This document shows positions 1 to 64,000 of a stretch of 64,000 bases of DNA, piece after piece. Below the pieces are notes generated by a model that saw only the letters and a program-made list of their open reading frames with translations, did no database searches and was not told the DNA's origin. The translations under genes were made by a program, and so were the position numbers. Every line of letters starts with the position of its first letter. Within the stretch, counting starts at the first letter, position 1. The DNA is from a plasmid, in NCBI RefSeq assembly GCF_056746865.1, contig NZ_JBWKMP010000003.1; one strand, given 5' to 3'.

Positions 1-288
1 ATCGGCGGAGTGTCATTTGATGGCAGCGCCAATATCGACCTGCCTGGCGTGAATAAAACGGGTAATCAGAGCACTACCGGCAATGCTGCAACCGCAACGA
101 AACTTCAGACGGCAAGAACAATCGGCGGGGTGGCATTTGATGGCACTGCCAATATCAACCTGCCGGGTGTGAACATTGCTGGTAACCAGAACACAACAGG
201 TAATGCTGCAACCGCTACAAAACTGCAAACAGCCCGCACAATCAACGGTGTTAAGTTTGATGGTTCTGCGAACATTTCGATACCAACA
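1..288 (+). repeat. Tandem 120-bp (40-aa) tail-fibre coding repeats, about 2.4 units
   Basis: Units at 1-120 and 121-240 and a partial unit from 241 are near-identical at protein level. Confidence 0.85.
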
Positions 289-1524
289 ATTACGTCCAGA
301 GGGCGTGTTACTGCGCTCACCAGTACAACGCAAGGTGCTACTACTGGATTGCAGATGTATGAGGCGTACAACAACGGCTATCCTTCTGCTTACGGGAATG
401 TGCTTCATCTTAAGGGCGCAGCTGCCGCTGGTGAAGGCGAGTTGTTCATAGGTTGGAGCGGTACAAGTGGTGCTCATGCGCCTGTACATGTACGTTCACG
501 ACGAGATGCTGATACAGCCAGTTGGTCTGAGTGGGCGCAGGTCTACACATCGAAAGATTCCATCCCTGGTGTAAATACCACGGGCAACCAGAACACAACT
601 GGGAACGCGGCGTCTGCAACGAAATTACTAACGGCAAGAACTATTGGTGGTGTTTCATTTAATGGCACCGCAAATATCGACCTGCCGGGCGTGAATAAAA
701 CAGGTAATCAGAGCACTACCGGCAATGCTGCAACTGCAACGAAACTTCAGACGGCACGCACAATCGGCGGGGTTTCGTTTGATGGTACAGCAAACATCAA
801 TCTTCCGGGCGTTAATATTGCCGGAAATCAAAATACAAGTGGTAATGCAGCTACAGCGACAAAGTTAAAAACTGCCAGAAAAATAAGTGGAGTGGCTTTT
901 GATGGTTCTGCAGACATCAGATTAACGGCAAGTCATGTTGGTGCGTTACCAACAACAGGTGGTACTGTTACCGGTGAAATTATATCCAGCAGCCAAAATG
1001 CTATACGCCTAACTTATAATAATAACTATGGATTCCTAATAACTAATACTGGATATAGTTTCCAGATATCAACCACTGGGCAAAATGTTAATGGTGATGT
1101 CGTTTACACTCCATTAAAGATAGATGGCGGTGATGGTCGCGTAGAATTAGGACGTGCTGATGGTCATGTAAGGGTTATGGGGAATTTATCTGCCGCTGGT
1201 CAGATTACCCCTGGTAACTATAGTAATTTCAACACGAAATATCAGGCTAAAAACACAGCATATGCCAACATTCATGGATGGCATAAGGATACATCAACTA
1301 AGGTGATGATGCAGTGGGGGTTTATAACAAATTTAACTCCAGGAAGCGTGGTTAAATTTCCGACTGCTTTTCCTGAGGCGTGTGCGGTAGTTGTGATTTC
1401 GCCTCACAGCGGGAATGCTGTCAATTCAATTCTTTATACATACAACCACTCAGCCACTGGTTTTACAGTGAAAAGTAGCTCCACTGATAAAATATATGCA
1501 CAGTATGTTGCTTATGGGTATTAA
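1..1524 (+). CDS. Tail fibre protein, C-terminal part (ORF open at left window edge)
   Basis: Frame 1 is open from nt 1. It carries multiple 40-aa fibre repeats (IGGVxFDGxANIxLPGVNxxGNQxTTGNAATATKLQTART) and a conserved core (YGNVLHL..GELFIGWSG..VRSRRD..WSEW). A Tfa-type chaperone gene follows. Confidence 0.9.
   Translation: MGGVSFDGSANIDLPGVNKTGNQSTTGNAATATKLQTARTIGGVAFDGTANINLPGVNIAGNQNTTGNAATATKLQTARTINGVKFDGSANISIPTITSRGRVTALTSTTQGATTGLQMYEAYNNGYPSAYGNVLHLKGAAAAGEGELFIGWSGTSGAHAPVHVRSRRDADTASWSEWAQVYTSKDSIPGVNTTGNQNTTGNAASATKLLTARTIGGVSFNGTANIDLPGVNKTGNQSTTGNAATATKLQTARTIGGVSFDGTANINLPGVNIAGNQNTSGNAATATKLKTARKISGVAFDGSADIRLTASHVGALPTTGGTVTGEIISSSQNAIRLTYNNNYGFLITNTGYSFQISTTGQNVNGDVVYTPLKIDGGDGRVELGRADGHVRVMGNLSAAGQITPGNYSNFNTKYQAKNTAYANIHGWHKDTSTKVMMQWGFITNLTPGSVVKFPTAFPEACAVVVISPHSGNAVNSILYTYNHSATGFTVKSSSTDKIYAQYVAYGY
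562..924 (+). repeat. Second block of the same 120-bp tail-fibre repeats, about 3 units
   Basis: Partial unit from 562, full units at 643-762 and 763-882, partial unit 883-924. Confidence 0.85.
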
Positions 1525-1555
1525 AAATATAGTTAATTAGAATGAAGGTGCTTAA

Positions 1556-1978
1556 ATGGCAAAGTATTACAGCAAAGAGACTGGTGGTTTCTACGACGAC
1601 AGACTAAAAGAAGATTACGATAAAAACGGTTCATGGCCGTCCGATACTGTACATATACCTGATGACTTATATGATGAATTGTTATCAGGGTATGGCAATG
1701 GGAAAATAATAATTGCAAATGGCGATGGTTATCCAATGTTATCTGACCCACAACCTATGAGCTTAGAGGATAGAGTCAGCATTGCTGAAAACACCAAAAG
1801 TAGTCTTATGAATGATGTGAGCATAAAAATATCAACGCTTCAGGATGCTGTTGATATGGATATTGCCACTGATGAGGAAATAGAAATGTTGACAAAGTTA
1901 AAGAGGTATAGAGTTCTTCTTAATAGAGTTGACACTTCTGTTGATGCAGATATCTCATGGCCTGAGATGCCTGTATAA
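1556..1978 (+). CDS. Tail fibre assembly chaperone (Tfa / P1 U-like)
   Basis: 140 aa directly after the fibre gene. C-terminal pattern LQDAVDMDIATDEEIEMLTKLKRYRVLLNRVDTS..WPEMP is typical of Tfa proteins. Confidence 0.85.
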   Translation: MAKYYSKETGGFYDDRLKEDYDKNGSWPSDTVHIPDDLYDELLSGYGNGKIIIANGDGYPMLSDPQPMSLEDRVSIAENTKSSLMNDVSIKISTLQDAVDMDIATDEEIEMLTKLKRYRVLLNRVDTSVDADISWPEMPV

Positions 1979-2020
1979 ACAATCATAACAATCCAATCAG
2001 CACTGCTTTTTTGATATTTC

Positions 2021-2048
2021 AAGCCCTCTTTTGTTGAGGGCTTTATTA
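2021..2048 (+). terminator. Intrinsic terminator after the tail-fibre operon
   Basis: Hairpin AAGCCCTC-TTTTGTT-GAGGGCTT followed by a T-rich tract. Confidence 0.6.
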
Positions 2049-2092
2049 GTGAGTGCTTTTGTGACCTTTTTTAGTAATACAATCCTTTGGTA

Positions 2093-2127
2093 CAAAAAAG
2101 CCGCCGTCCAGTCAATGACGGCGGGCA
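2093..2127 (-). terminator. Intrinsic terminator for a leftward transcript
   Basis: Hairpin GCCGCCGTC/GACGGCGGGC followed on the minus strand by CTTTTTTG. Confidence 0.6.
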
Positions 2128-2137
2128 AAATGAACAC

Positions 2138-2356
2138 TCAGTTAGTTGTATCTGAGAGGGGGGCATTATATTCACTGAATGACGCTTGTGAAGACTCACA
2201 TGTCATCATTTTGTCCTCAAGAATCAGCTCACATCTTGCGCATTCAAGCGTATTTCTCTTTAAAGCCGTGTTTGGACCATTTTGTTGATACGCGAATTTG
2301 GCATCCTCCACGCTCTGAGTGACGAGGTTTACGGACCACCGGGCCATCATATGCAT
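2138..2356 (-). CDS. Hypothetical small protein (72 aa); frame and start uncertain
   Basis: The ORF ends 11 nt before the minus-strand terminator. An alternative overlapping frame (2244-2426) exists and I recognise no motif. Confidence 0.3.
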   Translation of the reverse strand: MHMMARWSVNLVTQSVEDAKFAYQQNGPNTALKRNTLECARCELILEDKMMTCESSQASFSEYNAPLSDTTN

Positions 2357-2384
2357 CCATTTTGTGTGAATGGCATTTAGTCGG

Positions 2385-2407
2385 GAAATAACAAACTGGA
2401 TAAGTTG
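2385..2407 (+). promoter_or_regulatory. Candidate late-promoter-type motif GAAATAACAAACTGGATAAGTTG
   Basis: About 32 nt upstream of the lydA start. A near-identical 23-mer lies at 8522-8544 upstream of the portal gene. Confidence 0.35.
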
Positions 2408-2438
2408 AAGCCGCGTTAAACGTCATTTCTGGAGGGGT

Positions 2439-2765
2439 ATGTTTGCAGATTATGAAAATCTGGCTGTAGCAGTCATAACATCCCTGCTGAGTGGAACCGG
2501 CGTATTCCTTCTCGGAGTTAGAGACGGGCGCATTTCTGCGTCACTGCTCAACCTCGCGAGTGAATTGTTTACTGCAGTAACTGCCGGGCTTGCGGGGTTT
2601 TGGGTGGCTGATAGCTATGAATGGCCGGAAGGCATCATTTACTGCGTTGTTCTGATTGCCAGTAACAACGGAAGTGAAATTTTACAGGGCTTGAAGTCCA
2701 GAGCTAGTAACGTCTTGAATCTCTTAAGCGTAATAGCGAGTGGGGGAAAAGGTGGAGAGAAGTAA
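2439..2765 (+). CDS. lydA: Holin-like membrane protein (P1 LydA-like)
   Basis: 108 aa with three hydrophobic segments and SD GGAGGGG. It is first in a lydA-lydB-hdf-darA arrangement as in P1, where LydA is about 109 aa by my recollection. Confidence 0.55.
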   Translation: MFADYENLAVAVITSLLSGTGVFLLGVRDGRISASLLNLASELFTAVTAGLAGFWVADSYEWPEGIIYCVVLIASNNGSEILQGLKSRASNVLNLLSVIASGGKGGEK

Positions 2766-3211
2766 TGGGTGACTTTGGAAATTATTTCATTTTTATCATG
2801 GCATTTGTTGCCGTTATTGACCGTTTCTTATTTCGTCGCAAGAGTGTTGATATTTTGAGCATTGGCGAAGCTGTAGTGAAAGAGTCTGCTATAGCGTTTC
2901 CCGTGTCGCTTCGCGTTAAGCGAAGCTGGGTAAGCAATGCACAAATCGAATATTGGTTGCAGGACTTGAAAAATCCATCTGTGGTTATTTCGGGGAAAAC
3001 AAGACCAGTTGACGCATCAAAACGCGGTGAGAGAGAAGAATATTTGCTCATCGACACGAAATATCTTGAGCCAGCGAAGTGGGATCTAAAGGTCACATTG
3101 ACTAACGGTAATTGCCGCCTGAATCCGCTTTATCGCATTTTCCCTATCAATGACTGCATAGAACGTCAGTTTATGATTGAAAAGTGTGAAGGAGACTGGA
3201 ATGTCAAATAA
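2765..3211 (+). CDS. lydB: LydB-like protein (putative antiholin)
   Basis: 148 aa with an ATGA-type overlap with lydA. Position and size match P1 LydB. Assigned by synteny only. Confidence 0.45.
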   Translation: MGDFGNYFIFIMAFVAVIDRFLFRRKSVDILSIGEAVVKESAIAFPVSLRVKRSWVSNAQIEYWLQDLKNPSVVISGKTRPVDASKRGEREEYLLIDTKYLEPAKWDLKVTLTNGNCRLNPLYRIFPINDCIERQFMIEKCEGDWNVK

Positions 3212-3818
3212 ATCTAATTATGTTCTTCTTAATTATGATGAGTTAAACGAAAAGGGGCTGGCAAAACTCGTCAAAGAAATCGGTAAAGGAGGCTACAAGA
3301 TAGCGAGGGTGATCCCCGCCAGTAATGGCAGGAAGAAAGACGGGATCATGACGCGCACGTTTACCCTTATCGGAATCGATGAGCAGACGATGGACGTTCA
3401 GGTTAATGATACTGGTGATATTTCTGGTGTAAAACTGAACGGAAAAATTGTTCCTTTCAAGCCAGTTAAAACGCTGATGGCTTTAGGGCAATCACTGGCT
3501 GCTTTATTTAATAAAGGCGCATCATCATTTCAGAAATCATTGGCGCGTAAGTTAGCTCGTGCGGCGAAAGATATTGATGATGGGAATAAGAAAATAAAAG
3601 GCGTTAAGTCCAATGCGCAGAAACTAGCAGAGGCAAAGGAATCTCGCGATGCGATCCGCGAGGATATTGAAAGGGCCAAAGAAAAATTAAATCAGGTGCA
3701 AGGTAATTCAGACCGCGCAACAAGAGAAACTGAAATCATTAGAACCGAGATGGCGCAGGAACTGGCGAAAACTCGCGTATTGAAAGAAGAAATAGCGCGC
3801 CTGGAGGAAGATGCATGA
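3201..3818 (+). CDS. hdf: Hdf-like protein (homologue of a DarA fragment)
   Basis: ATG at 3201 has SD AAGGAG 7 nt upstream. The region ..DGIMTRTFTLIG..VKLNGKIVP..LGQSLAALFNKGASSFQK aligns with DarA ..DGQTTSIIFHSP..FLLNKRNVT..VCQALSNLIERNSAKFKK. Confidence 0.6.
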   Translation: MSNKSNYVLLNYDELNEKGLAKLVKEIGKGGYKIARVIPASNGRKKDGIMTRTFTLIGIDEQTMDVQVNDTGDISGVKLNGKIVPFKPVKTLMALGQSLAALFNKGASSFQKSLARKLARAAKDIDDGNKKIKGVKSNAQKLAEAKESRDAIREDIERAKEKLNQVQGNSDRATRETEIIRTEMAQELAKTRVLKEEIARLEEDA

Positions 3819-5740
3819 TAAAGAAACCTATTCGAATAAATATCCAGTCCACTTTTGCAGATACGCTCACTGGATATACGCCTAATCGTTGGGTGGCGGA
3901 AGATATCACCGAGGATGATTTACTTATCGAGCCTGCGACGCTGGAAGATATCGAGCTGGCCTATATGGGCAACGAAATTTTGGTAACTACCAATGAGGCA
4001 ATGTTCGAAGCTTTAACCACAACAAAATTGCGGTTAGCGCAAACAATGCGAGCATTTGTCCGGGCGCTTAATCGCGGCCTGAATGGCACTGACATTGCTG
4101 CGGGTACGGATGAGGCAGGTGAATATGAAGACGGACGTAATAGTATCGGTGGGGCAATCATTGGGCGCGTGCGCCGGGTTGCTAATATCCCTGTTGTAAC
4201 AGCACAAATACCTCTAACCGATGGACAAACGACAAGCATAATTTTCCATTCTCCAACCGCAGACGGCACAAGAATTAAAGGGGATGACGAGCTGGTTGCG
4301 TTTCAGTTTCTTCTTAACAAAAGAAACGTTACGCATGTTGTTGCGCCAATCGGTGGGCGTGATGTATCTCTGAGCCAGGTGTGTCAGGCGCTTTCTAACC
4401 TCATTGAGCGTAACAGTGCAAAATTCAAAAAAGCAAAGGAGCGCCAGGACAAAATGAAGGCTGATATTGAGGGGTATCTCAATGAAGCCGACAAGCTGGC
4501 AGAAGAACGTTCTGTGCTGATTGAGCAGGTTGAAGACGCACAGCGGGGGCTGGCAGAGAAACGCTCAACACTCAATGATATGCAGAATAAATTAGACGCA
4601 CAAAAAGCCCTTAACGGGGAATTGCAGGCTAAGCGCGATAATTTATTGTCAGCTAAGAGCCAAGGAACTAAAGAGCGTGCCTTCAATGATCAACTGCGAC
4701 ACATAAAACATAATCTTGCTACAGAAGGCCAAACAACGCTGGATAATGGTGCTGTAGTTAAGTATGTCACGTCAGGCAGTGATAGCTTTGTCACGATTGA
4801 GGCACCAGAAGGCAATTTCAGTATTGATGTCAGTGCTGTTAAAGGTGGGAGTTCAGCGGACGCTGCAACCAAATTACTTAAAGCCTATCGTGAACATAAT
4901 GCTGATCAATACAAAGTGGATGTGTTGCCGGGCCAGCCTGAGCCAACTGATCAGCCGCAGCCTGAACAGGAGCCACAACCAGCATCACATCCTGATCCCC
5001 TGGAGGTTGGTAAATATCGCTATGCGCTACAATCTCGCCCGGCGGGTGTTGGTGCGGTTCCTGAAGGAAATAAAGCTGTACTTGACCGTCCTGATCAGGC
5101 TGATCCGTATTACGAATATGCTCGTCACGGAATCATTACGTATGACCGCAAACTGACAGACGAAGAAGTCAGTCAGTACGAATTACGCTATCTGCCTGAT
5201 GACGATGAACTGAGAGGGATGGCGAACGAGCTGGTTGCGTCCAGCATGGTAAAACATATTGATGGCTATGTAGATCTGTTTGGAAGTGACCTGAAAACAT
5301 TCAAGGCGCAAGTTAAAATTCTTTTCCGCAAAGCGTTCCCGAACGTGGCATATCCACTTGGTGATGGGGAGAACCTTTTCATTATGGACGTGTATAACGC
5401 CCTTCAAAATCATTCAAGCGAAGTAAAAACAGATCCTGTAGTTGAGCCAGAATCGCAACCTGCACCAGCACCAGAACAGGAGCCGGAGCCAGAAGAAGCG
5501 GGTGAATCAGCAAGCGAAGCTGACCAGGAAGCAGATAAAGCGCTTGAGTACCTGAAATCCGTTCCGGAGCAGTTCACATCCCGCGATCTGACGGTCATAA
5601 GTGCTGAACTTGATCATGTGCAGGAAGCTGCAAACGCTCTTATCAGTGCTGGTCGATATGACGAGAACGAAGCAACTGTAGGTGCAGCCGTTGACTACCT
5701 GATCAATATTCTGGCTGAAATTCAGCAGGGAGGTGCTTAA
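3815..5740 (+). CDS. darA: DarA-like internal head / antirestriction protein
   Basis: 641 aa (P1 DarA is about 639 aa). Central coiled coil, PQPE-rich linkers, operon position after lydAB-hdf. Confidence 0.65.
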   Translation: MIKKPIRINIQSTFADTLTGYTPNRWVAEDITEDDLLIEPATLEDIELAYMGNEILVTTNEAMFEALTTTKLRLAQTMRAFVRALNRGLNGTDIAAGTDEAGEYEDGRNSIGGAIIGRVRRVANIPVVTAQIPLTDGQTTSIIFHSPTADGTRIKGDDELVAFQFLLNKRNVTHVVAPIGGRDVSLSQVCQALSNLIERNSAKFKKAKERQDKMKADIEGYLNEADKLAEERSVLIEQVEDAQRGLAEKRSTLNDMQNKLDAQKALNGELQAKRDNLLSAKSQGTKERAFNDQLRHIKHNLATEGQTTLDNGAVVKYVTSGSDSFVTIEAPEGNFSIDVSAVKGGSSADAATKLLKAYREHNADQYKVDVLPGQPEPTDQPQPEQEPQPASHPDPLEVGKYRYALQSRPAGVGAVPEGNKAVLDRPDQADPYYEYARHGIITYDRKLTDEEVSQYELRYLPDDDELRGMANELVASSMVKHIDGYVDLFGSDLKTFKAQVKILFRKAFPNVAYPLGDGENLFIMDVYNALQNHSSEVKTDPVVEPESQPAPAPEQEPEPEEAGESASEADQEADKALEYLKSVPEQFTSRDLTVISAELDHVQEAANALISAGRYDENEATVGAAVDYLINILAEIQQGGA

Positions 5741-6108
5741 TGGCTATCTCTGTTTTAGAACGCCTGAAATTAGGTAAAGAGCTATCAGATCTAATGCAGG
5801 CGCAGAAAACCGCGCCAGTATTGCAACGCGTCTCAATTGGTAAGCAGATTGTTGATGTGATGCTTAAACTGGGGCTTGGGGCTGCGGCCCAATCAGTATC
5901 GGATCCGCAGGCGCAGCCAGATACTGTTGCAGGTGACATTCCTAAGATAGTGACAGACTTCCTTGGAGGTGCATTCACAAAGTCCACGCAAATGGAATTT
6001 ATTGATGCGCTACGTGGGATCTCAAACTATGTAGGCGAGTTCCTTACGTTGGAACAGGCTAAAGAGCAGACCATAAGCTGGGTGAAAGCCAACGGTTATG
6101 CAGGGTAA
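5740..6108 (+). CDS. DdrA-like small protein downstream of darA
   Basis: 122 aa with a TAATG overlap with darA. Assigned by position only. Confidence 0.45.
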   Translation: MAISVLERLKLGKELSDLMQAQKTAPVLQRVSIGKQIVDVMLKLGLGAAAQSVSDPQAQPDTVAGDIPKIVTDFLGGAFTKSTQMEFIDALRGISNYVGEFLTLEQAKEQTISWVKANGYAG

Positions 6109-6201
6109 TCAAAGGGGCTGAAATGCCCCTTTCACTTTCCTGTAAGTCCATAAATCACACACTTTTTACACTTCCTGCTTTCTATGTAAGGGGAGTGTAT
6201 T

Positions 6202-7587
6202 TTGAACAAGTCAGTTACTTCCGCGCTATCCGAAGCAGCAGACATTAACAGTGTTATTGCGCTGGTTTCTTCATTAGAGAGGCGAGAAACACGCCAGGGG
6301 CGCAGTAGTTACGTAGTCACCAGTAAAGGGGCAGAGGTAAAGACGGCTTTTAAGGTCGTTGATGCCAGCAGTCTGATCATTTCGAACAACCTTGACGGTA
6401 CGATTAATCCGGCCTTCCCGGAAGAACTCCAACCACGAGATCGTACCCGGCTATCCAGCAAACTCCAGGTTAACCGTATTGCCTCCAATTTACGCCCGGC
6501 ACAATTAACGGATTCCGGTATGAGCAGCCACGGAGCGCCGATAGTTGGTCCGGACAACGTTGTTGAATCCGGCAACGGAAGGAGTATGGGTATCTGGCGT
6601 GCCTATGAGCAAGGACAGGCGGATGAGTATCGCCAGTACCTGATCGACCATGCGAAAGAGTTTGGTCTGAATCCTGACGAAATTTCGCAAATGTCTATGC
6701 CCGTACTGGTGCGAGAAAGACTCACAGATGTAGACCGCGCTCAATTTGCCCGCGATTCAAACATTAGCGATCTGCAAGAGATGGCAGCAAGTGAAAAAGC
6801 GTATGCGGATGCGCAATTTCTCACTGAGAGCGTCATGGCGCTATTTAATCCTTCAGATGATGGAAATCTGCTGGCGCGGTCCAATGATGCGTTTATTCGT
6901 GCGTTTTTGCGCGAAATTGGCGATACAGCGACGGCAGGCTTGCTTACTGCCGATGGGCGTCCCACGAAACAGCTTATCGATCGCATCCAGAATGCAATTT
7001 TTGCCAAAGCGTACAAGGATGAAAGGCTTGTTCGGTTGGTGGCGGAAGAGCCAGATCCGGAAATGCGTAACATCCTTACCGCATTAAATACGGCAGCCAG
7101 CGATTTTGCGCAAATGCAGTCGCTTTCAGGTGATGTTCACCATGACACGGTAACCGGACTGGTAGACGGTATAGAGCAATTGAATGGTCTGGATAAACAG
7201 GCTATAGCAGCACTCCAGGACGCGATTAACCTTGTTCGTGAAGCCAAAGACAACGGTCAGGCAGTGGAAGAGGTGATAGCCCAGCGCGGACTCTTCGGTG
7301 ATAGCACGCCGGAAGCTGAGGCGTTGGCGCTATTCATCGTGGCAAATAATCGAAGCGCGAAGCGCATGGGGGCTGCATTCAAAAAAATGGCACAAAAAAT
7401 CAACGACGAACTGATTCATAAACAGCAGGCGTTGGGCGATATGTTCGGCGGTGGAGATGTCGATCTACGTAGTATTTTGACCGCTGTTTCTAATGAGATT
7501 GAACTGGAACATGGAGAGGGGAAAGGGCTTAACTTCACGATGTTCGAAGCCAAAACAGAACAAAGCGATTTTGGGCTGGAAACCTGA
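6202..7587 (+). CDS. DdrB-like protein with putative ParB/Srx-like N-terminal domain
   Basis: TTG start with SD AAGGGGAG. N-terminal motifs ELQPRDR and VVESGNGRSMG resemble ParB-type nuclease-fold motifs. Last gene of the dar operon. Confidence 0.45.
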   Translation: MNKSVTSALSEAADINSVIALVSSLERRETRQGRSSYVVTSKGAEVKTAFKVVDASSLIISNNLDGTINPAFPEELQPRDRTRLSSKLQVNRIASNLRPAQLTDSGMSSHGAPIVGPDNVVESGNGRSMGIWRAYEQGQADEYRQYLIDHAKEFGLNPDEISQMSMPVLVRERLTDVDRAQFARDSNISDLQEMAASEKAYADAQFLTESVMALFNPSDDGNLLARSNDAFIRAFLREIGDTATAGLLTADGRPTKQLIDRIQNAIFAKAYKDERLVRLVAEEPDPEMRNILTALNTAASDFAQMQSLSGDVHHDTVTGLVDGIEQLNGLDKQAIAALQDAINLVREAKDNGQAVEEVIAQRGLFGDSTPEAEALALFIVANNRSAKRMGAAFKKMAQKINDELIHKQQALGDMFGGGDVDLRSILTAVSNEIELEHGEGKGLNFTMFEAKTEQSDFGLET

Positions 7588-7698
7588 CCTGGCGACCGGA
7601 CACCCCGGATAACCTCCGGGGGATTCGGTATTTCTTCTTTGAATAGAGCGTTTTTAACAAATACCCCGTAAATACTCGCCCAGCAGGGCGGGGAGCAG

Positions 7699-8130
7699 TC
7701 ACCGCATTGGTGTGACAGATACGGCGATATTTTTATTCAGTTGATGCAGTGCCAGCTCGACAGTTTCAACTTTCGATGAATGTTCGACGTCGAGAAGCCG
7801 ATCAATCTGTGTTCCATTTTTTCCGAGTTTGCGCGCCAACTCTGCTTTGCGTGTGCCGGTTTCTATCATCGCGTTGTGGAGTGCAGCCTTCATTGCTGGT
7901 AGCACTGGCAAAGAGACAACGTACTCACCTTCTTTTGGCTCGCTACCAGTGGGAACAGGTCGGCGTTCTTCAATCTCAATCGCAACCGCTGCGACCAATC
8001 CATAACCAGCCTCAAGCAACGCTTCTTCAACTGAGTCACCCACGGAATTAAACAATGGTAGGTCGCGGCATGATACGACATACGCGCCGGTTTTGTCGTC
8101 GCGCTCCAGTTTTACCGGATAGTTAAACAT
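7699..8130 (-). CDS. hicB: HicB-family antitoxin
   Basis: 143 aa. HicB-type N-terminus (MFNYPVKLERDDKTGAYVVSCRDLP..EEAL) plus a C-terminal HTH (RKAELARKLGKNGTQIDRLL). Sits downstream of hicA. Confidence 0.9.
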   Translation of the reverse strand: MFNYPVKLERDDKTGAYVVSCRDLPLFNSVGDSVEEALLEAGYGLVAAVAIEIEERRPVPTGSEPKEGEYVVSLPVLPAMKAALHNAMIETGTRKAELARKLGKNGTQIDRLLDVEHSSKVETVELALHQLNKNIAVSVTPMR

Positions 8131-8160
8131 AGAGAAGCTCCTAGTGAAAAAGGCTGGGGC

Positions 8161-8343
8161 TTAAAGCCCCAGGTCCTTCATTATTTTCTTGCGTAGCGGT
8201 TCAGGCATTTCCTTTGAACCGTGGTCCGGGAAAACCGACCGCTTTCCGTTCAGGTTCACTTTCTGATGACTGCCGCCACCAGGCGCTTTCCTGAACTCTG
8301 CCCCTTGCTGGATTAACCAGCGTTTGAACTCTGAATACTTCAC
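8161..8343 (-). CDS. hicA: HicA mRNA-interferase toxin
   Basis: 60 aa: MKYSEFKRWLIQQGAEFRKAPGGGSHQKV.. is a classic HicA sequence pattern. Confidence 0.9.
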   Translation of the reverse strand: MKYSEFKRWLIQQGAEFRKAPGGGSHQKVNLNGKRSVFPDHGSKEMPEPLRKKIMKDLGL

Positions 8344-8521
8344 AAGTTTCCTTATGCAATTTATCCATCATGGGCGATAAGAATAGTAACACAAAAGATA
8401 TAAAACACAACAAAAATGTCTATAAACATAACTTCCTTGTTTGGTGGTTGCGTTTTTGGAAAAGCATTTCCGCATATGAAAAAACATCAGCATATGGTGA
8501 AAACAACGAAAAATTACTGAT

Positions 8522-8544
8522 GAAATCACACACTGGATAAGCTG
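8522..8544 (+). promoter_or_regulatory. Candidate late-promoter-type motif GAAATCACACACTGGATAAGCTG
   Basis: About 32 nt upstream of the portal start. Matches 2385-2407 at 20 of 23 positions. Confidence 0.35.
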
Positions 8545-8575
8545 CCACGAAATCGGAAACCTTTTGCGGTGAATC

Positions 8576-10261
8576 ATGGCAACGAAAGACAAAAACAAGG
8601 GCTTTCTGTCGGCATTGAAGAAAGCCTTCAGCGGTGGTGATGTTACGCCTGCCGATCCGGTCGTATTTGCGAGCGGGCATAGCGTCGTTGCTCGTTCTGG
8701 CCTGTCCGCCTTGCGTCCTGGCATCCTGGGGAGCAATAGCGATGGCATGACAAGCGCGGCGGATACTGTATCTATATCGGCAGAATTACCGAGTGACCGC
8801 CTGCAAAAATACAACATACTGGAGACGATGGCGAAAAGTCCGACTATCTCCACAGCATTAAACATTCACATTGCGCATTCTCTGGCTCCATCAAAAAAAA
8901 CAGGCCTCGCATTTATTCTCTCTCCGAAAAATGGGGCGGATAAGGAGGCTGTAAGTCGATGTGAGGAATTGACCGCTGATTTAAGCTCAATGATTAATGA
9001 TGGCCTGCCATCGTGGGCCATGATCATGGCTATTTTCGGTGTGTCGTATATCCGTCCATATGCAGAGCAAGGGAAGGGGATAACTGGAATTGAGTCGAGC
9101 TATTACACGCTCCCTCATTTCGTTCAGGAGTTTTATCGCGGTAGCCAACTTGTCGGATTCAGCGGTGATTATATTCTGGATACGCATACTTTGCGCAGAG
9201 TTATAACCGAACCGTGGAATCTGGTTTCCATGAAAAACCCGTACTGGACGCCTCAGCATAAAGTAATGCCAGTAACTTACGGCACTAAAGGCTATTCCTT
9301 GCTTAGTGAACAGCAGGACAAGCCGTTAATGGAGACGCAGAACTACGGTACGTCGTTTCTTGAATACAGTTATGAACCCTACCTGAATTTATGTGCCGCG
9401 CTTGCTGCGCTGAAAGCAACGCGAAACAACGCTGCAAAAATTGATCGCCTGATTGCACTCACAACGAACACGATAGATCCGGTAAACGCGGCGAATTATA
9501 CGCGCGGGGTCAGCCAGGCACTGAAGCGTCATAGCGACCTCGTAGCGCAACGGTCGATTAATTCTAATGCTCTCCCATCTGTACTTAACCATCTGATACC
9601 CGTCATGGGGGATGGGAAGAACGGGATCACCATTGATACGCAATCTATACCCGCAGATATCAGTGGTATCGAAGACGTTATGTTTCATCTCCGACAGCTC
9701 GCGGCAAGCCTCGGTATTGACGCAACAATGCTTGGCTGGGCTGATCAGATGAGTGGTGGACTTGGAGAAGGCGGTTGGCAGCAAACAGCTATCCAGGCCG
9801 CCTTACGCGCGAACTGGATCAGACAGGCCGCCCAGCGGACTATTTATCGGCTTCATGACATTCACCTCGCTTATAAATACGGGAAGGTTTACACCGAAAA
9901 AAACCGTCCTTATGACGTGCAATTCAACTCAATGAACACAGCTATCCAGGAAGAGGAAAACCGAGAGCTGGATGCGCGCGCCAACTTCGTAGCTGTCATC
10001 TCGCAAATAATGGACCAGATCCAGAACAACCCGAAACTGGCGGGTAGCGACGCGTTTATGCGTTATCTGTTCACCGAACAGCTTCGTATCGACGATGACA
10101 CTCTCAACGTAATGATCCAAGAGTTTAAGGCGAATGAATCAGAGCAAAACAACGAGCATGGTATGTACGAATCCGCGCCGTTGTCGTCCGGTGACGATCC
10201 GGAAAACTGGACGCAAGAACAATTAATCAACTTTGCAAAATTTGTGATGAGCAATAATTAA
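8576..10261 (+). CDS. Portal protein candidate (P1 Prt-like)
   Basis: 561 aa directly upstream of the protease/scaffold-like gene. Order matches the P1 prt-pro pair. No motif check was possible. Confidence 0.55.
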   Translation: MATKDKNKGFLSALKKAFSGGDVTPADPVVFASGHSVVARSGLSALRPGILGSNSDGMTSAADTVSISAELPSDRLQKYNILETMAKSPTISTALNIHIAHSLAPSKKTGLAFILSPKNGADKEAVSRCEELTADLSSMINDGLPSWAMIMAIFGVSYIRPYAEQGKGITGIESSYYTLPHFVQEFYRGSQLVGFSGDYILDTHTLRRVITEPWNLVSMKNPYWTPQHKVMPVTYGTKGYSLLSEQQDKPLMETQNYGTSFLEYSYEPYLNLCAALAALKATRNNAAKIDRLIALTTNTIDPVNAANYTRGVSQALKRHSDLVAQRSINSNALPSVLNHLIPVMGDGKNGITIDTQSIPADISGIEDVMFHLRQLAASLGIDATMLGWADQMSGGLGEGGWQQTAIQAALRANWIRQAAQRTIYRLHDIHLAYKYGKVYTEKNRPYDVQFNSMNTAIQEEENRELDARANFVAVISQIMDQIQNNPKLAGSDAFMRYLFTEQLRIDDDTLNVMIQEFKANESEQNNEHGMYESAPLSSGDDPENWTQEQLINFAKFVMSNN

Positions 10262-10274
10262 CCGGAGGGAAATA

Positions 10275-11273
10275 ATGCAATCACTGAATACCGTTACGGA
10301 TCGCTTCTCCCTGGTAGAGAAAATCCGCAAACACACACCTCAGAACAATCGCAATTACGTTATCCAGTCGGTACGAGACACATTCAACTCGCCAGAAACA
10401 AAAGAGCGTATCGCACTGGGTGAGATGTATGGTTATTACGGTCATGGTCGCCGGGCGATGCACTATAACAAAACGAAAAGCCTGGACTTGCCGGAAGTCT
10501 CTGTTGTGATGGTAGATGGGAAGCCTGTTGTATTGGAGAACGTGCCGTCAAACAGGACTATCGACATTTCAATTGACGACAACGGCATTGTTACCCATAC
10601 ACAGGAAATACTGGATACGGACACCGGACGTATTGTTCAGGGTATGATTAATTCTGGCGCAGGTGGTTGGTCATGGGCTACATCTGGTCCAGATTACTCT
10701 GTATCCCTGGTAAAGTCTTTTCACGGTTTTGATTACGTAACTGTGCCTAACTATATCAGCCTCGACAAGAAAAGCCTGATGCTTGAATCAGCAGAAGAAC
10801 GCGACGCGGCGATTCATGCGGCACTTATCGAACAAGGTTTTACCGATAATGCTGCTACGGATCTGGTTCACCACTTTTCAGCAATGAAGAGTCAGCAAGC
10901 CATATTCGAATCAGCACAACGTGAAGTTCTGGAGTCGGAACTGATACATCTTGAAGTGGAAAATATGCAGCTTCGCGACAAACTACGCGACCAGGCCGCG
11001 ATGATGGAAAGCCAGGGGGAGAACGCGAAGAAATGCCGCCGTATTTTGCGTGATGCTATCCAGGAAATGCCTGTTTTTATCAGCGCAGAACAGCGCCGGG
11101 CGCTCTGCCGTATGCAGTCAGAGGATGATGCACGCATTGTCGCAGCGATGCTTGAATCCCTGGGGGCTAATGCCACTTATGGTCTGCCAATATCAGCCAA
11201 TAAACAACAAGAAATACCGGTGAAAGAGAACAAGACGGTGACTCCGCTGATCTTTGTGTCTAAGAGGATGTGA
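10275..11273 (+). CDS. Head maturation protease / scaffold candidate (P1 Pro-like)
   Basis: 332 aa with SD GGAGGG. The C-terminal third is coiled-coil and Q/E-rich, like scaffold domains. Follows the portal gene. Confidence 0.45.
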   Translation: MQSLNTVTDRFSLVEKIRKHTPQNNRNYVIQSVRDTFNSPETKERIALGEMYGYYGHGRRAMHYNKTKSLDLPEVSVVMVDGKPVVLENVPSNRTIDISIDDNGIVTHTQEILDTDTGRIVQGMINSGAGGWSWATSGPDYSVSLVKSFHGFDYVTVPNYISLDKKSLMLESAEERDAAIHAALIEQGFTDNAATDLVHHFSAMKSQQAIFESAQREVLESELIHLEVENMQLRDKLRDQAAMMESQGENAKKCRRILRDAIQEMPVFISAEQRRALCRMQSEDDARIVAAMLESLGANATYGLPISANKQQEIPVKENKTVTPLIFVSKRM

Positions 11274-11286
11274 GCTAAAAGCTAGC

Positions 11287-11300
11287 TTAATTTTCTAACA
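11287..11300 (-). promoter_or_regulatory. Operator half-site TTAATTTTCTAACA (C1-type operator candidate)
   Basis: Member of the 18-copy motif family. Lies upstream of the RepL-like gene. Confidence 0.6.
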
Positions 11301-11387
11301 CAGTGTGTTTTTATACACTGTTGATCCGACGGCACGTGATCGAGTAGGATCGCGGTCACTGCTCCGGTAGCGACTGCCAAAAAAAGC

Positions 11388-11412
11388 AAAAGCCGCTGAG
11401 TAGCGGCTTTTG
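11388..11412 (+). terminator. Intrinsic terminator after the head operon
   Basis: AGCCGCT-GAGT-AGCGGCT followed by TTTTGGG. Confidence 0.7.
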
Positions 11413-11472
11413 GGTGTATAAATCCACTGGCATAGATTTATACGGTAGATAGATTTTTCACGGAACTATCTG

Positions 11473-12435
11473 GTGAGTATTTTAAATTCAGTTTCAGTTA
11501 CTTTCAACACTTCTGAGTATAAAAACAACACTGAATACCACAAAAAAATCAAAGGTCATCAGTTGAGTTTTTTTGCTCGTCATAGCGGTTTTCTTTCCCC
11601 TTCACATAGCGCCATTATTGCCGAGTTCGCCAACCTGGCCGGAGCTACCGATGAATACATGATCCGTCGCTCATATGCGGATATGTCCGAGATTACAGGA
11701 CGCAGTATTTCTACTGTGCGCCGGGCATTTGCCGAAGCGACGAAGTGCGGAATGCTTGTTAAACAGCATCAGGTAGCGAATAACAATGCTCAGGTGTGTA
11801 ACGTGTACCGGTTTACAACACAATTTCTCCACTTCATTCATGTAGCAATGGAGATAGGGAGTAAGCAGGGCATCAAATTTGCCAACGCCACAAAACTGGT
11901 TAAGCAGTTGATTTCAAAGGTTCGTTATTTTTTTGAAACTGGGAACCCCCTGTTCAAATTGAACAAGTCCCCCCATGTTCAAAATGAACAGCCAATAGAA
12001 AATAAGAGTCACTCTATAGCCAAAAGAAGAGAAAGATCATGCGCGGTTCAGCCAAAGGCTTCACCAGCAGATAGTTCTCAAGCGGATAATGGGGGGCTGG
12101 ATAAAAAACCAGTAATCAGGGAAGAACATACCAACCACTGCCTGGCGGCGGCAAAAGCGAGAGCTGCAAAGCGTCGTTCAGATGAGGGGCACGCAAAACG
12201 GCAGGCTCTGTATCGTACCGCTGAAAAGCTGGCAAAAAAATTTGCATGGATACGTAGTGCCGCTACAGCAGTGAATAAGCCTAAACAATCCAGTGCCCTG
12301 GATTTCTCAATGGATTATTCTGGCTCCCAGGGGTGTGCAACCATTTGTGAAGCCTTTGACCTGATGAAACAGCGTGGCTATCGGTCTGAATTTGACCGGG
12401 AAGACTGGTCAATTCCGGAGGGCTTTCGGGGATGA
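11473..12435 (+). CDS. Winged-helix DNA-binding protein, candidate RepL-type lytic replication initiator
   Basis: GTG start, 320 aa. wHTH-like segment MSEITGRSISTVRRAFAEATKCGMLV. Operator upstream (as with P1 Op53-kilA-repL) and internal palindromic repeats. Confidence 0.4.
   Translation: MSILNSVSVTFNTSEYKNNTEYHKKIKGHQLSFFARHSGFLSPSHSAIIAEFANLAGATDEYMIRRSYADMSEITGRSISTVRRAFAEATKCGMLVKQHQVANNNAQVCNVYRFTTQFLHFIHVAMEIGSKQGIKFANATKLVKQLISKVRYFFETGNPLFKLNKSPHVQNEQPIENKSHSIAKRRERSCAVQPKASPADSSQADNGGLDKKPVIREEHTNHCLAAAKARAAKRRSDEGHAKRQALYRTAEKLAKKFAWIRSAATAVNKPKQSSALDFSMDYSGSQGCATICEAFDLMKQRGYRSEFDREDWSIPEGFRG
11951..11990. repeat. Two tandem palindromes TGTTCAAATTGAACA / TGTTCAAAATGAACA, each preceded by a C-run
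   Basis: At 11951-11965 and 11976-11990, inside the RepL-like ORF. Candidate origin or protein-binding repeats. Confidence 0.5.
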
Positions 12436-12492
12436 TGTTGCGATTGACTGTACAATAACCGTGCGGCGGGAATTTCATCGCTCGAAAATGTA

Positions 12493-12521
12493 TGTTAGGA
12501 AATTAAATTGATGTTTCTAAT
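12493..12521. promoter_or_regulatory. Inverted operator pair TGTTAGGAAATTAA-a-TTGATGTTTCTAAT
   Basis: Bivalent operator upstream of immI-like module 1, analogous to P1 Op51. Confidence 0.6.
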
Positions 12522-12724
12522 CAAGAATGTATGATTTACATTGTCACTAAAAAACAGCATTTGATAAAAATTCTGTTGATCTTTCTAATGTTCAGGCTTA
12601 TATTCATGCCGTCGTAGCAAATTCTGCGACCAGGTTTGACAGCCTGAATACTTACGCGGACAACCGCACATTTCCGATATTGCGGTATTTTTGTGTCCGT
12701 AAAACCACGTTACGCCCGAATTAT

Positions 12725-12799
12725 GGTGGGGCGTGATGGGGAGGCTTCGGCCTGCTGGTTTCGTAAGTGCCAGTCTGTCAACCCTGTCACGTCCTGCCA
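12725..12799 (+). ncRNA. c4: C4-type antisense immunity RNA, copy 1
   Basis: A 14-17 bp terminal helix (GGGGCGTGATGGGG / CCCTGTCACGTCCT with four G.U pairs) is followed by GCCA. Inside are a UUCG hairpin, a loop containing TCGTAAGT (b') and unpaired CTGTCAA (a'). These complement ACTTACGA (12833-12840, overlapping the icd SD) and TTGACAG (12805-12811). Confidence 0.65.
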
Positions 12800-12850
12800 C
12801 CTGTTTGACAGCGGGTCGCAGGTTGTTTATCAACTTACGAGGCCGTAACT

Positions 12851-13075
12851 ATGGTTAATGCCAATCATTGCTCACGTCCAGAATTCATCTGGCGTTTCCA
12901 CTCCCTGCAAAAACATTGTGATCACTTCGCAATTGCCGCAACTGAAAAAGAAGCCCGTTCTCTGATCCCTGATCAGTATGGCGTTCTCACTGGTCGTTTC
13001 TCTACTTCCCCACAACCAAACACTAATCCCTGGTATCGCAATATTACCAATCCCGGCATTGCGGAGGCTCACTGA
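12851..13075 (+). CDS. icd: Icd-like protein (host cell-division inhibitor family), copy 1
   Basis: 74 aa with the FIWRF..AATEKEARS motif typical of Icd-like proteins. TGATG overlap with the antirepressor gene, as in P1 icd-ant. Confidence 0.7.
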   Translation: MVNANHCSRPEFIWRFHSLQKHCDHFAIAATEKEARSLIPDQYGVLTGRFSTSPQPNTNPWYRNITNPGIAEAH

Positions 13076-13782
13076 TGGATATCTGCATTCTCGAAAAACT
13101 ATCAATGACCAGCATTGAGATTGCGGAGCTGGTGGGAAGTCAACACTCTGACGTTAAACGTAGTATTGAGCGTATGGTTGCTCGAAGCATTATCCGAAAA
13201 CCGCCAATGGCTGTTTTCGAAAAAATCAATAACTTAGGATTGCGTCGTGGCGTTGAGGCTTACGTCTTCGAAGGCGAGCAAGGCAAACGAGACAGCATTA
13301 TTGTCGTTGCGCAGCTCTCTCCCGAATTCACCGCCCGGCTGGTGGACCGCTGGCGCGAACTGGAAGAACAAGTACGCCAGCCGTTGACCGAAATAGAGAT
13401 GATCGCTGCAATGGCTGCGAATGCAGTTCAGCAGCAAAAGCGGCTTCATGCTGTTGAGTCAAAGGTTAGCCAGGTCGCTGAAACCGTCGAGCAGATCAAG
13501 AAAGGCAACATACCAGAAGGCTACATTGGCTACCGCCAACTGGCGGCGAAATGCGGCCTGACTGAAGCCAAATGCCGTAACCTGGTCAACGCTTACCGGA
13601 TCCCCACAGATACGCATGAGTTTTTGACGCCAGAGGGGGTATTGTCGCGTCGTACTATTGTGGCCTTATCTCCCTTCATGAATGCCTTTACCCTGATGAT
13701 GTCGGAGGCTGAACACCGAGGAAAACGCTGGTATCACCCAAGGATGGGGCAATTCCAGGTAATCGGTTGGGGAGGCGAGTGA
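13075..13782 (+). CDS. Rha-family regulatory protein / antirepressor (Ant position), copy 1
   Basis: 235 aa. The N-terminus MTSIEIAELVGSQHSDVKRSIERM.. is the Rha domain pattern. Translationally coupled to icd. Confidence 0.75.
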   Translation: MDICILEKLSMTSIEIAELVGSQHSDVKRSIERMVARSIIRKPPMAVFEKINNLGLRRGVEAYVFEGEQGKRDSIIVVAQLSPEFTARLVDRWRELEEQVRQPLTEIEMIAAMAANAVQQQKRLHAVESKVSQVAETVEQIKKGNIPEGYIGYRQLAAKCGLTEAKCRNLVNAYRIPTDTHEFLTPEGVLSRRTIVALSPFMNAFTLMMSEAEHRGKRWYHPRMGQFQVIGWGGE

Positions 13783-13979
13783 TGGACATCATGCAGGCGG
13801 TAAAAAAAATCGGGGAAGGACAGGCTGAAGTGTGCCGCCGTAAAGCATGGAGTGTTGGTGTATGGGTCTGGCCTGATAATAGCTCTACTACTGGATGGTT
13901 TTGTATTAATGGATACCAGATCCGGGAAGTCGATTTATCGACGGCGGATGCAGTCGGTAATGATTGGATCGTAACTTGA
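13782..13979 (+). CDS. Small DUF2829 (Tad2-like)-type protein
   Basis: 65 aa from the ATG overlapping the Rha stop. Pattern ..RRKAWSVGVWVWP....DWIVT matches the C-terminus fused to the Rha paralogue at 55025-55966. Confidence 0.6.
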   Translation: MDIMQAVKKIGEGQAEVCRRKAWSVGVWVWPDNSSTTGWFCINGYQIREVDLSTADAVGNDWIVT

Positions 13980-13987
13980 AGTGTGAT

Positions 13988-14012
13988 GCCCCGGCTTGGC
14001 CGGGGCTTTTTT
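13988..14012. terminator. Bidirectional intrinsic terminator
   Basis: GCCCCGGC..GCCGGGGC followed by TTTTTT, between convergent genes. Confidence 0.75.
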
Positions 14013-14496
14013 ATGCCTCATTAGTTGAGGTTGCTGCGTCTCCGACTGGTAACAGAGCTGTATTGCGTGGTTCGCCAGCAGGCCAGCGATAGCCAGACAC
14101 TCTTGATGTTGGGAATGCGCGAATATTAACAGCATCCCCCTGGTTCCCACCCAAGACAAGCAGATCGCCATTGGCGCGGTGTCCGACAACAAAGCCTACA
14201 TGCCCACCGCCTGCGCGAGTAAATACAACGATACATCCGTATGCCGGTGTATCTAATTTCTCGCCCCAATCCAGATAGGATTTTGCCGACTCAAATCTTG
14301 TTGAGCGGATACCTACACGTTCCAGCATTGCACCAACAAATGCAGCGCACCACGGCGTTTCGTCGTCTTTAATTCCGCTGCGCTTAATATCCCGCCAGAA
14401 CTGAACGATCTCAGGATTGTGTTTCGCTCCTTTTATTTCGGTGACTCCAATATTTTTACGGGCCTCAATAAGCCAGCGAGGTTCAATGTTTGCCAT
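14011..14496 (-). CDS. NlpC/P60-CHAP-like peptidoglycan hydrolase (TIGR02594-type)
   Basis: 161 aa. ..ETPWCAAFV..(catalytic Cys context)..GGHVGFVVG.. is typical of this cell-wall hydrolase family. Confidence 0.7.
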   Translation of the reverse strand: MANIEPRWLIEARKNIGVTEIKGAKHNPEIVQFWRDIKRSGIKDDETPWCAAFVGAMLERVGIRSTRFESAKSYLDWGEKLDTPAYGCIVVFTRAGGGHVGFVVGHRANGDLLVLGGNQGDAVNIRAFPTSRVSGYRWPAGEPRNTALLPVGDAATSTNEA

Positions 14497-14633
14497 ATAT
14501 TTCTCCCGCTCATGGGTTAATAAGTAGGCAAACTATGGTGAGTATGTGATTTTGACGGTAGTGTCGTTCATCCCTGAAAATAACATTCTCCATACCCTCT
14601 CAAACCGAACCGCTTAAGGCGGATTTAACGGTT

Positions 14634-17600
14634 TTGAGGGGGCTTCCTTTGGACAAAATAATTGATTCAATTAGCCAGGCCACCAGCATTGGGGCGCTGA
14701 TTGAAATTGTTAGTCGGTTGCATAAACCGCGAGCTGTAGTGACCTTTGGCGTTAAGAAAGTCGATGGCGTCAGTATTCAGAAAACACGCCGGACAGCAAA
14801 CAACGCCGCAGTAGATCTTCTTAATTCCCTTCCGCCCGGCTTCGATGGAGCGAAATTAACTGACGAACAGCGTCAGATTCTTGCCGGGTATACCGGTGAA
14901 GGCGGCCTGACAGATGGTGAGGGCAGCCAATACGAATACTATACGCCACAGTTTATGGCAGAAGGTATATGGGATCTCTTCGGCGACTACGGTATTGATA
15001 GCGGTCACGTACTGGAACCGTCAGCAGGCACAGGTATTTTCCAGGAGACAAAACGGCAGGGCATGATAATGACCAGCGCCGAACTGTCTCCGATCTCCGG
15101 TCGAATAAACCAGCTTTTGCACCCGGAAGATGATGTGAATATCGGGGCGTTTGAGGCGCTGGCGGCGAAAGATGCAATGTATGACCACGCAGTTGGTAAC
15201 GTACCGTTTGGCGAAGGGCGTTCCGGCGTCGCCGGGCTTGATCCGGCATATGCAAACGAGAAGAACGTTGGCAATTATTTTGTGCTGCGCACGATCGACA
15301 AGGTTAAGCCTGGTGGGCTAATTGTATTGGTGGTGCCGAATGGCATGACCGATGGTACGAAATACAAAAAATTGCGCGATAAAGTCAGCCGTAAAGCGGA
15401 ATTTTTGGGCGCGCATCGTATGCCTTCTGGTACGTTCAGCGAATCCGGTACAGATACCGTGGTGGACGTATGGGTATTGCGTAAACACCCGGAAACCTTC
15501 CTGGAGATGATCCCCGACACGGATGATGCAACGCTCAAATCGGCAAACGTCCTTTGGGATACCTTCCTCAAAGGGAAATGGTTTACAACCGAAGGGAAGC
15601 GATTTGTTTACGGCGACATGGAACGCACCAGCTTCCGCAATACCCTGGTGGTGAAAAAGGACGGTCGTGTATCCAATGAGTCGATGAAAACCGCGTTATC
15701 ACGCCGCTTTGAAAGCCGTATTAATTGGGATTTGCTCGGAGTAACTACCCAGGCATGGCAGGGCGCAAAAGTAGGGGATAAGCGTCTTGTAGGCGGTATC
15801 TGGCATGAGTTTGATGGCCTGAAATGGGTTAAGGACACGACAACCAAATCCTCCGCGCTTGATGTAAGTCGATATGGTGTTTCGACGTTTGGCGATCTGC
15901 AGATCGCGTTCCAGTCAACAAACGGGATTCTGGCTTTGTCATGGGACCAGATATCGGCGATCGCGTCCGACTATCCATCGGTTGTCAGTGATGAAGTGGC
16001 AGCAATGATTCGCTTTGCTGGCAAACAGCGAGAAAAAGACAGGGAGCGCGTTATGCGCGGTGCGTTGATAGGGCAGTTGATCAACAAGGCACTTGATTTG
16101 CGTAACCTGGGGGTGAACGTTGATGACAAACTGGCAGATGCATCCCGCCTGGCGGCAGCAGAAGTTGCGAAGTATGGACCACCGCACGCGATTAAGCTGA
16201 ATGGGCTTGCTGAAGCTGGCGCTAAAAACTGGATGACGTTCACTGGCAATGTGAAACAGGATGGTTCCACTTCTGACCTTCTGGCAGGGCGACTTGATGT
16301 AACGGATGGTGCTGCCGGTATTGACTTTACACGTCCGGAACAAGTGATAGCACATCTTTTCAGTGATGTAGCCCTTAATCCTATAACGCTGGGCGACTTT
16401 CGTGAGGCGTTTGCTGGTGAACTGCCAGAGGACGACGACGCGGCCCTTGAATACCTGGCGAAATTTGATGATATCGCTATTGATGGGTATGGCTGCCTGC
16501 TGCCGATGGACCGCGCCACCAGCGGCGATATTGTAACCAAAACAGCATTGCTGGTGGGCTGGCGTGATGCATCAACAGGTGAGCAGAAAGCGAACTTTGA
16601 GCGTCAGTTGGCGAAAATCGAAGAGAAACGCATTTTCACGCCACTAAATAAAGTCACCGTTAATCTGAACGCCCGCTGGCTGGATCGCCGCTTGATAAAA
16701 GAGTTCCTGGCAGAGCAGGGCTATGACGAGTTTAAGTACACTGAACCTGATCTGAAGGTCGTCGATGGCATTCTGGTATCTCCGGACGATTACGAAGGTA
16801 AGGACGGGGTATTTACCGGCTATCAGCTACGAACCGTAAACGGCAAAAACGGGAATGAGTTCAAGAAGGCCAACAATAAAGACGGCTTCCTGAACCAGTT
16901 AGAAAACTACCTGAACGGTGTTAAACCGCGTGGGCAGAACGCTAACGAGTACCTGGATAAAATTGCTCAACTGGAAGTTAGCTTTAACGACTGGTTACGC
17001 ACCCACCCGCAGGCGGATCAGATAGCCCGTGACTATAACGACGCATTCAATGGCTTCATTCCGTTCACGCACTCTAACGCACCGCTTGGCCTGGAAGGGA
17101 TTAGTGGAAAGCGCATTCCTCTGACTTATCAGAATGAAGAAGTTCGTCGCTTGTCAGAAGATGGGCGCGGCATCATGGGATTTGGTACCGGGCTGGGTAA
17201 AACCACGACCGCGCTTGCGCTTGAGGCGTATAACTTCGAAACAGGTCGTACTAAACGCACGTGTATTGTTGTTCCGAAGGCGGTTTATCAGAACTGGTAT
17301 CACGAGGCACAGAGCTTCTACAGTGCTGATGCCTTCGCCAATATGATGTTTATCGGTCTGGATGAAGTTCGTGATGACAGCGGAAATATTCTGACCGCTC
17401 CGGTGCTTGATGAAAATGGCGAACCCCGCCTCGACAGTAACGGGCAGCCTCTTACCAGAAATGTTGTGAAAGAGTCCGCCAGCGCCGTTATCGTTCAGCG
17501 CATGAACATGATCCCGTCGTCAAATTGGCGAACGGTCATCATGACAAAAGAACAATTCGCGTCTATCCCGCTACGAGAAAAAACCATCGAGGAGAACTCA

Positions 17601-20600
17601 CAGCAAGCTGTCTTTAATGCTGTGGAAATGGGGCGTCTTGACCTGGCGTCTGGTAAACACCGTGATGCGCAGAAGAAGAACAAGATTAAGGATCAGGCCG
17701 CGAATACCGGTACAACGAAGAAGCAGAATATCCCGTACTTTGAGGATATGAACTTCGATAGCGTGATAGCCGACGAGGGGCATAACTACCGCAACTCCTT
17801 TAATGCCGGGCGTGAAGCGGGACAACTGGCATATTTGCCTAACCCGGCAGTATCCAAGATGGCCCGCGACATGGCTGTAAAAGCTGCGTACATGATGAAA
17901 CGCAACAACGGGCGTGGTGTAGTCATGCTGACGGCAACACCGCTGGTGAACAGTCCGATTGATGCCTTCAACATGCTGTCTACTGTCATTCCGCAGGAAG
18001 AGTGGATGCGCATGGGCATCATTACGCCTGATGATTTCGTTCGTGTGTTTGGTAAAACAGCCACAGTTCAGGTCCAGAAAATTTCCGGGGAAGTGGAAGA
18101 GAAGCAGGGGCTGGTTGGCTTCCAGAACCTTGATGGCCTGCGTGGTATTTTCCATCGCTGGACTACTCTGAAGACTGCTGCGGACGTCGGGGCGACGGTT
18201 AAAATCCCTGATATTGTCGAGAATACCTTGCAGATCCCGATGACAGGGGAGCAGGAGGCTGCTTATGAAGAGCTTCGTAAGCGTGCACAGGAGTTAAGTA
18301 GTAAAGATGCGCTGACGGTTGATGAAAACGGGCATATCACAAACGAAAAACCGGATGATTTCATCTTCTCCATCATCCGCGACATGGATAAGGTTGCTAT
18401 AGATCCGGATCTGTATGCCAGTGCGATTACATTCCAGTTCCCCGTTGAGCTTGCAGACAAGGTAAAAGCTATTGCTGATGCCCTGCCAAAAGTAGCTGGC
18501 GGTAAAGTGGCAGATGATGCAGACGAGGCCGAAGAAGACGGCGCTGGTGGGCTGGTTAGTACGCGCACCAGTAAGGTAGTGAAGACCACCTTTAGTGAAC
18601 ATCCGGCGCATGTTGAAATACGTGCCAGCATTGAACTGGAAGCTGAAATACTGAAGGCCATTGCTGCCGCCGGGATTGATATGCAGCAGGTATCACACCC
18701 AATCCCGCCGAAGTATGCCGCGCTGATCGAAAACCTTCGTGAAGGTCTGAAGAACGGTAAACAAATTGTCTTCATTGATGAAAAAGCCCAGCACCAGAAG
18801 CTGCGCCGTATTATCGCCAGTGCACTGCAAATGCCGGAGCAGGAGATAGGCATTATCAATGCGACGACCGTTAGCCAGGCTGGCGGCATCAAGCTGAAGA
18901 AGGTGAATAAGCCGACTGAACCTACTCCGAATAAAAACGGTGAATACAAAGAAGGGGCATGGGAAACCTACTACAGCAAACTTGCCCAATATGAGGATTA
19001 TCTCTCAGCTAAAAATGATGCTGGCCTTGAGGGTATGGAAGGCATTGCCGCCGACTATAACGAAGGGCGCACGCGCATAATTATCTGTAACAAGAAGGCT
19101 GAAGTAGGTATTAACCTGCATATCGGGACAACCGATATCCACCACCTGACACTACCCTGGACACCAGCCAGTATCGACCAACGAAATGGGCGCGGTGCGC
19201 GCGTAGGTTCACCGCAAGAGAAGGTCAATGTTCACTACTATTGTGGCAAAGGCACATTCGACGACTTCCGTCTGGATACGCTGAAACGTAAGAAAGACTG
19301 GATCAAGATGGTAATGACCTCCGACATGTCAGAGATCGCCAATGGTGATGCGGATGATGCTGATGAACGCGCCATTATGCTGGCGGCAAACCCGGAAGAA
19401 CGCCGCGCAATCATGGCTCGCCAGGCGCAAGAGCGTGAAGAACGTCTGAAACTGAAAGCACAGCGCGAGGCCAACAATGCTCTCGATATCTACCTGAAAG
19501 CGGCAAACGCCGCTGGAAAAGATATCGGCATGATGGAGACAGAACTGAAAAGCGCGATGGAACAGATAGAGTATTACCAGCGAAATCTTGACGACCTGAT
19601 AAAAGCGGGTACGAACAGGAATGGGCAAAAATTCGCGCTTGAGCAGTTGAGTAGCTACAGAAAACGTGCGCGGGTGCTGCGGTTTGCGATCACCAGGGCA
19701 AAAGACGCGGATACCATAATGAAACGCTCTCGTGGTGATGTGGAGCGCGCTATTAAGTCTGGTGTGCTGGATATCAGTATCGATGTTATTCAGAACCCAC
19801 AGGAATATATGCGCACTGACAAGAATATCCTGTTGCATAAAGGTAGTTATTACCGTGCAGTCATTGATGATCGCGAAACAACAGCGATTGTCCGGGTGGA
19901 AAAAATTGACGGTGAAAAAGCACAATACCTCTGCCGTATCGCCTGGCTGGATAGAGCAAGTCGTTACGCTCGATCACCGGGGTCAATCGTTACATTGCCG
20001 TTTGACTCTGTGATTGAAGCGGTAACTTTTGAAGAGGGGGTAGCTGAATCGCGCGCAACGGCTGCGCGTGGTGTTCAGTGCCACCAGCTATCAACAATAC
20101 TTACTCGCGATCAGTTCTATGATGCTATTCGCAATGGGGTAATGAATGTTATTGCTGGTAAACCTGGTAATGCATGGGGCGGTGGGTCAGCTATTAAATA
20201 CTGGGCATATCGCACAGATGATGGTCAGATCGCGCTGTCATCGGCCTATGATGGCGTGATAGGCCAAAAAATCGGGCGAGCATCGGATATAGCACCTGAA
20301 CGATGGATATATCCAGATGGCAACGATGAGGCGCTGAAGCGTGAAGTGGCAAAAATACAAGCCAGTGATAACCCGCTGAATATCGTGGACGGCGAGGGAT
20401 TCCTCCAGGCATTGTATGGGTATGATTACATCCAGGGAATGCAGGCATGGGGCGCACAGGCAACGATGGATGATGTTGTCCAGGAGTTCGAAAACTGGAT
20501 GGCTGGGCGTGGTCTGTCAGGTCGTTCGCTTAATAAAGTCACTTCTGAAGATATTCTTAGCTTGTTCCGCAAACCGTCCGGAGAAGGTCTGGAATCATTC

Positions 20601-21485
20601 TGGAGGACCGTGCTGGCATACCGTTTATTCAAGGGCAGAATGAAAGCCTTTAGCAATATCGATGATATTGAACGGATGTTTAATCAGGTCAAGATCGCCA
20701 AAATTAAGACGAAGATCGAAAAAACACGTTCTGCGCTGGTGGCCTGGCGCGATGCATTGTTTGAGCAATATAAATCACTCAGTGATGCAGATGGATGGGC
20801 GGCATTGGAACAGTTGGCGAATAATGGGGTAGATGGAGCGAAACTCGCCATAGTCCAGGCTGATAACCCCCTGGAATCACCGGCAGCACAGTGGATTAAG
20901 GTGGGGGCTGTCATCAATGCATTTGATGAAAAACACATTAGTAAGGACGATTTTGCTGATGCTGTTTCTGTTAATCGCCTGGTAGAAATGGCTACCCGCC
21001 GCGCCCGTGAGTTGAAAGACGGTGACTATGTGAATGAGTTGCCGGATGCGCTCAAATCAGCAACGTGGCAAGACTATGTATCGCTGAAAAACGGCGGGGC
21101 CACCGAATCAGAGATCGCGGAAAGGCTTGAACAGGCTGAAAGCAAAAGAGAAGAGCAGGCGGCAGTGGCTGAAGCAAGAGCTGATGAAGCGGCGAATGAT
21201 GACTATATCATTGTGGTTAATGATAAGCCGATTCGCGCTAAGGCGCGTGTTCGCGGGCGCTGGTGGAGTGTCAGCGAGGACGTCGGTGCGGTTTATCTCA
21301 TTGCCGACCAACCTGGTTCCTCGACAATACGGAACGCCAAAGACGCGATTAAGAAGATTGGCGGGCGTTTCTGGAATTTTGAAGCAAACCCGGTTGCTGA
21401 TGTGAACTTTGACCGTCCTGCATGGATGGTATCTACGCGTTACTCGTTAGATGAACTGCGTAAAATAATCGCCGATGCGGCCTAA
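14634..21485 (+). CDS. darB: DarB-like antirestriction protein: N6-adenine methyltransferase fused to a DExH helicase
   Basis: 2283 aa (P1 DarB is about 2255 aa). MTase motifs VLEPSAGTGIF and GNVPFG. Helicase motifs GFGTGLGKTT, DEGHNYRN and QRNGRGARVG. The start may be the TTG at 14649 (SD GAGGGGG). Confidence 0.9.
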   Translation: MRGLPLDKIIDSISQATSIGALIEIVSRLHKPRAVVTFGVKKVDGVSIQKTRRTANNAAVDLLNSLPPGFDGAKLTDEQRQILAGYTGEGGLTDGEGSQYEYYTPQFMAEGIWDLFGDYGIDSGHVLEPSAGTGIFQETKRQGMIMTSAELSPISGRINQLLHPEDDVNIGAFEALAAKDAMYDHAVGNVPFGEGRSGVAGLDPAYANEKNVGNYFVLRTIDKVKPGGLIVLVVPNGMTDGTKYKKLRDKVSRKAEFLGAHRMPSGTFSESGTDTVVDVWVLRKHPETFLEMIPDTDDATLKSANVLWDTFLKGKWFTTEGKRFVYGDMERTSFRNTLVVKKDGRVSNESMKTALSRRFESRINWDLLGVTTQAWQGAKVGDKRLVGGIWHEFDGLKWVKDTTTKSSALDVSRYGVSTFGDLQIAFQSTNGILALSWDQISAIASDYPSVVSDEVAAMIRFAGKQREKDRERVMRGALIGQLINKALDLRNLGVNVDDKLADASRLAAAEVAKYGPPHAIKLNGLAEAGAKNWMTFTGNVKQDGSTSDLLAGRLDVTDGAAGIDFTRPEQVIAHLFSDVALNPITLGDFREAFAGELPEDDDAALEYLAKFDDIAIDGYGCLLPMDRATSGDIVTKTALLVGWRDASTGEQKANFERQLAKIEEKRIFTPLNKVTVNLNARWLDRRLIKEFLAEQGYDEFKYTEPDLKVVDGILVSPDDYEGKDGVFTGYQLRTVNGKNGNEFKKANNKDGFLNQLENYLNGVKPRGQNANEYLDKIAQLEVSFNDWLRTHPQADQIARDYNDAFNGFIPFTHSNAPLGLEGISGKRIPLTYQNEEVRRLSEDGRGIMGFGTGLGKTTTALALEAYNFETGRTKRTCIVVPKAVYQNWYHEAQSFYSADAFANMMFIGLDEVRDDSGNILTAPVLDENGEPRLDSNGQPLTRNVVKESASAVIVQRMNMIPSSNWRTVIMTKEQFASIPLREKTIEENSQQAVFNAVEMGRLDLASGKHRDAQKKNKIKDQAANTGTTKKQNIPYFEDMNFDSVIADEGHNYRNSFNAGREAGQLAYLPNPAVSKMARDMAVKAAYMMKRNNGRGVVMLTATPLVNSPIDAFNMLSTVIPQEEWMRMGIITPDDFVRVFGKTATVQVQKISGEVEEKQGLVGFQNLDGLRGIFHRWTTLKTAADVGATVKIPDIVENTLQIPMTGEQEAAYEELRKRAQELSSKDALTVDENGHITNEKPDDFIFSIIRDMDKVAIDPDLYASAITFQFPVELADKVKAIADALPKVAGGKVADDADEAEEDGAGGLVSTRTSKVVKTTFSEHPAHVEIRASIELEAEILKAIAAAGIDMQQVSHPIPPKYAALIENLREGLKNGKQIVFIDEKAQHQKLRRIIASALQMPEQEIGIINATTVSQAGGIKLKKVNKPTEPTPNKNGEYKEGAWETYYSKLAQYEDYLSAKNDAGLEGMEGIAADYNEGRTRIIICNKKAEVGINLHIGTTDIHHLTLPWTPASIDQRNGRGARVGSPQEKVNVHYYCGKGTFDDFRLDTLKRKKDWIKMVMTSDMSEIANGDADDADERAIMLAANPEERRAIMARQAQEREERLKLKAQREANNALDIYLKAANAAGKDIGMMETELKSAMEQIEYYQRNLDDLIKAGTNRNGQKFALEQLSSYRKRARVLRFAITRAKDADTIMKRSRGDVERAIKSGVLDISIDVIQNPQEYMRTDKNILLHKGSYYRAVIDDRETTAIVRVEKIDGEKAQYLCRIAWLDRASRYARSPGSIVTLPFDSVIEAVTFEEGVAESRATAARGVQCHQLSTILTRDQFYDAIRNGVMNVIAGKPGNAWGGGSAIKYWAYRTDDGQIALSSAYDGVIGQKIGRASDIAPERWIYPDGNDEALKREVAKIQASDNPLNIVDGEGFLQALYGYDYIQGMQAWGAQATMDDVVQEFENWMAGRGLSGRSLNKVTSEDILSLFRKPSGEGLESFWRTVLAYRLFKGRMKAFSNIDDIERMFNQVKIAKIKTKIEKTRSALVAWRDALFEQYKSLSDADGWAALEQLANNGVDGAKLAIVQADNPLESPAAQWIKVGAVINAFDEKHISKDDFADAVSVNRLVEMATRRARELKDGDYVNELPDALKSATWQDYVSLKNGGATESEIAERLEQAESKREEQAAVAEARADEAANDDYIIVVNDKPIRAKARVRGRWWSVSEDVGAVYLIADQPGSSTIRNAKDAIKKIGGRFWNFEANPVADVNFDRPAWMVSTRYSLDELRKIIADAA

Positions 21486-21521
21486 CAGATAAGGAGCGGC
21501 CCCAACCGGGGCCGAATTTGA

Positions 21522-21956
21522 ATGACGACATTAATTGACACTGTAAAACCGACGGAATCCTACCTTGAGGACATTTTGCCGCAGGCGCTCAATGGCAGGA
21601 GTGAAGAGGCGTTTCTGGATGCATATCTGGATGGCATGGCGGAAAGGCTGAAAAGAGATCCACAGCTTTATCATCTTTATGGGCCGTGGTGGCCTGCGCT
21701 TAAAACGTTATTGCTGGAGCGTGGCGACATATCATTTGGACAAGTTGTAGATAGTGATGTGGCAGAAATCTACAAAATGAGTCGCCCGGCGCTTACGGTT
21801 TTAGCCGGGCATCTGTATTCGAGCGATCGCCTGGAAAATGACGCGGTATACAATCCCGTTCATGCTCTGGAAGTCGCGCCTTATGCTGATGATACAGAGC
21901 CATACGTATACACAAGTTACGACGAGTCTATAGAGAAATATCGAATCGTGGGGTAG
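21522..21956 (+). CDS. Hypothetical protein
   Basis: 144 aa, tightly packed after darB. The SD is separated from the ATG by a hairpin (see findings). Confidence 0.7.
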   Translation: MTTLIDTVKPTESYLEDILPQALNGRSEEAFLDAYLDGMAERLKRDPQLYHLYGPWWPALKTLLLERGDISFGQVVDSDVAEIYKMSRPALTVLAGHLYSSDRLENDAVYNPVHALEVAPYADDTEPYVYTSYDESIEKYRIVG

Positions 21957-21958
21957 CC

Positions 21959-22219
21959 ATGCGGAAGAATCGTAGGTTTACGATCGACGACTTAAAAGCG
22001 TACTCACAAGGGAAGGGATACGCCCTTGAATACCACCGTTATAAGCGGGTATTTACCCTGCGGCATATAGAAAACCCTTCGAAATGGGGATGGATTTATT
22101 TTCCGCACACTGACGATAAGCTGGTGGGACTTGTTGATGATTTATCCTATGAAGGATGGATGATTGCTATCGACAAGGCGGTTACGGAAATTAACGAACC
22201 TGATAAAATAAACCATTAA
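21959..22219 (+). CDS. Hypothetical protein
   Basis: 86 aa, starts 2 nt after the previous stop. Confidence 0.65.
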   Translation: MRKNRRFTIDDLKAYSQGKGYALEYHRYKRVFTLRHIENPSKWGWIYFPHTDDKLVGLVDDLSYEGWMIAIDKAVTEINEPDKINH

Positions 22220-22395
22220 AAATAACAAGTTGGGTAAATGACATACAATTTACCCGGCTTGTTGACCCGCATCACCATTTACTCTAAAAACAAGTCCGAC
22301 CTGTTGCATCCGCCTATCTCTTCAGTAGTATTCCCCTCGGTTTTGATAAAACTAACGCTCTTGTTATTATCGTGTTCATGATTTCAGGAAGTTTG

Positions 22396-22409
22396 TGTTA
22401 GAAATTTGA
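22396..22409 (+). promoter_or_regulatory. Operator half-site TGTTAGAAATTTGA
   Basis: Motif family member overlapping the start region of the VRR-NUC gene. A possible promoter, TTGATA-16-TATTAT, lies at about 22343-22370. Confidence 0.5.
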
Positions 22410-22852
22410 TGCGAAGACGCAGGCATCATAGTGCGTATTCTGAAATATCCCCGCACGCTGCTGCACTGAGAGAGTTAGAAAGAAATCCTGACTTATTAAA
22501 ACGGAATTACGAACATTACGAACAGGTTCGCGTTCTGGATTGGCTGTATCGCAACATGCGATACGTGTATGAGCACACACACTCAACACCGAACGGCGGC
22601 CTGAGAGGCAAAAGGACAGCCATTAAGATGGTGGCAGAAGGTCAGAAGAAGGGCTATCCGGACCTTTCTATTGACCTTGCTCGTGGTGGGTATCACGGAA
22701 TGCGCATTGAGATGAAGCACGGGAGAAACCGTCTGACTCCCGAACAGCTCGTCTGGATGACTCGCCTCACGGAAGCAGGCTATTACTGCTTTGAGGCGCG
22801 CAGTGCCGATGAAGCCATAAAAGCTATCACGGAATATGTAAATCTTGATTAA
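22409..22852 (+). CDS. VRR-NUC domain nuclease (PD-(D/E)xK)
   Basis: ..KKGYPDLSIDL..GMRIEMKHGRNRLTPEQLVWMTRLTEAGY.. is the VRR-NUC signature. Start uncertain (ATG 22409 or TTG 22406). Confidence 0.75.
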   Translation: MRRRRHHSAYSEISPHAAALRELERNPDLLKRNYEHYEQVRVLDWLYRNMRYVYEHTHSTPNGGLRGKRTAIKMVAEGQKKGYPDLSIDLARGGYHGMRIEMKHGRNRLTPEQLVWMTRLTEAGYYCFEARSADEAIKAITEYVNLD

Positions 22853-22866
22853 ACGGAGAAATCGTT

Positions 22867-23067
22867 TTGCGTTTACTTAACGTGGCTGAACTTATCCCTG
22901 CCGGTGCTAACGTTGTTGCTCGTCGCTGCTCATGGCCTCATTCTTTCTGTATAGAGCTTAAAAAGATGGATGATGGGGCATTAGAAGCCCGAAACATAGT
23001 TACCGGCGACAAGGTATGCATTACCCCGGAAAGCGCGAAAGCCAATGATTGGGAGTTTGTTCATTGA
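22867..23067 (+). CDS. Small DUF2829 (Tad2-like)-type protein
   Basis: 66 aa, TTG start with SD ACGGAG. Pattern VARRCSWP......ANDWEFVH. Confidence 0.5.
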   Translation: MRLLNVAELIPAGANVVARRCSWPHSFCIELKKMDDGALEARNIVTGDKVCITPESAKANDWEFVH

Positions 23068-23375
23068 GCAGAAAACACCACGTAAATCTGACGTTTGCTG
23101 ATGACGCCGGAAGAACCAGAAGCATAACCATGAAAGTTGCTTCCAGGAAAGTAACCGCGCCACTTATACGAGAGGCCGTAAGTGAACTTGATATGAGTGA
23201 GAATGCAGCTCTGTTATCGGTAAGCTGGCTGGGGAAAATGACGGATCAGGAATACTCGGATGGTATACCCCACGGTGAGCGGCAGATAGTAAAGCGCGCG
23301 TTTAGAATTTCAGAGGTAGTTGTCGTACTGATAGCTTTGATTTATATGGCATACATGCTACTCCAACACGTCTAA
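23049..23375 (+). CDS. Hypothetical protein with C-terminal transmembrane helix; start uncertain
   Basis: The C-terminus VVVVLIALIYMAYMLL is hydrophobic. Possible starts are TTG 23049, TTG 23064 and ATG 23130. Confidence 0.5.
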   Translation: MGVCSLSRKHHVNLTFADDAGRTRSITMKVASRKVTAPLIREAVSELDMSENAALLSVSWLGKMTDQEYSDGIPHGERQIVKRAFRISEVVVVLIALIYMAYMLLQHV

Positions 23376-23385
23376 ACGGTCATAA

Positions 23386-23408
23386 ACCCGCCAGTTGGCG
23401 GGTTTTTT
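23386..23408 (+). terminator. Intrinsic terminator
   Basis: AACCCGCC-AGTT-GGCGGGTT followed by TTTTTG. Confidence 0.8.
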
Positions 23409-23460
23409 GTTGCCTGAGTCTTTTTATTGAAATTGCATACTAATAAAATATGTTAGAAAA

Positions 23461-23474
23461 CTAATTTCAAGAAA
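23461..23474 (+). promoter_or_regulatory. Operator half-site TGTTAGAAAACTAA
   Basis: Lies 11 nt upstream of the 23485 start. Confidence 0.55.
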
Positions 23475-23484
23475 GGGAACAAAC

Positions 23485-24693
23485 ATGAGTCAGCAAGTAG
23501 AATCATCAAGCCTGGAGATCATCTCAACCGCAATTGAAACGCTGCGGACACAAATCGCGCTTATACAGAAACGAAATCCGGGCGATGACCTGTCAAAGCG
23601 ACTGCATGAGAGCGTCATTGCCACTACAGATAACCTGGTGGCGGAAATCAACCAGCTCCTTGATGATGGGGCAGTTGATTACAATAAGCTGGTGGATCAG
23701 TTTGAGGAATATCAGCAAGCCGTTAATGATGGCTTGATCCGTTTTTCTCAAGTCACTGGTGTATCAGCGACAGTTGAAAGCCTGGGGGATGCAGTTAATC
23801 AATTTGCCGCGAATATGCGTAATGAGATCGGCAATCTGGAGGCGCGTCTTGAGCAGGCAAATACACTGCGCAAATCTGCTGAAGTCGATTTGAGTCGTTA
23901 CAAAAAAGACTATCCGCCAAGCCTGACAAAACGACTGGATGTTGCGGAGAAAGATAACCGCACGCTGAAAAGAGAGCGTCGGGAACTAAAAGAGCGTTTA
24001 ACCAAGCTAAATCAGCAATGCGTTGAGTATCAAGGCGAACTCGTCACACTGCGTAAAAAGTTAGCAGCGGCGCAGAGCATTATTGAAACATTGAAACGAG
24101 AGTGCTCAGAGCTTGGTCATGATCTGAATCGCGCCTGTGGCATGGGGCAAAGGCCAGAGACATTCCCGCTAATGTATGACGGAAGAGAAGCTATTGCCTA
24201 TATCCATGAGTTTCCGCATGGTCTGGTCGCGGAGACTGGGCAACGTGGCGAAGCGTTGCTGACGGCAAATTACCATCAGCAAATCAGAACCAGCCGCCTG
24301 CTGACGATGGATGTGATCCCGTCAGTATGGGGAACGCCGCTTTACTACCGAATTCCTGGCTTCGAAACTGACTGGAATACCGACATAGACGAATGTCTGG
24401 CAGATAAAATTATGGCGTACCTTGAAACGGATTTTCCACGCTTGCATCGCCGGATTATGGACTCTAAGGATGCACCGATCGACGAATTGAAAATGCGTCC
24501 AGAGACGTTGGAGGCAATCAAGCAGACTGAGTTTGATACAGTGTTCAGTGTGGCCTGCATTCCAAGCAGCTTTCATGAAAGCATTCCGTTCATGCAGGGC
24601 GATCGCCGTCAGGAAATAATTGATGCTTGCCGGGTATGGGCGAACGAGTGGGATAAGAAGAACGGTGGAGTTGAAAATCTTTACGGGAAATAA
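23485..24693 (+). CDS. Hypothetical protein with N-terminal coiled coil, operator-flanked
   Basis: 402 aa with SD AAGGGAAC. The first ~210 aa have heptad-like coiled-coil character. I recognise no catalytic motif. Confidence 0.8.
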   Translation: MSQQVESSSLEIISTAIETLRTQIALIQKRNPGDDLSKRLHESVIATTDNLVAEINQLLDDGAVDYNKLVDQFEEYQQAVNDGLIRFSQVTGVSATVESLGDAVNQFAANMRNEIGNLEARLEQANTLRKSAEVDLSRYKKDYPPSLTKRLDVAEKDNRTLKRERRELKERLTKLNQQCVEYQGELVTLRKKLAAAQSIIETLKRECSELGHDLNRACGMGQRPETFPLMYDGREAIAYIHEFPHGLVAETGQRGEALLTANYHQQIRTSRLLTMDVIPSVWGTPLYYRIPGFETDWNTDIDECLADKIMAYLETDFPRLHRRIMDSKDAPIDELKMRPETLEAIKQTEFDTVFSVACIPSSFHESIPFMQGDRRQEIIDACRVWANEWDKKNGGVENLYGK

Positions 24694-24695
24694 TG

Positions 24696-24725
24696 TGTTA
24701 GAAAATTAAAATTGTTTTTCTAACA
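24696..24725. promoter_or_regulatory. Inverted operator pair TGTTAGAAAATTAA-aa-TTGTTTTTCTAACA
   Basis: Bivalent operator abutting the promoter of the RNA island. Confidence 0.65.
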
Positions 24726-24727
24726 TA

Positions 24728-24756
24728 TTGATTATGTAGTTAACTTAACATAGAAT
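24728..24756 (+). promoter_or_regulatory. Sigma70-type promoter TTGATT-17 nt-TAGAAT
   Basis: Good -35 and -10 hexamers with 17-nt spacing. The predicted start falls just before the 12-bp-stem hairpin at 24763-24830. Confidence 0.55.
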
Positions 24757-24845
24757 TTTTCGTGCTGGTGGGGAGCTTCCCATGTCGCTTGCGGGTTTGA
24801 TAGTCACTTCATTGTCTTTCCCCACCAGCATCAAACAAATTTAAG

Positions 24846-24859
24846 TGTTAGAAAGTAAA
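24846..24859 (+). promoter_or_regulatory. Operator half-site TGTTAGAAAGTAAA
   Basis: Motif family member inside the RNA-island leader. Confidence 0.45.
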
Positions 24860-25129
24860 TTTTAAGGTAAGGGAAAGCTCCGGCACCGTGCAAATACATG
24901 CCCGGCAGGTTTAGTGCGTAAAGTGGTTTCAGCGAGAGCATTTTACGGAGTAAACGACAGTGACTTGAGCCACGGAAGGTCTTTTTATGGTGTTCATTGA
25001 TGATGATCTGGCAGTGAGTATGTTAAGTGGGCCAGGCTGCATCGGGTCATCATCAGTGCACATCCTCAACGTTAAGGAGGCGCAGAGTTGGGTTTTCCTC
25101 TTATTTTGCTGACTCTGAGTCTCCTTAAC

Positions 25130-25229
25130 GTTGCGGTAATGCACCTATGCGGATGTGGCCTTGCATTGTGTCTTGAAAGAATGGGGTAAGGCCGGGGATA
25201 TCCCCAGGGGGAGGCACCCCCGCTGCAAC
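25130..25229 (+). ncRNA. Structured element U1 (undescribed family, tRNA-shaped)
   Basis: Closing helix GTTGCGG / CTGCAAC. Conserved TAATGC box. Hairpin GGGGG-AGGCA-CCCCC lies 1 nt before the 3' strand. Confidence 0.55.
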
Positions 25230-25552
25230 GAACAGCCACAGACGGCAGTCGAGTGATGGAAACGTGCAAAGACTTTAAACCTCGTTACGGCTGGCGTGGC
25301 AAACGCGACAACCGAGACAGAGCGGTGACGGGCGGAGAGAGAGCCGCTTCAAGATAAAAGCCGACTATGGATTCCTTTCTGCGGGCCTTTGAAAGTGAAT
25401 CTTGCTCAGGCAGTCGGCTTTTATGTTGATACGTAGCGATAACCGCGACAGGCGCGGCGGTAAGTATGGCGGGGTTATTCCTTCCCCGTTGAGGACACCG
25501 AGTTGCCAGGTTGACCATACGCCTAAGTGGCAATACCGCGAGTGGGATATTT

Positions 25553-25577
25553 GCCCACCTTCGGGTGGGTGTTTTTT
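25553..25577 (+). terminator. Intrinsic terminator inside the RNA island
   Basis: GCCCACC-TTCG-GGTGGGT followed by GTTTTTT. Confidence 0.8.
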
Positions 25578-26039
25578 CAGTGTTTTCGTCATGGTTAGCG
25601 ACTTTGCGGCGGTTTAGAACCCGACCATTAAAGTAAATGCAAACGATGATCTGATGATGGTAGCGGCCTAAGAAGCCTGACGCCACGGGGTATGAGTCGT
25701 CCCCCGTCAAAAAAATCGACCGCAGAGTGTCCCCGTCTGTGTATTAGGGAACGGGGAGGCATAACAGGCAAGGGCGCTGGTGTGATTAACCAGATGAATG
25801 AGAAGGGTCAGGTCTTTCTGGTCAGCGCCCTTACCTGTTACGTCCCTCCCGCGTAACAGCCATTGGTTAATGGCTTTCTGGGATAATGTCTTGTAACGGG
25901 TATATCCCGTCATGCTGAAGGCGCTAATCACGCTGGAAGCCAGGGTTATGCATCCCCTGTTACCGAATTGCAGCCAGGGCGCGGTGCGCCGAAAAGCATA
26001 CGGAGGTGGAAGCCCTCGCCGGAGACGTACCCGGCAAGT

Positions 26040-26114
26040 GATGGTGTAGCTCAGTGGTAGAGCAGTTGGCTGTTAACCAACTGGTCGGTGGTTCGAATCC
26101 ATCCACCATCGCCA
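26040..26114 (+). tRNA. tRNA-Asn (anticodon GTT)
   Basis: Full cloverleaf: acceptor GATGGTG/CACCATC, D stem GCTC/GAGC, anticodon stem GTTGG/CCAAC with loop CTGTTAA, T loop TTCGAAT, encoded CCA. Confidence 0.95.
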
Positions 26115-26116
26115 AT

Positions 26117-26192
26117 GCCGGTTTAGCTCAGTTGGTAGAGCGCCTGCCTTGTAAGCAGGATGTCAGCGGTTCGAGTCCGTTAACCGGCACCA
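26117..26192 (+). tRNA. tRNA-Thr (anticodon TGT)
   Basis: Acceptor GCCGGTT/AACCGGC, anticodon stem CCTGC/GCAGG with loop CTTGTAA, T loop TTCGAGT, encoded CCA. Confidence 0.95.
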
Positions 26193-26200
26193 ACACAACA

Positions 26201-26275
26201 GGTAAGGGTATTTTGCGACGTCGGAGATCGCCGAGCTTGGCAGAGGGTTCGAATCCCTACGAAGTACCCTTACCG
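26201..26275 (+). ncRNA. Aberrant tRNA-like element (canonical T arm, 10-bp terminal helix, no cloverleaf)
   Basis: GGTAAGGGTA..TACCCTTACC terminal helix encloses GAGGGTTCGAATCCCT (T arm) displaced by a CGAAG bulge. There is no D or anticodon arm and no CCA. Confidence 0.4.
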
Positions 26276-26308
26276 TTGTGATGAATGCACAGGCTGATGT
26301 GCCGCAAC
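26275..26308 (+). ncRNA. Structured element U4 (minimal copy)
   Basis: GTTGTG / CGCAAC helix (one U.G pair) encloses ATGAAT plus hairpin GCACA-GGCTGA-TGTGC. Confidence 0.45.
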
Positions 26309-26380
26309 TACAGTAGTGCGCGCTTTGCGGGGCTTGCTACAACCCTGTGTCGGAGTTCAGCACCGACCATCACAATCACT

Positions 26381-26467
26381 GGAGAGTAGGGAGCATGGTG
26401 CTCAAGCGGTCTTGAAAACCGTCCCATTGCGCAAGCGATGATGGTTCGATTCCATTACTCTCCGCCA
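26381..26467 (+). tRNA. Class II tRNA, anticodon TGA (tRNA-Ser-like) with short D arm
   Basis: Acceptor GGAGAGT/ACTCTCC, discriminator G plus CCA, anticodon loop CTTGAAA. Long variable arm ATTGC-GCAA-GCGAT. T loop TTCGATT. The D arm is only GAGC-ATGGT-GCTC. Confidence 0.8.
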
Positions 26468-26575
26468 GCGCAACGTTAAGAGTATTTGGCTAATTAAGCG
26501 AATGCCGGAAGCAGAACCGGATCACCAAATGCGTACAGGCGTCATCGCCGCCCAGTCAGCCAAATGCTCTTACCA

Positions 26576-26715
26576 TTGCGGTGAATGCGGCTAAGCGCAC
26601 GCGGAACAGTTAAAACAGTAAAGGTGGTCTTTTTACTGGCGTAACGAGAATCCATAAGTGATCCGGCGTTAATTGTTAACTGGTTAACGTCACCGGGAGG
26701 CACCCGGCACCGCAA
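26576..26715 (+). ncRNA. Structured element U2
   Basis: Closing helix TTGCGGTG / CACCGCAA. Conserved AATGCGGCTAAGCGC. Hairpin CCGGG-AGGCA-CCCGG abuts the 3' strand. Confidence 0.55.
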
Positions 26716-26758
26716 CCTAACAGCAATGGCGTTTTGTCTTAAAAGGTGGCTGCAAGTG

Positions 26759-26887
26759 ATGGATTTTTGGGCGTTTGCCGATAAAAACCCGGAGTGGACA
26801 TTATTGTTTCTGCTGGTGGTTGCATACGGGGTAGAGCAAGCGGCAAAAGCCTTACGCGGTTCTGGCAAAAAGCGTAAGCGTAATTAA
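26759..26887 (+). CDS. Candidate 42-aa membrane peptide (below the ORF-track cutoff)
   Basis: MDFWAFADKNPEWTLLFLLVVAYGVEQAAKALRGSGKKRKRN has one TM helix and a basic tail. SD AAGGTGG lies about 9 nt upstream. Confidence 0.35.
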   Translation: MDFWAFADKNPEWTLLFLLVVAYGVEQAAKALRGSGKKRKRN

Positions 26888-26896
26888 CAGTAATCT

Positions 26897-26972
26897 GGCC
26901 CTTTAGCTCAGTGGTTAGAGCGGGCGACTCATAATCGCACGATCACCGGTTCAAGTCCGGTAGGGGCCACCA
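26897..26972 (+). tRNA. tRNA with anticodon CAT, ileX-like (tRNA-Ile2 via lysidine, or Met)
   Basis: Very similar to my recollection of E. coli ileX (GGCCC(C/T)TTAGCTCAGTGGTTAGAGC..GGCGACTCATAATCGC..GGTTCAAGTCC..GGGGCCACCA). P1 also encodes such a tRNA. Confidence 0.9.
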
Positions 26973-27196
26973 CATTTGGTTGTAACACGGCGTATGGCAC
27001 ATGCGTCGTTAGCGGTCTGGTGTAGCTGTTAGGTACCTTTTACTAACACTGCATGGGCACACCAGGTAGCCGGAATGTGCAAGCCCCGTTCATAGCGTCG
27101 GACTGCGGATTCACCATCCTGGCGATTCGGTGTGACAGCCGGAAGAGCACGGCGTACAACAGGAAAAGGCGTTTAATTAGCGTGAGCGCCGTTTCC

Positions 27197-27311
27197 GTTG
27201 TGGTAATTGCGGCTATGCGCTCGTGACGAAGCCATTTTCATTCACTACGTTCTGATAAGTGTCGTCGCCAGGCGTGGCTAACCTGGCAGGTGGAGGCACC
27301 ACCGCCACAAC
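27197..27311 (+). ncRNA. Structured element U3
   Basis: Closing helix GTTGTGG / CCACAAC, compensatory relative to U1 and U2. Conserved TAATTGCGGCTATGCGC. Hairpin GGTGG-AGGCA-CCACC lies 1 nt before the 3' strand. Confidence 0.55.
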
Positions 27312-27424
27312 TCCTTTCAATTCATCATATAGCCGCTCAGGCTGTAACTCTTAATTAATACGAAGTTACGACGTCACTACCGGTTCAGCCGGGGGATAGT
27401 CGCGCGTGTAAAAAAGGAGACGTT

Positions 27425-28000
27425 ATGTTAACGGCGAACGATAACGCGTATTTAGAAGATGATCTCGTTTTGAGTGACTTTATAGGGCGACGAGAATGCT
27501 GGACGCAAAAGCGCGAGGAGCTTTATGCAGCGTTAGTTCGTAAAGGCGTCAACATCGAAACCGCACAGAACGGTGATATGACAGTGGTAAGTGTTGGACT
27601 GCACGGCGTAAGTGTGTCAGCAATCAATCATGAGCCGTACATTGCGTTATCCGAGTCGATGGTAAGGTTAGTTAAGTTCCTGAAGTACACAGAAGCGAAT
27701 AACGTGCTCATCGCCAAAAAGAACATCCCGTTCTCATCGGCCTTTTACTGGATGATGAAGGGGCTTGATGCCCGGCGAACATCATGGCCTAAAGGGAGCT
27801 ATATATCGATGCTCCGTGGCAGTGTTGGTAGCAAAGAAAAGCTCGTCGAATTCCTGCCGGAAGAGGCATTCGATATTGTTGAAGGTTGTGATGTGATGGT
27901 TATGCCTCGCCTGGTAATGATGAATGGGGATTTACAGGCGCAGACAGACTGGTTTGCAACTGGAGTTGATATTATCGCTACTGACTGGGAGGTTTTTTGA
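27425..28000 (+). CDS. Hypothetical protein with C-terminal DUF2829 (Tad2-like) domain
   Basis: 191 aa with SD AAGGAG. C-terminus ..FYWMMKGLDARRTSWPKGSYI....IIATDWEVF. Confidence 0.7.
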   Translation: MLTANDNAYLEDDLVLSDFIGRRECWTQKREELYAALVRKGVNIETAQNGDMTVVSVGLHGVSVSAINHEPYIALSESMVRLVKFLKYTEANNVLIAKKNIPFSSAFYWMMKGLDARRTSWPKGSYISMLRGSVGSKEKLVEFLPEEAFDIVEGCDVMVMPRLVMMNGDLQAQTDWFATGVDIIATDWEVF

Positions 28001-28380
28001 TGTACGAGGCTACTAAATTACGCACTGAGGATGCGATGCACATTGGTTGGGACATCATCACCTGCAAGATAACATCATGCAAGGCTACACGCACAGACGC
28101 CGGACACAAGAGCACAATATCAGGTTATGTCGTGATGTCAGTCAGGAGTGTGCGCATACGCTTCAGATGGAAAGCCTGCCAGGTTACATCATCAATGCCG
28201 CTTACCGTCGAGCAGGATTATTTATGCTTACCCGAAATAGACGGAGCGTTGCTGGTGGGCAATAGTGGTCGAAAAGCCGATTTTGAAGCCAGTCTGAAGA
28301 TGGCGCAGGCGGTGATCAACAAACATAAAGGGAAGTGGGAGGCAAAAGTTAAGCATGTTGTTCGTTTATCCCGCTGGTAG
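28000..28380 (+). CDS. Hypothetical protein
   Basis: TGATG overlap with the upstream gene and SD GGGAGG. 126 aa. Confidence 0.6.
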   Translation: MYEATKLRTEDAMHIGWDIITCKITSCKATRTDAGHKSTISGYVVMSVRSVRIRFRWKACQVTSSMPLTVEQDYLCLPEIDGALLVGNSGRKADFEASLKMAQAVINKHKGKWEAKVKHVVRLSRW

Positions 28381-28410
28381 TGTTAGCAAATTGATATTAA
28401 TTTTCTAATA
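28381..28410. promoter_or_regulatory. Inverted operator pair TGTTAGCAAATTGA-ta-TTAATTTTCTAATA
   Basis: Upstream of the Lpa-position gene. In P1, lpa is operator-controlled. Confidence 0.6.
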
Positions 28411-28487
28411 CATCATGTTTTTGACAGTCTTCTCAGTATTAACAAGCTGATTATCATCCCCTCGGTCTTTTTCTATCCGGGGGATAA

Positions 28488-28880
28488 ATGGAGCAAATCA
28501 GTAGCGCCGAAATAGCGGATATCATGATCAGGGCTAACTGCTATCTGACGGTCACCGAAATCACCAGCCGTGCAAAAGCACAATATCCTCACCTTCATGT
28601 GTCGCGCGTAAACGTAAATAACATCATACGTTTTTTTGTTCGTTCCAGTCGTGCCATTTGCGAAATAGACGACCGCGTATACCCCCGGAAATATTGGTTA
28701 CATGGCCTGAATGGATACCAGTTCAAGGTGCGCGGGCGCACTCCTGAATTCGGTCGGCTGTTGGTGAAAAACACCAACCGAAAGATAGAAGCTCAATTAC
28801 GAAAGGAGCAGCGTCAGTTGGTGGCGATGACTAACCAGCTATGGAACGCCGCTGTGAAAAAACGTGAGGCTTCCCTATGA
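28488..28880 (+). CDS. Candidate late promoter activator (Lpa position)
   Basis: 130 aa, directly upstream of pacA and behind an operator pair, as P1 lpa (gene 10). Assigned by synteny only. Confidence 0.4.
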   Translation: MEQISSAEIADIMIRANCYLTVTEITSRAKAQYPHLHVSRVNVNNIIRFFVRSSRAICEIDDRVYPRKYWLHGLNGYQFKVRGRTPEFGRLLVKNTNRKIEAQLRKEQRQLVAMTNQLWNAAVKKREASL

Positions 28881-30241
28881 CGTTAATTAACTGGGAAGCG
28901 CATCGAGCTAAGTTCCTGGAGTTAAGAGAAGAAACCGGGATCACCATAAAAGAATATTGCGAGCAGCATGACCTCAGCTTTAACACCGCCAGAAAGCATC
29001 TCAATATGAAAAAAAATGAGGTTAAGGCGAAAGCTAAGGCTACCGGGAAAAGTACAAAACAGCGCGCAAAAAGCAGCGCCACCGGCTCAAAAAAAGAGCA
29101 AAAAAAGGCTAATAAAAGCACAGAATTTACAAAAACTGACAAATCGTTGGCTGGTGGACGGTTCCGCGCCATGCCGCAAAAACAAAATGCGGATCACAAA
29201 GAAAAGCCAAGTAATAACAACAAGATACACAAGGATGTGAAGGGATCATTTTGTGATGAAATGGGAGAAATGATCCCTAAAAGCAGCGATAAAGCCCAAC
29301 GAAACAAGGGATCATTGCAAATGATCCCTGATTCATCAGCTCAAAGCACCACTTTGCCTGCCACCAACGTCGCCCGTGAGATGATGAAGAACGGCGCGAC
29401 TGAACATTTACGACTTGCGATACAGATGGCGCAGGAACGAGCAATTCAGTATCAGGCTATCGTTGACCAGGAAGCGGAGCGACTACAGGAAGAGATTGAC
29501 GCCCTCGGTGATACACAGCCAGAGGGGATGCACCCAGGGCAGCGTCTTCTCGGACTGATCAGCGATGCGGCCTACTACATGAATGACTTTATCACCAGGC
29601 TGGCAGCCATCTATCAGAACGAGCAGAAGCTACGCCAGGGGGATGAAAAACTTGCGCAGGGCGCGCGTCAGCAGGCATTCAGGGAGGCTGAGGCCAGAGA
29701 AAAACTGGCGATTGCCCGCCTACAAGCCGAGCAGCGTGGCAAGGAGATTGAGTATCGCATTGGCGCTGACGCACGCGCCGCCAGGGTTATCGCCGCCGCT
29801 ATACGTATGCGTGAGCGCGAGGAGCTGGATGATATAGGTGTTGCTGAATATATCGAGCGGCAGGGCGTCAGTGTCCCGGCTATCCTGGCGGCACGAGCGG
29901 CAAAAGCGATCTCACTTCTGGAGCCTCCGGTTTCTGACGTTAACGATGTTGATGATGAGCAACTGGATAAAGAGGCGAAGCAGTTTGCCGAGCAACAAGC
30001 TGGACTCCCACAATGGCTTGCACAACGCCGGGCTGAAGTAGCGAAAATCGTTGATAGGCTTGGGATGGGGGATTACGACCGGAACGGAGAACGTAAAGCC
30101 GGTGAATTTGAGGCCAATGATGAAGACCTGAATATAGACCCTTCCGCGACGGCTGATATCTACGGTGATTATGACGCGGGGGATACCGGTTTTGATGCTG
30201 TAGATGACGAGATTGCGATAGACCAGCCGGAGGATGACTAA
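28877..30241 (+). CDS. pacA: Terminase small subunit PacA
   Basis: 454 aa. N-terminal HTH (ITIKEYCEQHDLSFNTARKHL), acidic tail, contains the GATC-hexamer cluster, TAATG overlap with pacB. Confidence 0.75.
   Translation: MTLINWEAHRAKFLELREETGITIKEYCEQHDLSFNTARKHLNMKKNEVKAKAKATGKSTKQRAKSSATGSKKEQKKANKSTEFTKTDKSLAGGRFRAMPQKQNADHKEKPSNNNKIHKDVKGSFCDEMGEMIPKSSDKAQRNKGSLQMIPDSSAQSTTLPATNVAREMMKNGATEHLRLAIQMAQERAIQYQAIVDQEAERLQEEIDALGDTQPEGMHPGQRLLGLISDAAYYMNDFITRLAAIYQNEQKLRQGDEKLAQGARQQAFREAEAREKLAIARLQAEQRGKEIEYRIGADARAARVIAAAIRMREREELDDIGVAEYIERQGVSVPAILAARAAKAISLLEPPVSDVNDVDDEQLDKEAKQFAEQQAGLPQWLAQRRAEVAKIVDRLGMGDYDRNGERKAGEFEANDEDLNIDPSATADIYGDYDAGDTGFDAVDDEIAIDQPEDD
29191..29327. other. Candidate pac cleavage/recognition region: five GGATCA/TGATCC hexamers
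   Basis: Hexamers at 29191, 29243, 29271, 29309 and 29322, four of them as two inverted pairs. The P1 pac site inside pacA is built of TGATC(A/G) Dam-site hexamers. Confidence 0.5.
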
Positions 30242-31749
30242 TGGCTGGTGGTCGTAAGATTAAGTGCGTCACCAGTGATCCACGTTGGCGCGATATGGTT
30301 ATCAGGTATCGATACAACTTTACCCAGGCGGTTGTCGATATTTTTGGGATGTTCCCCTCCCACCAGCAGCAGCAGATCATTCAGTCAGTGCAGGAGACGG
30401 GGAGCAGGACGACCGTTACGTCCGGACACGGAACGGGTAAGTCGTCCCTTACCGCGATGTTGCTACTAATTTTTATGATCCTGTTCCCCGACGCCCGCGT
30501 CATTATTGTTGCGAACAAAATAGGCCAGGTAAAAACAGGCGTATTCAAATACGTGAAACAGTTTTGGGCGAATGCTGTTAAGCGCCACGGCTGGTTACAG
30601 ACCTATTTTGTCCTGTCTGACACCATGTTTTATGAGCGTTCCCGTAAAGGGATATGGGAAGTGCTCTGTAAAGGTTATCGACTCGGTAACGAAGAGGCAC
30701 TGGCGGGGGAGCACGCGGAGCATTTACTGCTAATCCTTGATGAAGCATCGGGCATATCCGATAAGGCGATTAACGTCATGACGGGGGCGTTAACGCAGAA
30801 AGATAACCGTATGCTCATGCTTTCCCAGCCTACGCGTCCAAGCGGTTACTTTTATGAATCTCACCATTCAAGGGCAAAGGCAGAAGGCAATCCGGAAGGT
30901 GTCTGGACGGCAATAGTCCTTAACTCTGAAGAATCACCATTCGTTGAACCGAGCTTTATTCGTGAGAAATTGCTGGAGTACGGCGGCAGGGATTCGCTGG
31001 AGTACATGGTTAAGGTGCTGGGCCAGTTCCCGCGTGCAATTAACGGGTATTTGCTTGGTCGTGATGAGTGCGACCGCGCCGCACGGCGTAAAGTGTTGCT
31101 GGAGAAAGATTGGGGCTGGGTAGCGACCGCTGACGTCGGTAATGGTCGCGATAAATCGGTGCTCAATATATGCAAAGTATCCGGTTATCGTGAGAAACGA
31201 CGCGTTGTGAACTTTAAGATACTGGAGATGCCAGGCACTATGGACCCGTTGGCTTTTGCCGACTTTATCTATAACGAATGCACTCCTGATAAATACCCGA
31301 ACATCACCATTGCTGTGGATGCTGATGGCTTTGGTTCAGATACGTGTGCGCAGCTTGTCCGCCGTGGTGCTAATCCCGTTCGCATCCGTTGGGGTAAGCC
31401 TATGTTTGCGCTAAGAGACAGAGAACGCTTTGTCAATCAGCGTGCTTACGCCAATATTATGGCAGGGGATGCCATTAAATCCGGGCGTATGCGTATCGAT
31501 AGTGACCCCAAAACCGCAGATCAGGCATCAAAAATCCCGTATATGCTTAACGAAGAAGGGAAGGTAGCGATGATGCGCAAGGAGCACATGCGGCAGAAGT
31601 TAAACATCAAGTCACCGGACAGATGGGATACCTACTGCTTCACTATGCTGGTGGATTACGTGCCTGCTAATGAAGACATTGGCGCAGAACTCGCAACATT
31701 CCGCGATCAGGTGTTGGCAGAAGTGGATATTCCTGATATTGACATTTAA
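30241..31749 (+). CDS. pacB: Terminase large subunit PacB
   Basis: 502 aa. Walker A SGHGTGKSS and Walker B LLLILDEASG. Follows pacA. Confidence 0.85.
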   Translation: MAGGRKIKCVTSDPRWRDMVIRYRYNFTQAVVDIFGMFPSHQQQQIIQSVQETGSRTTVTSGHGTGKSSLTAMLLLIFMILFPDARVIIVANKIGQVKTGVFKYVKQFWANAVKRHGWLQTYFVLSDTMFYERSRKGIWEVLCKGYRLGNEEALAGEHAEHLLLILDEASGISDKAINVMTGALTQKDNRMLMLSQPTRPSGYFYESHHSRAKAEGNPEGVWTAIVLNSEESPFVEPSFIREKLLEYGGRDSLEYMVKVLGQFPRAINGYLLGRDECDRAARRKVLLEKDWGWVATADVGNGRDKSVLNICKVSGYREKRRVVNFKILEMPGTMDPLAFADFIYNECTPDKYPNITIAVDADGFGSDTCAQLVRRGANPVRIRWGKPMFALRDRERFVNQRAYANIMAGDAIKSGRMRIDSDPKTADQASKIPYMLNEEGKVAMMRKEHMRQKLNIKSPDRWDTYCFTMLVDYVPANEDIGAELATFRDQVLAEVDIPDIDI

Positions 31750-31786
31750 AAGCCCCGGCGATTCGGGGCTTGTGGGTGGCTTGCGA

Positions 31787-32824
31787 TTACCAGAGTTTTG
31801 CCGCGTACATCGTTTGTGTGAATGTGTACCCATAGCGTTCTTCAACGCTTTTACCGTATTTTTTCCTGGCTTCAGTAAGGCGGATGCCTGTCAGGTCATC
31901 GCCGGAGGCAATCATAACTTCCAGTAGTTCCAGGTCCATTTTATCCAGCCTTGCCATTGCATCTTTAGCCTCTTGAATTTTCCGGCTAACGATCTGGTGT
32001 ATGGCTGGATCGGCTTCGGCCAGCATTTTATCTGATTTGTTTTTTAAACTCTGATTGCGGATATCAATGTTTCTCAGGATATATGACTTCACGACGTAGC
32101 TTGGCTGCTGCTTTTCCAGATCACGAACCCGATAAAGGTCAAATTCGCCGAGAAGTCCGCACGGAAGCGGTTTAATGCCAGTGTAAATGGTAAGGGTGCG
32201 GCGCTCACCAACGTTGTTAACAACGGGAATCTCTGTGTTTGCTTTTTTTGCAAAGATCAGCGCACCGTGCGTACCCACTCTGAAGCGTGAAAGTCCATTG
32301 TTGCCCTCAATATTGGTGGTAATCACCACATCGGTATAACCTTCTTTTCTTGCGCGGTATACCTCGCCCTCACGTTCAGCGGCGAAGAATCTGCGTTCTT
32401 CTTCAAGCGCACCGACAACCTGTGAAAATATCCTGTTTTTCATGCTTTTCTTTATAGTTTTATCGTATTTTTTCAGCAGGTCTTCGCGCGTAAATGTTCT
32501 CGTTGTGGTTGCGCTTTGCATAACGATGTGCGTACTCTGATTAGTATCCTCAACAATGAATGGGATCGGTAAATAAACCGACTCAACAATGTTTGAGGCT
32601 TTGTCATCATCCTTGCGACACAGATCAACAAAGGCTTTCCATTCGGCTATGCATTTTTCAGCTTCTTCTAATACAGCCGGATCATGTGTTAATGCAACAT
32701 GGCGAAATTCCTCGCCAACATAACTGGTATCATGGAAAACAGAGTTTGCGACCACCAGCTCTTTCCACCTTTCAGCGGTTTGCAGGAACCGTTTGTACTC
32801 ATTCTCGATCGACTTCTTACTCAT
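31787..32824 (-). CDS. Candidate primary immunity repressor (c1 position)
   Basis: ATG at 32824 (SD AGGA) gives 345 aa. It lies between pacB and the rox/dre locus, exactly where P1 c1 lies, with operator half-sites in its upstream region. I saw no sequence similarity to P1 C1. Confidence 0.4.
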   Translation of the reverse strand: MSKKSIENEYKRFLQTAERWKELVVANSVFHDTSYVGEEFRHVALTHDPAVLEEAEKCIAEWKAFVDLCRKDDDKASNIVESVYLPIPFIVEDTNQSTHIVMQSATTTRTFTREDLLKKYDKTIKKSMKNRIFSQVVGALEEERRFFAAEREGEVYRARKEGYTDVVITTNIEGNNGLSRFRVGTHGALIFAKKANTEIPVVNNVGERRTLTIYTGIKPLPCGLLGEFDLYRVRDLEKQQPSYVVKSYILRNIDIRNQSLKNKSDKMLAEADPAIHQIVSRKIQEAKDAMARLDKMDLELLEVMIASGDDLTGIRLTEARKKYGKSVEERYGYTFTQTMYAAKLW

Positions 32825-32838
32825 TATTCCTACTCGAT

Positions 32839-32852
32839 TTAGTTTTCTAACA
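32839..32852 (-). promoter_or_regulatory. Operator half-site TTAGTTTTCTAACA
   Basis: Lies 15 nt upstream of the c1-candidate start (autoregulation, as with P1 Op99). Confidence 0.55.
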
Positions 32853-32926
32853 TAAAAGTCCTGTGACAAATTTATGCTGAATAACAAGGTGAGTAAAGGA
32901 TAAAACCGCTTTTTTTTGATTGTTCC

Positions 32927-32940
32927 TATTAGAAAATGTA
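32927..32940 (+). promoter_or_regulatory. Operator half-site TATTAGAAAATGTA (weaker match)
   Basis: Second site in the c1-candidate upstream region. Confidence 0.4.
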
Positions 32941-33020
32941 ACCAGGAGCGGCTACCGCATGGCTGACGGATTTGCGAAGTGATCTGGTCGGTGTTTTTTT
33001 GGGAAAAAAGTTCCGATTTC

Positions 33021-33052
33021 TAACTTTAAATAATTGGCATTATTTAAAGTTA
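33021..33052. other. rox: rox-type recombination site (14-bp inverted repeats, 4-bp spacer)
   Basis: TAACTTTAAATAAT-TGGC-ATTATTTAAAGTTA is a perfect 14-bp inverted repeat. It equals the reverse complement of the D6 rox site as I remember it. It lies 150 bp upstream of the recombinase gene. Confidence 0.85.
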
Positions 33053-33204
33053 GGCTATAATCTCCAGTAAACAGGCAGTATTGACAAGGATGAAAAATCA
33101 TGCCTCGAATCAAAGGCTTGAATTTTGAAAATTAACTTATAACTACCCTGTCAGTTTTCTATTTTTCACGTAGCGTTATCTGTATATAGAGGTTTAATAG
33201 TTTC

Positions 33205-34233
33205 ATGGGTGAACTAGTTATCTCCGGCGGTTCTGGTGGTTTTCTGCGCGATATTGGCACCGAATACCAGGAAGCTGCAAAAAACTTTATGCAGTTCATG
33301 AACGACCAGGGAGCTTATGCTCCAAATACGCTTCGAGATCTCCGTCTGGTGTTTCATTCCTGGGCGCGGTGGTGTAATTCGCGCCAGCGCCCCTGGTTCC
33401 CGATTACGCCGGAAATGGCCCGCGAGTATCTTCTCCAGTTGCATGAGGCCGATCTGGCCTCGACCACCATTGATAAGCACTATGCCATGCTTAACATGCT
33501 GCTTTCGCAATGTGGCCTCCCGCCGCTGTCGGACGATAAAAGTGTGTCTCTGGCCATGCGGCGCATCCGGCGCGAAGCGGCAACGGAAAAAGGCGAGCGA
33601 ACAGGCCAGGCTATACCGTTGCGGTGGGATGATCTGAAATTGCTCGACGTGTTGCTGTCCCGTTCCGAGCGGCTGGTGGACCTGCGCAATCGGGCGTTTC
33701 TCTTCGTGGCATACAATACCCTGATGCGTATGTCAGAAATCTCGCGCATCCGCGTCGGAGATCTGGACCAAACAGGTGACACTGTAACGCTGCATATTTC
33801 ACACACGAAGACCATCACGACCGCCGCCGGACTTGATAAGGTGCTTTCTCGTTACACTACCGCCGTACTGAACGACTGGCTGGAGGTGTCCGGACTTCGA
33901 GAACATCCGGACGCGGTGCTATTCCCGCCAATACACCGCAGTAATAAGGCCAGAATCACGACAACGCCCCTTACTGCACCTGCAATGGAGAAAATATTCA
34001 GCGATGCCTGGGGGTTGCTGAACAAACGAGATGCCACGCCGAACAAAGGAAGATACCGGACGTGGACAGGCCATAGTGCGCGTGTTGGTGCGGCAATTGA
34101 TATGGCTGAGAAACAGGTGTCAATGGTCGAGATCATGCAGGAAGGTACATGGAAAAAGCCCGAAACACTTATGCGATATTTGCGCCGTAGCGGGGCATCC
34201 GTTGGTGCAAATAGTCGCCTGATGGACTCATAA
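33205..34233 (+). CDS. dre: Dre-type (Cre-like) tyrosine site-specific recombinase
   Basis: 342 aa, collinear with P1 Cre (..HSWARWC..WFP.., ..AYNTLMRMSEISRIRV.., ..WTGHSARVGAA.DMA..). Near-identical to my recollection of D6 Dre. Confidence 0.92.
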   Translation: MGELVISGGSGGFLRDIGTEYQEAAKNFMQFMNDQGAYAPNTLRDLRLVFHSWARWCNSRQRPWFPITPEMAREYLLQLHEADLASTTIDKHYAMLNMLLSQCGLPPLSDDKSVSLAMRRIRREAATEKGERTGQAIPLRWDDLKLLDVLLSRSERLVDLRNRAFLFVAYNTLMRMSEISRIRVGDLDQTGDTVTLHISHTKTITTAAGLDKVLSRYTTAVLNDWLEVSGLREHPDAVLFPPIHRSNKARITTTPLTAPAMEKIFSDAWGLLNKRDATPNKGRYRTWTGHSARVGAAIDMAEKQVSMVEIMQEGTWKKPETLMRYLRRSGASVGANSRLMDS

Positions 34234-34234
34234 A

Positions 34235-34248
34235 TTAATTTTCTAACA
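34235..34248 (-). promoter_or_regulatory. Operator half-site TTAATTTTCTAACA
   Basis: Immediately after the dre stop and upstream of the 34306 operon. Confidence 0.55.
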
Positions 34249-34305
34249 ACCTTTTTAGACAGTGCATTTTAATGTAAAGTACCCTCGCCTATTGCGGAGG
34301 GTACT

Positions 34306-34650
34306 TTGCACAATCGTATTACGGAATCAAAACGCTTCACTGTTGACGGTTACACCATAACCTTCACTGCGGGCGTTAAGCGCGACCAGGCGGTCGTGGT
34401 GTTCGGTGTTATGACCGGACTTGATGCCGTTCCCGTATTTACCCTCGAAAAAAACTGGCGAAATCTGGAGGAAGCTGAACGCTACGTCCGGAAAGTAACC
34501 GTCATTGCTGCTGAAAAACTCCTGGCCCACTATCAGGAAAATTATCGCGCTATGACCGAGAAAATTAACCATGTTTTCACTCGCCCCACCAGCGGCTTCA
34601 TTGCCCCTGATGCGAATGCCGGGCGCTATCCGGCAAGGGGGCGCAAATGA
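34306..34650 (+). CDS. Hypothetical protein (TTG start)
   Basis: 114 aa. SD GGAGGG lies 4 nt upstream but inside hairpin GTACCCTC..GGAGGGTAC. Confidence 0.5.
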   Translation: MHNRITESKRFTVDGYTITFTAGVKRDQAVVVFGVMTGLDAVPVFTLEKNWRNLEEAERYVRKVTVIAAEKLLAHYQENYRAMTEKINHVFTRPTSGFIAPDANAGRYPARGRK

Positions 34651-35135
34651 AAACTTACTACCCATCCCTGAACTGTTATCCAACCACTAATCCTGAGCTG
34701 TCAGGGAAACTTCTGTCCCTCCTGGCTGATAGTCCTGATGAATGGCATAAGCCTGGTGATATCAACACACAGTTCCCTGAGTACGGGTGTATCCGCACCC
34801 GAAATGAGCTGAAGAACCTCATTGCTCACGGTTTTGTCCGTCACCGTAGCGGGAAAGGCTATCAGTTGGCTATCCCACAAGGAGAGGCAAGAGAACTCTT
34901 TGGCTATCGAGAAAGCCAGACGCAAGCGCGGGTGATCGCAGAAATTATCCGTAATGGCAGCGTCTATGCCCGCAAATTCTGGCTGTCTGGCGGTGGTGAT
35001 GCATCACAGTTCTTGCGTGCTGTGCGATCGCTGGAGGAACAAGGTGTTATCGAGAATACCTGCGTCTCCGTTCCGACCGCTCCGCATATCAAACGCCGGA
35101 TTTATACATTTACCCGGAGAGCTAAAAAGCAATGA
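34647..35135 (+). CDS. Hypothetical protein, possible winged-helix
   Basis: 162 aa with an ATGA overlap. Segment ..LKNLIAHGFVRHRSGKGYQLA.. looks wHTH-like. Confidence 0.65.
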   Translation: MKTYYPSLNCYPTTNPELSGKLLSLLADSPDEWHKPGDINTQFPEYGCIRTRNELKNLIAHGFVRHRSGKGYQLAIPQGEARELFGYRESQTQARVIAEIIRNGSVYARKFWLSGGGDASQFLRAVRSLEEQGVIENTCVSVPTAPHIKRRIYTFTRRAKKQ

Positions 35136-35626
35136 TTAACGTGAAAGTGAAACGCCTTCATCCGGCGGCAAAACTCCCCGTTTACGCCACCGCCGGATCG
35201 GCGGCGATGGATTTTGTTGCTGTTGAAATAACGCCGGGTATCGATAGCAACGGCGCTATTTCCTCAAGCTGGTGGGTGCATACCGGCCTCGCTATGGCGA
35301 TCCCTCCTGGCTGGTGTCTGAAACTTTATCCTCGTTCCGGATTGGGCTGCAAAAAGCATACGCGCCTGGCTAACTGCGTAGGAATTATCGACTCCGATTA
35401 TCGCGGTGAAATCAAAGCAAAACTGATTACAGATCCCGGTGGTGAAGGCGTTTGCCTCAAGCCAGGAATGGCGGTCATGCAAGGCATTTTTGAGCGTGTT
35501 GAACCGGTATCGCTGGTAGAAGTTGATGAACTCGATGAAACAGAGCGAGGTGCTGGTGGCTTTGGTAGCACATCGGAAGACCGCATTGAAATCAAGCGTA
35601 CACCGCTTCAGTACGCAAAGTTTTAA
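35132..35626 (+). CDS. dut: dUTP diphosphatase
   Basis: dUTPase motifs AGSAAMD, RSGLG, IIDSDYRGEI and ERGAGGFGST. Confidence 0.9.
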   Translation: MINVKVKRLHPAAKLPVYATAGSAAMDFVAVEITPGIDSNGAISSSWWVHTGLAMAIPPGWCLKLYPRSGLGCKKHTRLANCVGIIDSDYRGEIKAKLITDPGGEGVCLKPGMAVMQGIFERVEPVSLVEVDELDETERGAGGFGSTSEDRIEIKRTPLQYAKF

Positions 35627-35640
35627 GTAGAGGAAAGGCT

Positions 35641-36291
35641 ATGAATAACATGCCAACGAAAGAGCTTTTTAAGTTCCTTCCCAAATACAAAGCTCACAAA
35701 AACGTTAGTGCATCGAAAATTAAAAATGTTGTTATTTTCGGAGTAACTGATGCCCCACTTTGGGGCTGCATCGAACTCGTTGAACCAAAAGGGGCAACAG
35801 TTTGTGTTGACGCAATGTTTTTACAAAAACACCGACCAAAAACTGGCGGGTATCTGATCGTTTATGAAAACGGTTATCTGTTCTATGCCCCGGAGAAACC
35901 ATTTGAGGAATGCTATGGCCTGGTTAACGACGCCTCCAAAAATGGAACCACGGTCATCATTACGGATGACAACGGCGTGATGATTAATCTTACTGGGAGC
36001 GTAACTATTTCTGCTGGTGGCATCACCACCCAGCAAGAAGAAATCGACCTTGAAGCAGCCGACTTCTCTGATGCGCTAATGTGGTTGAAGGAAGGCAAGA
36101 AAGTTGCCCGACGCGAGTGGAAAGGCGAAAAGCAATTCTGCTGGTTAGTTCTCGCTGGAAGCGTCAATTTACACGGCATTCACGTTCCTTATGGTGACCA
36201 TTTTGTATTGAAAGATGCACAAAATATGGACAGCGTTTGGTTGCCGTCTGTGGATGATTTACTGGCCTGTGACTGGTTTGTTGTGGAGTGA
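35641..36291 (+). CDS. Protein with C-terminal DUF2829 (Tad2-like) domain
   Basis: 216 aa. The C-terminus FSDALMWLKEGKKVARREWKG..VWLPSVDDLLACDWFVVE is the clearest DUF2829 pattern in the window. Confidence 0.75.
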   Translation: MNNMPTKELFKFLPKYKAHKNVSASKIKNVVIFGVTDAPLWGCIELVEPKGATVCVDAMFLQKHRPKTGGYLIVYENGYLFYAPEKPFEECYGLVNDASKNGTTVIITDDNGVMINLTGSVTISAGGITTQQEEIDLEAADFSDALMWLKEGKKVARREWKGEKQFCWLVLAGSVNLHGIHVPYGDHFVLKDAQNMDSVWLPSVDDLLACDWFVVE

Positions 36292-36297
36292 TTTAAC

Positions 36298-37104
36298 GTG
36301 GAAAATACCAAGAACATTCAATATCGCTTGCGTAACGGCCTGCTGGTGGATGTAAACGATGATATGTCCCTGCCCTTTGCCACCATTGAGCGAACCATCC
36401 TTACATACCTGGGCTTAGACGAAGAGTTAGATAGTGAGAATGGCATTGCTATCTGGCGTGACGGAAAAACGGGAGTCAGACGTTTTATTACGGCAAGAGG
36501 CATTCAGTGCACACAGGAAGAATTGTTTGAACTGGCGCAGTCTTATGGATGCATCGCGTTAGATCCCCTGTATGACCCAGCCATAGCACAACAACTCATT
36601 CGAGAGCTGTCGCTTTCGGTCACGCCAATAATCTTCCGCCAGGGAACCTTAACCGGCACATGGCGTGTAGAACGCATCTCTAAATATCAGCCATATAATA
36701 TCCATTTGAACGGCACTATTACTGGTGTGGATCAACCAGTAGCAGGTGAAAACAAAGACCTGGAACTTGCAGTAATGATGGCAGCTTGTCGCGTGCTTGG
36801 CCTGGGCAAGCAGATGTTTATCCATTTCCCAAACGGCGCGGAAGGCGAAGTAGAGCTGATTTCCTGCGACTTTTCCTTAACCTGGATGCTTGATGAATTC
36901 CTGGACAAAACAGTATTCCGTGCTGAAGAACTGGATATGTATGTCACCTCAAGTATTCCTAATGACGTGAAAGTTGAGGCCATCGCTACAGCCAGGGCGA
37001 AATGCCGTGCGGCGATTGCAGAACAGGCCAAAGAAGAACAGTCCGATGAAGTCGCGGCAGATGTGGAGGCAGAGGTAGCGGAGGATGCTGATGCTGACGC
37101 CTAA
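36298..37104 (+). CDS. Hypothetical protein with acidic C-terminal tail
   Basis: GTG start, 268 aa. Tail EEQSDEVAADVEAEVAEDADADA. Overlaps the terminase-like paralogue in the way pacA overlaps pacB. Confidence 0.65.
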   Translation: MENTKNIQYRLRNGLLVDVNDDMSLPFATIERTILTYLGLDEELDSENGIAIWRDGKTGVRRFITARGIQCTQEELFELAQSYGCIALDPLYDPAIAQQLIRELSLSVTPIIFRQGTLTGTWRVERISKYQPYNIHLNGTITGVDQPVAGENKDLELAVMMAACRVLGLGKQMFIHFPNGAEGEVELISCDFSLTWMLDEFLDKTVFRAEELDMYVTSSIPNDVKVEAIATARAKCRAAIAEQAKEEQSDEVAADVEAEVAEDADADA

Positions 37105-38191
37105 AAACATCACCGAATTACCAGAGTGGAGAGAGCTGGTAAGCAAATATAGCCATGACTGGGCATTAGCAGCAGAAGAGTTGATGGGTGTTAAGTTAAC
37201 CCACCAGCAAAAGCTAATTGTTGAGGCGATTCAACAAAAAGGTTCAGCAGTCAGCGTCACCACTCCTGAAGGGATAGGCCAAAAGACGGTTATCGCTATA
37301 ATTAGTATTCTTTATACAATCCTGATGCCTGAGTCTAAAACGGTTATTGTTTCCCCAAAGTTCTATAATTGTCGCAGGCAAGTTATCCAATACATAAGTA
37401 CGTATTGGGATAGAGTCAGTAACAGAATCCCATTGCTGGGAGAATATTTTAAAGTCGACGGAAACGGCATCAATCATCGTTACCGGGAATATTGGGGCTG
37501 CGAAATTAAGCCATATCACCGAAATTATGAGGAAGGTTTCGGTGGATATTATGCTGAACATCTTTTAATCATTGTTACGGAGGCGGCTCTTGCTGGCGAT
37601 CGGCTATTCAGCATGTTAAGAGCATCGTTAGTAAGTGACGATTCACGTATACTTTTAATGTCCGCTCCTTCAGAGGAGGAGCATGGACACTTTTACGATT
37701 CCCATCATGGTCGTGCAAAATCAGAAGAAAATCCATGTGGTATTTATACAGCCATCAAGCTGAACGCAGAAGATACCCCCATTATTTCACAAGGTTATCT
37801 TGATAACATTGCAGAAATATATGGTGGTAAAAACAGCGATTACTACCGTCGCATGATTCTTGGTGAGTTTCCAGGTATTAGGGAGGCTGTTCTTGAATCA
37901 GATATGCCGAAAACAATGCGCTTTTCGATGCCTGATGGTAGTGAATGGATAATGCCATTACGAGTGATAGCCCGGCATCATGCACAGCACCACGCCAAAA
38001 AACATGGCGTTACAACATTGGAGTGGTTGAAATCGCACACCATTCCACTCTTCACTGCAGATCACAATGCTATCGTTGAGTGGGCAAAAACAATTCCGTG
38101 GGAGAATGTCGCTGAATACGCCCACATGCTAAAACCGCCGAAAGACAGGCAAGAAATTAGCTGGCTGACAGCAGAAAAAATCATTGAGTGA
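37091..38191 (+). CDS. Terminase-large-subunit ATPase-domain paralogue with degenerate Walker motifs
   Basis: Collinear with the PacB N-terminal half (HQQKLI, AEHLLII, RILLMSAP, GHFYDSHHGRAKSEENP, YTAIKLNAEDTP, YGGKNS, GEFPG). Walker A is PEGIGQKT and Walker B is IIVTEAAL, and the C-terminus is unrelated. Confidence 0.75.
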   Translation: MLTPKNITELPEWRELVSKYSHDWALAAEELMGVKLTHQQKLIVEAIQQKGSAVSVTTPEGIGQKTVIAIISILYTILMPESKTVIVSPKFYNCRRQVIQYISTYWDRVSNRIPLLGEYFKVDGNGINHRYREYWGCEIKPYHRNYEEGFGGYYAEHLLIIVTEAALAGDRLFSMLRASLVSDDSRILLMSAPSEEEHGHFYDSHHGRAKSEENPCGIYTAIKLNAEDTPIISQGYLDNIAEIYGGKNSDYYRRMILGEFPGIREAVLESDMPKTMRFSMPDGSEWIMPLRVIARHHAQHHAKKHGVTTLEWLKSHTIPLFTADHNAIVEWAKTIPWENVAEYAHMLKPPKDRQEISWLTAEKIIE

Positions 38192-38197
38192 TAGTAG

Positions 38198-38228
38198 GAA
38201 GCCCGCCTGGTTGAGCGGGCTTCTTTTC
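38198..38228. terminator. Bidirectional terminator between convergent operons
   Basis: GAAGCCCGC..GCGGGCTTC with T-runs on both sides. Confidence 0.7.
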
Positions 38229-38607
38229 AAATATTGGAACCATATAGTTCACGTAGTTTATCCGCTACTGAAGATACGGGGATTTCACCAGTTGCAGCCC
38301 CCACCGCAAGTTCCACCAGCACGGGAGAATCATATACCTGTATACCGTTACGGCGTAGAAATAGCAGCGCACTGTTTAGCGCGGTACGCTTATTGGCATC
38401 ATTGAATATATGCCCTCTCGCTGTAGCCACCAGGTAGGTGGCGGAGACTTCGAAAAGGTCGGTGATCTCTTCGTAGGCAACTCTGGCCTGAACTCTCCCG
38501 ATAATGGCCTCTGCCCTGCCCGGATCTGACATGCCAGGCAGGCCGCCGTAGCGGCTTATATTCGCATCATGAAGCGCAATAAGTTCTTCCGGTGATATAT
38601 GCCTCAT
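38227..38607 (-). CDS. doc: Doc toxin (Fic-fold kinase)
   Basis: 126 aa with Fic motif HIFNDANKR. Matches my recollection of P1 Doc. Overlaps the phd stop. Confidence 0.95.
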
Positions 38608-38828
38608 TATCGGTTAACCAGTTCCTTGTTGGTGGAGTCCAGGGTGTCAAACAGGGATGCAAATTCAGCATCCAGCGCCGCTTTTTTGTAGGCTTCGAAA
38701 GTAGCCTTGCTGACAATTACTGCTGGCTCACGGCCTCTGCGGGTGATTTCAACCTCTTCCCCGGCTTCAACATTGTTGAGCACTTCAGAAAGGTTGCCAC
38801 GCGCGGTACGGAAGTTAATGGATTGCAT
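38607..38828 (-). CDS. phd: Phd antitoxin
   Basis: [49 protein letters not shown].. equals P1 Phd (73 aa) as I remember it. The palindrome GTGTACAC lies upstream. Confidence 0.95.
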
Positions 38829-38900
38829 AAACACCTCGTGTACTCGTTATGTGTACACAATTATAAACTTCACAGGCATAAAGCACCAGCACTTTGCAGC

Positions 38901-39290
38901 TTAAATAACCGGACAATCATCAAATTCCCCACTTCGGGCATCATTGATGACATGAGTGATCACACCAAAAACAGCATTACTGCCCGTGTATCCATCGTCA
39001 TCTACTGGTAACGCCTCTTTCTTCCCGGTGCTTAAGTCCTCCAGGTGCTGGCGCGGATACTTCCTGTATCTCTTTATGCGATATTCACCCTCCATAGCGC
39101 ACACAAGCAGAGAACCATCAACCGGAGTAAGCGAGGAATCAACCACCAGCAAAGCACCCTGCAATATTCCCTCACGGTGATGGCTATCAGCTGCCCGCAT
39201 GAAGTAGGTCGCTGAAGGATGTCTAATTATCTGCTGATCAAGAGAAATTCGGCTTTCAACATAATCCGCCGCAGGAGAAGGGAAGCCCAT
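38901..39290 (-). CDS. humD: UmuD'-like protein HumD
   Basis: 129 aa S24 peptidase-fold C-terminal domain without the N-terminal cleavage segment, as P1 HumD. A LexA box lies upstream. Confidence 0.85.
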   Translation of the reverse strand: MGFPSPAADYVESRISLDQQIIRHPSATYFMRAADSHHREGILQGALLVVDSSLTPVDGSLLVCAMEGEYRIKRYRKYPRQHLEDLSTGKKEALPVDDDGYTGSNAVFGVITHVINDARSGEFDDCPVI

Positions 39291-39308
39291 AGCGTTTTAC
39301 CTCAATGA

Positions 39309-39328
39309 TACTGTTTATTCATACAGTA
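39309..39328. promoter_or_regulatory. LexA (SOS) box TACTGTTTATTCATACAGTA
   Basis: Perfect CTGT-N8-ACAG palindrome 19 nt upstream of humD. Confidence 0.85.
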
Positions 39329-39413
39329 TACATTGAAAAGGCATAGTTTGTGAAAGCGGGGTTTGTAGGCGCGCCACGCTGGGGGCTAATCACATTTCTC
39401 CCCCATCTTGCCG

Positions 39414-39665
39414 TTATTTTTTTGGTGCATCCTCGTTCTGATACACCGGATCGCTCCCTTTTGGCAACTGGAGGCTTAACTGCCGATAGTGCCGTAACCG
39501 TTCCATGAAATAGGTGCGCAGATTCTCTGGTTGCTCGCGGGCTACCTGTTCAGCTATGACAGGTATGTTCAATCGCTCTTTGTACGCCACACCGCTGGCA
39601 GCCAGATCAACGTTAACCTTATCCCGTTCTTCCTGACTTTTAGCTGCAATATTCCAGTCGCTCAT
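39414..39665 (-). CDS. hot: Hot, homologue of DNA polymerase III theta subunit
   Basis: ..[43 protein letters not shown].. parallels E. coli HolE ..[43 protein letters not shown]... Confidence 0.9.
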
Positions 39666-39667
39666 AT

Positions 39668-39940
39668 TTAAGGCTCACATTTCCAGATGGTATTCTGAAC
39701 ACCCGAACCGGGCGCAAGATTAGGGTTGGCGTTCGCGCTATGCTGATATACTGCTTTAGACTTCCCATATTGCTGACAGGCTTTATCTGCGGTTTTTTGC
39801 AGGCTATCCAGGCCATACCAACCATCTGACTGTATGCTTACCTTTTCACCGTCGTTGTATTGCACCATTGCACACCCAGATATAGCCAGTATCGCACCGA
39901 CAATAACGCTTTTCCATAAAACTCTATGCAACATATACAA
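39668..39940 (-). CDS. Lipoprotein
   Basis: Signal peptide with lipobox LAISGC. Confidence 0.75.
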
Positions 39941-39979
39941 AAATCCCCTCTGTGAATTGAGGGGATTTTAGCATGGTGA

Positions 39980-40615
39980 TCAGATATCGGCCTTATTCGG
40001 AATTTTATCAGCCACCAGCGGCAATAAAGCCTTCGCCATTTCATGAACCAACATGGCATCAATGACGCCTAGCGTATGGCCCGGTTTAATGTTTAATGCC
40101 GCCTCAAGATGACTCCTTTCCAGGCCGCTTTTCTCGGCTTGTTTATGACGATCTGGTGTAATAACTTCGCCCAAAACGCGGCTAATTTTTTCTCGTAATT
40201 GCTGGGTGCCAGCACACTTGATCGCTGTATCGTGGAGACGGTTAACCAGTTCGCGATAAACATGCGGCTTAATGCGGATACGTTCACCGGTGACGCCCTT
40301 TCCTGGCGCTGGCACCGAACTATCCGGATAGTTGCCAGCCTCGTAAGCTACCCGCAGCCAGTGCATGAATGTTTCAGTGGACACACAACCACAGTCCACA
40401 TCGATTTTTCCGCGTTGCTGTTCCAGCCACTGCTCAAAATTCAATCTACACGTATTACTTTCATGTTGCTCTTTTTGTCTCAAGGCCAGCATCTGCTGGG
40501 CTATTTCCAATACTTCATCTGCCGTATATCCAGCACCGTGACCATACATTTCGATACGGGAAATAATCTCTGATATACGCTCTTCAGTGATTCTGGTCAT
40601 TTCTTTTTGCGCCAT
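39980..40615 (-). CDS. Hypothetical protein sharing a ~35-aa module with 52539-53150
   Basis: PHVYRELVNRLHDTAIKCAGTQQLREKI versus PHIYRELVNALRDIAAVYHGTEQLRERL. The start could be 40600. Confidence 0.7.
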   Translation of the reverse strand: MAQKEMTRITEERISEIISRIEMYGHGAGYTADEVLEIAQQMLALRQKEQHESNTCRLNFEQWLEQQRGKIDVDCGCVSTETFMHWLRVAYEAGNYPDSSVPAPGKGVTGERIRIKPHVYRELVNRLHDTAIKCAGTQQLREKISRVLGEVITPDRHKQAEKSGLERSHLEAALNIKPGHTLGVIDAMLVHEMAKALLPLVADKIPNKADI

Positions 40616-40968
40616 TTCTTTTCACATTCCTTAGTCCATTTTTCAATGTTCATTTTGGCAATATCAGTCATTCCATCACCTAAGAAATACTTTTTCCGGT
40701 ATGTCTTGCACTTAAACCACACTACAACAGCCACCAGCCAGAAAATAAAAGGCCATACAGCAATACCAACGACAGCCGCGATAAAGCCCAATAGCCATAA
40801 ATGAAGCTCTCCAACTTCTGTTTCCGGCAATATTCTTAAAGAATTAAACAGCAGGCTGAACGAATGGTCGTATGCATTGGCGGTATAAGACATGCAATCC
40901 ATATAATTAAAGTCATAGCCTGCGGCTGCCGCCCATAATGGGCGGTCAAGAAAATGTTTTAGTGTCAT
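40597..40968 (-). CDS. Membrane protein
   Basis: 123 aa with two strong TM helices (LWLLGFIAAVVGIAVWPFIFWLVAVVVWF). Confidence 0.7.
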   Translation of the reverse strand: MTLKHFLDRPLWAAAAGYDFNYMDCMSYTANAYDHSFSLLFNSLRILPETEVGELHLWLLGFIAAVVGIAVWPFIFWLVAVVVWFKCKTYRKKYFLGDGMTDIAKMNIEKWTKECEKKWRKKK

Positions 40969-40977
40969 TATATAAAT

Positions 40978-41271
40978 TTAAGGTTCAGACCAGTTATCTT
41001 CAATAGCAATGCTTAATCTTTGTAGCCATTCTGCTAATTTCAGCATTGCTTCTCTTTCGCTTAAACCACGAGGAAAATCATCAAGCGAAATTGTTGGCTT
41101 GAATCCCCCGCAATTATCCATTTCAACTGTCAGATTTTGTTCCAGCACGGTATTTCTTACGCGGCTATTGTGCCGAAGCAAATATACTGAGCGTGATTTA
41201 TTGGTTTTGTGGTCTAGCTTATATTCGGTAAGTATCATCTGGCTTTTGCCATGATTATTACCTCTCCACAT
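40978..41271 (-). CDS. Hypothetical protein
   Basis: ATG at 41271 with SD GTGAGG, 97 aa. The longer track ORF start lacks an SD. Confidence 0.6.
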   Translation of the reverse strand: MWRGNNHGKSQMILTEYKLDHKTNKSRSVYLLRHNSRVRNTVLEQNLTVEMDNCGGFKPTISLDDFPRGLSEREAMLKLAEWLQRLSIAIEDNWSEP

Positions 41272-41449
41272 ACTTACCTCACTTAATAAAACAACTCCAT
41301 GCGTAGTTGATGATTTTTTCCCACGTAATATAAATCTGCACTCCGGCAGTAAAACCAAAGCCAACAATTGCTGAAAAAATCAAAACATTTACTTTTGACA
41401 TTATAAATTTTCTCTCGGTGTCGTAGGTGATAGCACCATAATTGATAAT

Positions 41450-41683
41450 TTAGTGAGTTAGCAGTTCCATTTTTTTGATGATTTCCGCATGAGCATCATC
41501 GTTATCAACACTTAGCTCGTTTAATGCTTCTCGCACTACATCAACTTCTTCAGGCTGAAAGAAGTCGTCGCGGTAATCACCAAATAGAACCGAAACCAGC
41601 CTGCCACCAGCAACATCAAGATTGGCGCTAACAGGTGGCTCTTTGCCATCCTCAAATTCGACTACAAAAGTTAATTTTCCCAT
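41450..41683 (-). CDS. Hypothetical acidic protein
   Basis: 77 aa compact ORF in the operon. Confidence 0.65.
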   Translation of the reverse strand: MGKLTFVVEFEDGKEPPVSANLDVAGGRLVSVLFGDYRDDFFQPEEVDVVREALNELSVDNDDAHAEIIKKMELLTH

Positions 41684-41759
41684 CGTTACCCCCAGAAGAT
41701 AAAAATAGCGGCAATCGCCATAGCTACGCCTACAATCGCAAATGCTTCAGGCCAGCTTA

Positions 41760-42020
41760 TTACCTCACCTCCAGTCTCCATACCGCCTGACCAATCCGGC
41801 TGGCATGGGTATCTTTGGATACTGTTCCATCTTTAGCCAGCTCCATAAGAATTTTGCGCAAATCTGCCGAACGCCATTCTTCATCAGGAAATTCCTTCTC
41901 CATTGCCAACCGCAGATTCCAGGTTGCTATCGTGAATGGATATTCCCCGCCGAGAGCTTTCTCTTGCAGGGCAGCACGGGAACGTATCACCTGCAAAACC
42001 TTCTCTTTTACATCCATCAT
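41760..42020 (-). CDS. Hypothetical protein
   Basis: ATGA overlap with the upstream stop and SD GGAGG. 86 aa. Confidence 0.65.
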   Translation of the reverse strand: MMDVKEKVLQVIRSRAALQEKALGGEYPFTIATWNLRLAMEKEFPDEEWRSADLRKILMELAKDGTVSKDTHASRIGQAVWRLEVR

Positions 42021-42715
42021 TTTGCCTCCTGCGGCGGTTCTGGTAGCGGCATCCAGTGTGATGGTATCCACGACGCACCAGGTATTACCCACCCATCATT
42101 AGCGTCAGGATGCCCCGGGATGTAAGTCGCCCATTTCATTCGCCAGTCACCTTTCCTGTCAAACTCCCTGGCAACAAGAACGGCTGTTTTGGTATCCGGC
42201 ATTCGCTCACTACAGCTTATCCAACTATCCGGAATTACCGGATAGTTGCCCGACAGCTTGTTCAACTTGTAAGTCTGGCTTACAGGTTTGGCACCATGAA
42301 GCATGGCGTCGCTCCGCTCTATGCCATCCAGCGCGATTCGCAGTGCCTGAATTGTGGTAGAGCTATCGTTTGGGGCTATTCCATATCGCTCGAATACAGC
42401 TAAATGGTTGCGCATAATCTCAGGCGTAAGCTCTTTGTAAGCATAAGCAAGAGACTCTGATGCATTATCCGGCACAACCGACGCAAGCGCGGCAGCATAA
42501 ACAGGAATAACGTCCACTTGCTCTTTATTGCTTTCATCCGTTAAAGCCCAGAATAATTTCCCGGCCGGATGTTTGAAAATATAAGCAATTGGTTCTGCTT
42601 CCAGCGATGCCAGAGCAATTTCATACGACCGTCGCTCAATATTGTCTCGCACGTCCAGGCTGCTGATACGCTCTTTGATTTCTTTAATCAGTTCTTTGTC
42701 GGTTAAAGTGGTCAT
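42017..42715 (-). CDS. DUF551-domain protein
   Basis: The C-terminus WISCSERMPD..VLVA....WIPSHWMPLPEPP is the DUF551 pattern. Confidence 0.8.
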   Translation of the reverse strand: MTTLTDKELIKEIKERISSLDVRDNIERRSYEIALASLEAEPIAYIFKHPAGKLFWALTDESNKEQVDVIPVYAAALASVVPDNASESLAYAYKELTPEIMRNHLAVFERYGIAPNDSSTTIQALRIALDGIERSDAMLHGAKPVSQTYKLNKLSGNYPVIPDSWISCSERMPDTKTAVLVAREFDRKGDWRMKWATYIPGHPDANDGWVIPGASWIPSHWMPLPEPPQEAK

Positions 42716-42725
42716 AAATTATGCC

Positions 42726-42962
42726 TCAGTTGTATCCGATTGGATTAACCGCAACAAGAACGCCATCCGCGAACAAATCTTTAATGAGGTGTTCGCTCGG
42801 CTCGCCTTTTTCGTACTCTTCAATAAGGTAAGTGTCTCCATCTTCATTGATATAAACAGGAAGGATGGAGCCGTTGATAAAGTAGGTTCCGTTGTTATCG
42901 AGGATTTTTGCCTCGGCGATTTGTTTTTTGGTAAAACGCTCTTCTTTTGTCAAAGTTGCCAT
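42726..42962 (-). CDS. Hypothetical protein
   Basis: ATG at 42962 with SD AAGGAAAG, 78 aa. Confidence 0.6.
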   Translation of the reverse strand: MATLTKEERFTKKQIAEAKILDNNGTYFINGSILPVYINEDGDTYLIEEYEKGEPSEHLIKDLFADGVLVAVNPIGYN

Positions 42963-42963
42963 A

Positions 42964-43182
42964 TCAGCTTTCCTTATATGGGTTGATTTTGTTGTGCAAT
43001 GTGTTGAACGACGCCCATACCACGTCGTTATACAATTCAATAACTGGCTCAATTATTTTCCCGATTCCCCATACCAGAATTAACGGGGATATCGGTATCA
43101 TCAACACGATAAACAGAATGAGAAACAGAAATTCTGTTATTCGGCTTCTTTGCGGATATTCTTTTCTGAATAATGTTGGCAC
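42964..43182 (-). CDS. Small membrane protein (GTG start)
   Basis: 72 aa. TM region FLFLILFIVLMIPISPLILVWGIG. The start is coupled to the upstream stop behind GGAGAG. Confidence 0.55.
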   Translation of the reverse strand: MPTLFRKEYPQRSRITEFLFLILFIVLMIPISPLILVWGIGKIIEPVIELYNDVVWASFNTLHNKINPYKES

Positions 43183-43183
43183 A

Positions 43184-43405
43184 TCACTCTCCTTTGCCCG
43201 CAGCTTTCGCCTGCTCTTTAGCAAGTCGCTCCGCTTCTCTGAAATCCCAATCCACTCGATGTGCGATATCAATTGCAGAACGCACGGTTCGTTCAATTAG
43301 CGTATCCAGGTTATCAATTGTCATTGCCATATCTGGATTTCGAGATAAAATCTCCGCCCTCTGAATCTGCCAGTTGTTACAGGTTTCAAGTAATGAGTTA
43401 GCCAT
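43184..43405 (-). CDS. Hypothetical protein
   Basis: ATG at 43405 with SD GGAGAG, 73 aa, ends ..AAGKGE. Confidence 0.6.
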   Translation of the reverse strand: MANSLLETCNNWQIQRAEILSRNPDMAMTIDNLDTLIERTVRSAIDIAHRVDWDFREAERLAKEQAKAAGKGE

Positions 43406-43406
43406 A

Positions 43407-43595
43407 TCACTCTCCTTTAGTGCGCAAGTGGTTTTTCCAGCGGTTTTGCGCCGCGCTGGGCTTTTTGCAAAAACCACAATCCATCATCCCGTAATATTTC
43501 ATCAACCCCATCCGTCGGTTGCTGAGTCTCACCCACTGCCAGACGCCAGGAGCGTTTCTACGAACTAACAGAATCTTTGCTTTACGGTTTTTCAT
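43407..43595 (-). CDS. Small basic protein, MKNRKAK family
   Basis: 62 aa with an ATGA overlap upstream. Contains a CGFC motif. Confidence 0.55.
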   Translation of the reverse strand: MKNRKAKILLVRRNAPGVWQWVRLSNRRMGLMKYYGMMDCGFCKKPSAAQNRWKNHLRTKGE

Positions 43596-43768
43596 CTTAC
43601 AGCGTACCCTTTCTTCCGCCTGTTCTGTGACGCAGTAGGCTTACGCTTTGCGGCAAAAGCCACCTGACCAAATGGATGGAGTACCGCTATCTTATGGTTG
43701 CTAATAACCAGCTCCACCACACGCACAGGTCGCTGTAAAAAAAGTCGTTTTGCCTTACGGTTTTTCAT
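43592..43768 (-). CDS. Small basic protein, MKNRKAK family (below track cutoff)
   Basis: 58 aa: MKNRKAKRLFLQRPVRVVELVISNHKIAVLHPFGQVAFAAKRKPTASQNRRKKGYAVR. ATGA overlaps on both sides. Confidence 0.45.
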   Translation of the reverse strand: MKNRKAKRLFLQRPVRVVELVISNHKIAVLHPFGQVAFAAKRKPTASQNRRKKGYAVR

Positions 43769-43941
43769 CGCTTTGCTCTCCTGCGTCTCTTTGCTGCTCG
43801 TCGTGCCGCTGCAATACCGGTATGGCGGCGCTTTGGTGCCGGGATGATGTTGTCAGCCATCAGGACATACGGCTTTGCAATTAGCGCAGAAGCCCAAAAA
43901 CGAGTCGGGTACGGTAACAAGCCGATACATGCCACACGCAT
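43765..43941 (-). CDS. Small basic protein (below track cutoff)
   Basis: 58 aa: MRVACIGLLPYPTRFW..RRAAKRRRRAKR. TAATG overlap with the upstream gene. Confidence 0.4.
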   Translation of the reverse strand: MRVACIGLLPYPTRFWASALIAKPYVLMADNIIPAPKRRHTGIAAARRAAKRRRRAKR

Positions 43942-44693
43942 TACTCACCTCCTTTGATGCGAATGCCTGCGGCGCGGATTGCAGCGATGACTTCAGAAAC
44001 TTTGTATGCCATTACCGTTTGGTAATCATCGTGAAAATCTGTTCGATGAAGCATGCTGCTACGTTCCGGGAGCGATATTTCCCGAGCATCCAGTTCCTTA
44101 ACGCGTTCCTCCAGTTCGTAGACCCTGCATTGTTCTCTATCATCAATCAGATATACCCCAAGACATTCGCTTTCTACCCAACCGCCAAAATCATGATCGT
44201 AACGCTCACATGAAAACTCACCGTCACCGTCCTTTGTTGGAATGGTGTAACTATCTAATGGGCCACCATATGTCGGCACATTTCCCAATGTTGGATGCTC
44301 AATCCACATGAAAAATGCACGTCCGGTTATTGGGCAAATATCTGGCCGCCATTGGTTACGAACAGCCTTGGTTTCGGATAATTCTTCAGCGTGTTGTTTT
44401 ACTTCCTCAAGCTCAACTCTCAGCTTCCCTACCGTTAGCGCAATATCCTCGTTCTCCTGATCGCGGCGTTTTATGTATTGCTGGTTTCTTTCCCGTTCAT
44501 CCAGCAGCGCCAGCACGGTTTCTGGTCCGGTCAGAAATTTGAAGGCGTTGAGCGCATCAATATCCACACCGTAATCTTTAAGTTCCTGTTCACTTAACAA
44601 ATCATCATCAGCTGGCAACATTAACAGGCGTTCCATTGCTGGAATTGCACGTTCCGCCGCCTCACGCAGTGCCTGGTAATTAATTTCGCTCAC
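43941..44693 (-). CDS. Ead/Ea22-like protein
   Basis: GTG start overlapping the upstream TGA. N-terminus INYQALREAAERA. Shares a 36-aa / 108-bp segment with 50855-51505. Confidence 0.8.
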   Translation of the reverse strand: MSEINYQALREAAERAIPAMERLLMLPADDDLLSEQELKDYGVDIDALNAFKFLTGPETVLALLDERERNQQYIKRRDQENEDIALTVGKLRVELEEVKQHAEELSETKAVRNQWRPDICPITGRAFFMWIEHPTLGNVPTYGGPLDSYTIPTKDGDGEFSCERYDHDFGGWVESECLGVYLIDDREQCRVYELEERVKELDAREISLPERSSMLHRTDFHDDYQTVMAYKVSEVIAAIRAAGIRIKGGE

Positions 44694-45352
44694 TGGTTGC
44701 CTCCTTTGCGAAGCTGGGCAGCAAAGTCAACTAACCACTCAGTCATTTCAACCTTCCCTACCAGGTCGGAACCAGGGTGCATACAGCAATCACTCTGCGC
44801 CGCTTTGAAATCCTTACACTCATATTCTTTGGCCACCAGATTTTTTGCAGCTTCTATAGCAGCATCCACCCCCTGCGCCCGCACTTCAGCCAGAAAAGCA
44901 TCGGTAGCTGGAGTTTCGCTGTGGTGTAGGGCATCGTTGATAATCATTGCAGCAACACCAGCCTGCCCTGCATCCGTGACCGACACATGCTCAAGAGTTA
45001 CGGCCATTGCGTGTTTCAGCCCAGCGTTCTCTGCCACCAGCGCAGCGATATTAGTCTCAAGCTCTGAAATTCGGCACGTGGCATCAATATTTGTGTCCTC
45101 CAAGCACTTAATTTCACCAAGCAGCTCCAGTGCAACCTTTGGGTTGAACGCGGCAACATGACGAGCGTTGTTCTCTGCATTTTTCTGTCCATCAAAGCCG
45201 GTCCATTTGATAACGTCTTCACATCGTTCATCACCGGGCGTGTGCACCGCATAAGTACCAGTATCCGTCGAAATAAATGCGACCCATTCGTCTGGTGTTG
45301 CCTTTTCTGCCGCCTCACGCAGTACCTGATAGTCAATTGTCATTCTCGCCAT
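44690..45352 (-). CDS. Ead/Ea22-like protein
   Basis: N-terminus DYQVLREAAEKA, internal [14 protein letters not shown]-terminus AAQLRKGGNQ. Confidence 0.8.
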   Translation of the reverse strand: MARMTIDYQVLREAAEKATPDEWVAFISTDTGTYAVHTPGDERCEDVIKWTGFDGQKNAENNARHVAAFNPKVALELLGEIKCLEDTNIDATCRISELETNIAALVAENAGLKHAMAVTLEHVSVTDAGQAGVAAMIINDALHHSETPATDAFLAEVRAQGVDAAIEAAKNLVAKEYECKDFKAAQSDCCMHPGSDLVGKVEMTEWLVDFAAQLRKGGNQ

Positions 45353-45984
45353 CCTTCACAGTTGTAATCACTACAGCCTTCAAAATCATATGGGCTGTAC
45401 TGCCAGGTTATTTTTCCGCAATGCGGACAATTCCAACGCACCTTCCCGCTTCGCGACTTCTTTCTTCTGTTCTGCTCTTTCAACCAGTCAGGCATGATCA
45501 AACCTGCGCCCTGAACCATTGTTCTGCGGTTAAAGTTATTGATATTGAACGTCCGGCGCTTTGCTGCATCAGCAATGGAAAATGGCAACCAAACTATTCC
45601 TGGTTCGTTTTTGTTGGCGACGCTAAAGATGGTCGCTTTACTGAAGTCATCTGTTGGCAATCCACCGTGTTGAAGCCAGTAAACATCGTTGCCGTTCCAG
45701 CTACCTTTTTTGTAGGCCACATACGCAGTGCAATCTGACTCAATCAGGCTTTCTGTAGGGATGTACTGGCAATCAACGTGCCACACAGCCATTGCATCCA
45801 CGCTATCAGCGCAAACAGGCTGATCGATATCTCGCCCACAATTCCAGGCTTTTTGGGCTTCTTCCAGCGTGTAAACATGAGCGCGATCGATATCAGAGCT
45901 ATAACCATTGCCGTTATGGCAATGGAATGAGGCGTTATTACCCACAGTTTCACGCAAGCACATCATGTAAAAACGGTTACTCAC
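45340..45984 (-). CDS. Hypothetical Cys-rich protein
   Basis: GTG start at 45984 overlapping the upstream TGA. C-terminus WNCPHCGKITW..CSDYNCEGW suggests a zinc ribbon. Confidence 0.65.
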   Translation of the reverse strand: MSNRFYMMCLRETVGNNASFHCHNGNGYSSDIDRAHVYTLEEAQKAWNCGRDIDQPVCADSVDAMAVWHVDCQYIPTESLIESDCTAYVAYKKGSWNGNDVYWLQHGGLPTDDFSKATIFSVANKNEPGIVWLPFSIADAAKRRTFNINNFNRRTMVQGAGLIMPDWLKEQNRRKKSRSGKVRWNCPHCGKITWQYSPYDFEGCSDYNCEGWRE

Positions 45985-46220
45985 TGGTTGCCTCCTTGGC
46001 GGAGTTGCGCTGCGATGCATGAAAAAAAAGACTCCCGAGTGTGACAGTTAAGAGCTGGTGCGAACGCCGCGTTAAGAACGGCGGCATCACAGCCGTCATC
46101 AATATAGAGCGCAATTTTTTTCTCCAGGCGCGCTTTGGCTTCCTGCAACTGCATACCCCGGCACGCACGCGGGATATAATCAGCAATTTGAGCGATAGCT
46201 TTTTCGTTCTGTTTAAACAT
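45981..46220 (-). CDS. Hypothetical protein ending in the QLRQGGNQ module
   Basis: 79 aa with the shared C-terminal junction motif. Confidence 0.6.
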   Translation of the reverse strand: MFKQNEKAIAQIADYIPRACRGMQLQEAKARLEKKIALYIDDGCDAAVLNAAFAPALNCHTRESFFSCIAAQLRQGGNQ

Positions 46221-46416
46221 GCTTCACCTCGATAGGCTTGATGGTGTCTAACAGCAGTCGGCGGCGCGTATTTTCTGCAAAATGGCGGCGTCCAGTTTCT
46301 TTGTGGTAAAACTCGTTTTTGCCGACGACCCACATCCGCTCTGTTTGGTGCAGTTTTTTTACCTTCGGGCCATCTTTGGTGATCACGGTACCGGTATGGG
46401 TTTTTACGATTGTCAT
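46213..46416 (-). CDS. Hypothetical protein
   Basis: 67 aa, overlaps the next gene by 8 nt. Confidence 0.6.
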   Translation of the reverse strand: MTIVKTHTGTVITKDGPKVKKLHQTERMWVVGKNEFYHKETGRRHFAENTRRRLLLDTIKPIEVKHV

Positions 46417-46499
46417 GCCACTACCTATTCGAACAGATGAACGAGACAGGCCGATGCTCGTCCACCTGAAAAACTGACGATTTGATGCATACTCACGGT

Positions 46500-47228
46500 T
46501 TATTCCTGAATGCGCTTAAACTCGATTACCCACACCCAGGGATTAGCGTTCCAGCTTTCTTCACCATAGATGGATTCCCACAGGCGCTGGAACGCAACCT
46601 TGGCCATTGCGAAATCCCCCTTGGGAGTAAGGAATGTTCCCGGGTGATCAGGAAGCAAACTTCCAGCAGGCGGAACGCCCTCAGCCCTTGCATCGCATTC
46701 GCTGATATCGTTCAACCGTTCAACGCGCACGTTGGTAATTTCCAACAGAATGCGTGATGCCCATCGCGGCATGTGAATTGATGGACGCCACCCACCATCA
46801 AACTTTTCATTCACAGTGTGAGGTTTCCAGTCGGCATCATCGGGTATCGACCATAAGCCGTAATCACCAGGTTTTTGCTCGCAACTGGCCCGATAAATCC
46901 TTGCTGCGTTCTTCTCATCGCCACGACAAAGGTTGTCGTTCCAGTCCACACTGCAACCATCCTCATTGCCTAATATCGCCCATGTTTCACGAACCCAAAT
47001 TCGATCGCCGACGATACCAAATGGGCAATTGAAAACACTGCTTACACCATCAGCCCCGTACCACTGAAAACCTGCACCAATTTTTCTAACCATCACTGGT
47101 GCTTCTGGACCAACTTCCGCAGGCTGATTTTTCATTATCCGCCGCGTCTGCGTTTTCCTTCCTTCGAGGATGGCCCGGACCATCTCATCGTTAAAAATCA
47201 TCCCGCGTTCTTTCATTTTTTGATCCAC
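46500..47228 (-). CDS. Conserved phage protein with N-terminal ..MVRAILEGRKTQTRR.. motif (ASCH/PUA-like fold suspected)
   Basis: 242 aa. This motif is common in a family of phage proteins, but the function is not established by anything I can see. Confidence 0.7.
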   Translation of the reverse strand: MDQKMKERGMIFNDEMVRAILEGRKTQTRRIMKNQPAEVGPEAPVMVRKIGAGFQWYGADGVSSVFNCPFGIVGDRIWVRETWAILGNEDGCSVDWNDNLCRGDEKNAARIYRASCEQKPGDYGLWSIPDDADWKPHTVNEKFDGGWRPSIHMPRWASRILLEITNVRVERLNDISECDARAEGVPPAGSLLPDHPGTFLTPKGDFAMAKVAFQRLWESIYGEESWNANPWVWVIEFKRIQE

Positions 47229-47232
47229 TCCA

Positions 47233-48228
47233 TCAGTTATTGAACGTGATCACTCCGCGCTCGATGGCGAAGTCGAAAAGCTGGTTGGCGGCTACGTAAA
47301 GGCGTATGCCATGTGCTTTTTCCCATGCCCGGACATCGTTTTCTGCGCTTCTGGCGCATTCATCGCAAAGAGGAACGGCCCAGCGATCGTGTTCGTTTAA
47401 CGAGCGGGCGCGGTACATGAACGGGTGATTAACTTTGCCTCCGCATCCGATGCACGGACGAGAAATCACAAACCGGAGATAAGCCGGGCTTTTACCGAGA
47501 ACCGCTTTTGGTCGGCGCATATACAGCAGGCCGGAATCCTCATCTACAGACAGGTTGACGATCTGCTCTGCGGTTATGTCCACCAGCTCACGGGTGCTGT
47601 GCTCCCAGGTGATATCCGATTCTTTCAGTGTGCCGGTAGGGATTTCCTGTTTTGGCTGACAAAATGCAATGCGACCGGCTTCATCTGGCAGCTCGTCTTT
47701 CAGATTCCGGCGAATGGCCCAAAAAGTGAGTTCAACCATGCTCAGATCGCGTTCTGGCGGTAGTTTTAACTCGCTCGCAGCCCAGTTCATAACCCAGTTG
47801 GCACGATTCAGGGATAACTGGTCATCCAGCTTGCCGTACCCCTTCATCATGTATTCCGCATCATGCTTCCAGCACAGGCGAACGGCAGAGCCGTTATAGA
47901 AATGAGTGGTTAGCTGGTGGCTGCAATCGCGCTTATCGTGCGCCTGGCAATCGTGGATATTGGAACTTACCCAATGAACAAGCGAATCTTCACCGCCTAA
48001 TGCGTTAAATACGCGCTCGCTTTGAAAAAATGCTTTCAGAGACTGGTTGGCAACCAGCGAATAGTTCAGATCCACTACGCCATCTGGCGTGTTTTCAGCC
48101 TGTTCGCGCGGAAGTGGAGAGATAATGAAACGGCGACCTGCGCCAATGTAGTTGCTGGTGGGCTTGTCTACCGGAAAGACAGCCACACCAGCTCCGTTTA
48201 CGAAATGAGGTGTGATTATTGCACTCAT
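47233..48228 (-). CDS. Hypothetical protein with C-terminal Cys-cluster domain
   Basis: 331 aa, first gene after the operator pair at 48271. The C-terminus CIGCGG..H....PLCDEC resembles a zinc/HNH-like module. Confidence 0.75.
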   Translation of the reverse strand: MSAIITPHFVNGAGVAVFPVDKPTSNYIGAGRRFIISPLPREQAENTPDGVVDLNYSLVANQSLKAFFQSERVFNALGGEDSLVHWVSSNIHDCQAHDKRDCSHQLTTHFYNGSAVRLCWKHDAEYMMKGYGKLDDQLSLNRANWVMNWAASELKLPPERDLSMVELTFWAIRRNLKDELPDEAGRIAFCQPKQEIPTGTLKESDITWEHSTRELVDITAEQIVNLSVDEDSGLLYMRRPKAVLGKSPAYLRFVISRPCIGCGGKVNHPFMYRARSLNEHDRWAVPLCDECARSAENDVRAWEKAHGIRLYVAANQLFDFAIERGVITFNN

Positions 48229-48270
48229 AATGTATACCGACTCTGTTTTGTTCCGAGCGGTAAAATAATA

Positions 48271-48300
48271 TGTTAGAAAATTAAAATCAATATTCTAACA
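48271..48300. promoter_or_regulatory. Inverted operator pair TGTTAGAAAATTAA-aa-TCAATATTCTAACA
   Basis: Lies in the 100-bp gap between two leftward gene blocks. Confidence 0.65.
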
Positions 48301-48332
48301 CGGTTTTGAGTGCATAAACGATGTGTTCAGGA

Positions 48333-49019
48333 TTACGGCTGGCCTCCCTTCACCTGCTTTAGCGTCAGATTTCCGCAAAAAACCGCGCCAGTGTCTATGT
48401 AGTGCTGGTTCCAGAAAGATTTCGGGCTGTTTACTGGCGTATGCCCGAAAATAAAGCTATCTGCACCAGTGATCATTCCACCAACACCATCAACCGCGTC
48501 ATAAAATCGCTCACGCCGCCAGGTAACATTGAGATCGCTAACAGGTTTACCAAACTGGTATTCGTTATCAGGATAGTCGGCATGGGCTATAACGATAGTT
48601 TCATGCCCGGTGTTCAACTCAATGATATAGGGTAAACGTCTTACCAGCTCCACCAGCGCCCTGGCTAATATTTCCCGATCAGCGTCCAGCATGAAGAACC
48701 ATTGGCCGCCATTCATTAGCCAGTTATTCACGTTGCCTGCGGGGCTTAACGCATCGATCATTAATCGCTCGTGGTTTCCCATAACCGACCGAAACCAGGG
48801 CATCTGCAATAGCTCCAAGCATTCAACATTTTCGGTGCCGCGATCGATAAGGTCGCCAACCGATATCAGTAAATCCTGTGTCGGGTCAAAGTCCACACGA
48901 TGAAGTTCAGACATCAATCTGGTGTAGCAACCATGCAGATCACCAACAACCCATATGTTTCTGTAGCCTGAACCATCAATACGGCCATATAAATTCACTT
49001 CATGCAGCGCCTGGGTCAT
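48333..49019 (-). CDS. Ser/Thr protein phosphatase (lambda PP / PrpA-like metallophosphoesterase)
   Basis: Motifs GDLHGC, GDLIDRG and GNHE. ATG at 49019 overlaps the upstream stop (ATGA). Confidence 0.85.
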
Positions 49020-49327
49020 GCGGCAACCTTCTCCCGCAGCCAGATACAAACCGGGCCATCTTCAGTGTCATGAATAGAGCCAACAAACCATCCTTCGCCC
49101 TCTGGTCGCTCTGGTTCCCAGGCGGCAATATCGGGACCATCTGCGTCCAGATTAAAATGATCTTCATCCATACTGCGAATAGTCCACTGAAGATTATTAT
49201 CCTTCATCCAGGCGTCAAATTCCTCAGTGGATATATATTCACGACCTGCGCAAAACTTTTCATATTCCGGATGTGTCCAGCAGCCATATTCATCACGTTC
49301 TACCGGCATTTCTTTAATGATGCTCAC
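49016..49327 (-). CDS. Hypothetical acidic protein
   Basis: 103 aa, coupled on both sides. Confidence 0.65.
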
Positions 49328-49548
49328 TCTTCATCCTCCAAGTCGGCAACGGCCTCCATCACATCAGAACCGCGAATAACCTCAAAAGCACGGCAGGCCA
49401 TTTCAAACACCTGTTGTTCTTGCGGATGCGGTGACTCCCAATACTTAAAACCAGGTCGATGCTCGTAACCCAACATGGAATAAAAATCGCCAGCAAGTTC
49501 AATCGCTGCATCAACAAGTTCGCGATTTGTCATCGTCTGTTCTGTCAT
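49324..49548 (-). CDS. Hypothetical protein
   Basis: 74 aa, coupled on both sides. Confidence 0.65.
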   Translation of the reverse strand: MTEQTMTNRELVDAAIELAGDFYSMLGYEHRPGFKYWESPHPQEQQVFEMACRAFEVIRGSDVMEAVADLEDEE

Positions 49549-49820
49549 TTTGTTTTCTCCTGTCTGAACATCACTATCATCAGGTCGCCTTTTGTCGCTA
49601 TCCTGGCTGTTGTACCTGGTTCAATGCGGCTAAGCTCAAATGCGTCATAGAACGCTTCTAATGCCTTCTGGCGTAGTTCCTGTTTGCGCCGTTTTTTCCA
49701 CTGTTTTAGGAAAATGGAACCCAGCCATCGCCATGTACGGGACATGATGTAAAGCCAACCGAGAAGTGCCAGACCGGTATTTAGGAGCGTATCGATCGTT
49801 ATTGTCGTGTCGATATTCAC
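49545..49820 (-). CDS. Small membrane protein
   Basis: 91 aa. TM helix LLNTGLALLGWLYIM followed by a basic stretch. Confidence 0.65.
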   Translation of the reverse strand: MNIDTTITIDTLLNTGLALLGWLYIMSRTWRWLGSIFLKQWKKRRKQELRQKALEAFYDAFELSRIEPGTTARIATKGDLMIVMFRQEKTK

Positions 49821-50533
49821 TGGCTGCCTCCTTTGCGAAGCTGGTCGGCGAACAAACGTACACTAGACGCTTCACTGCGTAGAAACTTAACGGCATAATC
49901 AAAACCACCTCGTTCTGCGTCGTCTGCTCCGTTGTCGAGGTTATCTGCGTACATCTCTACCCCCTGCGCACGTACTTCAGCCAGGAAAGCATCGGTGGCT
50001 GGGGTATCAACACGGATACTGTCGCGCAAGATGAAAAATGCATTGAGCATTCCAGTCTCTGGCACTTCATCCTGATGCTTCTCATACGCATCAAGAGCCT
50101 TCATCATCTCAGCTCCGAATGGTTGAGGGTGCACAGACTTCAGCTCCGCATTCTCCGCCGCCAGCACCGCGCGTTCGCTCTCCAGTTCTGTAATGCGCCG
50201 TCTTGCAGCATCCAGTTCAATCGACAATTTTCCCAACTGCTCTTTATGCTTCTTGTATTCCTGATATGCGTGCCAAGACTGACCTTTGCGCACACTATCC
50301 GTGATATCAGTAATCTGTTCTGGTGTTAGCGTGGTCAGTGGCTGTGCTGGGAAAATCAGCACTTTCCCAGCATCCCAATCAAAACCCACCTGAATTGACT
50401 GAACCTCAACTGATGGTGTTGAACCGATGCGACCAGGCGAATGAACAACGATCGTTACATCCATATCGCGACGATGGCTGTGGTTGTTGGACAAAATACG
50501 ATTCACCAACTCCGAGAATTTGGAAAATTTCAT
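49817..50533 (-). CDS. Ead/Ea22-like protein
   Basis: ATG at 50533 (ATGA overlap). Contains [13 protein letters not shown] and ends [10 protein letters not shown]. Confidence 0.75.
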
Positions 50534-50853
50534 GCTGATTCCCTTTGCTCTTCCTGGATAATGTTGTTGCAATCTTTCACGCACTCGTTGCAGATGAAAA
50601 CGTTGTCCCCGGCAATTAACTTTTTAACGGTGTGCTGGGATTTGTTGCAGAAGCTGCAATAAAGCGTTGGACTGGCTGATATGGATGGTGCGCCAGATGT
50701 CAGCCGCGCGATGTCGTTCTTGCGACGCAATATCACACGGCTGCACTCGACCAGCATCTCCGGGGATATATCCTCCTCCGTGGCGAGCGCCTCCAGACGT
50801 TCGAGCAAGCGAAATACTTTTTCCTGGGTGATTGCAGAATGCGATGTGGTCAT
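50530..50853 (-). CDS. Protein with C-terminal ClpX-type zinc-binding domain (ZBD)
   Basis: [39 protein letters not shown] versus the E. coli ClpX N-terminus [39 protein letters not shown]. ATG at 50853 behind SD GGAGAG. Confidence 0.8.
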
Positions 50854-50854
50854 C

Positions 50855-51505
50855 TCACTCTCCTTTGATGCGAATGCCAGCGGCACGGGAGTCATTCCAT
50901 CGCTTTACTTCTTCACGAATTACGTCAATGCATTCTTTCGAATCCATTAGGTAATCTTCATCAAAAAGCCTTTCCTGTTCGTTTTCTATCGCAACAATGA
51001 TTGCTTCAACTAACTTTTGTGCCTGAGAACCACTTTCTAACTCTGCAATGCGCTTCTCTGCGGCTTCCAGCTTCTCGCGCATATCGTCAACGTACTCGAC
51101 CAGAGATCCGCCAGCAGGAATTTCGCACTCCTCGACCAGTTGGAAGTAGATATCAGCTGCGGCCCGTGTGTTGCTATGCCTAGCGTCGCCCATCTCACCT
51201 TCACGAAGAGCATCGCGTTCGGCGGTAAGATTGGCTATTTTGCTGTCTTTGCCTTCAAGCTCAACGCGCAGCTTCCCTACCGTTAGCGCAATATCCTCGT
51301 TCTCCTGGTCGCGGCGTTTTATGTATTGCTGGTTTCTTTCCCGTTCATCCAGCAGCGCCAGCACAATGTGTGGCGTTATCAAGGACTCAAATTCGGCAAC
51401 AGCTTGCTCACCTCGCTTGTAATTCTTAATCCCACCTAAATCTTTCGCGTTCTGTGCCGCCTCACGCAGCGCCAGTGTGTCGATGTCGATGTCGATGTTG
51501 CTCAT
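50855..51505 (-). CDS. Ead/Ea22-like coiled-coil protein
   Basis: ATG at 51505 (ATGA overlap). [12 protein letters not shown]. Shares [36 protein letters not shown] with 43941-44693. Confidence 0.75.
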
Positions 51506-51735
51506 TGTGCCTCCTCGATTTCGTCCCATTCCACCCAGGCATTCTCTCCATCAGCATCGATTTCACCTTTGTGACCGCATTTGGAACAAACGGCCTCATC
51601 ACCCGCCCACAAAGAATCTTTGGTTACCGACCATCCTGTTACCCTGGCTTTGCCGTGCTGGCACCTAGGGCAATCATCAAGCCATTCGACTTCGACCGTT
51701 GAAGGACCAAATCCATGTTCAGTTCGGATGCTCAT
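51502..51735 (-). CDS. Zinc-ribbon protein
   Basis: 77 aa with CPRC..(19)..CSKC. ATGA overlap at the start. Confidence 0.65.
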   Translation of the reverse strand: MSIRTEHGFGPSTVEVEWLDDCPRCQHGKARVTGWSVTKDSLWAGDEAVCSKCGHKGEIDADGENAWVEWDEIEEAQ

Positions 51736-52235
51736 GACTGAACTCCTTTGCGAATCTGTTCCGCCCATTCTTCAAGGGATTTCTCCGCATATTCACCGGA
51801 CAGGCCATCAATCGGATGCGGTTCATTAGCCAACTCTTCTTTCGCTGACAAAATCATGCGTGTAACGTCGAAAACTTCACGCAAAGACTTATTGATAAAT
51901 CCGTGATTGAACGCAGCAGCAAGACGGCTTGCGGTGTAGTTAATCCCCTCGTTGCGTGCCTCCGCACGTATTTCAGCCAGGAAAGCGTCGGTGGCTGACA
52001 TATTTCCTGTTGCCTTCATGGCCTTCAAAATAACCAGAACGCCATCTTGCCCAACCAACTCGGAGATAATCTCAGTGTTGTCGCCAACAACCTCACAGAA
52101 TGCCTGAACAGCTTTACGAGCAAGTGCATTCTCCGCCGCCAGCGCCGCGCGCTCTTTCTCAAGTCGGGAAATTTCCGTTACATACTCAGCGTTACGCTCT
52201 GCCAGTTGTGCGGGCGTTAAACCTTCAGACTTCAT
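51732..52235 (-). CDS. Ead/Ea22-like protein
   Basis: 167 aa. TDAFLAEIRAEARNEG, ends AEQIRKGVQS. Confidence 0.75.
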   Translation of the reverse strand: MKSEGLTPAQLAERNAEYVTEISRLEKERAALAAENALARKAVQAFCEVVGDNTEIISELVGQDGVLVILKAMKATGNMSATDAFLAEIRAEARNEGINYTASRLAAAFNHGFINKSLREVFDVTRMILSAKEELANEPHPIDGLSGEYAEKSLEEWAEQIRKGVQS

Positions 52236-52542
52236 GCACTCTCCTTTCGAAATAAACGTACTGATTAATCATGCCCAGGGGCATTTCGAACTTTTCTGCG
52301 ATCTCACGGCGGGGAACGCCACACTGATGAAGCTGCCGCGCCAGCTCTATATCGCTCTGCCGGTATTTGGCTGACTGGTGAAAGTCACCTTTCAGAATCA
52401 TGCTGATCCGCAATTGCCGCGCTTTAGTCCTGACAGCACCACCGGTACGCCCGATCAGTCTCCCAATACCCTCGACTGTCATAGTCCCGGCGCACTGGCG
52501 GAGTATCATGATTTCTGCCCTTCCCCATCCCCGCCAGCTCAC
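52225..52542 (-). CDS. Small HTH protein (GTG start)
   Basis: 105 aa with two HTH-like segments (MTVEGIGRLIGRTGGAVRTKARQL; VPRREIAEKFEMPLGMINQYV). Confidence 0.65.
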   Translation of the reverse strand: MSWRGWGRAEIMILRQCAGTMTVEGIGRLIGRTGGAVRTKARQLRISMILKGDFHQSAKYRQSDIELARQLHQCGVPRREIAEKFEMPLGMINQYVYFERRVHEV

Positions 52543-53150
52543 GCAGAACTCCTTCTAACCAAAAGAACGCCATCTTCAGAAACAACGTTGCAGGACTTCA
52601 GGTAATTCATTGCCTCTTTCGGTAATGGATTCTTTGGATCGGCGCTTGCCAGGGATTTCGATAACCTCATGATAAATTTGATCATTACCTTCTGACGGAG
52701 CTTGTGCTCATGGGATGCAGACAGGTAATAGGAAATGGTATGGGCTAAACGCTCACGAAGCTGTTCTGTGCCGTGATATACAGCAGCGATATCACGCAGT
52801 GCATTGACCAGTTCCCGGTAAATATGCGGAGCAACCTGGCATTCAATGTTGGTTGGTGACTCATAAATTACATTCAGCCCCAGCTTTTGAGCCAGCTCGT
52901 GCTCTGCACGAGCGCCAACTGATTCCTCCCACCCCTTGAGCAAATAGACCGCATTAGCCGAACGCACCATTGCAAGGCAAATATCCATGTATTCGCTCTG
53001 GCAGAGGCCAGCAGGTAACAGCGCCGGATTCAGAACAATATGCCCTACCTCCATCAGCTCTTTTGCTTTCGAAAAAAACGCTGTGCGGTTGTAGTCGGGA
53101 TAACCAGTCATCGGACCCGCGATGTAAATTTTCATAATGCGTTTTGACAT
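52539..53150 (-). CDS. DUF4406 / nucleoside 2-deoxyribosyltransferase-like protein
   Basis: MKIYIAGPMTGYPDYNR..GWEESVGARAEHELA is the DUF4406 pattern. The C-terminal half shares a module with 39980-40615. ATG at 53150. Confidence 0.75.
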   Translation of the reverse strand: MSKRIMKIYIAGPMTGYPDYNRTAFFSKAKELMEVGHIVLNPALLPAGLCQSEYMDICLAMVRSANAVYLLKGWEESVGARAEHELAQKLGLNVIYESPTNIECQVAPHIYRELVNALRDIAAVYHGTEQLRERLAHTISYYLSASHEHKLRQKVMIKFIMRLSKSLASADPKNPLPKEAMNYLKSCNVVSEDGVLLVRRSSA

Positions 53151-53302
53151 CAAAGTTTCCCCAGGAACGTTACGCAAAAGTTAATGAGAGCAAAGAGTTC
53201 AATGCCCAGCTCAAACAACGCCAGGACAGTGAAAAACAGGGCATATAGCAACCCAATTTCTGTACCGGATTGCTGGTGGATTGCACTTATTGCGACAAGC
53301 AT
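53150..53302 (-). CDS. Candidate 50-aa membrane peptide, first gene of the leftward operon (below track cutoff)
   Basis: SD AGGAGG. MLVAISAIHQQSGTEIGLLYALFFTVLALFELGIELFALINFCVTFLGKL. TGATG overlap with the next gene. Confidence 0.45.
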   Translation of the reverse strand: MLVAISAIHQQSGTEIGLLYALFFTVLALFELGIELFALINFCVTFLGKL

Positions 53303-53346
53303 CATGACCTCCTGATATAGCGTCTGAAAAAAGTATCTTCATTTTG

Positions 53347-53376
53347 TGTTAGAAAATCAATTTTGATTTTCTAACA
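53347..53376. promoter_or_regulatory. Perfect palindromic operator pair TGTTAGAAAATCAA-tt-TTGATTTTCTAACA
   Basis: Lies in the divergent control region between the leftward operon and ref. In P1, ref is C1-controlled. Confidence 0.7.
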
Positions 53377-53421
53377 CTTTTGATCAACCATAGCGGCGAT
53401 GTAGACAAACCGGGTATTTCT

Positions 53422-53997
53422 ATGAAGCAAAGCTATTGGGAGAAACAGACACAAAAAGCCCTGCAAAAACTGGCTGATCCGAAATGGCGGGAGGAACAAA
53501 GGGCAAAGCGTCTTCAGCAAGCTCAACGCCAGCAGCAGCGTGCGCGAGAAAAAGCCGCATCGCCTGAATATCGGCAAAAGAAAATTGAAAAAGCGAAGCA
53601 ATATGAACAGCGAAGAAAAGAGAAGGCCGCTTCTGCTCCTGTCAAAAAAACTCGCGCGTCACGCGGCCTGAAAGGCAGAACACTCACAGCAGATGAGCGC
53701 CGGATACAAACTGCCATCGGTGCTCTCCCCTGCATTGCCTGCCATATGCACGGACAGCATAGCCCTGTGGTATCCCTGCACCACATCTTCGGGAGAACAG
53801 CAGAAAACGCGCATAAATACGTCCTCCCTTTGTGTAAATGGCACCATCAACACGCAGCGCCAGCAGAGATCCGCGAGCAATACCCCTGGTTGGTTCCTGT
53901 TCATGCTGATGGAAAAATAGGCGGCAAAGCAGATTTCAGGCGGCACAATGCTGATGAAATGACGTTGTATCAGATGGTGACTGAATTAATAAATTAA
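53422..53997 (+). CDS. ref: Ref-family recombination enhancement nuclease (HNH)
   Basis: Lys/Arg/Gln-rich N-terminal ~95 aa, then LPCIACH..HHIFG....LPLCKWHHQ (HNH/zinc pattern of Ref). The ATG at 53422 is preferred to the TTG at 53380, which abuts the operator. Confidence 0.75.
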   Translation: MKQSYWEKQTQKALQKLADPKWREEQRAKRLQQAQRQQQRAREKAASPEYRQKKIEKAKQYEQRRKEKAASAPVKKTRASRGLKGRTLTADERRIQTAIGALPCIACHMHGQHSPVVSLHHIFGRTAENAHKYVLPLCKWHHQHAAPAEIREQYPWLVPVHADGKIGGKADFRRHNADEMTLYQMVTELIN

Positions 53998-54007
53998 TTT
54001 TCTAACA
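53994..54007 (-). promoter_or_regulatory. Operator half-site TTAATTTTCTAACA
   Basis: Overlaps the ref stop and lies upstream of immI-like module 2. Confidence 0.55.
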
Positions 54008-54328
54008 TTTTAAGTTGAATTGTGAAATTCGCCGTTGTACATTCACAACCGATTGGTACACCGGTCAACTTTTTGAGACAAACCGTTTGGTTTTTCGTAT
54101 GATTGCCGCCGCCATACCAATGGCGGTGCAATATAGGTGGCTGAAAAGCCCCCGTTGACTCACGGTGTTCCAACCTTTATTGCGCCGCCACCAGACCGTG
54201 GAACAGTCGATGGCGGCTCCGAAAGCAAGGAGTCACTACACTATGAACAGCTACTGTCTTTTCCCATCACTCGTTATCCGCCACTCACGCGATAATCTGC
54301 ATTCTTTACTCGCGCTGGGGGTGTCAAA

Positions 54329-54496
54329 ATGACCGTTCGCTATCTCAACTTTCAAATCCAGAACATCACTGGCGGTTGCTATGACTGGTTTGTCACTCTC
54401 GGAAAAGAAGTGATCACCGGGAAGCTGGATGAAGTGAAAGCTAAAGCAATGGCCTACGCCTGCAAGCAAGCCCAAAAGAAGAAAAGAAAAGCATAA
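54329..54496 (+). CDS. Candidate 55-aa protein in the immI-2 leader (below track cutoff)
   Basis: MTVRYLNFQIQNITGGCYDWFVTLGKEVITGKLDEVKAKAMAYACKQAQKKKRKA. The ATGA overlaps a 29-codon upstream ORF (54243-54332). Confidence 0.4.
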   Translation: MTVRYLNFQIQNITGGCYDWFVTLGKEVITGKLDEVKAKAMAYACKQAQKKKRKA

Positions 54497-54601
54497 GAAA
54501 ACACACAGTTGCGCCCTGGCATTATCGTGGGGTATATTTCTACGGCACCTTAGAAAAACGGGTGCCGGGATTGGAACCCCGGATAATGTCAAAGGCGACA
54601 C

Positions 54602-54624
54602 AGACGCCGAACGCGTCTTTTTTT
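54602..54624 (+). terminator. Intrinsic terminator between the a1/b1 sites and c4 copy 2
   Basis: AGACGC-CGAAC-GCGTCT followed by TTTTTTT. Confidence 0.75.
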
Positions 54625-54673
54625 GTGTCATGCCATCGCACAGCCATACTTAGCGTTTAGCTCAGAGATCAAT

Positions 54674-54753
54674 GGTAGTGCTGGCTGGGCTGCCGAAAGG
54701 CAGGCCGGTTCCCTTTGACGCCGGTAGTTCCAACCCAGTCAGTGCTACCGCCA
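54674..54753 (+). ncRNA. c4: C4-type antisense immunity RNA, copy 2
   Basis: A 16-bp terminal helix GGTAGTGCTGGCTGGG / CCCAGTCAGTGCTACC (three G.U pairs) is followed by GCCA. Inside are a GAAA-tetraloop hairpin, a loop with CCTTTGAC (b') and unpaired GTTCCAA (a'). These complement GTCAAAGG (54791-54798, overlapping the icd SD) and TTGGAAC (54760-54766). It is 80 nt, compared with about 77 nt for P1 C4. Confidence 0.7.
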
Positions 54754-54809
54754 TTGAGATTGGAACCTCACGCGGTAGCTCCTTAACTTAGTCAAAGGAG
54801 GCTGCCAAT

Positions 54810-55025
54810 ATGGCTACTATCCCTACCCCAACTCATTCTGAATTTATCTGGCGTTTCTATTCCTGCCAAAAACACCTTTATATCTGCGTAATGGCTGCTA
54901 CCGAAGCAGAGGCGCGCTCATACCTTCCCGAAGAACCCTGCATTTTTGCTGCTCGCTTCACTCTTGATGCGATGGAGATCCTCAATTACTGGAATCTGCC
55001 AATGAACTGCGTGGAGGTGCACTGA
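54810..55025 (+). CDS. icd: Icd-like protein, copy 2
   Basis: 71 aa with EFIWRFYSCQKH..AATEAEARS. TGATG overlap with the downstream antirepressor gene. Confidence 0.7.
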   Translation: MATIPTPTHSEFIWRFYSCQKHLYICVMAATEAEARSYLPEEPCIFAARFTLDAMEILNYWNLPMNCVEVH

Positions 55026-55966
55026 TGAATCTGTCCATCTCTCAAAAAGCGACAATGACCAGCATTGAGATCGCGGAACTGGTAGGAAGTCGCCCAGATA
55101 GTGTGAAGAGAACTATCGAAACACTGGCTAAAAAGAGTGTGATTCAATTTCCACAATCTGTGGAAATTGAAAATAAACAATCAGTTGGCCCTCGTCGATT
55201 TTCCAAGGCTTACATCTTTGAAGGCGAACAAGGAAAACGAGACAGCATCATTGTCGTCGCGCAGCTCTCTCCGGAATTTACCGCCCGGCTGGTGGACCGC
55301 TGGCGCGAACTGGAGAATGCCCGGGTACAGTTAAAATCCAAAGCCGAAATCCTGGCCGAAATGGCGCAAATGCATCTTGAGCATGAACGCCGGATCAACG
55401 CCGTTAATGCCCAGGTAGCCGAAGTATCGGCACAAGTGTCCAGGGTCACCGAAACACTTGAGCAGATCAAGAAAGGCAATATTCCAGAAGGCTACATTGG
55501 CTATCGCCAGTTGGCGGCAAAATGCGGCCTGACTGAAGCCAAATGCCGCAACCTGGTCAACGCTTACCGGATACCCACTGATACGCATGAGTTTTTAACT
55601 CCCGACGGTTTGCTTGCGCGACGCTCCATTGTGGCCCTGGCCCCCTTCCGGAAAGCCTTTAAGCAGGTTATGTCGGAGGCAGAACCACGTAACAAACGCT
55701 GGTATCATCCCAGGATGGGGCTATTTCAGGCCATTCACCATCCTGTGCCTGAAAGTCCAAAGGCAAACCTGTCGTTGCATACCGCCAGAGAGAAGATTAA
55801 AACAGGGTATGCAACCGTATGCCGTCGAGCATCCTGGCCTGAAAGTGTCTGGGTATGGCCCGAAAGAGGCTCACGGAAAAACTGGCGCACCATTCGCGAC
55901 GGCAAGATCTGTGCGATTGATTTACAGCCAGAAGATGTAGCAGCGACCGACTGGATTGTTAGTTAA
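55025..55966 (+). CDS. Rha-family antirepressor fused to a C-terminal DUF2829-like domain, copy 2
   Basis: 313 aa. The N-terminal 230 aa are paralogous to 13075-13782. The C-terminal ~65 aa (..VCRRASWPESVWVWP...ATDWIVS) are paralogous to the separate gene 13782-13979. Confidence 0.8.
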   Translation: MNLSISQKATMTSIEIAELVGSRPDSVKRTIETLAKKSVIQFPQSVEIENKQSVGPRRFSKAYIFEGEQGKRDSIIVVAQLSPEFTARLVDRWRELENARVQLKSKAEILAEMAQMHLEHERRINAVNAQVAEVSAQVSRVTETLEQIKKGNIPEGYIGYRQLAAKCGLTEAKCRNLVNAYRIPTDTHEFLTPDGLLARRSIVALAPFRKAFKQVMSEAEPRNKRWYHPRMGLFQAIHHPVPESPKANLSLHTAREKIKTGYATVCRRASWPESVWVWPERGSRKNWRTIRDGKICAIDLQPEDVAATDWIVS

Positions 55967-55973
55967 TAGATTT

Positions 55974-55996
55974 GCCCCGGTCATGCCGGGGCTTTA
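55974..55996 (+). terminator. Hairpin / weak terminator after immI-2
   Basis: GCCCCGG-TCATG-CCGGGGC followed by TTTAAC. Confidence 0.45.
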
Positions 55997-56004
55997 ACTA
56001 CTAA

Positions 56005-56343
56005 GTGACCGGACACAGCAAAATGTATGCCACGAAAAAAATTGATTTCACTTATTCTTCCGCCACAATTGAGCGGCGCTTCACCCTCATTAGAGAGTTG
56101 GAACTGTCAAAAGTCTGGTATCAAATTCTACTGGATGAAGAGTTCTCACTGATGATAATGGCTGAAAAAGAAGCAATGCCGAATGACCGGCATAAAGTCA
56201 TTGCCAGCCTTGACCTGGTGACAAACAGATACTGGGAGACAGAGGAACTGCGTGAAGCGGGAGTAATTCGTGACCTGATGGAGAGTTCCGTTCCCCGCCG
56301 CTATCGTGCGGGAAACGAAATCTCCGTGATTAAAGGGGCTTAA
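56005..56343 (+). CDS. Hypothetical protein; start uncertain (GTG 56005 or ATG 56023)
   Basis: 112 aa. I recognise no motif. Confidence 0.5.
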   Translation: MTGHSKMYATKKIDFTYSSATIERRFTLIRELELSKVWYQILLDEEFSLMIMAEKEAMPNDRHKVIASLDLVTNRYWETEELREAGVIRDLMESSVPRRYRAGNEISVIKGA

Positions 56344-56732
56344 AGCTCACCAGCACGCTGTTTTTCAAGCGTAGATTTAACATTGGGCGCTTTCCCTTTA
56401 AAAGAATGGAAAGTGCCACATTTTTCTGTTTTAACCTCGCGCAGAGCTTCGCCATCGGCGTTCTGCCATTGATGAGATAACGTCATATCACCGCGAGAAG
56501 GAACATCCAGCGAGTACAACGTGTAAGTTCCCCCCATCTCGGCATACTCCTGGAACACATAGCTCATTACGTCAGATTCAGTTTTCCGGTGCGCGTTATC
56601 GACCTTATTCCCATTCAGAAATATGGCGTTCGGATAGATTTTTATATCAAACCTACCGCACTTCACTTGTAAATTCCCGGCGTGAGCGATCAAAGGGAAA
56701 GCTGCCAATAAAGCAATAGCTAATCTTTTCAA
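56340..56732 (-). CDS. Secreted protein
   Basis: TTG start with SD GGAGG. Signal peptide KRLAIALLAAFPLIAHA. Confidence 0.7.
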   Translation of the reverse strand: MKRLAIALLAAFPLIAHAGNLQVKCGRFDIKIYPNAIFLNGNKVDNAHRKTESDVMSYVFQEYAEMGGTYTLYSLDVPSRGDMTLSHQWQNADGEALREVKTEKCGTFHSFKGKAPNVKSTLEKQRAGEL

Positions 56733-56752
56733 TTCTGCCTCCGCTGCGTAAC

Positions 56753-57373
56753 TTATTGCCCGTATTGTTTACACCATTGCTCTGCCATTTGTGGGGCTAA
56801 AGGCCCAGCCACTGCGCTGTATTCTGCTGTTTTGCTTTGCACGCATGAGGCAGATGGTTTTTTATTGCGCTGTTCCTTGAGTTGTTTTTCATAGGCAACG
56901 ATGGCATCGAAACCAGCTACATCTTCCTCCCTCATGAACCCTTTCTTGATCAGAAACTGCTGACCTTCCGGCACCAATGCTAGAGCATACAACGGCTGCA
57001 ACAGCTCCCCCAATCCTTCCCGGCTATAAACTTGAAACTGCATCCAGCTTTTACTTAACGCTGTCATAGTGTCTTTGGTGGAATAGCCAGCCTTGCGTAT
57101 AGCCTTGTCTAATCGATCTGCTGAATACGCAAACAAACAGAAATCGCCCTTTCCTGTAAACCCCGGTTCAACCGGTTGCAACGTGATATTTTCTTTTTCG
57201 CAAAAGTCTATAAATTCATCAGGTCTATCGGTTTTATAGTCCCGCAATACCTTCAGTCCAGCCTCATACTTTGCAGGTAACGCGCCTGCATAGGCAGCAT
57301 TAAGAGAAACTCCCCCCAATATAACCGCGAGCACTGCTCCCAAAACCCTTAACTTCACAAAACCATCCTTCAT
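56753..57373 (-). CDS. Secreted/periplasmic protein; start uncertain
   Basis: Signal peptide LRVLGAVLAVILGGVSLNAAYA. Start is the ATG at 57373 or the GTG at 57358. The track's longer N-terminus is intergenic. Confidence 0.65.
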   Translation of the reverse strand: MKDGFVKLRVLGAVLAVILGGVSLNAAYAGALPAKYEAGLKVLRDYKTDRPDEFIDFCEKENITLQPVEPGFTGKGDFCLFAYSADRLDKAIRKAGYSTKDTMTALSKSWMQFQVYSREGLGELLQPLYALALVPEGQQFLIKKGFMREEDVAGFDAIVAYEKQLKEQRNKKPSASCVQSKTAEYSAVAGPLAPQMAEQWCKQYGQ

Positions 57374-57587
57374 GTAAACAAACTGAAGTTTTATGTTACA
57401 AAAGCAAACATCTACGCCAAAATGACTTAGGCCAAATTCAGCGCGAATAAAAAAATCAAAAAAATTGTTGACACTATTCTGGAAATCACAATCTGGACAA
57501 AATCCATTGCGCAAACGGCTCCCGTTGAAGGTTCTTTTGACGACTAACTTTCAGCCGATGCGCGGTAGGGAGTCATAACGCCAAAGC

Positions 57588-57612
57588 AGGCCGCCATGTG
57601 CGGCCTTTTTTT
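57588..57612 (+). terminator. Strong intrinsic terminator 27 nt upstream of the 57639 start
   Basis: AGGCCGC-CATGT-GCGGCCT followed by a run of T residues. Confidence 0.75.
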
Positions 57613-57638
57613 GTGCCTGCTATCGTGGAGTAAAAGCC

Positions 57639-58292
57639 ATGCAAAAGATCGCAATATTCAGTCTTTCTACTAACAAGCCGCTGATGGCTACGGCAGTCCT
57701 GAAAGACGGCGCGCTTGTAATTGACAAAGTAAAGCCGCTCCCTGCATCTGCTATTGAACAAAAACGAAAAATTCCACCAGCAATTGCCGAGCTGCGTAAA
57801 AGTGAATTTAAGGTGCTGGTTGACGAAATCACGCCAACCATTTCAGCCGGTACAGGTGCCAGCCAGGTAACATTAAAAACACGGCACGCCGACGGCAGAG
57901 CAGCGATCATTGTCGGCATGGAGAGATACCGGGAGCTGAAACTACAAAGGCTGCTATCCCTGCCTGACAAGAACAAAGGGGCATTTGAGATCCCCGACTC
58001 TATCGTCGATACCGAATACAACGGCAACGGTGAAGAGGTTTATCGAGTTAACTGGCAAGATATCCGACCAGAGCACATCCTGATGATTCTGTGCTGCTAT
58101 GCAACGGTATACCACAATGTTGCCAGCGCGGATTACCTGAAACAAATGACAGGAGCGGTAGAGAAAGAAAACAAAGCAGGGATAATGGCCTCGTTCCTGT
58201 CCATTATCAGCGATCAAAAAGCTAAAGCAGGAAATACCCAACCAAAATCGCTGGCCGGGCAAGTAATTGATGAAGATACGGTGATACTTTAA
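57639..58292 (+). CDS. Hypothetical protein
   Basis: 217 aa with SD GTGGAG. Confidence 0.75.
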   Translation: MQKIAIFSLSTNKPLMATAVLKDGALVIDKVKPLPASAIEQKRKIPPAIAELRKSEFKVLVDEITPTISAGTGASQVTLKTRHADGRAAIIVGMERYRELKLQRLLSLPDKNKGAFEIPDSIVDTEYNGNGEEVYRVNWQDIRPEHILMILCCYATVYHNVASADYLKQMTGAVEKENKAGIMASFLSIISDQKAKAGNTQPKSLAGQVIDEDTVIL

Positions 58293-58623
58293 TCAACTCA
58301 GTAGCTTTGTTAACTCCCTTAATACCAGGTAGAAGAGTAACAAAAATACTAACGCCAGTATTTGCGTGGTCAACGAGGCGTTCATAAACAGAACAATTAG
58401 CTTTAACAATTCGAGAATAACGTCCATGTCATTCACACTATTTAATTTTTAATCTACAGCCAGCAAACAATGAAGCTGGCCCCCGCATAAAGATTAATGA
58501 AAGTCACTTGTCACCAGTGAGGGGATTTATGAACCACATCCCCCTGAACTGGTGGACTGTCTGTTTCTCGCATTTCACACCCTGCATACAGTTCCCCCCA
58601 GGTTATGACTGTGAGGAACTGTT

Positions 58624-58953
58624 ATGAGTTACAGCAGGCTCGACGATCGATGCATTGAAGACGATGTGCTGCGCGCACTATTCCATCAGGAGATGATCAA
58701 GCGGGTATCGGAGTACCACTCCGATAATTTCCAGTACACGATAAAAATTGATGAGGTTTATCGCTCAGACCTGGCGGCCTATCGCGCCTATGGCAACGCT
58801 GATTTGCGCTGGGTATTTCGCGTGCTGGTGGGCCATGAGTCAGAAATGGAAGAAATGCCGGTCGGGACAACGTTAACTCTTCCTGACGCAGCATGGCTAA
58901 GAAACAAGATTCGCGATTACGCTGGCTCGGCACCGGAGATAGAAAATGCCTGA
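58624..58953 (+). CDS. Hypothetical protein
   Basis: 109 aa with SD GAGGAA. Confidence 0.7.
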   Translation: MSYSRLDDRCIEDDVLRALFHQEMIKRVSEYHSDNFQYTIKIDEVYRSDLAAYRAYGNADLRWVFRVLVGHESEMEEMPVGTTLTLPDAAWLRNKIRDYAGSAPEIENA

Positions 58954-60142
58954 CTTCCTGAAAAATCAGGACGGGCGATATATCACTGACGGCCTGTCCT
59001 CTAAGGATTTCACACGCGTATTTGAACTCATCAGGAAAGAGCAAAACCGCAAACGCCGCCAGGCGAACAGGACACTCACGCCGGGCAGGCTTAGGAATAA
59101 ATCAGCCGAAGACATTCTTAAGCTGGGGAAAAAGAAAGGCGGCACGTTCTTTACGCGTGACGATCTGAAAGGCTTCGAAAAGCTGCGAAGCAAAGCACGC
59201 GAAAAATATGACAGCAAGACGGCTGGCATTACATACGCACAACTGGTAGCGTCCAGCCAGGCTATCGATATTAAGCGAGCAAATAACGCCGTAGACGACG
59301 GTTCTGGTATCAAAAGAGCTACGCCCGTATCTCTTCGTCACAATGTGATTAATATCCGCGTGGAAGCGTCCGATATATCCGTTCACCAGCACCACATTGT
59401 CCGGGTACGTTTTGAAGAATGGGATCAGATGGTCGATGACATCGCAGAAGACGATAAATCAGCCCTGAAAGTCACAAAATCACTGTGTGCCGGGCGAGTG
59501 TCTTTCGACTGTGACTGCGGTCGCCATCAATACTGGTATCGCTACATCGCCACTGCGGGTAACTTTGCCCTGGCCCCGCCAAAAGAATACGCCTATCCAA
59601 AAGTTCGCAACCCTAAGCTGCAAGGCGTCGCCTGTAAACATGTGATCCACTCAATGACACGACTACAGTCTGCCAGTTGGCAGATGAGTATTGCTCGTGC
59701 GCTACAAAAGGCTGCAACGCAAATTGCATTTGGTGACGATCGCCGCCGTACAACCAAACACTTCTCAAAAGAAGACGAGAAGGAGTTTAATCGCAATCGT
59801 AGCAGTAAAACGAACGTTGAAGCCGCCAAACGCGAATGGAGGCTCTATCAGAAGCGCCAGGCAGCTTTAAGTACAAAACTGGCGAAGGACAACGGCAAGA
59901 TCGACAAGCTACGTGACCAACTGACCAGGGCCAGAAAGTTGTCAGACGCACAGAAAAAACGAGCGGCAGCAAAAGAAGCGGCCTTGCAACGTGAGAAACA
60001 GAAAAACAAGGAGCTTCAGCAACGCCTTGCCGATCAGTTCGCACTGAAGAAGCAGGCGTTCATTGATGCGCTGGTCATGGCAGGAACGTCACCTGGGCAA
60101 GCTGAAAAAATGTTTATGGAGTACGTGAAGAAAGGTTCTTGA
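58946..60142 (+). CDS. Hypothetical protein with SWIM-like Cys/His cluster and basic coiled-coil C-terminus
   Basis: 398 aa. CDCGRHQYWYRY..(30)..CKHVIH resembles a SWIM zinc finger. Confidence 0.7.
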   Translation: MPDFLKNQDGRYITDGLSSKDFTRVFELIRKEQNRKRRQANRTLTPGRLRNKSAEDILKLGKKKGGTFFTRDDLKGFEKLRSKAREKYDSKTAGITYAQLVASSQAIDIKRANNAVDDGSGIKRATPVSLRHNVINIRVEASDISVHQHHIVRVRFEEWDQMVDDIAEDDKSALKVTKSLCAGRVSFDCDCGRHQYWYRYIATAGNFALAPPKEYAYPKVRNPKLQGVACKHVIHSMTRLQSASWQMSIARALQKAATQIAFGDDRRRTTKHFSKEDEKEFNRNRSSKTNVEAAKREWRLYQKRQAALSTKLAKDNGKIDKLRDQLTRARKLSDAQKKRAAAKEAALQREKQKNKELQQRLADQFALKKQAFIDALVMAGTSPGQAEKMFMEYVKKGS

Positions 60143-60176
60143 TTGACAACAAAGGCGGTCATACAGACCGCCGAAC

Positions 60177-60536
60177 TCATACACCAACCAGGCTTTCAAG
60201 AGGAATGCCAAACTGGGAATGTAAACGACGAATCATAGGTAACGTTAAATTTCGTGTTCCATTTAGCACTTCGTAAACACGATTTGACTTACCAATCGCC
60301 GGTTCCAGATCCTTCACGGTCAGCCCTTGCTGTTCCATACGGAATTTAATGGCCTCAATAGGTGATGGTGGCTCAATTGGGTAATGTTTTTTCTCGTACT
60401 CCTCAATGAGAAGACACATGACCTCAAAGAAATCACCTTCCGGGGTGTTCATTTCCGGTTCGTTATCGAACATCGGTTCGACCGCACGCAGTGCGGCCTC
60501 ATAATCTTGTTCTGTACGGATAGGTTTAATGTTCAT
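60177..60536 (-). CDS. Orphan YgjM-type HigA antitoxin-like HTH protein
   Basis: MNIKPIRTEQDYEAALRAVEPMF...MEQQGLTVKDLEPAIGKSNRVYEVLNGTRNLTLPMIRRLHSQFGIP parallels E. coli HigA (YgjM) architecture. No YgjN-type toxin gene is adjacent. Confidence 0.7.
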   Translation of the reverse strand: MNIKPIRTEQDYEAALRAVEPMFDNEPEMNTPEGDFFEVMCLLIEEYEKKHYPIEPPSPIEAIKFRMEQQGLTVKDLEPAIGKSNRVYEVLNGTRNLTLPMIRRLHSQFGIPLESLVGV

Positions 60537-60592
60537 TAATTCCAAAGGAAAGCCCACTTGTTAAGTGGGCTTTTTGTATGTGTTTAACTATA

Positions 60593-60931
60593 TCAGGCTG
60601 CTTTTTTATTCAGGTTCCGCTGAGAAATAAATTTTTCAGCAGTATTGATACGACTTAACTCTTCCTGAACGCGCATATCATTTTCGACTTCCCACAGGTC
60701 TACTGCGGTCTGAAGATTAATCCAAAAATCTACAGAAGTATCGAATGCTTTTGCCAGGCGATATGCCATATCCATCGTTAGCTTACGATTGTTATTAACA
60801 AGAGCACTTACGGTGTTACGATGAACATGAAGTATTTCTGCTAACTCGTTGATCTTAAGCTCTAACGGCTCCAGGTATTCGTACAGCAGGATATCACCTA
60901 CAGTCGTCGGTTTTCTGGTTGCCTGTTTCAT
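60593..60931 (-). CDS. higA: HigA (VapI-type) antitoxin
   Basis: ..TVGDILLYEYLEPLELKINELAEILHVHRNTVSALVNNNRKLTMDMAYRLAKAFDTSVDFWINLQ.. is the classic HigA/VapI XRE pattern. Confidence 0.9.
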   Translation of the reverse strand: MKQATRKPTTVGDILLYEYLEPLELKINELAEILHVHRNTVSALVNNNRKLTMDMAYRLAKAFDTSVDFWINLQTAVDLWEVENDMRVQEELSRINTAEKFISQRNLNKKAA

Positions 60932-61002
60932 TTTTTGCCCTTACTAGCGTGCGTATTAAGTGGACTCTGGTCAGTACCTGGCCCATCCGCCGGGTATTTG
61001 TT

Positions 61003-61305
61003 TTAGTATTTGTGAGGGTCGAGATACAAGTCCTCGGCCTTTCCGTTAACCCACTTAAAAATTAACCTGTATTGCTTATTCACCCTTATTGATGAATAGC
61101 CGTTTAGCTTCCCTGACAATTCCTCATACCGATTACCTGGTGGTGATCTCAAGTCCTTCCAAGTAGTTGCAGCATTGATAATATCCAGCTTCCGCAACAA
61201 TGTAATCTGAATATCAGAAGGTATCTTTTTGTGTGGTATTGAAAATTCAAAAAAATCATCAAGCCACTCATCCCTGAAATTCTTTATGTTAATCTTTTTG
61301 CTCAT
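61003..61305 (-). CDS. higB: HigB toxin (plasmid maintenance system killer family)
   Basis: 100 aa. ..DLRSPPGNRYEELSGKLNGYSSIRVNKQYRLIFKWVNGKAEDLYLDPHKY is the HigB_toxin pattern. Confidence 0.9.
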   Translation of the reverse strand: MSKKINIKNFRDEWLDDFFEFSIPHKKIPSDIQITLLRKLDIINAATTWKDLRSPPGNRYEELSGKLNGYSSIRVNKQYRLIFKWVNGKAEDLYLDPHKY

Positions 61306-61468
61306 CGATCATTTTATCCTCCATGATTATTAATGAATGTCATAATGATAGCGCACTGTTGCACCGTGCGCAAGTGCATATTGTAACAATTCCCCTCCTC
61401 CATCCAAAATCACAATCTCCCGAAAATCTTCCTTTCGATACCTGATAAATCGACCTTTGAGGACGCTT

Positions 61469-62263
61469 ATGGGCCGTTTTGATGAATGGCTTGCTGATGA
61501 TGCAAGCCTGATGAGAAAGGGAACAGAACATGACAGCACGCAGAGAGAAGAGACAACGACGGTTGAAGCGAATGAAGGAAGCACAACGGAAAATGGGAAG
61601 GTCAGTACAGGGCCATTCAGTATTCTGGAAGAACACGCTGCCACCGAAGCAGATAGCCGCCATGATAATTGGCCTGATAATGCTGGTGACTCTGTTACGG
61701 AAGTGATTGAACCTGACATCGCCCCCCTACCGGCATCGCTCGCTAACAGAGAACCAAACCAGCAGCTTAAAACCCGATATAACGGACACAAAGCGTTCAA
61801 CGACCAGATCCGCGCCGATTGGATGCTCATTATTGAATCAAGCCCTGACGCATTCGAGGCGCTTTTATATCGCCCGGCTGATGGCACCTATGGCGTCGTA
61901 AACGATGAAACAGGTGAAGAGTCATTCACGCAACTGGACAACAACCAGCGTGAGCTTACCTATCTGGAACCGGAAATCGTATACGTCCTGGACAACCCGG
62001 ACGGAAGGGATTCGTTTCATGCCATTGATGCCGATGGAGAACAGGATGGTCTTGCTGATGAAGTGCTAATCCTGCGTATTGCTGCAAACAACGTACCTGT
62101 TGGTTCAATCCTGGAATGGAACGAAGAAATGGCGAATGGCCTCGCCCGCCGCTGGTGGTACGTGCACCGAATCTTCAGCTACGGAACACAACACGTCGGC
62201 TCCCTTTATTACTGCATCCCGGCCAGGAACTTTGATACCACTCAAAACGGAGTGATCGAATGA
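61469..62263 (+). CDS. Hypothetical protein (probable virion/tail module)
   Basis: ATG at 61469 with SD GAGGA. Acidic N-terminal half. ATGA overlap with the next gene. Confidence 0.65.
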   Translation: MGRFDEWLADDASLMRKGTEHDSTQREETTTVEANEGSTTENGKVSTGPFSILEEHAATEADSRHDNWPDNAGDSVTEVIEPDIAPLPASLANREPNQQLKTRYNGHKAFNDQIRADWMLIIESSPDAFEALLYRPADGTYGVVNDETGEESFTQLDNNQRELTYLEPEIVYVLDNPDGRDSFHAIDADGEQDGLADEVLILRIAANNVPVGSILEWNEEMANGLARRWWYVHRIFSYGTQHVGSLYYCIPARNFDTTQNGVIE

Positions 62264-63027
62264 CATCCAACAAAACTCTCCTGTCCCGCATTGGCGAGTG
62301 GCAGACAACGCGTACTGGAAAATTCCAGACAACTGGTCTGGAAAGAGTGGATAACGCTTTTGCTACGCTAATCAGTGACATTTTTTCTGACGTAACGCTG
62401 GTGGAACCAGCAAAAGAAGAAAGGCGCTTTGCATCATTCCTGAGTCGCCCACCAGCGGAGCGTGTTTATGTTGCCCGTTTTGATAACGCGGTCGAGTTCC
62501 TTAAAGCGGTTCGCCGTGCTAATGCCGGGCAAGGGAGAAAGCCAGAGAATCCGAACATTAATCGCGATGCGCTCCCTCTGATTAATATCTCGCGCTCAAT
62601 GGATATCAGCTATATCAACAATGACCAGCAGATAGACCGCAAAAGCTGTGATCACTTCTGCGAACCTGGCAGCGGTATGCCTTTAGTAGCCCTGGAATAC
62701 ACCCAGGCAAATCTGACGTATGACGTTACATTAATGGCGACGGATAAGGCGACCATGAGTCTGATGTGTAATTCGCTAGGAGCACGTCTTCGCTTGATGG
62801 CAGGAACGCAGTTTGAAGCAACAACCCCGCTGGTACGAGTACCCGTCCCGCTAATTTGCGCGATTCAGGATGCTAAAGACATCAGTTTTACTGATGTTTC
62901 AGCCCCAATTGGGGAAGAGCGTATTTATGCTGCACAAACGGCAATTAGTGTTATAGCAGACGTGATCACCGCCTGGGAGCTGGACGCGAAACGAATTATT
63001 ACTGAAACCTCTCTGAGAATGGGGTAA
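62260..63027 (+). CDS. Hypothetical protein (probable virion/tail module)
   Basis: 255 aa, coupled to both flanking genes. Confidence 0.7.
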   Translation: MTSNKTLLSRIGEWQTTRTGKFQTTGLERVDNAFATLISDIFSDVTLVEPAKEERRFASFLSRPPAERVYVARFDNAVEFLKAVRRANAGQGRKPENPNINRDALPLINISRSMDISYINNDQQIDRKSCDHFCEPGSGMPLVALEYTQANLTYDVTLMATDKATMSLMCNSLGARLRLMAGTQFEATTPLVRVPVPLICAIQDAKDISFTDVSAPIGEERIYAAQTAISVIADVITAWELDAKRIITETSLRMG

Positions 63028-63030
63028 GCC

Positions 63031-64000
63031 ATGTCCCAGGAGCTACAGCAATACTTTCTACAGTCCGTTACCATCAACGGAAACAAAGTACCCAGGGAGT
63101 GGATATTCACTGCCGTATATGTGGAAAAGGCAAACCTGCGTGCACCATTGCTGAAACTGGAAATTCACGACATTACCGGCACCATAATTGATGACTGGAA
63201 AACAAAATACGGCGCAGCACTGGTTGCAGAGATGGGAGATCCACAAGGCAATTCAGGCACGTTTAAAACAACTTTTTTCGTAACATCTGCGGTGCTGGCT
63301 GGTGATGTCATCACGGTCATTGCAGTCAGTGAAGACGTTCGGATATTTAAGATCCCCGCCATACGGGCTAACCTGCATACAAATAAAACGCCTGATACCA
63401 TTTTCAAGACGTATACCGGTACACTGAAAATCGCCTCCAGCGCATTGAAACGAAGCTGTACGTACCATCTTTCCGCCGGGGAAAAACCCTCCAAAATGCT
63501 ATCTGAAATGGCCCGCGATAAAGGCGCTTTATGCTGGGCCTGCCGTGGTCAGTTTAACTTTTATACATTAGCTGACCTTATGAAAGCCAAACCATCATTC
63601 ACCTATGAAGGGAACAACCCCAGGGCGGAATACACGATTTCAAAAATGAGGCTTATACAGCAAGAGTATGCCGTTACGGCAAATACTCAGTATCGATTTA
63701 CCGGCTATTCAATGACTGAAGGCTATGTCGAATATGGCGATAGCTCACTTCCAATACGCTATATATCCGATCCGGATATGGAAACTCTGCGCAATATGCA
63801 ATTGTCGCTCGTACCCAAAATGGATATTGAGGTCGCGGGTAATCCCGACATCACGCCGGGAATGGTTATTGAGATCCTCGTGTATCGTTACGACCAGGAA
63901 AATAAGCTGGACGAATCGTTGCCTCGTAAGCTGTTGGTGAAAAACGTAGCCCATTTTGAGGACCGGATCGGCTATACAACACGAATGATATTAGGAGTAC
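63031..64000 (+). CDS. Hypothetical structural-type protein, N-terminal part (ORF runs off the right edge; absent from the ORF track)
   Basis: I translated 63031-64000 by hand and found 323 codons with no stop (MSQELQQYFLQSVTINGNKVPREW...RMILGV). It starts 3 nt after the previous stop. Confidence 0.7.
   Translation, partial: MSQELQQYFLQSVTINGNKVPREWIFTAVYVEKANLRAPLLKLEIHDITGTIIDDWKTKYGAALVAEMGDPQGNSGTFKTTFFVTSAVLAGDVITVIAVSEDVRIFKIPAIRANLHTNKTPDTIFKTYTGTLKIASSALKRSCTYHLSAGEKPSKMLSEMARDKGALCWACRGQFNFYTLADLMKAKPSFTYEGNNPRAEYTISKMRLIQQEYAVTANTQYRFTGYSMTEGYVEYGDSSLPIRYISDPDMETLRNMQLSLVPKMDIEVAGNPDITPGMVIEILVYRYDQENKLDESLPRKLLVKNVAHFEDRIGYTTRMILGV

What the first reader, a model, noticed from the sequence alone, without database searches (positions are those of the whole stretch)
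24728..27424. 2.7-kb ORF-poor, heavily structured RNA island under operator control
Between the 402-aa gene and the 27425 gene there is no credible ORF longer than about 45 codons. The track ORFs here overlap tRNAs or are R/P-rich shadow frames. The region opens with a bivalent operator (24696-24725) and a good promoter (TTGATT-17-TAGAAT). The predicted transcript would start at a 12-bp-stem hairpin (TGCTGGTGGGGA 24763-24774 with TCCCCACCAGCA 24819-24830). Further long helices follow. One is TGATGATGA/TCATCATCA at about 25000-25057. Another is AACGTTAAGGAG/CTCCTTAACGTT at 25068-25131. A third is AAAAGCCGACT/AGTCGGCTTTT at about 25355-25420. There is also an imperfect stem of about 26 bp at about 25750-25855. 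A strong terminator at 25553-25577 splits the island. Four tRNAs, one aberrant tRNA-like element and the U1-U4 elements lie within it. This is far more non-coding RNA-like sequence than a simple phage tRNA cluster needs.
Basis: seen in the sequence. Interest (0 to 1): 0.7.

Follow-up and report, generated by a model that had tools for sequence, protein, structure and literature searches.

The report
Phage early-operon leader of RNA modules
This 2.7-kb stretch of a D6/P1-type plasmid prophage is a repressor-controlled, almost protein-free transcription unit built from tRNAs and conserved folded RNA modules, and it is a rearranged relative of the known phage P1 "ban operon" leader rather than something unprecedented.

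Summary
Positions 24728-27424 carry one credible protein gene, a 43-codon TciC homologue. The hairpins persist, with compensatory changes, in relatives only about 83% identical, and the candidate small ORFs are not conserved.

The window is a D6-like plasmid prophage, 99.8% identical to an E. coli plasmid. The island is the counterpart of the annotated P1/P7 unit [quoted passage not shown]. Here it sits between pmgS and a Tad2-like gene instead of ending in ban.

The U1-U4 elements are four copies of one folded RNA family of 100-142 nt. U3 is a sub-threshold match to Rfam STnc100, which a preprint links to PasD. Covariation is strong over 108 distinct copies from 77 genomic stretches. Each U is preceded by a long hairpin.

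In E. coli K-12 Qin, one U lies between DicF and dicB. Its 5' edge falls at the 3' end calculated for the reported 72-nt RNase III form of DicF.

Best reading: one polycistronic precursor is cut by RNase III, E and P into tRNAs, stable RNAs and short mRNAs. This is a variant of known kinds, of moderate interest. The global "heavily structured" claim is only modestly supported by folding energies.

The parts
24692..24729 (.). Bivalent operator: inverted TGTTAGAAA half-sites 21 nt apart, abutting the -35 hexamer
   Evidence: inverted repeat I9. (motif enrichment, and the same pair geometry at three other places). The P1 and P7 records annotate the homologous position as the divalent C1 operator Oban.
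24728..24756 (+). Sigma-70-type promoter TTGATT-17-TAGAAT
   Evidence: Both hexamers are invariant in 11 relatives.
24763..24830 (+). H1, a 5'-terminal stem-loop with a 12-14 bp stem at the predicted transcript start
   Evidence: z -4.6. By my reading of the alignment, GGGGA/TCCCC changes to GGGCG/CGCCC in D6-type relatives. Kept in the RNAalifold consensus.
24844..24860 (+). Third, single operator-like site inside the leader
   Evidence: Exact TGTTAGAAA at 24846. The core is invariant in all 11 relatives.
24909..24955 (+). Hmid, a conserved hairpin
   Evidence: tile z -3.5.
24990..25065 (+). H2, the hairpin TGATGATGA/TCATCATCA. Its loop carries the non-conserved 41-codon ORF.
   Evidence: ORF start ATG becomes AAG and stop positions vary among relatives.
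25066..25134 (+).
   Evidence: Tile z -6.6. Four pairs show compensatory change. The 33-codon hydrophobic ORF in the loop is not conserved.
25130..25229 (+). U1, a copy of the U structured-RNA family
   Evidence: Model R1, 53.2 bits, E 5.6e-11. z -2.6.
25230..25348 (+). Near-invariant non-coding block. The 34-codon ORF within it has a TGA at codon 4 in two relatives.
25349..25429 (+). H4, a long hairpin AAAAGCCGACT/AGTCGGCTTTT followed by UUUUAU
   Evidence: z -5.3. Two pairs show compensatory change. Its 3' end is an indel breakpoint.
25440..25545 (+). DicF-precursor-leader module, homologous to the stretch just 5' of DicF in lambdoid prophages. It is not DicF itself. It is present in P1 but absent from D6.
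   Evidence: 92% identity to phage Tritos. The P1 record calls this the 'dicF-like region'. No Rfam DicF match. No R1 match.
25552..25577 (+). Intrinsic terminator: 8-bp G+C-rich stem, UUCG loop, T6 run
   Evidence: Conserved in P1 and D6.
25581..25941 (+). tRNA-proximal leader closed by a predicted long-range helix of 18 pairs between 25581-25600 and 25922-25941. It is nearly invariant between D6-like and P1-like phages.
   Evidence: Only one-sided changes that keep pairing were seen, so support for the helix is weak.
25753..25849 (+). Long imperfect hairpin with arms of about 27 nt
   Evidence: I3. z -5.0. One pair switches UA to CG in four relatives.
26040..26114 (+). tRNA-Asn (GTT)
26117..26192 (+). 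tRNA-Thr (TGT)
26201..26274 (+). S2, the tRNA-like element: a 15-bp clamp stem enclosing a T-arm-like hairpin, abutting U2
   Evidence: z -4.0. Not called a tRNA. The stem is kept while its contents are swapped in P7, Ro157c2YLVW and CP035876.
26275..26376 (+). U2, a divergent U copy lying between S2 and tRNA-Ser
   Evidence: R1, 38.2 bits, E 2.2e-7. 99% identical to P1 locus L002 4090-4188.
26381..26467 (+). tRNA-Ser (TGA) with a long variable arm
   Evidence: Rfam scores it best as tRNA-Sec, below threshold.
26466..26574 (+). S3, a long hairpin preceding U3
   Evidence: I2, arms 26466-26500 and 26549-26583.
26575..26716 (+). U3, the best U copy and a sub-threshold match to Rfam STnc100
   Evidence: R1, 101.7 bits. 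STnc100 40.8 bits against a threshold of 47, covering model positions 31-147.
26756..26887 (+). tciC-like gene for a 43-aa membrane peptide, the only credible CDS in the island
   Evidence: Weak phrog_23152 match.
26897..26972 (+). tRNA with CAT anticodon. P1 annotates its counterpart as tRNA-Ile2.
27157..27200 (+). S4, a hairpin preceding U4
   Evidence: tile z -2.7.
27197..27311 (+). U4
   Evidence: R1, 71.1 bits.
27312..27424 (+). Structured 5' untranslated leader of the 191-aa Tad2-like gene
   Evidence: z -2.6. Pfam PF11195 match on the downstream protein.

Best explanation
**What it is.** The island is the D6-lineage version of the phage P1/P7 ban-operon leader. It is an early transcription unit repressed in the lysogen by the phage C1-type repressor, acting at a bivalent operator that abuts a sigma-70 promoter.

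**How it works.**
- On derepression it yields one long, almost protein-free polycistronic precursor.
- The 5' end is capped by a stable stem-loop.
- The body is a mosaic of exchangeable RNA modules: conserved hairpins, four S-hairpin-plus-U units, a DicF-precursor-leader module ending in an intrinsic terminator, four tRNAs, a tRNA-like clamp and a tiny tciC-like gene.
- The unit then runs into a Tad2-like gene.
- Host RNases cut the precursor at module boundaries. RNase III acts at the long S stems and U closing stems, RNase E at single-stranded junctions, and RNase P at tRNA 5' ends.
- Cutting releases tRNAs, stable folded U RNAs and separately stabilised short mRNAs. The S-U units thus act as punctuation and insulation between cargo. 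U RNAs may also act as regulatory RNAs, since STnc100 is reported as an sRNA and PasD was found bound to Hfq.
- The terminator attenuates the unit. Distal expression needs read-through.

**Shown here.**
- Homology and synteny with the P1/P7 unit.
- Conservation and covariation of the structures.
- Absence of conserved ORFs.
- The U family, its strand specificity and its contexts.

**Inferred.**
- Repressor control, by position and motif.
- A single transcript.
- The RNase assignments, by analogy with the characterised dicBF operon.
- Any trans-acting role of U.
For: **Homology and synteny.**
- The island is 90.7% identical to phage D6 and 99.8% to plasmid NZ_CP085065.
- P1 aligns over window 25440-26289, and again at 26276-26374, 26563-26604 and 26886-27154.
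- The P1 record reads, in order: Oban, P1ban/P2ban, dicF-like region, trnA, trnT, tciA/B/C, trnI, ban.
- The P7 record says its operator controls the tRNAs.

**Operator and promoter.**

**No conserved ORFs.**

**Structure.**
- The hairpins are kept, with 7 compensatory pairs among 11 relatives and 2 more in the P1-shared part.
- Element z-scores range from -4 to -6.6.

**The U family.**
- There are four hits of 38-102 bits, all on the + strand and all inside the island. The next best hit in 64 kb scores 10.8 bits.
- Across 108 distinct copies from 77 genomic stretches, 96.4% of cells are paired and 12 of 19 pairs show changes on both sides. Slid controls pair at 40-52%.
- The reverse strand of U3 scores 8.6 bits against 101.7, which points to RNA rather than DNA.
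- In every context examined, U points the same way as the operon it lies in.

**Processing analogy.**
- In K-12 Qin, U occupies L141 1155-1282 (96 bits) and DicF occupies 1083-1135.
- (PMC5069750) reports a 72-nt RNase III form of DicF. By my arithmetic that form ends at 1154, the base before U.
- The 190-nt RNase III form and the RNase E cut at the DicF 5' end bracket the module that is homologous to window 25440-25545.
- U2 is bounded by the tRNA-like clamp, which ends at 26274, and by tRNA-Ser, which starts at 26381.

**Modularity.** Indel breakpoints among relatives fall at module edges: 25428/25548, 26085/26116, 26276-26302, 26342-26351 and 26714-26757.

**Transcription.** P1vir RNA-seq detects trnA, trnI, tciA/B/C and ban, and these respond differently to loss of hfq.
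Against: - There are no transcript or cleavage data for this element or for D6.
- A strong terminator (25552-25577) lies between the only detected promoter and the tRNAs. No antitermination mechanism is known, so a second, unrecognised promoter is possible.
- The window's U closing stems are only about 9 bp, shorter than the 18-bp Qin stem and short for RNase III.
- RNase assignments rest on one characterised operon and on my arithmetic from published RNA sizes.
- Tandem U arrays with no cargo between them fit 'U is itself the product' better than pure punctuation.
- The second operator half-site is degenerate in D6-type relatives.
- The first U alignment was selected for paired P1 and P4 stems. 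The large alignment was fitted to the model, and its P4 was fixed by the search pattern.
Confidence: 0.6

Rival explanations
1. The U elements, and possibly the 25230-25429 block, are primarily trans-acting regulatory small RNAs with a conserved scaffold and a variable central domain. On induction they act on host or phage mRNAs or titrate an RNA-binding protein. The island is then mainly an sRNA-plus-tRNA expression cassette, and processing is only the route to maturation.
For: - U3 matches the core of Rfam STnc100.
- PasD was found by RIL-seq, which sequences RNAs bound to Hfq, and it was validated by northern blot. A preprint infers a common ancestor for PasD and STnc100.
- Arrays of 3-5 U copies with no genes between them lie between Q and a terminator upstream of holin and endolysin genes in Pantoea prophages.
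- The central domain varies while P1, P2 and P4 are conserved.
- Operon segments respond differently to hfq deletion in P1vir.
Against: - The window's U copies lack the 3' third of STnc100 (model positions 148-206) and have no terminator or U-tail of their own.
- No targets are known.
- U3-type copies sit a fixed 28-49 nt upstream of kil, dicB, tciA or other start codons, which looks cis-acting.
Confidence: 0.25
2. The repeated S-U sequences matter chiefly at the DNA level. They act as shared boundary sequences that let homologous recombination swap cargo cassettes (tRNAs, tci, SPFH or TerB genes) among P1-like, D6-like and lambdoid phages. Any RNA structure is secondary.
For: - Breakpoints between relatives coincide with U, S and tRNA edges.
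- Cargo differs between relatives. tciA is present in D6, an SPFH gene is present in several plasmids, and the tRNA sets differ.
- D6-like and P1-like phages share 90-99% identity in 25570-26045, and this stretch is nearly invariant across them.
- The same modules occur in lambdoid phages.
Against: - Compensatory changes keep the helices across 108 distinct copies.
- Orientation always follows the direction of transcription.
- The reverse-strand score is far lower, 8.6 against 101.7 bits.
- These features are selected at the RNA level and are not needed for recombination. The two roles are compatible.
Confidence: 0.1
3. Parts of the leader act in cis to let RNA polymerase read through the terminator at 25552-25577. 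Candidates are the DicF-precursor-leader module or the U elements. This would be factor-independent processive antitermination of the kind shown by HK022 put RNA, and it would explain how the tRNAs, and ban in P1, are expressed from the operator-controlled promoter.
For: - In both Qin and this element, the same leader module directly precedes an intrinsic terminator that must be read through for the downstream genes.
- No other promoter was detected.
Against: - Model R1 finds nothing in HK022.
- D6 lacks the DicF-leader module yet keeps the terminator and the tRNAs.
- There is no direct evidence.
Confidence: 0.05

Closest known systems
Phage P1/P7 ban operon leader (Oban, formerly Op72; then dicF-like region, trnA, trnT, tciA/B/C, trnI and ban), as annotated in NC_005856 and NC_050152
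   Same: - A bivalent repressor operator overlapping a sigma-70 promoter.
- 78-99% nucleotide identity over the aligned segments within 25440-27154.
- The dicF-like module plus terminator, tRNA-Asn, tRNA-Thr and the CAT-anticodon tRNA.
- U2-type and U3-type elements and a TciC homologue.
   Different: - It lies between pmgS and a Tad2-like gene, upstream of lpa and pacA. In P1 the unit lies between dmt and ban.
- The operator half-site sequence differs from P1's.
- It has an extra leader of about 700 nt (24757-25430: H1, Hmid, H2, S1-U1, H4) found only in D6-type elements.
- tRNA-Ser and U4 are added, and tciA and tciB are missing.
Rfam RF02076 STnc100, and the PasD sRNAs that a preprint infers to share an ancestor with it (10.64898/2026.05.13.724894)
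   Same: - The core fold is shared: a closing stem GUUGCGGUG/CACCGCAAC, AAU, a small hairpin with a UNNGC loop, a variable centre and a CCGGG-AGGCA-CCCGG hairpin.
- Both occur in prophage operons.
   Different: - All copies here score below the Rfam threshold (at most 40.8 against 47 bits) and cover only model positions 31-147.
- They have no 3' domain or terminator.
- Four copies lie in one operon of a P1/D6-type plasmid prophage, each behind a long hairpin.
[quoted passage not shown]
   Same: - Window 25440-25545 is homologous to the RNA just 5' of DicF, and an intrinsic terminator follows in both.
- A U element follows DicF and precedes dicB.
- Both are polycistronic, repressor-controlled transcripts cut into RNA and mRNA products.
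   Different: - There is no DicF here (no Rfam match). Only a degenerate remnant after the terminator aligns with it.
- The cargo is tRNAs rather than division inhibitors.
RNase III processing hairpins between cistrons of the phage T7 early transcript (from my own knowledge, not tested here)
   Same: Long irregular hairpins placed between functional units of a phage polycistronic early RNA. They would separate the products and leave protective 3' stem-loops.
   Different: There is no sequence relation. Cleavage is not demonstrated here, and the units here include a second conserved multi-helix domain (U).

Membership tests
P1/P7 ban-operon leader unit | Bivalent repressor operator overlapping a sigma-70 promoter at the 5' end | tested here: met
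   Inverted half-sites lie at 24692-24729, abutting TTGATT-17-TAGAAT. The position is equivalent to the annotated Oban. The half-site sequence differs from P1's, and binding was not tested.
P1/P7 ban-operon leader unit | dicF-like region, then tRNA-Asn, tRNA-Thr and the CAT-anticodon tRNA, in the same order and strand | tested here: met
P1/P7 ban-operon leader unit | tciA-tciB-tciC genes within the unit | tested here: inconclusive
   Only a TciC homologue is present. tciA and tciB are absent here but present in D6.
P1/P7 ban-operon leader unit | The unit ends in ban, a DnaB-like helicase, and follows dmt | tested here: not met
   The upstream gene is pmgS-like. The downstream genes are Tad2-like, orf5, lpa-like and pacA.
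Rfam RF02076 STnc100 | Score at or above the curated gathering threshold (47 bits) over the full 206-position model | tested here: not met
   U3 scores 40.8 bits over positions 31-147 only. U1, U2 and U4 give no match at E up to 1.
Rfam RF02076 STnc100 | Shared core secondary structure | tested here: met
   The cmscan alignment shows the shared core. My own model R1 unites U1-U4 with lambdoid copies that also hit STnc100 below threshold.
Rfam RF00039 DicF | Match to the 52-position DicF model | tested here: not met
   There is no DicF match in 24000-28000 at E up to 1. The same search finds DicF in phage Tritos at 72.5 bits.
tRNA genes | Cloverleaf recognised by ARAGORN and Rfam tRNA models | tested here: met
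   Four genes are recognised. tRNA-Ser matches only the tRNA-Sec model, below its threshold. The 26201-26274 element is not recognised.
HK022 put antiterminator RNA | Relatedness of U to the RNA elements of HK022 | tested here: not met
   R1 over the whole HK022 genome gives a best hit of 10.6 bits, E 0.63, and not near the early promoters.
Type I toxin-antitoxin (small hydrophobic peptide with a sequestered ribosome-binding site) | Conserved small hydrophobic ORF | tested here: not met
   The 33-codon TTG ORF at 25088 lies in a hypervariable hairpin loop with indels that are not multiples of three. It has no family match.
Integron attC recombination sites | 5'-RYYYAAC ... GTTRRRY-3' order of the core sites | tested here: not met
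   By inspection, U and S stems run 5'-GTT...AAC-3', the mirror order. No integrase gene lies nearby.

The most novel reading that the evidence does not exclude
S-hairpin-plus-U units are a widespread, so far undescribed class of RNA punctuation cassette in temperate phages of Enterobacterales. Each cargo, whether a tRNA, a small RNA or a toxic small gene, would be bracketed by a processing hairpin and a conserved four-helix RNA. That RNA would both direct RNase cleavage and serve as the recombination boundary that makes the cargo portable among P1-like, D6-like and lambdoid phages. A further step is possible. The island ends in a Tad2-like gene and carries a changeable tRNA set, so it may be an early-expressed counter-defence unit in which the U RNAs themselves act as decoys or regulators.
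Probability: 0.25. Interest if true: 0.65.

Novelty: new variant of a known kind. Interest (0 to 1): 0.45.

Why it matters
- It ties together three things that are annotated separately or not at all. These are the P1 dicF-like and tRNA leader, the long untranslated stretch around DicF in Qin, and the prophage sRNAs STnc100 and PasD.
- They share one modular RNA architecture with strong covariation. It occurs in matches from more than 100 species-representative genomes, nearly all Enterobacterales.
- It gives a concrete, testable model for how temperate phages express tRNAs and toxic small genes from one repressed promoter.
- It also bears on how such cargo moves between unrelated phages.
- It flags annotated ORFs that overlap these RNAs, such as P1 upl, as doubtful.

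Tried and rejected
- **Small proteins.** The 41-, 33-, 34-, 54- and 45-codon ORFs have no Pfam or PHROG match where searched. The first three are not conserved in relatives. The last two lie in near-invariant RNA, where my reading of the few substitutions gives mostly non-synonymous changes.
- **Type I toxin in the S1 loop.** Rejected, because the loop is hypervariable.
- **DicF itself.** Rejected, with no Rfam match. Only the precursor leader is homologous.
- **The DicF-leader module as a fifth U.** Rejected, with no R1 hit.
- **U as HK022 put.** Rejected.
- **attC-like recombination sites.** Rejected, because the core order is mirrored.
- **The tRNA-like element as a true tRNA.** Rejected. 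Its clamp stem encloses different contents in relatives.
- **The 'MW1434 type I TA toxin' label.** It turned out to belong to the 191-aa gene outside the island.
- **Dead ends.** The P1 genome paper (PMC523184) is not held. One viral-contig pattern scan returned mostly chance matches and had to be filtered.
- **No promoter found downstream of the terminator.** The simple scan found none. Phage late-promoter motifs could not be tested.

Full report
**What the window is.** The region and its flanks are 99.8% identical to E. coli plasmid NZ_CP085065 and 90.7% identical to phage D6. The 402-aa gene upstream is PmgS-like. Downstream lie a 191-aa gene, orf5, an lpa-like gene and pacA. The window is therefore a D6-type, P1-like plasmid prophage.

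**Checking the observation.**
- ORF poverty is confirmed independently. NCBI annotation of the near-identical plasmid places one CDS in the island, at window 26756-26887.
- That 43-aa product aligns with TciC of P1, P7 and SJ46 at 37-40% identity. One real tiny gene therefore exists.
- The other ORFs fail. The 41-codon ORF at 24987 loses its ATG in most relatives and stops at different places.
- The 33-codon hydrophobic ORF at 25088 lies in a hypervariable hairpin loop with indels that are not multiples of three.
- The 34-codon ORF at 25253 has a TGA at codon 4 in two relatives.
- None of the ORFs searched matches Pfam or PHROGs.

**Control region.**
- The half-site TGTTAGAAA is enriched in the window. 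There are 35 matches with at most one mismatch against 15.6 expected, and 0 of 100 shuffles reached 35.
- It forms 21-nt-spaced inverted pairs at four places, one of them just upstream of the lpa-like gene. This is the dispersed-operator pattern known for P1 C1.
- The pair at 24692-24729 abuts the only + strand promoter-like site in 24400-27700. Both promoter hexamers are invariant in 11 relatives.
- The P1 and P7 records annotate the homologous position as the divalent C1 operator Oban with its promoters. The P7 note says it controls the tRNAs.
- A third single site at 24846 lies inside the leader and is invariant.
- The second half-site is degenerate in D6-type relatives.

**Homology to P1.**
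- P1 aligns with window 25440-26289 at 89%. It also aligns at 26276-26374 (99%), 26563-26604 and 26886-27154.
- The order in P1 is Oban, dicF-like region, trnA, trnT, tciA/B/C, trnI and ban.
- Most of the island is thus an already annotated kind of unit that has been moved to a different genomic position and re-cargoed.
- Only 24757-25430 is specific to D6-type elements.

**Are the structures real?**
- Arbitrary 150-nt tiles give a mean z of -1.18 in the island and -0.43 in flanking coding sequence (the means are my arithmetic). That difference is modest.
- Defined elements are strong. H1 scores -4.6, H4 -5.3, the long hairpin -5.0, the S1 tile -6.6 and the tRNA-like clamp -4.0.
- More telling, relatives about 83% identical keep all the 5' hairpins, with compensatory changes at seven pairs.
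- The P1-shared part keeps the long hairpin, with one pair switching UA to CG in four relatives.
- Window 25570-26045 is nearly invariant between D6-like and P1-like phages. RNAalifold closes it with a predicted long-range helix of 18 pairs, 25581-25600 with 25922-25941. Only one-sided changes support that helix.

**The U elements.**
- U1-U4 share one fold. It has a closing stem (P1) GUUGCGGUG/CACCGCAAC, then AAU, then a small hairpin (P2) with a UNNGC loop. A variable centre follows, then a hairpin (P4) CCGGG-AGGCA-CCCGG.
- Covariance model R1, built from 23 copies, finds exactly four hits in the 64-kb window. They score 101.7, 71.1, 53.2 and 38.2 bits, all lie in the island and all are on the + strand. 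The next best hit scores 10.8 bits.
- These four were in the training set, so what is informative is the absence of any other hit.
- The first alignment was selected for paired P1 and P4. Only P2 is an unbiased test there, and it is 100% paired with 3 of 6 pairs covarying.
- R1 then found 114 copies in the 77 stretches searched. Of these, 108 are distinct, 96.4% of cells are paired, and 12 of 19 pairs change on both sides. That comprises 8 of 9 pairs in P1 and 3 of 5 in P2. Slid controls pair at 40-52%.
- That alignment is fitted to the model, and its P4 was fixed by the search pattern.
- U3 matches Rfam STnc100 at 40.8 bits, below the threshold of 47, over model positions 31-147 only. D6, P1 and lambdoid copies behave the same way.
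- A 2026 preprint infers a common ancestor for STnc100 and the PasD sRNAs, which were found by Hfq RIL-seq.

**Context of U.**
- In lambdoid phages, a U3-type copy ends 28-49 nt before the next annotated start codon, which is kil or dicB in most of them. P1 and D6 have one the same distance before tciA.
- Other copies follow the Q antiterminator gene in the late operon.
- In Pantoea prophages, three to five copies stand in arrays, some only 11-20 nt apart, between Q and a terminator that precedes holin and endolysin genes.
- In every case examined, U points the same way as the operon.

**The S hairpins.**
- In the window, each U is directly preceded by a long hairpin S whose 3' strand runs into P1.
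- S2 is the 'aberrant tRNA-like element'. Its clamp stem persists in relatives while its contents are exchanged.

**Link to known processing.**
- Window 25440-25545 is 92% identical to the RNA just 5' of DicF in phage Tritos. It is not a U and it is not DicF.
- In E. coli K-12 Qin, DicF is at L141 1083-1135 and a U is at 1155-1282 (96 bits). dicB starts at 1310.
- Published work reports a 190-nt DicF species whose 5' end is made by RNase III and a 53-nt species whose 5' end is made by RNase E. It also reports a 72-nt species whose 3' end is made by RNase III.
- By my arithmetic the 72-nt form ends at 1154, the base before U. There the closing stem extends to 18 bp.
- In the one characterised operon, then, both module types are delimited by RNase III or RNase E cuts.
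- In the window, U2 lies between the tRNA-like clamp, which ends at 26274, and tRNA-Ser, which starts at 26381. tRNA processing would release it.

**Mosaicism.**
- Breakpoints between relatives fall at module edges.
- Cargo differs among relatives. It includes tciA, an SPFH gene, and extra or different tRNAs such as Arg, Tyr and Asn.

**Interpretation.** The best-supported account is a repressor-controlled early unit that makes one mostly non-coding precursor. Host RNases cut it at S-U and tRNA boundaries into tRNAs, stable folded RNAs and short mRNAs. The internal terminator attenuates distal expression.
- P1vir RNA-seq shows that the homologous P1 genes are transcribed and respond differently to hfq loss. 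This is consistent with post-transcriptional partitioning.
- The main rival is that U RNAs are themselves the products, acting in trans. Cargo-free tandem arrays and the PasD link to Hfq favour it. The lack of a terminator on the U copies and their fixed spacing before start codons count against it.
- A DNA-level role as recombination boundaries is compatible, but it cannot explain the covariation or the strand bias.
- A put-like antitermination role was tested against HK022 and found no support.
- How polymerase passes the terminator remains unexplained.

**Verdict.** However, it is a variant of known kinds, namely the P1 ban leader, the STnc100 family and the dicBF leader. Interest is moderate. 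What is new is the recognition of S-U units as a repeated module with strong covariation support, shared by P1/D6-type and lambdoid phages.

Noticed in passing
window 27425-28000: The 191-aa gene just downstream has a Tad2-like (Thoeris anti-defence 2) domain, PF11195, E 4.4e-10. RefSeq labels its homologues 'MW1434 family type I TA system toxin', which looks like a misleading name. Together with the changeable tRNA set, it hints at an early counter-defence theme.
   Followed up: partly
window 28381-28410, 48271-48300, 53347-53376: Three further 21-nt-spaced inverted pairs of the TGTTAGAAA half-site. One lies just upstream of the lpa-like gene at 28488. They are probably other repressor-controlled promoters.
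   Followed up: no
L196 4137-4755 (Candidatus Pantoea formicae); also L187, L192, L168: Arrays of three to five U elements, several only 11-20 nt apart, lie between a Q-like gene and a terminator upstream of holin and endolysin genes. This is the place of the short late-leader RNA in lambda-like phages.
   Followed up: partly
L141 1146-1291 (E. coli K-12 Qin, between dicF and dicB): A 96-bit U element occupies what the literature calls a long untranslated region. Its closing stem extends to 18 bp, and its 5' edge is where I calculate the 72-nt RNase III form of DicF to end.
   Followed up: yes
L002 4089-4190 and about 3780-3860 (phage P1): The annotated minus-strand ORFs upl and plp overlap the plus-strand U2-type element and the tRNA-like clamp. 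At least upl may be an annotation artefact.
   Followed up: no
window 26287-26300 and 26355-26363 (U2); L066 3453-3587: In U2-type copies the P2 loop (GGCUGA) and the P4 loop (AGUUCAGCA) contain a 5-base complement, GCUGA/UCAGC. Standard copies have UNNGC and AGGCA, which could pair through their shared GC. This may be a loop-loop contact. The evidence is one type switch only.
   Followed up: partly
window 26381-26467: tRNA-Ser (UGA) is atypical. Rfam scores it best against the tRNA-Sec model, below threshold. The D6 record notes that tRNAscan-SE did not assign an amino acid.
   Followed up: no
window 25429-25547 versus L001 2324-2339: The 119-nt DicF-leader module is present in this plasmid, some close relatives and P1. 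It is absent from D6 and many D6-like plasmids. The indel is clean, lying between hairpin H4 and the terminator.
   Followed up: yes
window 25130-25350: This stretch, U1 plus the next 120 nt, is almost invariant among relatives whose flanks differ by about 17%. It is non-coding, since two relatives have a stop at codon 4 of the only ORF. Its function is unknown.
   Followed up: partly
L138 1313-2196 (Salmonella phage SJ46): The record annotates three hypothetical CDSs over the conserved tRNA leader and the position where P1 and P7 carry trnA and trnT. It lists no tRNAs there. This is probably mis-annotation.
   Followed up: no

What the first reader, a model, noticed from the sequence alone, without database searches (positions are those of the whole stretch)
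36298..38191. Second, catalytically degenerate terminase-like gene pair
The 37091-38191 protein is collinear with the ATPase half of PacB over about 250 aa. Shared blocks are HQQ-I, AEHLL-I, R-L-MS-P, G-FY-SHH-RAK-E-NP, TAI-LN-E-P, YGG--S and -FP. Its Walker A (PEGIGQKT versus GHGTGKSS) and Walker B/catalytic Glu (IIVTEAAL versus LILDEASG) are eroded. The nuclease half is replaced by an unrelated ~110-aa C-terminus. It is preceded by a gene with an acidic tail that overlaps it, as pacA overlaps pacB. A non-catalytic terminase paralogue could regulate or compete with packaging, recognise pac or portal, or have been recruited to another function.
Basis: seen in the sequence. Interest (0 to 1): 0.5.

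Follow-up and report, generated by a model that had tools for sequence, protein, structure and literature searches.

The report
Dead terminase-ATPase copy in phage-plasmid
A D6/P1-type phage-plasmid carries, besides its real DNA-packaging enzyme, an accessory gene made of an enzymatically dead copy of that enzyme's motor domain fused to a small, widespread phage domain. It is not a second packaging enzyme, and its role is unknown.

Summary

Its Walker A lysine and Walker B aspartate are replaced in all seven family clusters examined. The nuclease half is absent. In its place is a ~95-aa domain that is mostly stand-alone in other phages (190 clusters).

The "gene pair" reading is only partly right. 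Gene 1 (36298-37104) is the P1 IsaA homologue and shows no similarity to PacA. IsaA occurs without gene 2 (P1, D6, SJ46), and gene 2 occurs without IsaA.

The locus is the known hypervariable isaA region, not pdcA/pdcB. Gene 2 is full-length in 163 of 790 PacB-bearing PLSDB plasmid records.

It evolves under relaxed purifying selection (dN/dS about 0.5, against 0.06 for the PacB ATPase domain). It is also mosaic: its core differs between plasmids whose PacB proteins are identical.

My best inference is a non-catalytic PacB mimic that acts by competitive binding, probably on an external target. I could not test this mechanism. I found no paper describing the family.

The parts
37091..38191 (+). 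Gene 2: 366-aa two-domain accessory protein (phrog_5902), made of a dead PacB-type ATPase domain plus a small C-terminal domain
   Evidence: ORF. Start at 37091 with GGAGG at 37080-37084. phrog_5902 E 1.7e-133. Model pLDDT 92.1. Intact homologues at 37-100% identity.
37091..37876 (+). N-domain (aa 1-262): terminase large-subunit ATPase fold, paralogous to PacB residues 8-264
37262..37288 (+). Remnant of Walker A (aa 58-66, TPEGIGQKT). The position of the PacB GK(S) lysine is Q here and Q/H/R/R/T/E in the other family clusters
   Evidence: Alignments. In the model it lies between strand 53-57 and helix 64-78, the canonical P-loop position.
37562..37591 (+). Remnant of Walker B (aa 158-167, LLIIVTEAAL). 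The PacB Asp is T here and A/M/V/L/I in relatives. The catalytic Glu is kept here but is D or N in relatives
   Evidence: Alignments.
37892..38188 (+). C-domain (aa ~268-366): a ~95-aa phage domain with predicted beta-hairpin, three helices and two short terminal strands. It is unrelated to the PacB nuclease
   Evidence: hhalign stops at residue 267. An exhaustive search with this domain finds 190 clusters at E<=1e-3, mostly ~100-aa stand-alone proteins. phrog_17928 E 3.8e-14. Secondary structure.
36298..37104 (+). Gene 1: IsaA homologue (268 aa) with an acidic C-terminal tail. Its stop codon lies 14 nt inside gene 2
   Evidence: 73% aa identity to D6 orf113 ('similar to P1 isaA') and 46% to P1 IsaA. 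phrog_2326 E 1.9e-125. dN/dS about 0.1. No similarity to PacA.
37080..37084 (+). Shine-Dalgarno sequence GGAGG for gene 2, inside the 3' end of gene 1. This arrangement could allow translational coupling
   Evidence: Sequence. Overlapping stop/start is also seen in homologous loci L010 (11 nt) and L002 (8 nt).
38200..38228 (.). G+C-rich hairpin followed by a T-run, between gene 2 and the convergent doc gene. It probably ends the cre-to-gene-2 string of co-oriented genes
   Evidence: Sequence. Terminator-like hit.
30241..31749 (+). The bona fide pacB (502 aa, intact GHGTGKS and LDEASG motifs, nuclease half), the reference paralogue. pacA lies at 28877-30241
   Evidence: The nearest relatives are annotated as terminase or pacase.
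35641..36291 (+). Context: Tad2-like/DUF2829 gene immediately upstream, in the same tightly packed co-oriented gene string (cre 33205-34233, two small ORFs, dut 35132-35626)
   Evidence: PF11195 E 2.8e-18. Gene spacing. The same order occurs in D6 and in related plasmids.

Best explanation
**Shown.** Gene 2 is not a second terminase. It is a terminase-derived pseudoenzyme. An ancestral PacB-family gene was duplicated within the P1/D6-type phage lineage. The copy lost its nuclease half and its ATPase motifs (Walker A Lys, the 'AN.I.QV' block, Walker B Asp, and in part the catalytic Glu and the SQPT motif). It became fused to a ~95-aa domain that otherwise exists as a stand-alone product of phage early or accessory gene clusters.

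It is a dispensable accessory gene in the hypervariable isaA locus. It is transcribed in the same direction as cre/dut/Tad2-like/isaA (or ssb/isaA in P1-type genomes), not with the pacA-pacB genes.

**Inferred.** The protein keeps the PacB-specific N-terminal helices, the Q-motif region and the strongly conserved post-C-motif block (G.FYDSHH..A...NP.G..AI.L..E..P). It cannot hydrolyse ATP or cut DNA. So it most likely works by binding, as a mimic or competitor of the PacB ATPase domain for a PacB partner such as PacA, the portal or a PacB ring. That would modulate or poison pac-type packaging.

Its core differs strongly between plasmids whose own PacA and PacB are (near-)identical, and most relatives package without it. 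The target is therefore more likely external (a co-resident or superinfecting P1/D6-type element, or a host factor) than the element's own packaging machine. The small C-domain and the N-terminal 57 residues are the parts under tightest constraint.
For: - **Homology and fold:**
- **Motif loss in every family cluster:**
- **No nuclease; separate C-domain family:**
- **Origin within the PacB radiation:** NJ tree.
- **Functional gene, not a wreck:** intact ORFs from 37% to 100% identity; dN/dS 0.2-0.5, below 1; confident fold.
- **The two modules are functionally linked:** P0075 carries them in reversed order, with 55% and 39% identity to P0007.
- **Dispensable:** full-length in 163 of 790 PacB-bearing PLSDB plasmid records and 3 phage records; absent from P1 and D6.
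- **Uncoupled from its own terminase:** between the window and plasmid CP056699, PacB dN = 0 and PacA dN = 0.004, yet gene 2 codons 58-125 have dN 0.37 and codons 1-57 and 263-366 are almost identical.
- **Relaxed constraint:** dN/dS 0.45-0.52 for the N-domain against 0.06 for the PacB ATPase domain.
- **Gene order and terminator:**
- **Established knowledge (from memory, not tested here):** large terminases work as portal-bound rings in which inactive subunits are said to interfere with the motor, and in lambda the N-terminus of gpA binds the small subunit.
Against: - No interaction was tested, so the binding partner is unknown.
- The conserved blocks shared with PacB may only be fold-stabilising core.
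- A competitor of PacB would risk poisoning the element's own packaging.
- Stand-alone C-domain genes lie near replication or recombination genes (ban, recE, DUF1351, DUF2303) rather than packaging genes. This suggests the active part may have nothing to do with packaging.
- The timing of expression was not established. P1-type C1 operator and late-promoter patterns gave no hits in this window.
Confidence: 0.4

Rival explanations
1. Counter-defence protein aimed at terminase-sensing immunity (Avs1-3, Upx). The dead ATPase domain would act as a decoy or blocker for sensors of the terminase ATPase domain. Alternatively, its active-site residues were erased so that an early-expressed terminase-like protein does not trigger such sensors.
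For: - The terminase ATPase domain alone is what EcAvs2 and Upx recognise. EcAvs2 contacts the terminase-bound ATP. [quoted passage not shown]
- Gene 2 sits directly after a Tad2-like (Thoeris anti-defence family) gene. In P1-type genomes it lies beside the dar antirestriction genes.
- It is hypervariable and mosaic, as the Tad2-like neighbour is.
- The divergent patch starts at the former P-loop.
- C-domain relatives are fused to Lar (restriction alleviation) and N4 gp49-type domains.
Against: - In the characterised sensors, binding of the target activates the sensor, so a simple decoy should trigger immunity rather than block it.
- If sensors read active-site residues and bound ATP, a protein lacking them may not bind at all.
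- dN/dS is below 1 everywhere, so there is no signature of positive selection.
- No PADLOC hit. The paper on the EVADES anti-defence catalogue, as far as I read it, lists no terminase-like anti-Avs protein.
Confidence: 0.2
2. Replication or recombination accessory. The ~95-aa C-domain is the active module, acting on a DNA-metabolism factor. The dead ATPase domain serves only as a scaffold or DNA/protein-binding adaptor unrelated to packaging.
For: - In P1-type genomes gene 2 follows ssb-isaA.
- In L005 it follows a DnaB-type helicase gene.
- The stand-alone domain lies one gene after the ban-sized gene in phage JK004, and its gene (gp107) lies one gene downstream of RecE in phage PHB04.
- It is fused to DUF1351 coiled-coil proteins and lies near DUF2303 and RecA-dependent-nuclease genes.
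- The C-domain is the most conserved part of the protein among D6-type plasmids.
Against: - Neighbourhood evidence comes from only a handful of loci.
- The N-domain keeps PacB-specific surface blocks and stays under purifying selection. It has also been fused to the small domain in both orders, which argues that it contributes specificity.
Confidence: 0.15
3. Regulator of the element's own packaging, for example by holding PacA inactive until late in infection or preventing accidental pac cleavage in the lysogen.
For: It has the same family-specific N-terminus as PacB. It is co-oriented with cre, a plasmid-maintenance gene.
Against: - It is absent from P1, D6 and about four fifths of related plasmids, which package normally.
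- Its core varies while PacA and PacB are constant.
Confidence: 0.1
4. Decaying duplicate with no function, or the opposite: a working second terminase with an unusual P-loop.
For: The catalytic motifs are eroded and dN/dS is elevated. The window's subclade has a K one position downstream (GQKT) and keeps the Glu.
Against: - Against decay: full-length intact ORFs across deep divergence (dS saturated), dN/dS below 1, a conserved start overlap, and a confident two-domain model.
- Against activity: the K and E are not conserved in the family, there is no nuclease domain, and there is no small-subunit partner.
Confidence: 0.04

Closest known systems
PacB, the large terminase subunit of P1/D6-type phages (here 30241-31749)
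   Same: The N-terminal 260 aa are homologous and collinear (33-40% identity) with the same predicted ATPase fold. The family-specific N-terminal helices and the FYDSHH/NP.G/AI.LN.E.P block are kept.
   Different: There is no Walker A Lys, no Walker B Asp and no nuclease domain. It is not next to pacA. It is dispensable, it evolves about 8 times faster at non-synonymous sites relative to synonymous sites, and it carries an unrelated C-terminal domain.
T4 vs.8, an uncharacterised stand-alone terminase-ATPase-like protein (PMC13601566)
   Same: It is a phage-encoded extra copy of the large-terminase ATPase domain, without a nuclease and outside the packaging genes.
   Different: [quoted passage not shown] Gene 2 has lost both motifs and has an added domain. 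No sequence comparison was made here.
P1 IsaA / the isaA-IS1-isaB variable region (RD-2) of P1-like phage-plasmids
   Same: Gene 1 is an IsaA homologue. In P1-type genomes without IS1, gene 2 sits exactly where P1 has IS1 and isaB. The region is a recognised hypervariable spot (PMC9603915, PMC6906374). A CRISPRi screen scored isaA non-essential (PMC10695390).
   Different: In this D6-type window the locus lies after cre/dut/Tad2-like rather than after ssb. P1 IsaB is unrelated to gene 2.
Satellite-encoded packaging-interference proteins (SaPI Ppi, PICI Rpp). Recalled from memory as a functional analogy only.
   Same: They are non-enzymatic proteins that act by binding a terminase component of another element. 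This is the kind of mechanism proposed here.
   Different: They target or mimic the small subunit, are unrelated in sequence and are encoded by satellites. No interaction has been shown for gene 2.

Membership tests
Large terminase subunit (TerL/PacB) | N-terminal ASCE ATPase domain of the terminase type | tested here: met
Large terminase subunit (TerL/PacB) | Walker A G-x4-GK[ST] with the catalytic lysine | tested here: not met
   The window has GIGQKT. The lysine position is Q/Q/H/R/R/T/E across family clusters, while all 17 PacB sequences keep GHGTGK.
Large terminase subunit (TerL/PacB) | Walker B hhhhD followed by the catalytic E | tested here: not met
   The Asp is replaced by T/A/M/V/L/I. 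The Glu is E, D or N. PacB has an invariant DE.
Large terminase subunit (TerL/PacB) | C-terminal RNase H-like nuclease domain | tested here: not met
   The profile alignment ends at residue 267. The C-terminus belongs to another family. The model shows a small beta-hairpin/three-helix domain.
Large terminase subunit (TerL/PacB) | Encoded next to a small-subunit gene in the packaging gene cluster | tested here: not met
   The upstream gene is IsaA, with no similarity to PacA. The locus is 5 kb from pacAB, beyond c1 and cre.
phrog_5902 (function unknown) | Full-length match to the family profile | tested here: met
   E 1.7e-133, residues 7-367 against profile positions 3-358 of 359. Note that PacB also scores on this profile.
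IsaA family (phrog_2326), gene 1 | Full-length sequence similarity to P1 IsaA | tested here: met
   phrog_2326 E 1.9e-125. tblastn against P1 isaA gives 46.6% identity, E 5e-65. D6 orf113 is annotated 'similar to P1 gene isaA'.
Small terminase subunit (PacA-like), gene 1 | Sequence or fold similarity to a small terminase | tested here: not met
Unnamed ~95-aa phage domain (C-terminal part of phrog_17928) | Motif MPDGS.W.VP..VIA..(R/H)A..(Y/H)A...(Y/H)G......L...T(L/I)PLF......I..WA...M.W..V | tested here: met
   phmmer finds 190 clusters at E<=1e-3. phrog_17928 E 3.8e-14. Alignment.
Known anti-phage defence or anti-defence systems | Match to a curated defence-system protein model | tested here: not met
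   PADLOC gives no hit for gene 1 or gene 2. No anti-defence library was available to search.

The most novel reading that the evidence does not exclude
A phage-plasmid-encoded pseudo-terminase works in a conflict between genetic elements. One version: it is a blocker or stealth decoy for host immune receptors that sense the terminase ATPase domain (Avs1-3, Upx). The other version: it is a dominant-negative subunit that poisons the packaging motor of rival P1/D6-type phages. In either case the fused ~95-aa domain supplies the effector or anchoring function. This would be the first described terminase-derived pseudoenzyme with such a role.
Probability: 0.3. Interest if true: 0.8.

Novelty: new variant of a known kind. 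Interest (0 to 1): 0.5.

Why it matters
Large terminases are the most conserved hallmark proteins of tailed phages and are now known to be sensed by bacterial immune receptors. A widespread, intact, catalytically dead copy of the terminase motor domain shows that this fold has been re-used for a non-enzymatic job. The copy is fused in either order to a small domain that also occurs on its own in other phages.

If the job is competition for packaging partners or interference with terminase sensing, it would be a new type of weapon in phage-phage or phage-host conflict. It would also give a function to one of the classic "unknown" variable loci of P1-type phage-plasmids. Those elements matter as carriers of resistance genes and as transduction tools.

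There is a practical point too. Some records annotate this gene as "terminase large subunit". That label is misleading for genome annotation and for terminase-based phage classification.

Tried and rejected
- **pdcA/pdcB as the P1 counterpart:** rejected. In D6 a pdcA-like gene lies on the other strand next to doc, and the homologous locus is isaA.
- **P1 IsaB as an IS1-truncated remnant of gene 2:** rejected. There is no similarity.
- **PacA-like nature of gene 1:** rejected.
- **Acidic tail of IsaA as a marker of pairing with gene 2:** rejected. The tails are the same in paired and unpaired P1-type IsaA proteins.
- **C-terminus as a degenerate nuclease domain:** rejected by hhalign. The full-length hit of PacB to phrog_5902 is not supported beyond residue ~267.
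- **Library searches with no informative result:** Pfam, NCBIfam, PADLOC and PDB sequence searches for genes 1 and 2.
- **Fold searches of the gene 2 model:** these returned only ATPase-domain matches, so the fold of the C-domain stays unclassified.
- **Expression timing:** the P1 C1-operator consensus and a P1 late-promoter pattern gave no hits anywhere in the window, so timing could not be inferred.
- **Positive selection:** no segment has dN/dS above 1. The variability is better described as relaxed constraint plus allele exchange.
- **Literature searches** (isaA; terminase, decoy and Avs; inactive terminase paralogue; P1-like hotspots): no description of this protein was found.
Full report
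**Setting.** The window is part of a D6/P1-type phage-plasmid.
- pacA (28877-30241) and pacB (30241-31749) are followed by a c1-type repressor gene on the minus strand.
- Next comes a lox-like inverted repeat, then a cre-like recombinase gene (33205-34233).
- After that runs a tightly packed string of + strand genes: two small ORFs, dut (35132-35626), a Tad2-like/DUF2829 gene (35641-36291), gene 1 (36298-37104) and gene 2 (37091-38191).
- The string ends at a hairpin with a T-run, facing the convergent doc/phd and humD genes.
- The nearest public records are E. coli plasmids at 99.5% nucleotide identity. Phage D6 has the same gene order but lacks gene 2.

**Check of the observation.**
- Gene 2 aligns collinearly with the first 264 residues of the window's PacB: 86/258 identical, E 1e-51.
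- A profile-profile comparison of the two families gives probability 100 and E 1.5e-65. It stops at residue 267 of gene 2 and 269 of PacB.
- The real start is the ATG at 37091, because a GGAGG lies 6 nt upstream and the database copies begin there. Gene 2 therefore overlaps the end of gene 1 by 14 nt.
- An AlphaFold2 model built on 40 sequences is confident (pLDDT 92.1).

**Catalytic degeneration holds across the family.** I aligned the window protein with six other 90%-identity clusters and with P1-type homologues, 37-88% identical.

| Feature | PacB (17 sequences) | Gene 2 family |
|---|---|---|
| Walker A lysine | invariant in GHGTGK | Q, Q, H, R, R, T or E |
| Following S/T | conserved S (17/17) then S/D (not conserved) | K, K, K, P, P, T or T |
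| Walker B aspartate | invariant in DE | T, A, M, V, L or I |
| Catalytic glutamate | invariant in DE | E, D or N |
| Block after strand 2 | AN.I.QV | lost |
| C-motif | SQPT | S.P only |

The retained residues are as follows:
- the N-terminal helices (W..L...Y...W.LA..EL);
- the glutamine upstream of the P-loop;
- core aromatic residues;
- the block G.FYDSHH..A...NP.G..AI.L..E..P, together with YGG...Y....G.F.

So the fold is maintained while the enzyme is gone.

**It is a live gene.**
- ORFs are intact across divergence deep enough to saturate dS.
- dN/dS is below 1 in every comparison.
- Constraint is relaxed, though. The N-domain has dN/dS 0.45-0.52 in close pairs. The PacB ATPase domain of the same plasmids has 0.06, IsaA about 0.1 and cre 0.05.

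**The gene is also a mosaic.** I compared the window with the E. marmotae plasmid CP056699.

| Segment | dN | dS |
|---|---|---|
| PacB | 0 (protein identical) | 0.012 |
| PacA | 0.004 | 0.017 |
| Gene 2 codons 1-57 | 0 | 0.028 |
| Gene 2 codons 58-125 | 0.37 | 0.66 |
| Gene 2 codons 126-262 | 0.10-0.14 | 0.27-0.42 |
| Gene 2 codons 263-366 | 0.016 | 0.032 |

 The divergent allele begins at the former P-loop. No segment has dN/dS above 1. The Tad2-like neighbour is similarly variable.

**Origin.** In a neighbour-joining tree of the N-domains the paralogues form one clade. That clade nests inside the PacB radiation, after the most distant PacB relatives split off. This points to a duplication or capture within the P1/D6-type lineage rather than import of an unrelated terminase. 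Long-branch effects are possible.

**The C-terminus is a domain in its own right.**
- An exhaustive phmmer search with residues 264-368 found 190 clusters at E<=1e-3. Most are ~100-aa stand-alone proteins with a shared motif: MPDGS.W.VP..VIA..RA.HYA..YGGD...SL.EDTLPLF..D..EI.DWA.NNMNW.DV.
- Pfam has no model for it. It corresponds to the C-terminal part of phrog_17928.
- It is found fused to DUF1351 coiled-coil proteins, to a Lar-like restriction-alleviation domain and to an N4 gp49/Sf6 gp66 domain.
- Stand-alone copies lie in runs of small co-oriented ORFs. One lies one gene after the ban-sized gene in the P1-like Cronobacter phage JK004. In Bordetella phage PHB04 the carrier gene (gp107) lies one gene downstream of RecE.
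- One protein, P0075, has the small domain first and a dead PacB-type N-domain (GSGTGTTT) second, before a Tn3-family transposase gene cuts the ORF. Its two parts are 55% and 39% identical to those of P0007, the normal-order homologue. Fusion in both orders argues that the two modules work together.
- The fold of the C-domain could not be classified, because whole-model searches are dominated by the ATPase domain.

**Gene 1 is IsaA, not a PacA analogue.**
- It shows no similarity to PacA.
- It is 73% identical to D6 orf113 and 46% to P1 IsaA. It matches phrog_2326 at E 1.9e-125.

**The P1 locus.** P1 has ssb-isaA-IS1-isaB-hxr. P1-type genomes without IS1 (MH422554, MH445380 and many plasmids) have ssb-isaA-gene 2-hxr, with gene 2 at 49% identity over its full length. 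P1 IsaB is unrelated to gene 2.

**The pairing is facultative.**
- IsaA is alone in P1, D6 and SJ46.
- A 38%-identical gene 2 follows a DnaB-type helicase gene with no isaA.
- In PLSDB, 457 plasmid records carry IsaA and 163 carry full-length gene 2, out of 790 with any PacB-family hit.
- Where both genes are present their stop and start overlap by 14, 11 or 8 nt, which could allow translational coupling.
- The long acidic tail is peculiar to the window's subclade and does not track the presence of gene 2.

**What the literature says.** The isaA region is a recognised hypervariable region of P1-like phage-plasmids (PMC9603915, PMC6906374). A CRISPRi screen scored isaA non-essential (PMC10695390). 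I found no description of gene 2.

**Mechanism.** What is shown: a non-catalytic, dispensable, fast-evolving two-domain protein derived from PacB. It is encoded outside the packaging gene cluster, next to a Tad2-like gene.

What I infer: it acts by binding, as a mimic of the PacB ATPase domain. Three points steer the choice among targets.
1. P1, D6 and most relatives package without it. Its core varies while the element's own PacA and PacB stay constant. This argues against a tuned role in its own packaging.
2. It keeps PacB-specific blocks, including the N-terminal helices. In lambda gpA the N-terminus carries small-subunit binding (recalled from memory). So competition for a PacB partner is the simplest biochemical expectation.
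3. [quoted passage not shown] An immune-related role is therefore possible. However, in those systems binding activates the sensor, which makes a plain decoy unattractive. Loss of the active-site residues could instead be a way of not being sensed.

| Reading | Confidence |
|---|---|
| Competitive-binding, packaging-directed | about 0.4 |
| Counter-defence | 0.2 |
| Replication/recombination accessory driven by the C-domain | 0.15 |
| Regulation of own packaging | 0.1 |
| Non-functional or still catalytic | 0.04 |

None of these was tested directly. The decisive experiments and predictions are listed separately.

**Verdict.** The "gene pair" and "pdcA/pdcB" parts are not. The protein fails four of the five defining features of a terminase that I tested, so it should not be annotated as one. 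It is a new variant of a known kind: a terminase-derived pseudoenzyme fused to an uncharacterised phage domain. I rate its interest as moderate.

Noticed in passing
window 35641-36291 and 27425-28000: The window holds two genes with a Tad2-like (Thoeris anti-defence 2, PF11195/DUF2829) domain. The first lies directly upstream of isaA and is hypervariable between otherwise near-identical plasmids (dN 0.25, dS 0.8). A DUF2829 gene also precedes isaA in D6, and the D6 record says SJ46's pre-isaA protein resembles it.
   Followed up: partly
window ~33020-33054: A lox-like inverted repeat (CTAACTTTAAATAAT-TGGC-ATTATTTAAAGTTAG) lies upstream of the cre-like recombinase gene (33205-34233). It corresponds to the 'rox' site annotated in D6. 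A strong sigma-70-like promoter match (11/12) overlaps it.
   Followed up: partly
window 37262-37876 (gene 2 codons 58-262) against L007: There is an allele-exchange mosaic inside gene 2. Both ends are near-identical to the E. marmotae plasmid CP056699, but the ATPase-derived core is a divergent allele. The left breakpoint is at the former P-loop and the right one is at the domain junction.
   Followed up: yes
L006 6001-8384: A reversed-order relative (small domain first, dead PacB-type domain second) is truncated by a Tn3-family transposase gene. It lies near AbiH and RecA-dependent-nuclease genes.
   Followed up: partly
window 3815-5740 and 14634-21485: A DarA homologue (DarA_N/DarA_C domains) and a 2283-aa SNF2/helicase ORF, probably DarB-like, show that the antirestriction genes of the P1 type are present in this element.
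   Followed up: no
window 34277-34302: A perfect 8-bp-stem hairpin (GTACCCTC...GGAGGGTAC) lies in the 73-bp gap between cre and the next ORF. It could be an attenuator or partial terminator that separates cre from the accessory genes.
   Followed up: no
L002 5971-7065 (MH422554) and MH445380: Public phage records annotate the gene 2 homologue as 'terminase large subunit'. This is misleading, because the protein lacks all catalytic motifs and the nuclease domain.
   Followed up: yes
window 31787-32887 (- strand): The c1-type repressor ORF is 366 aa from a TTG start in the mechanical ORF list, whereas related plasmids annotate about 345 aa. No P1-type C1 operator consensus occurs anywhere in the window, so this element's immunity specificity differs from P1.
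   Followed up: partly
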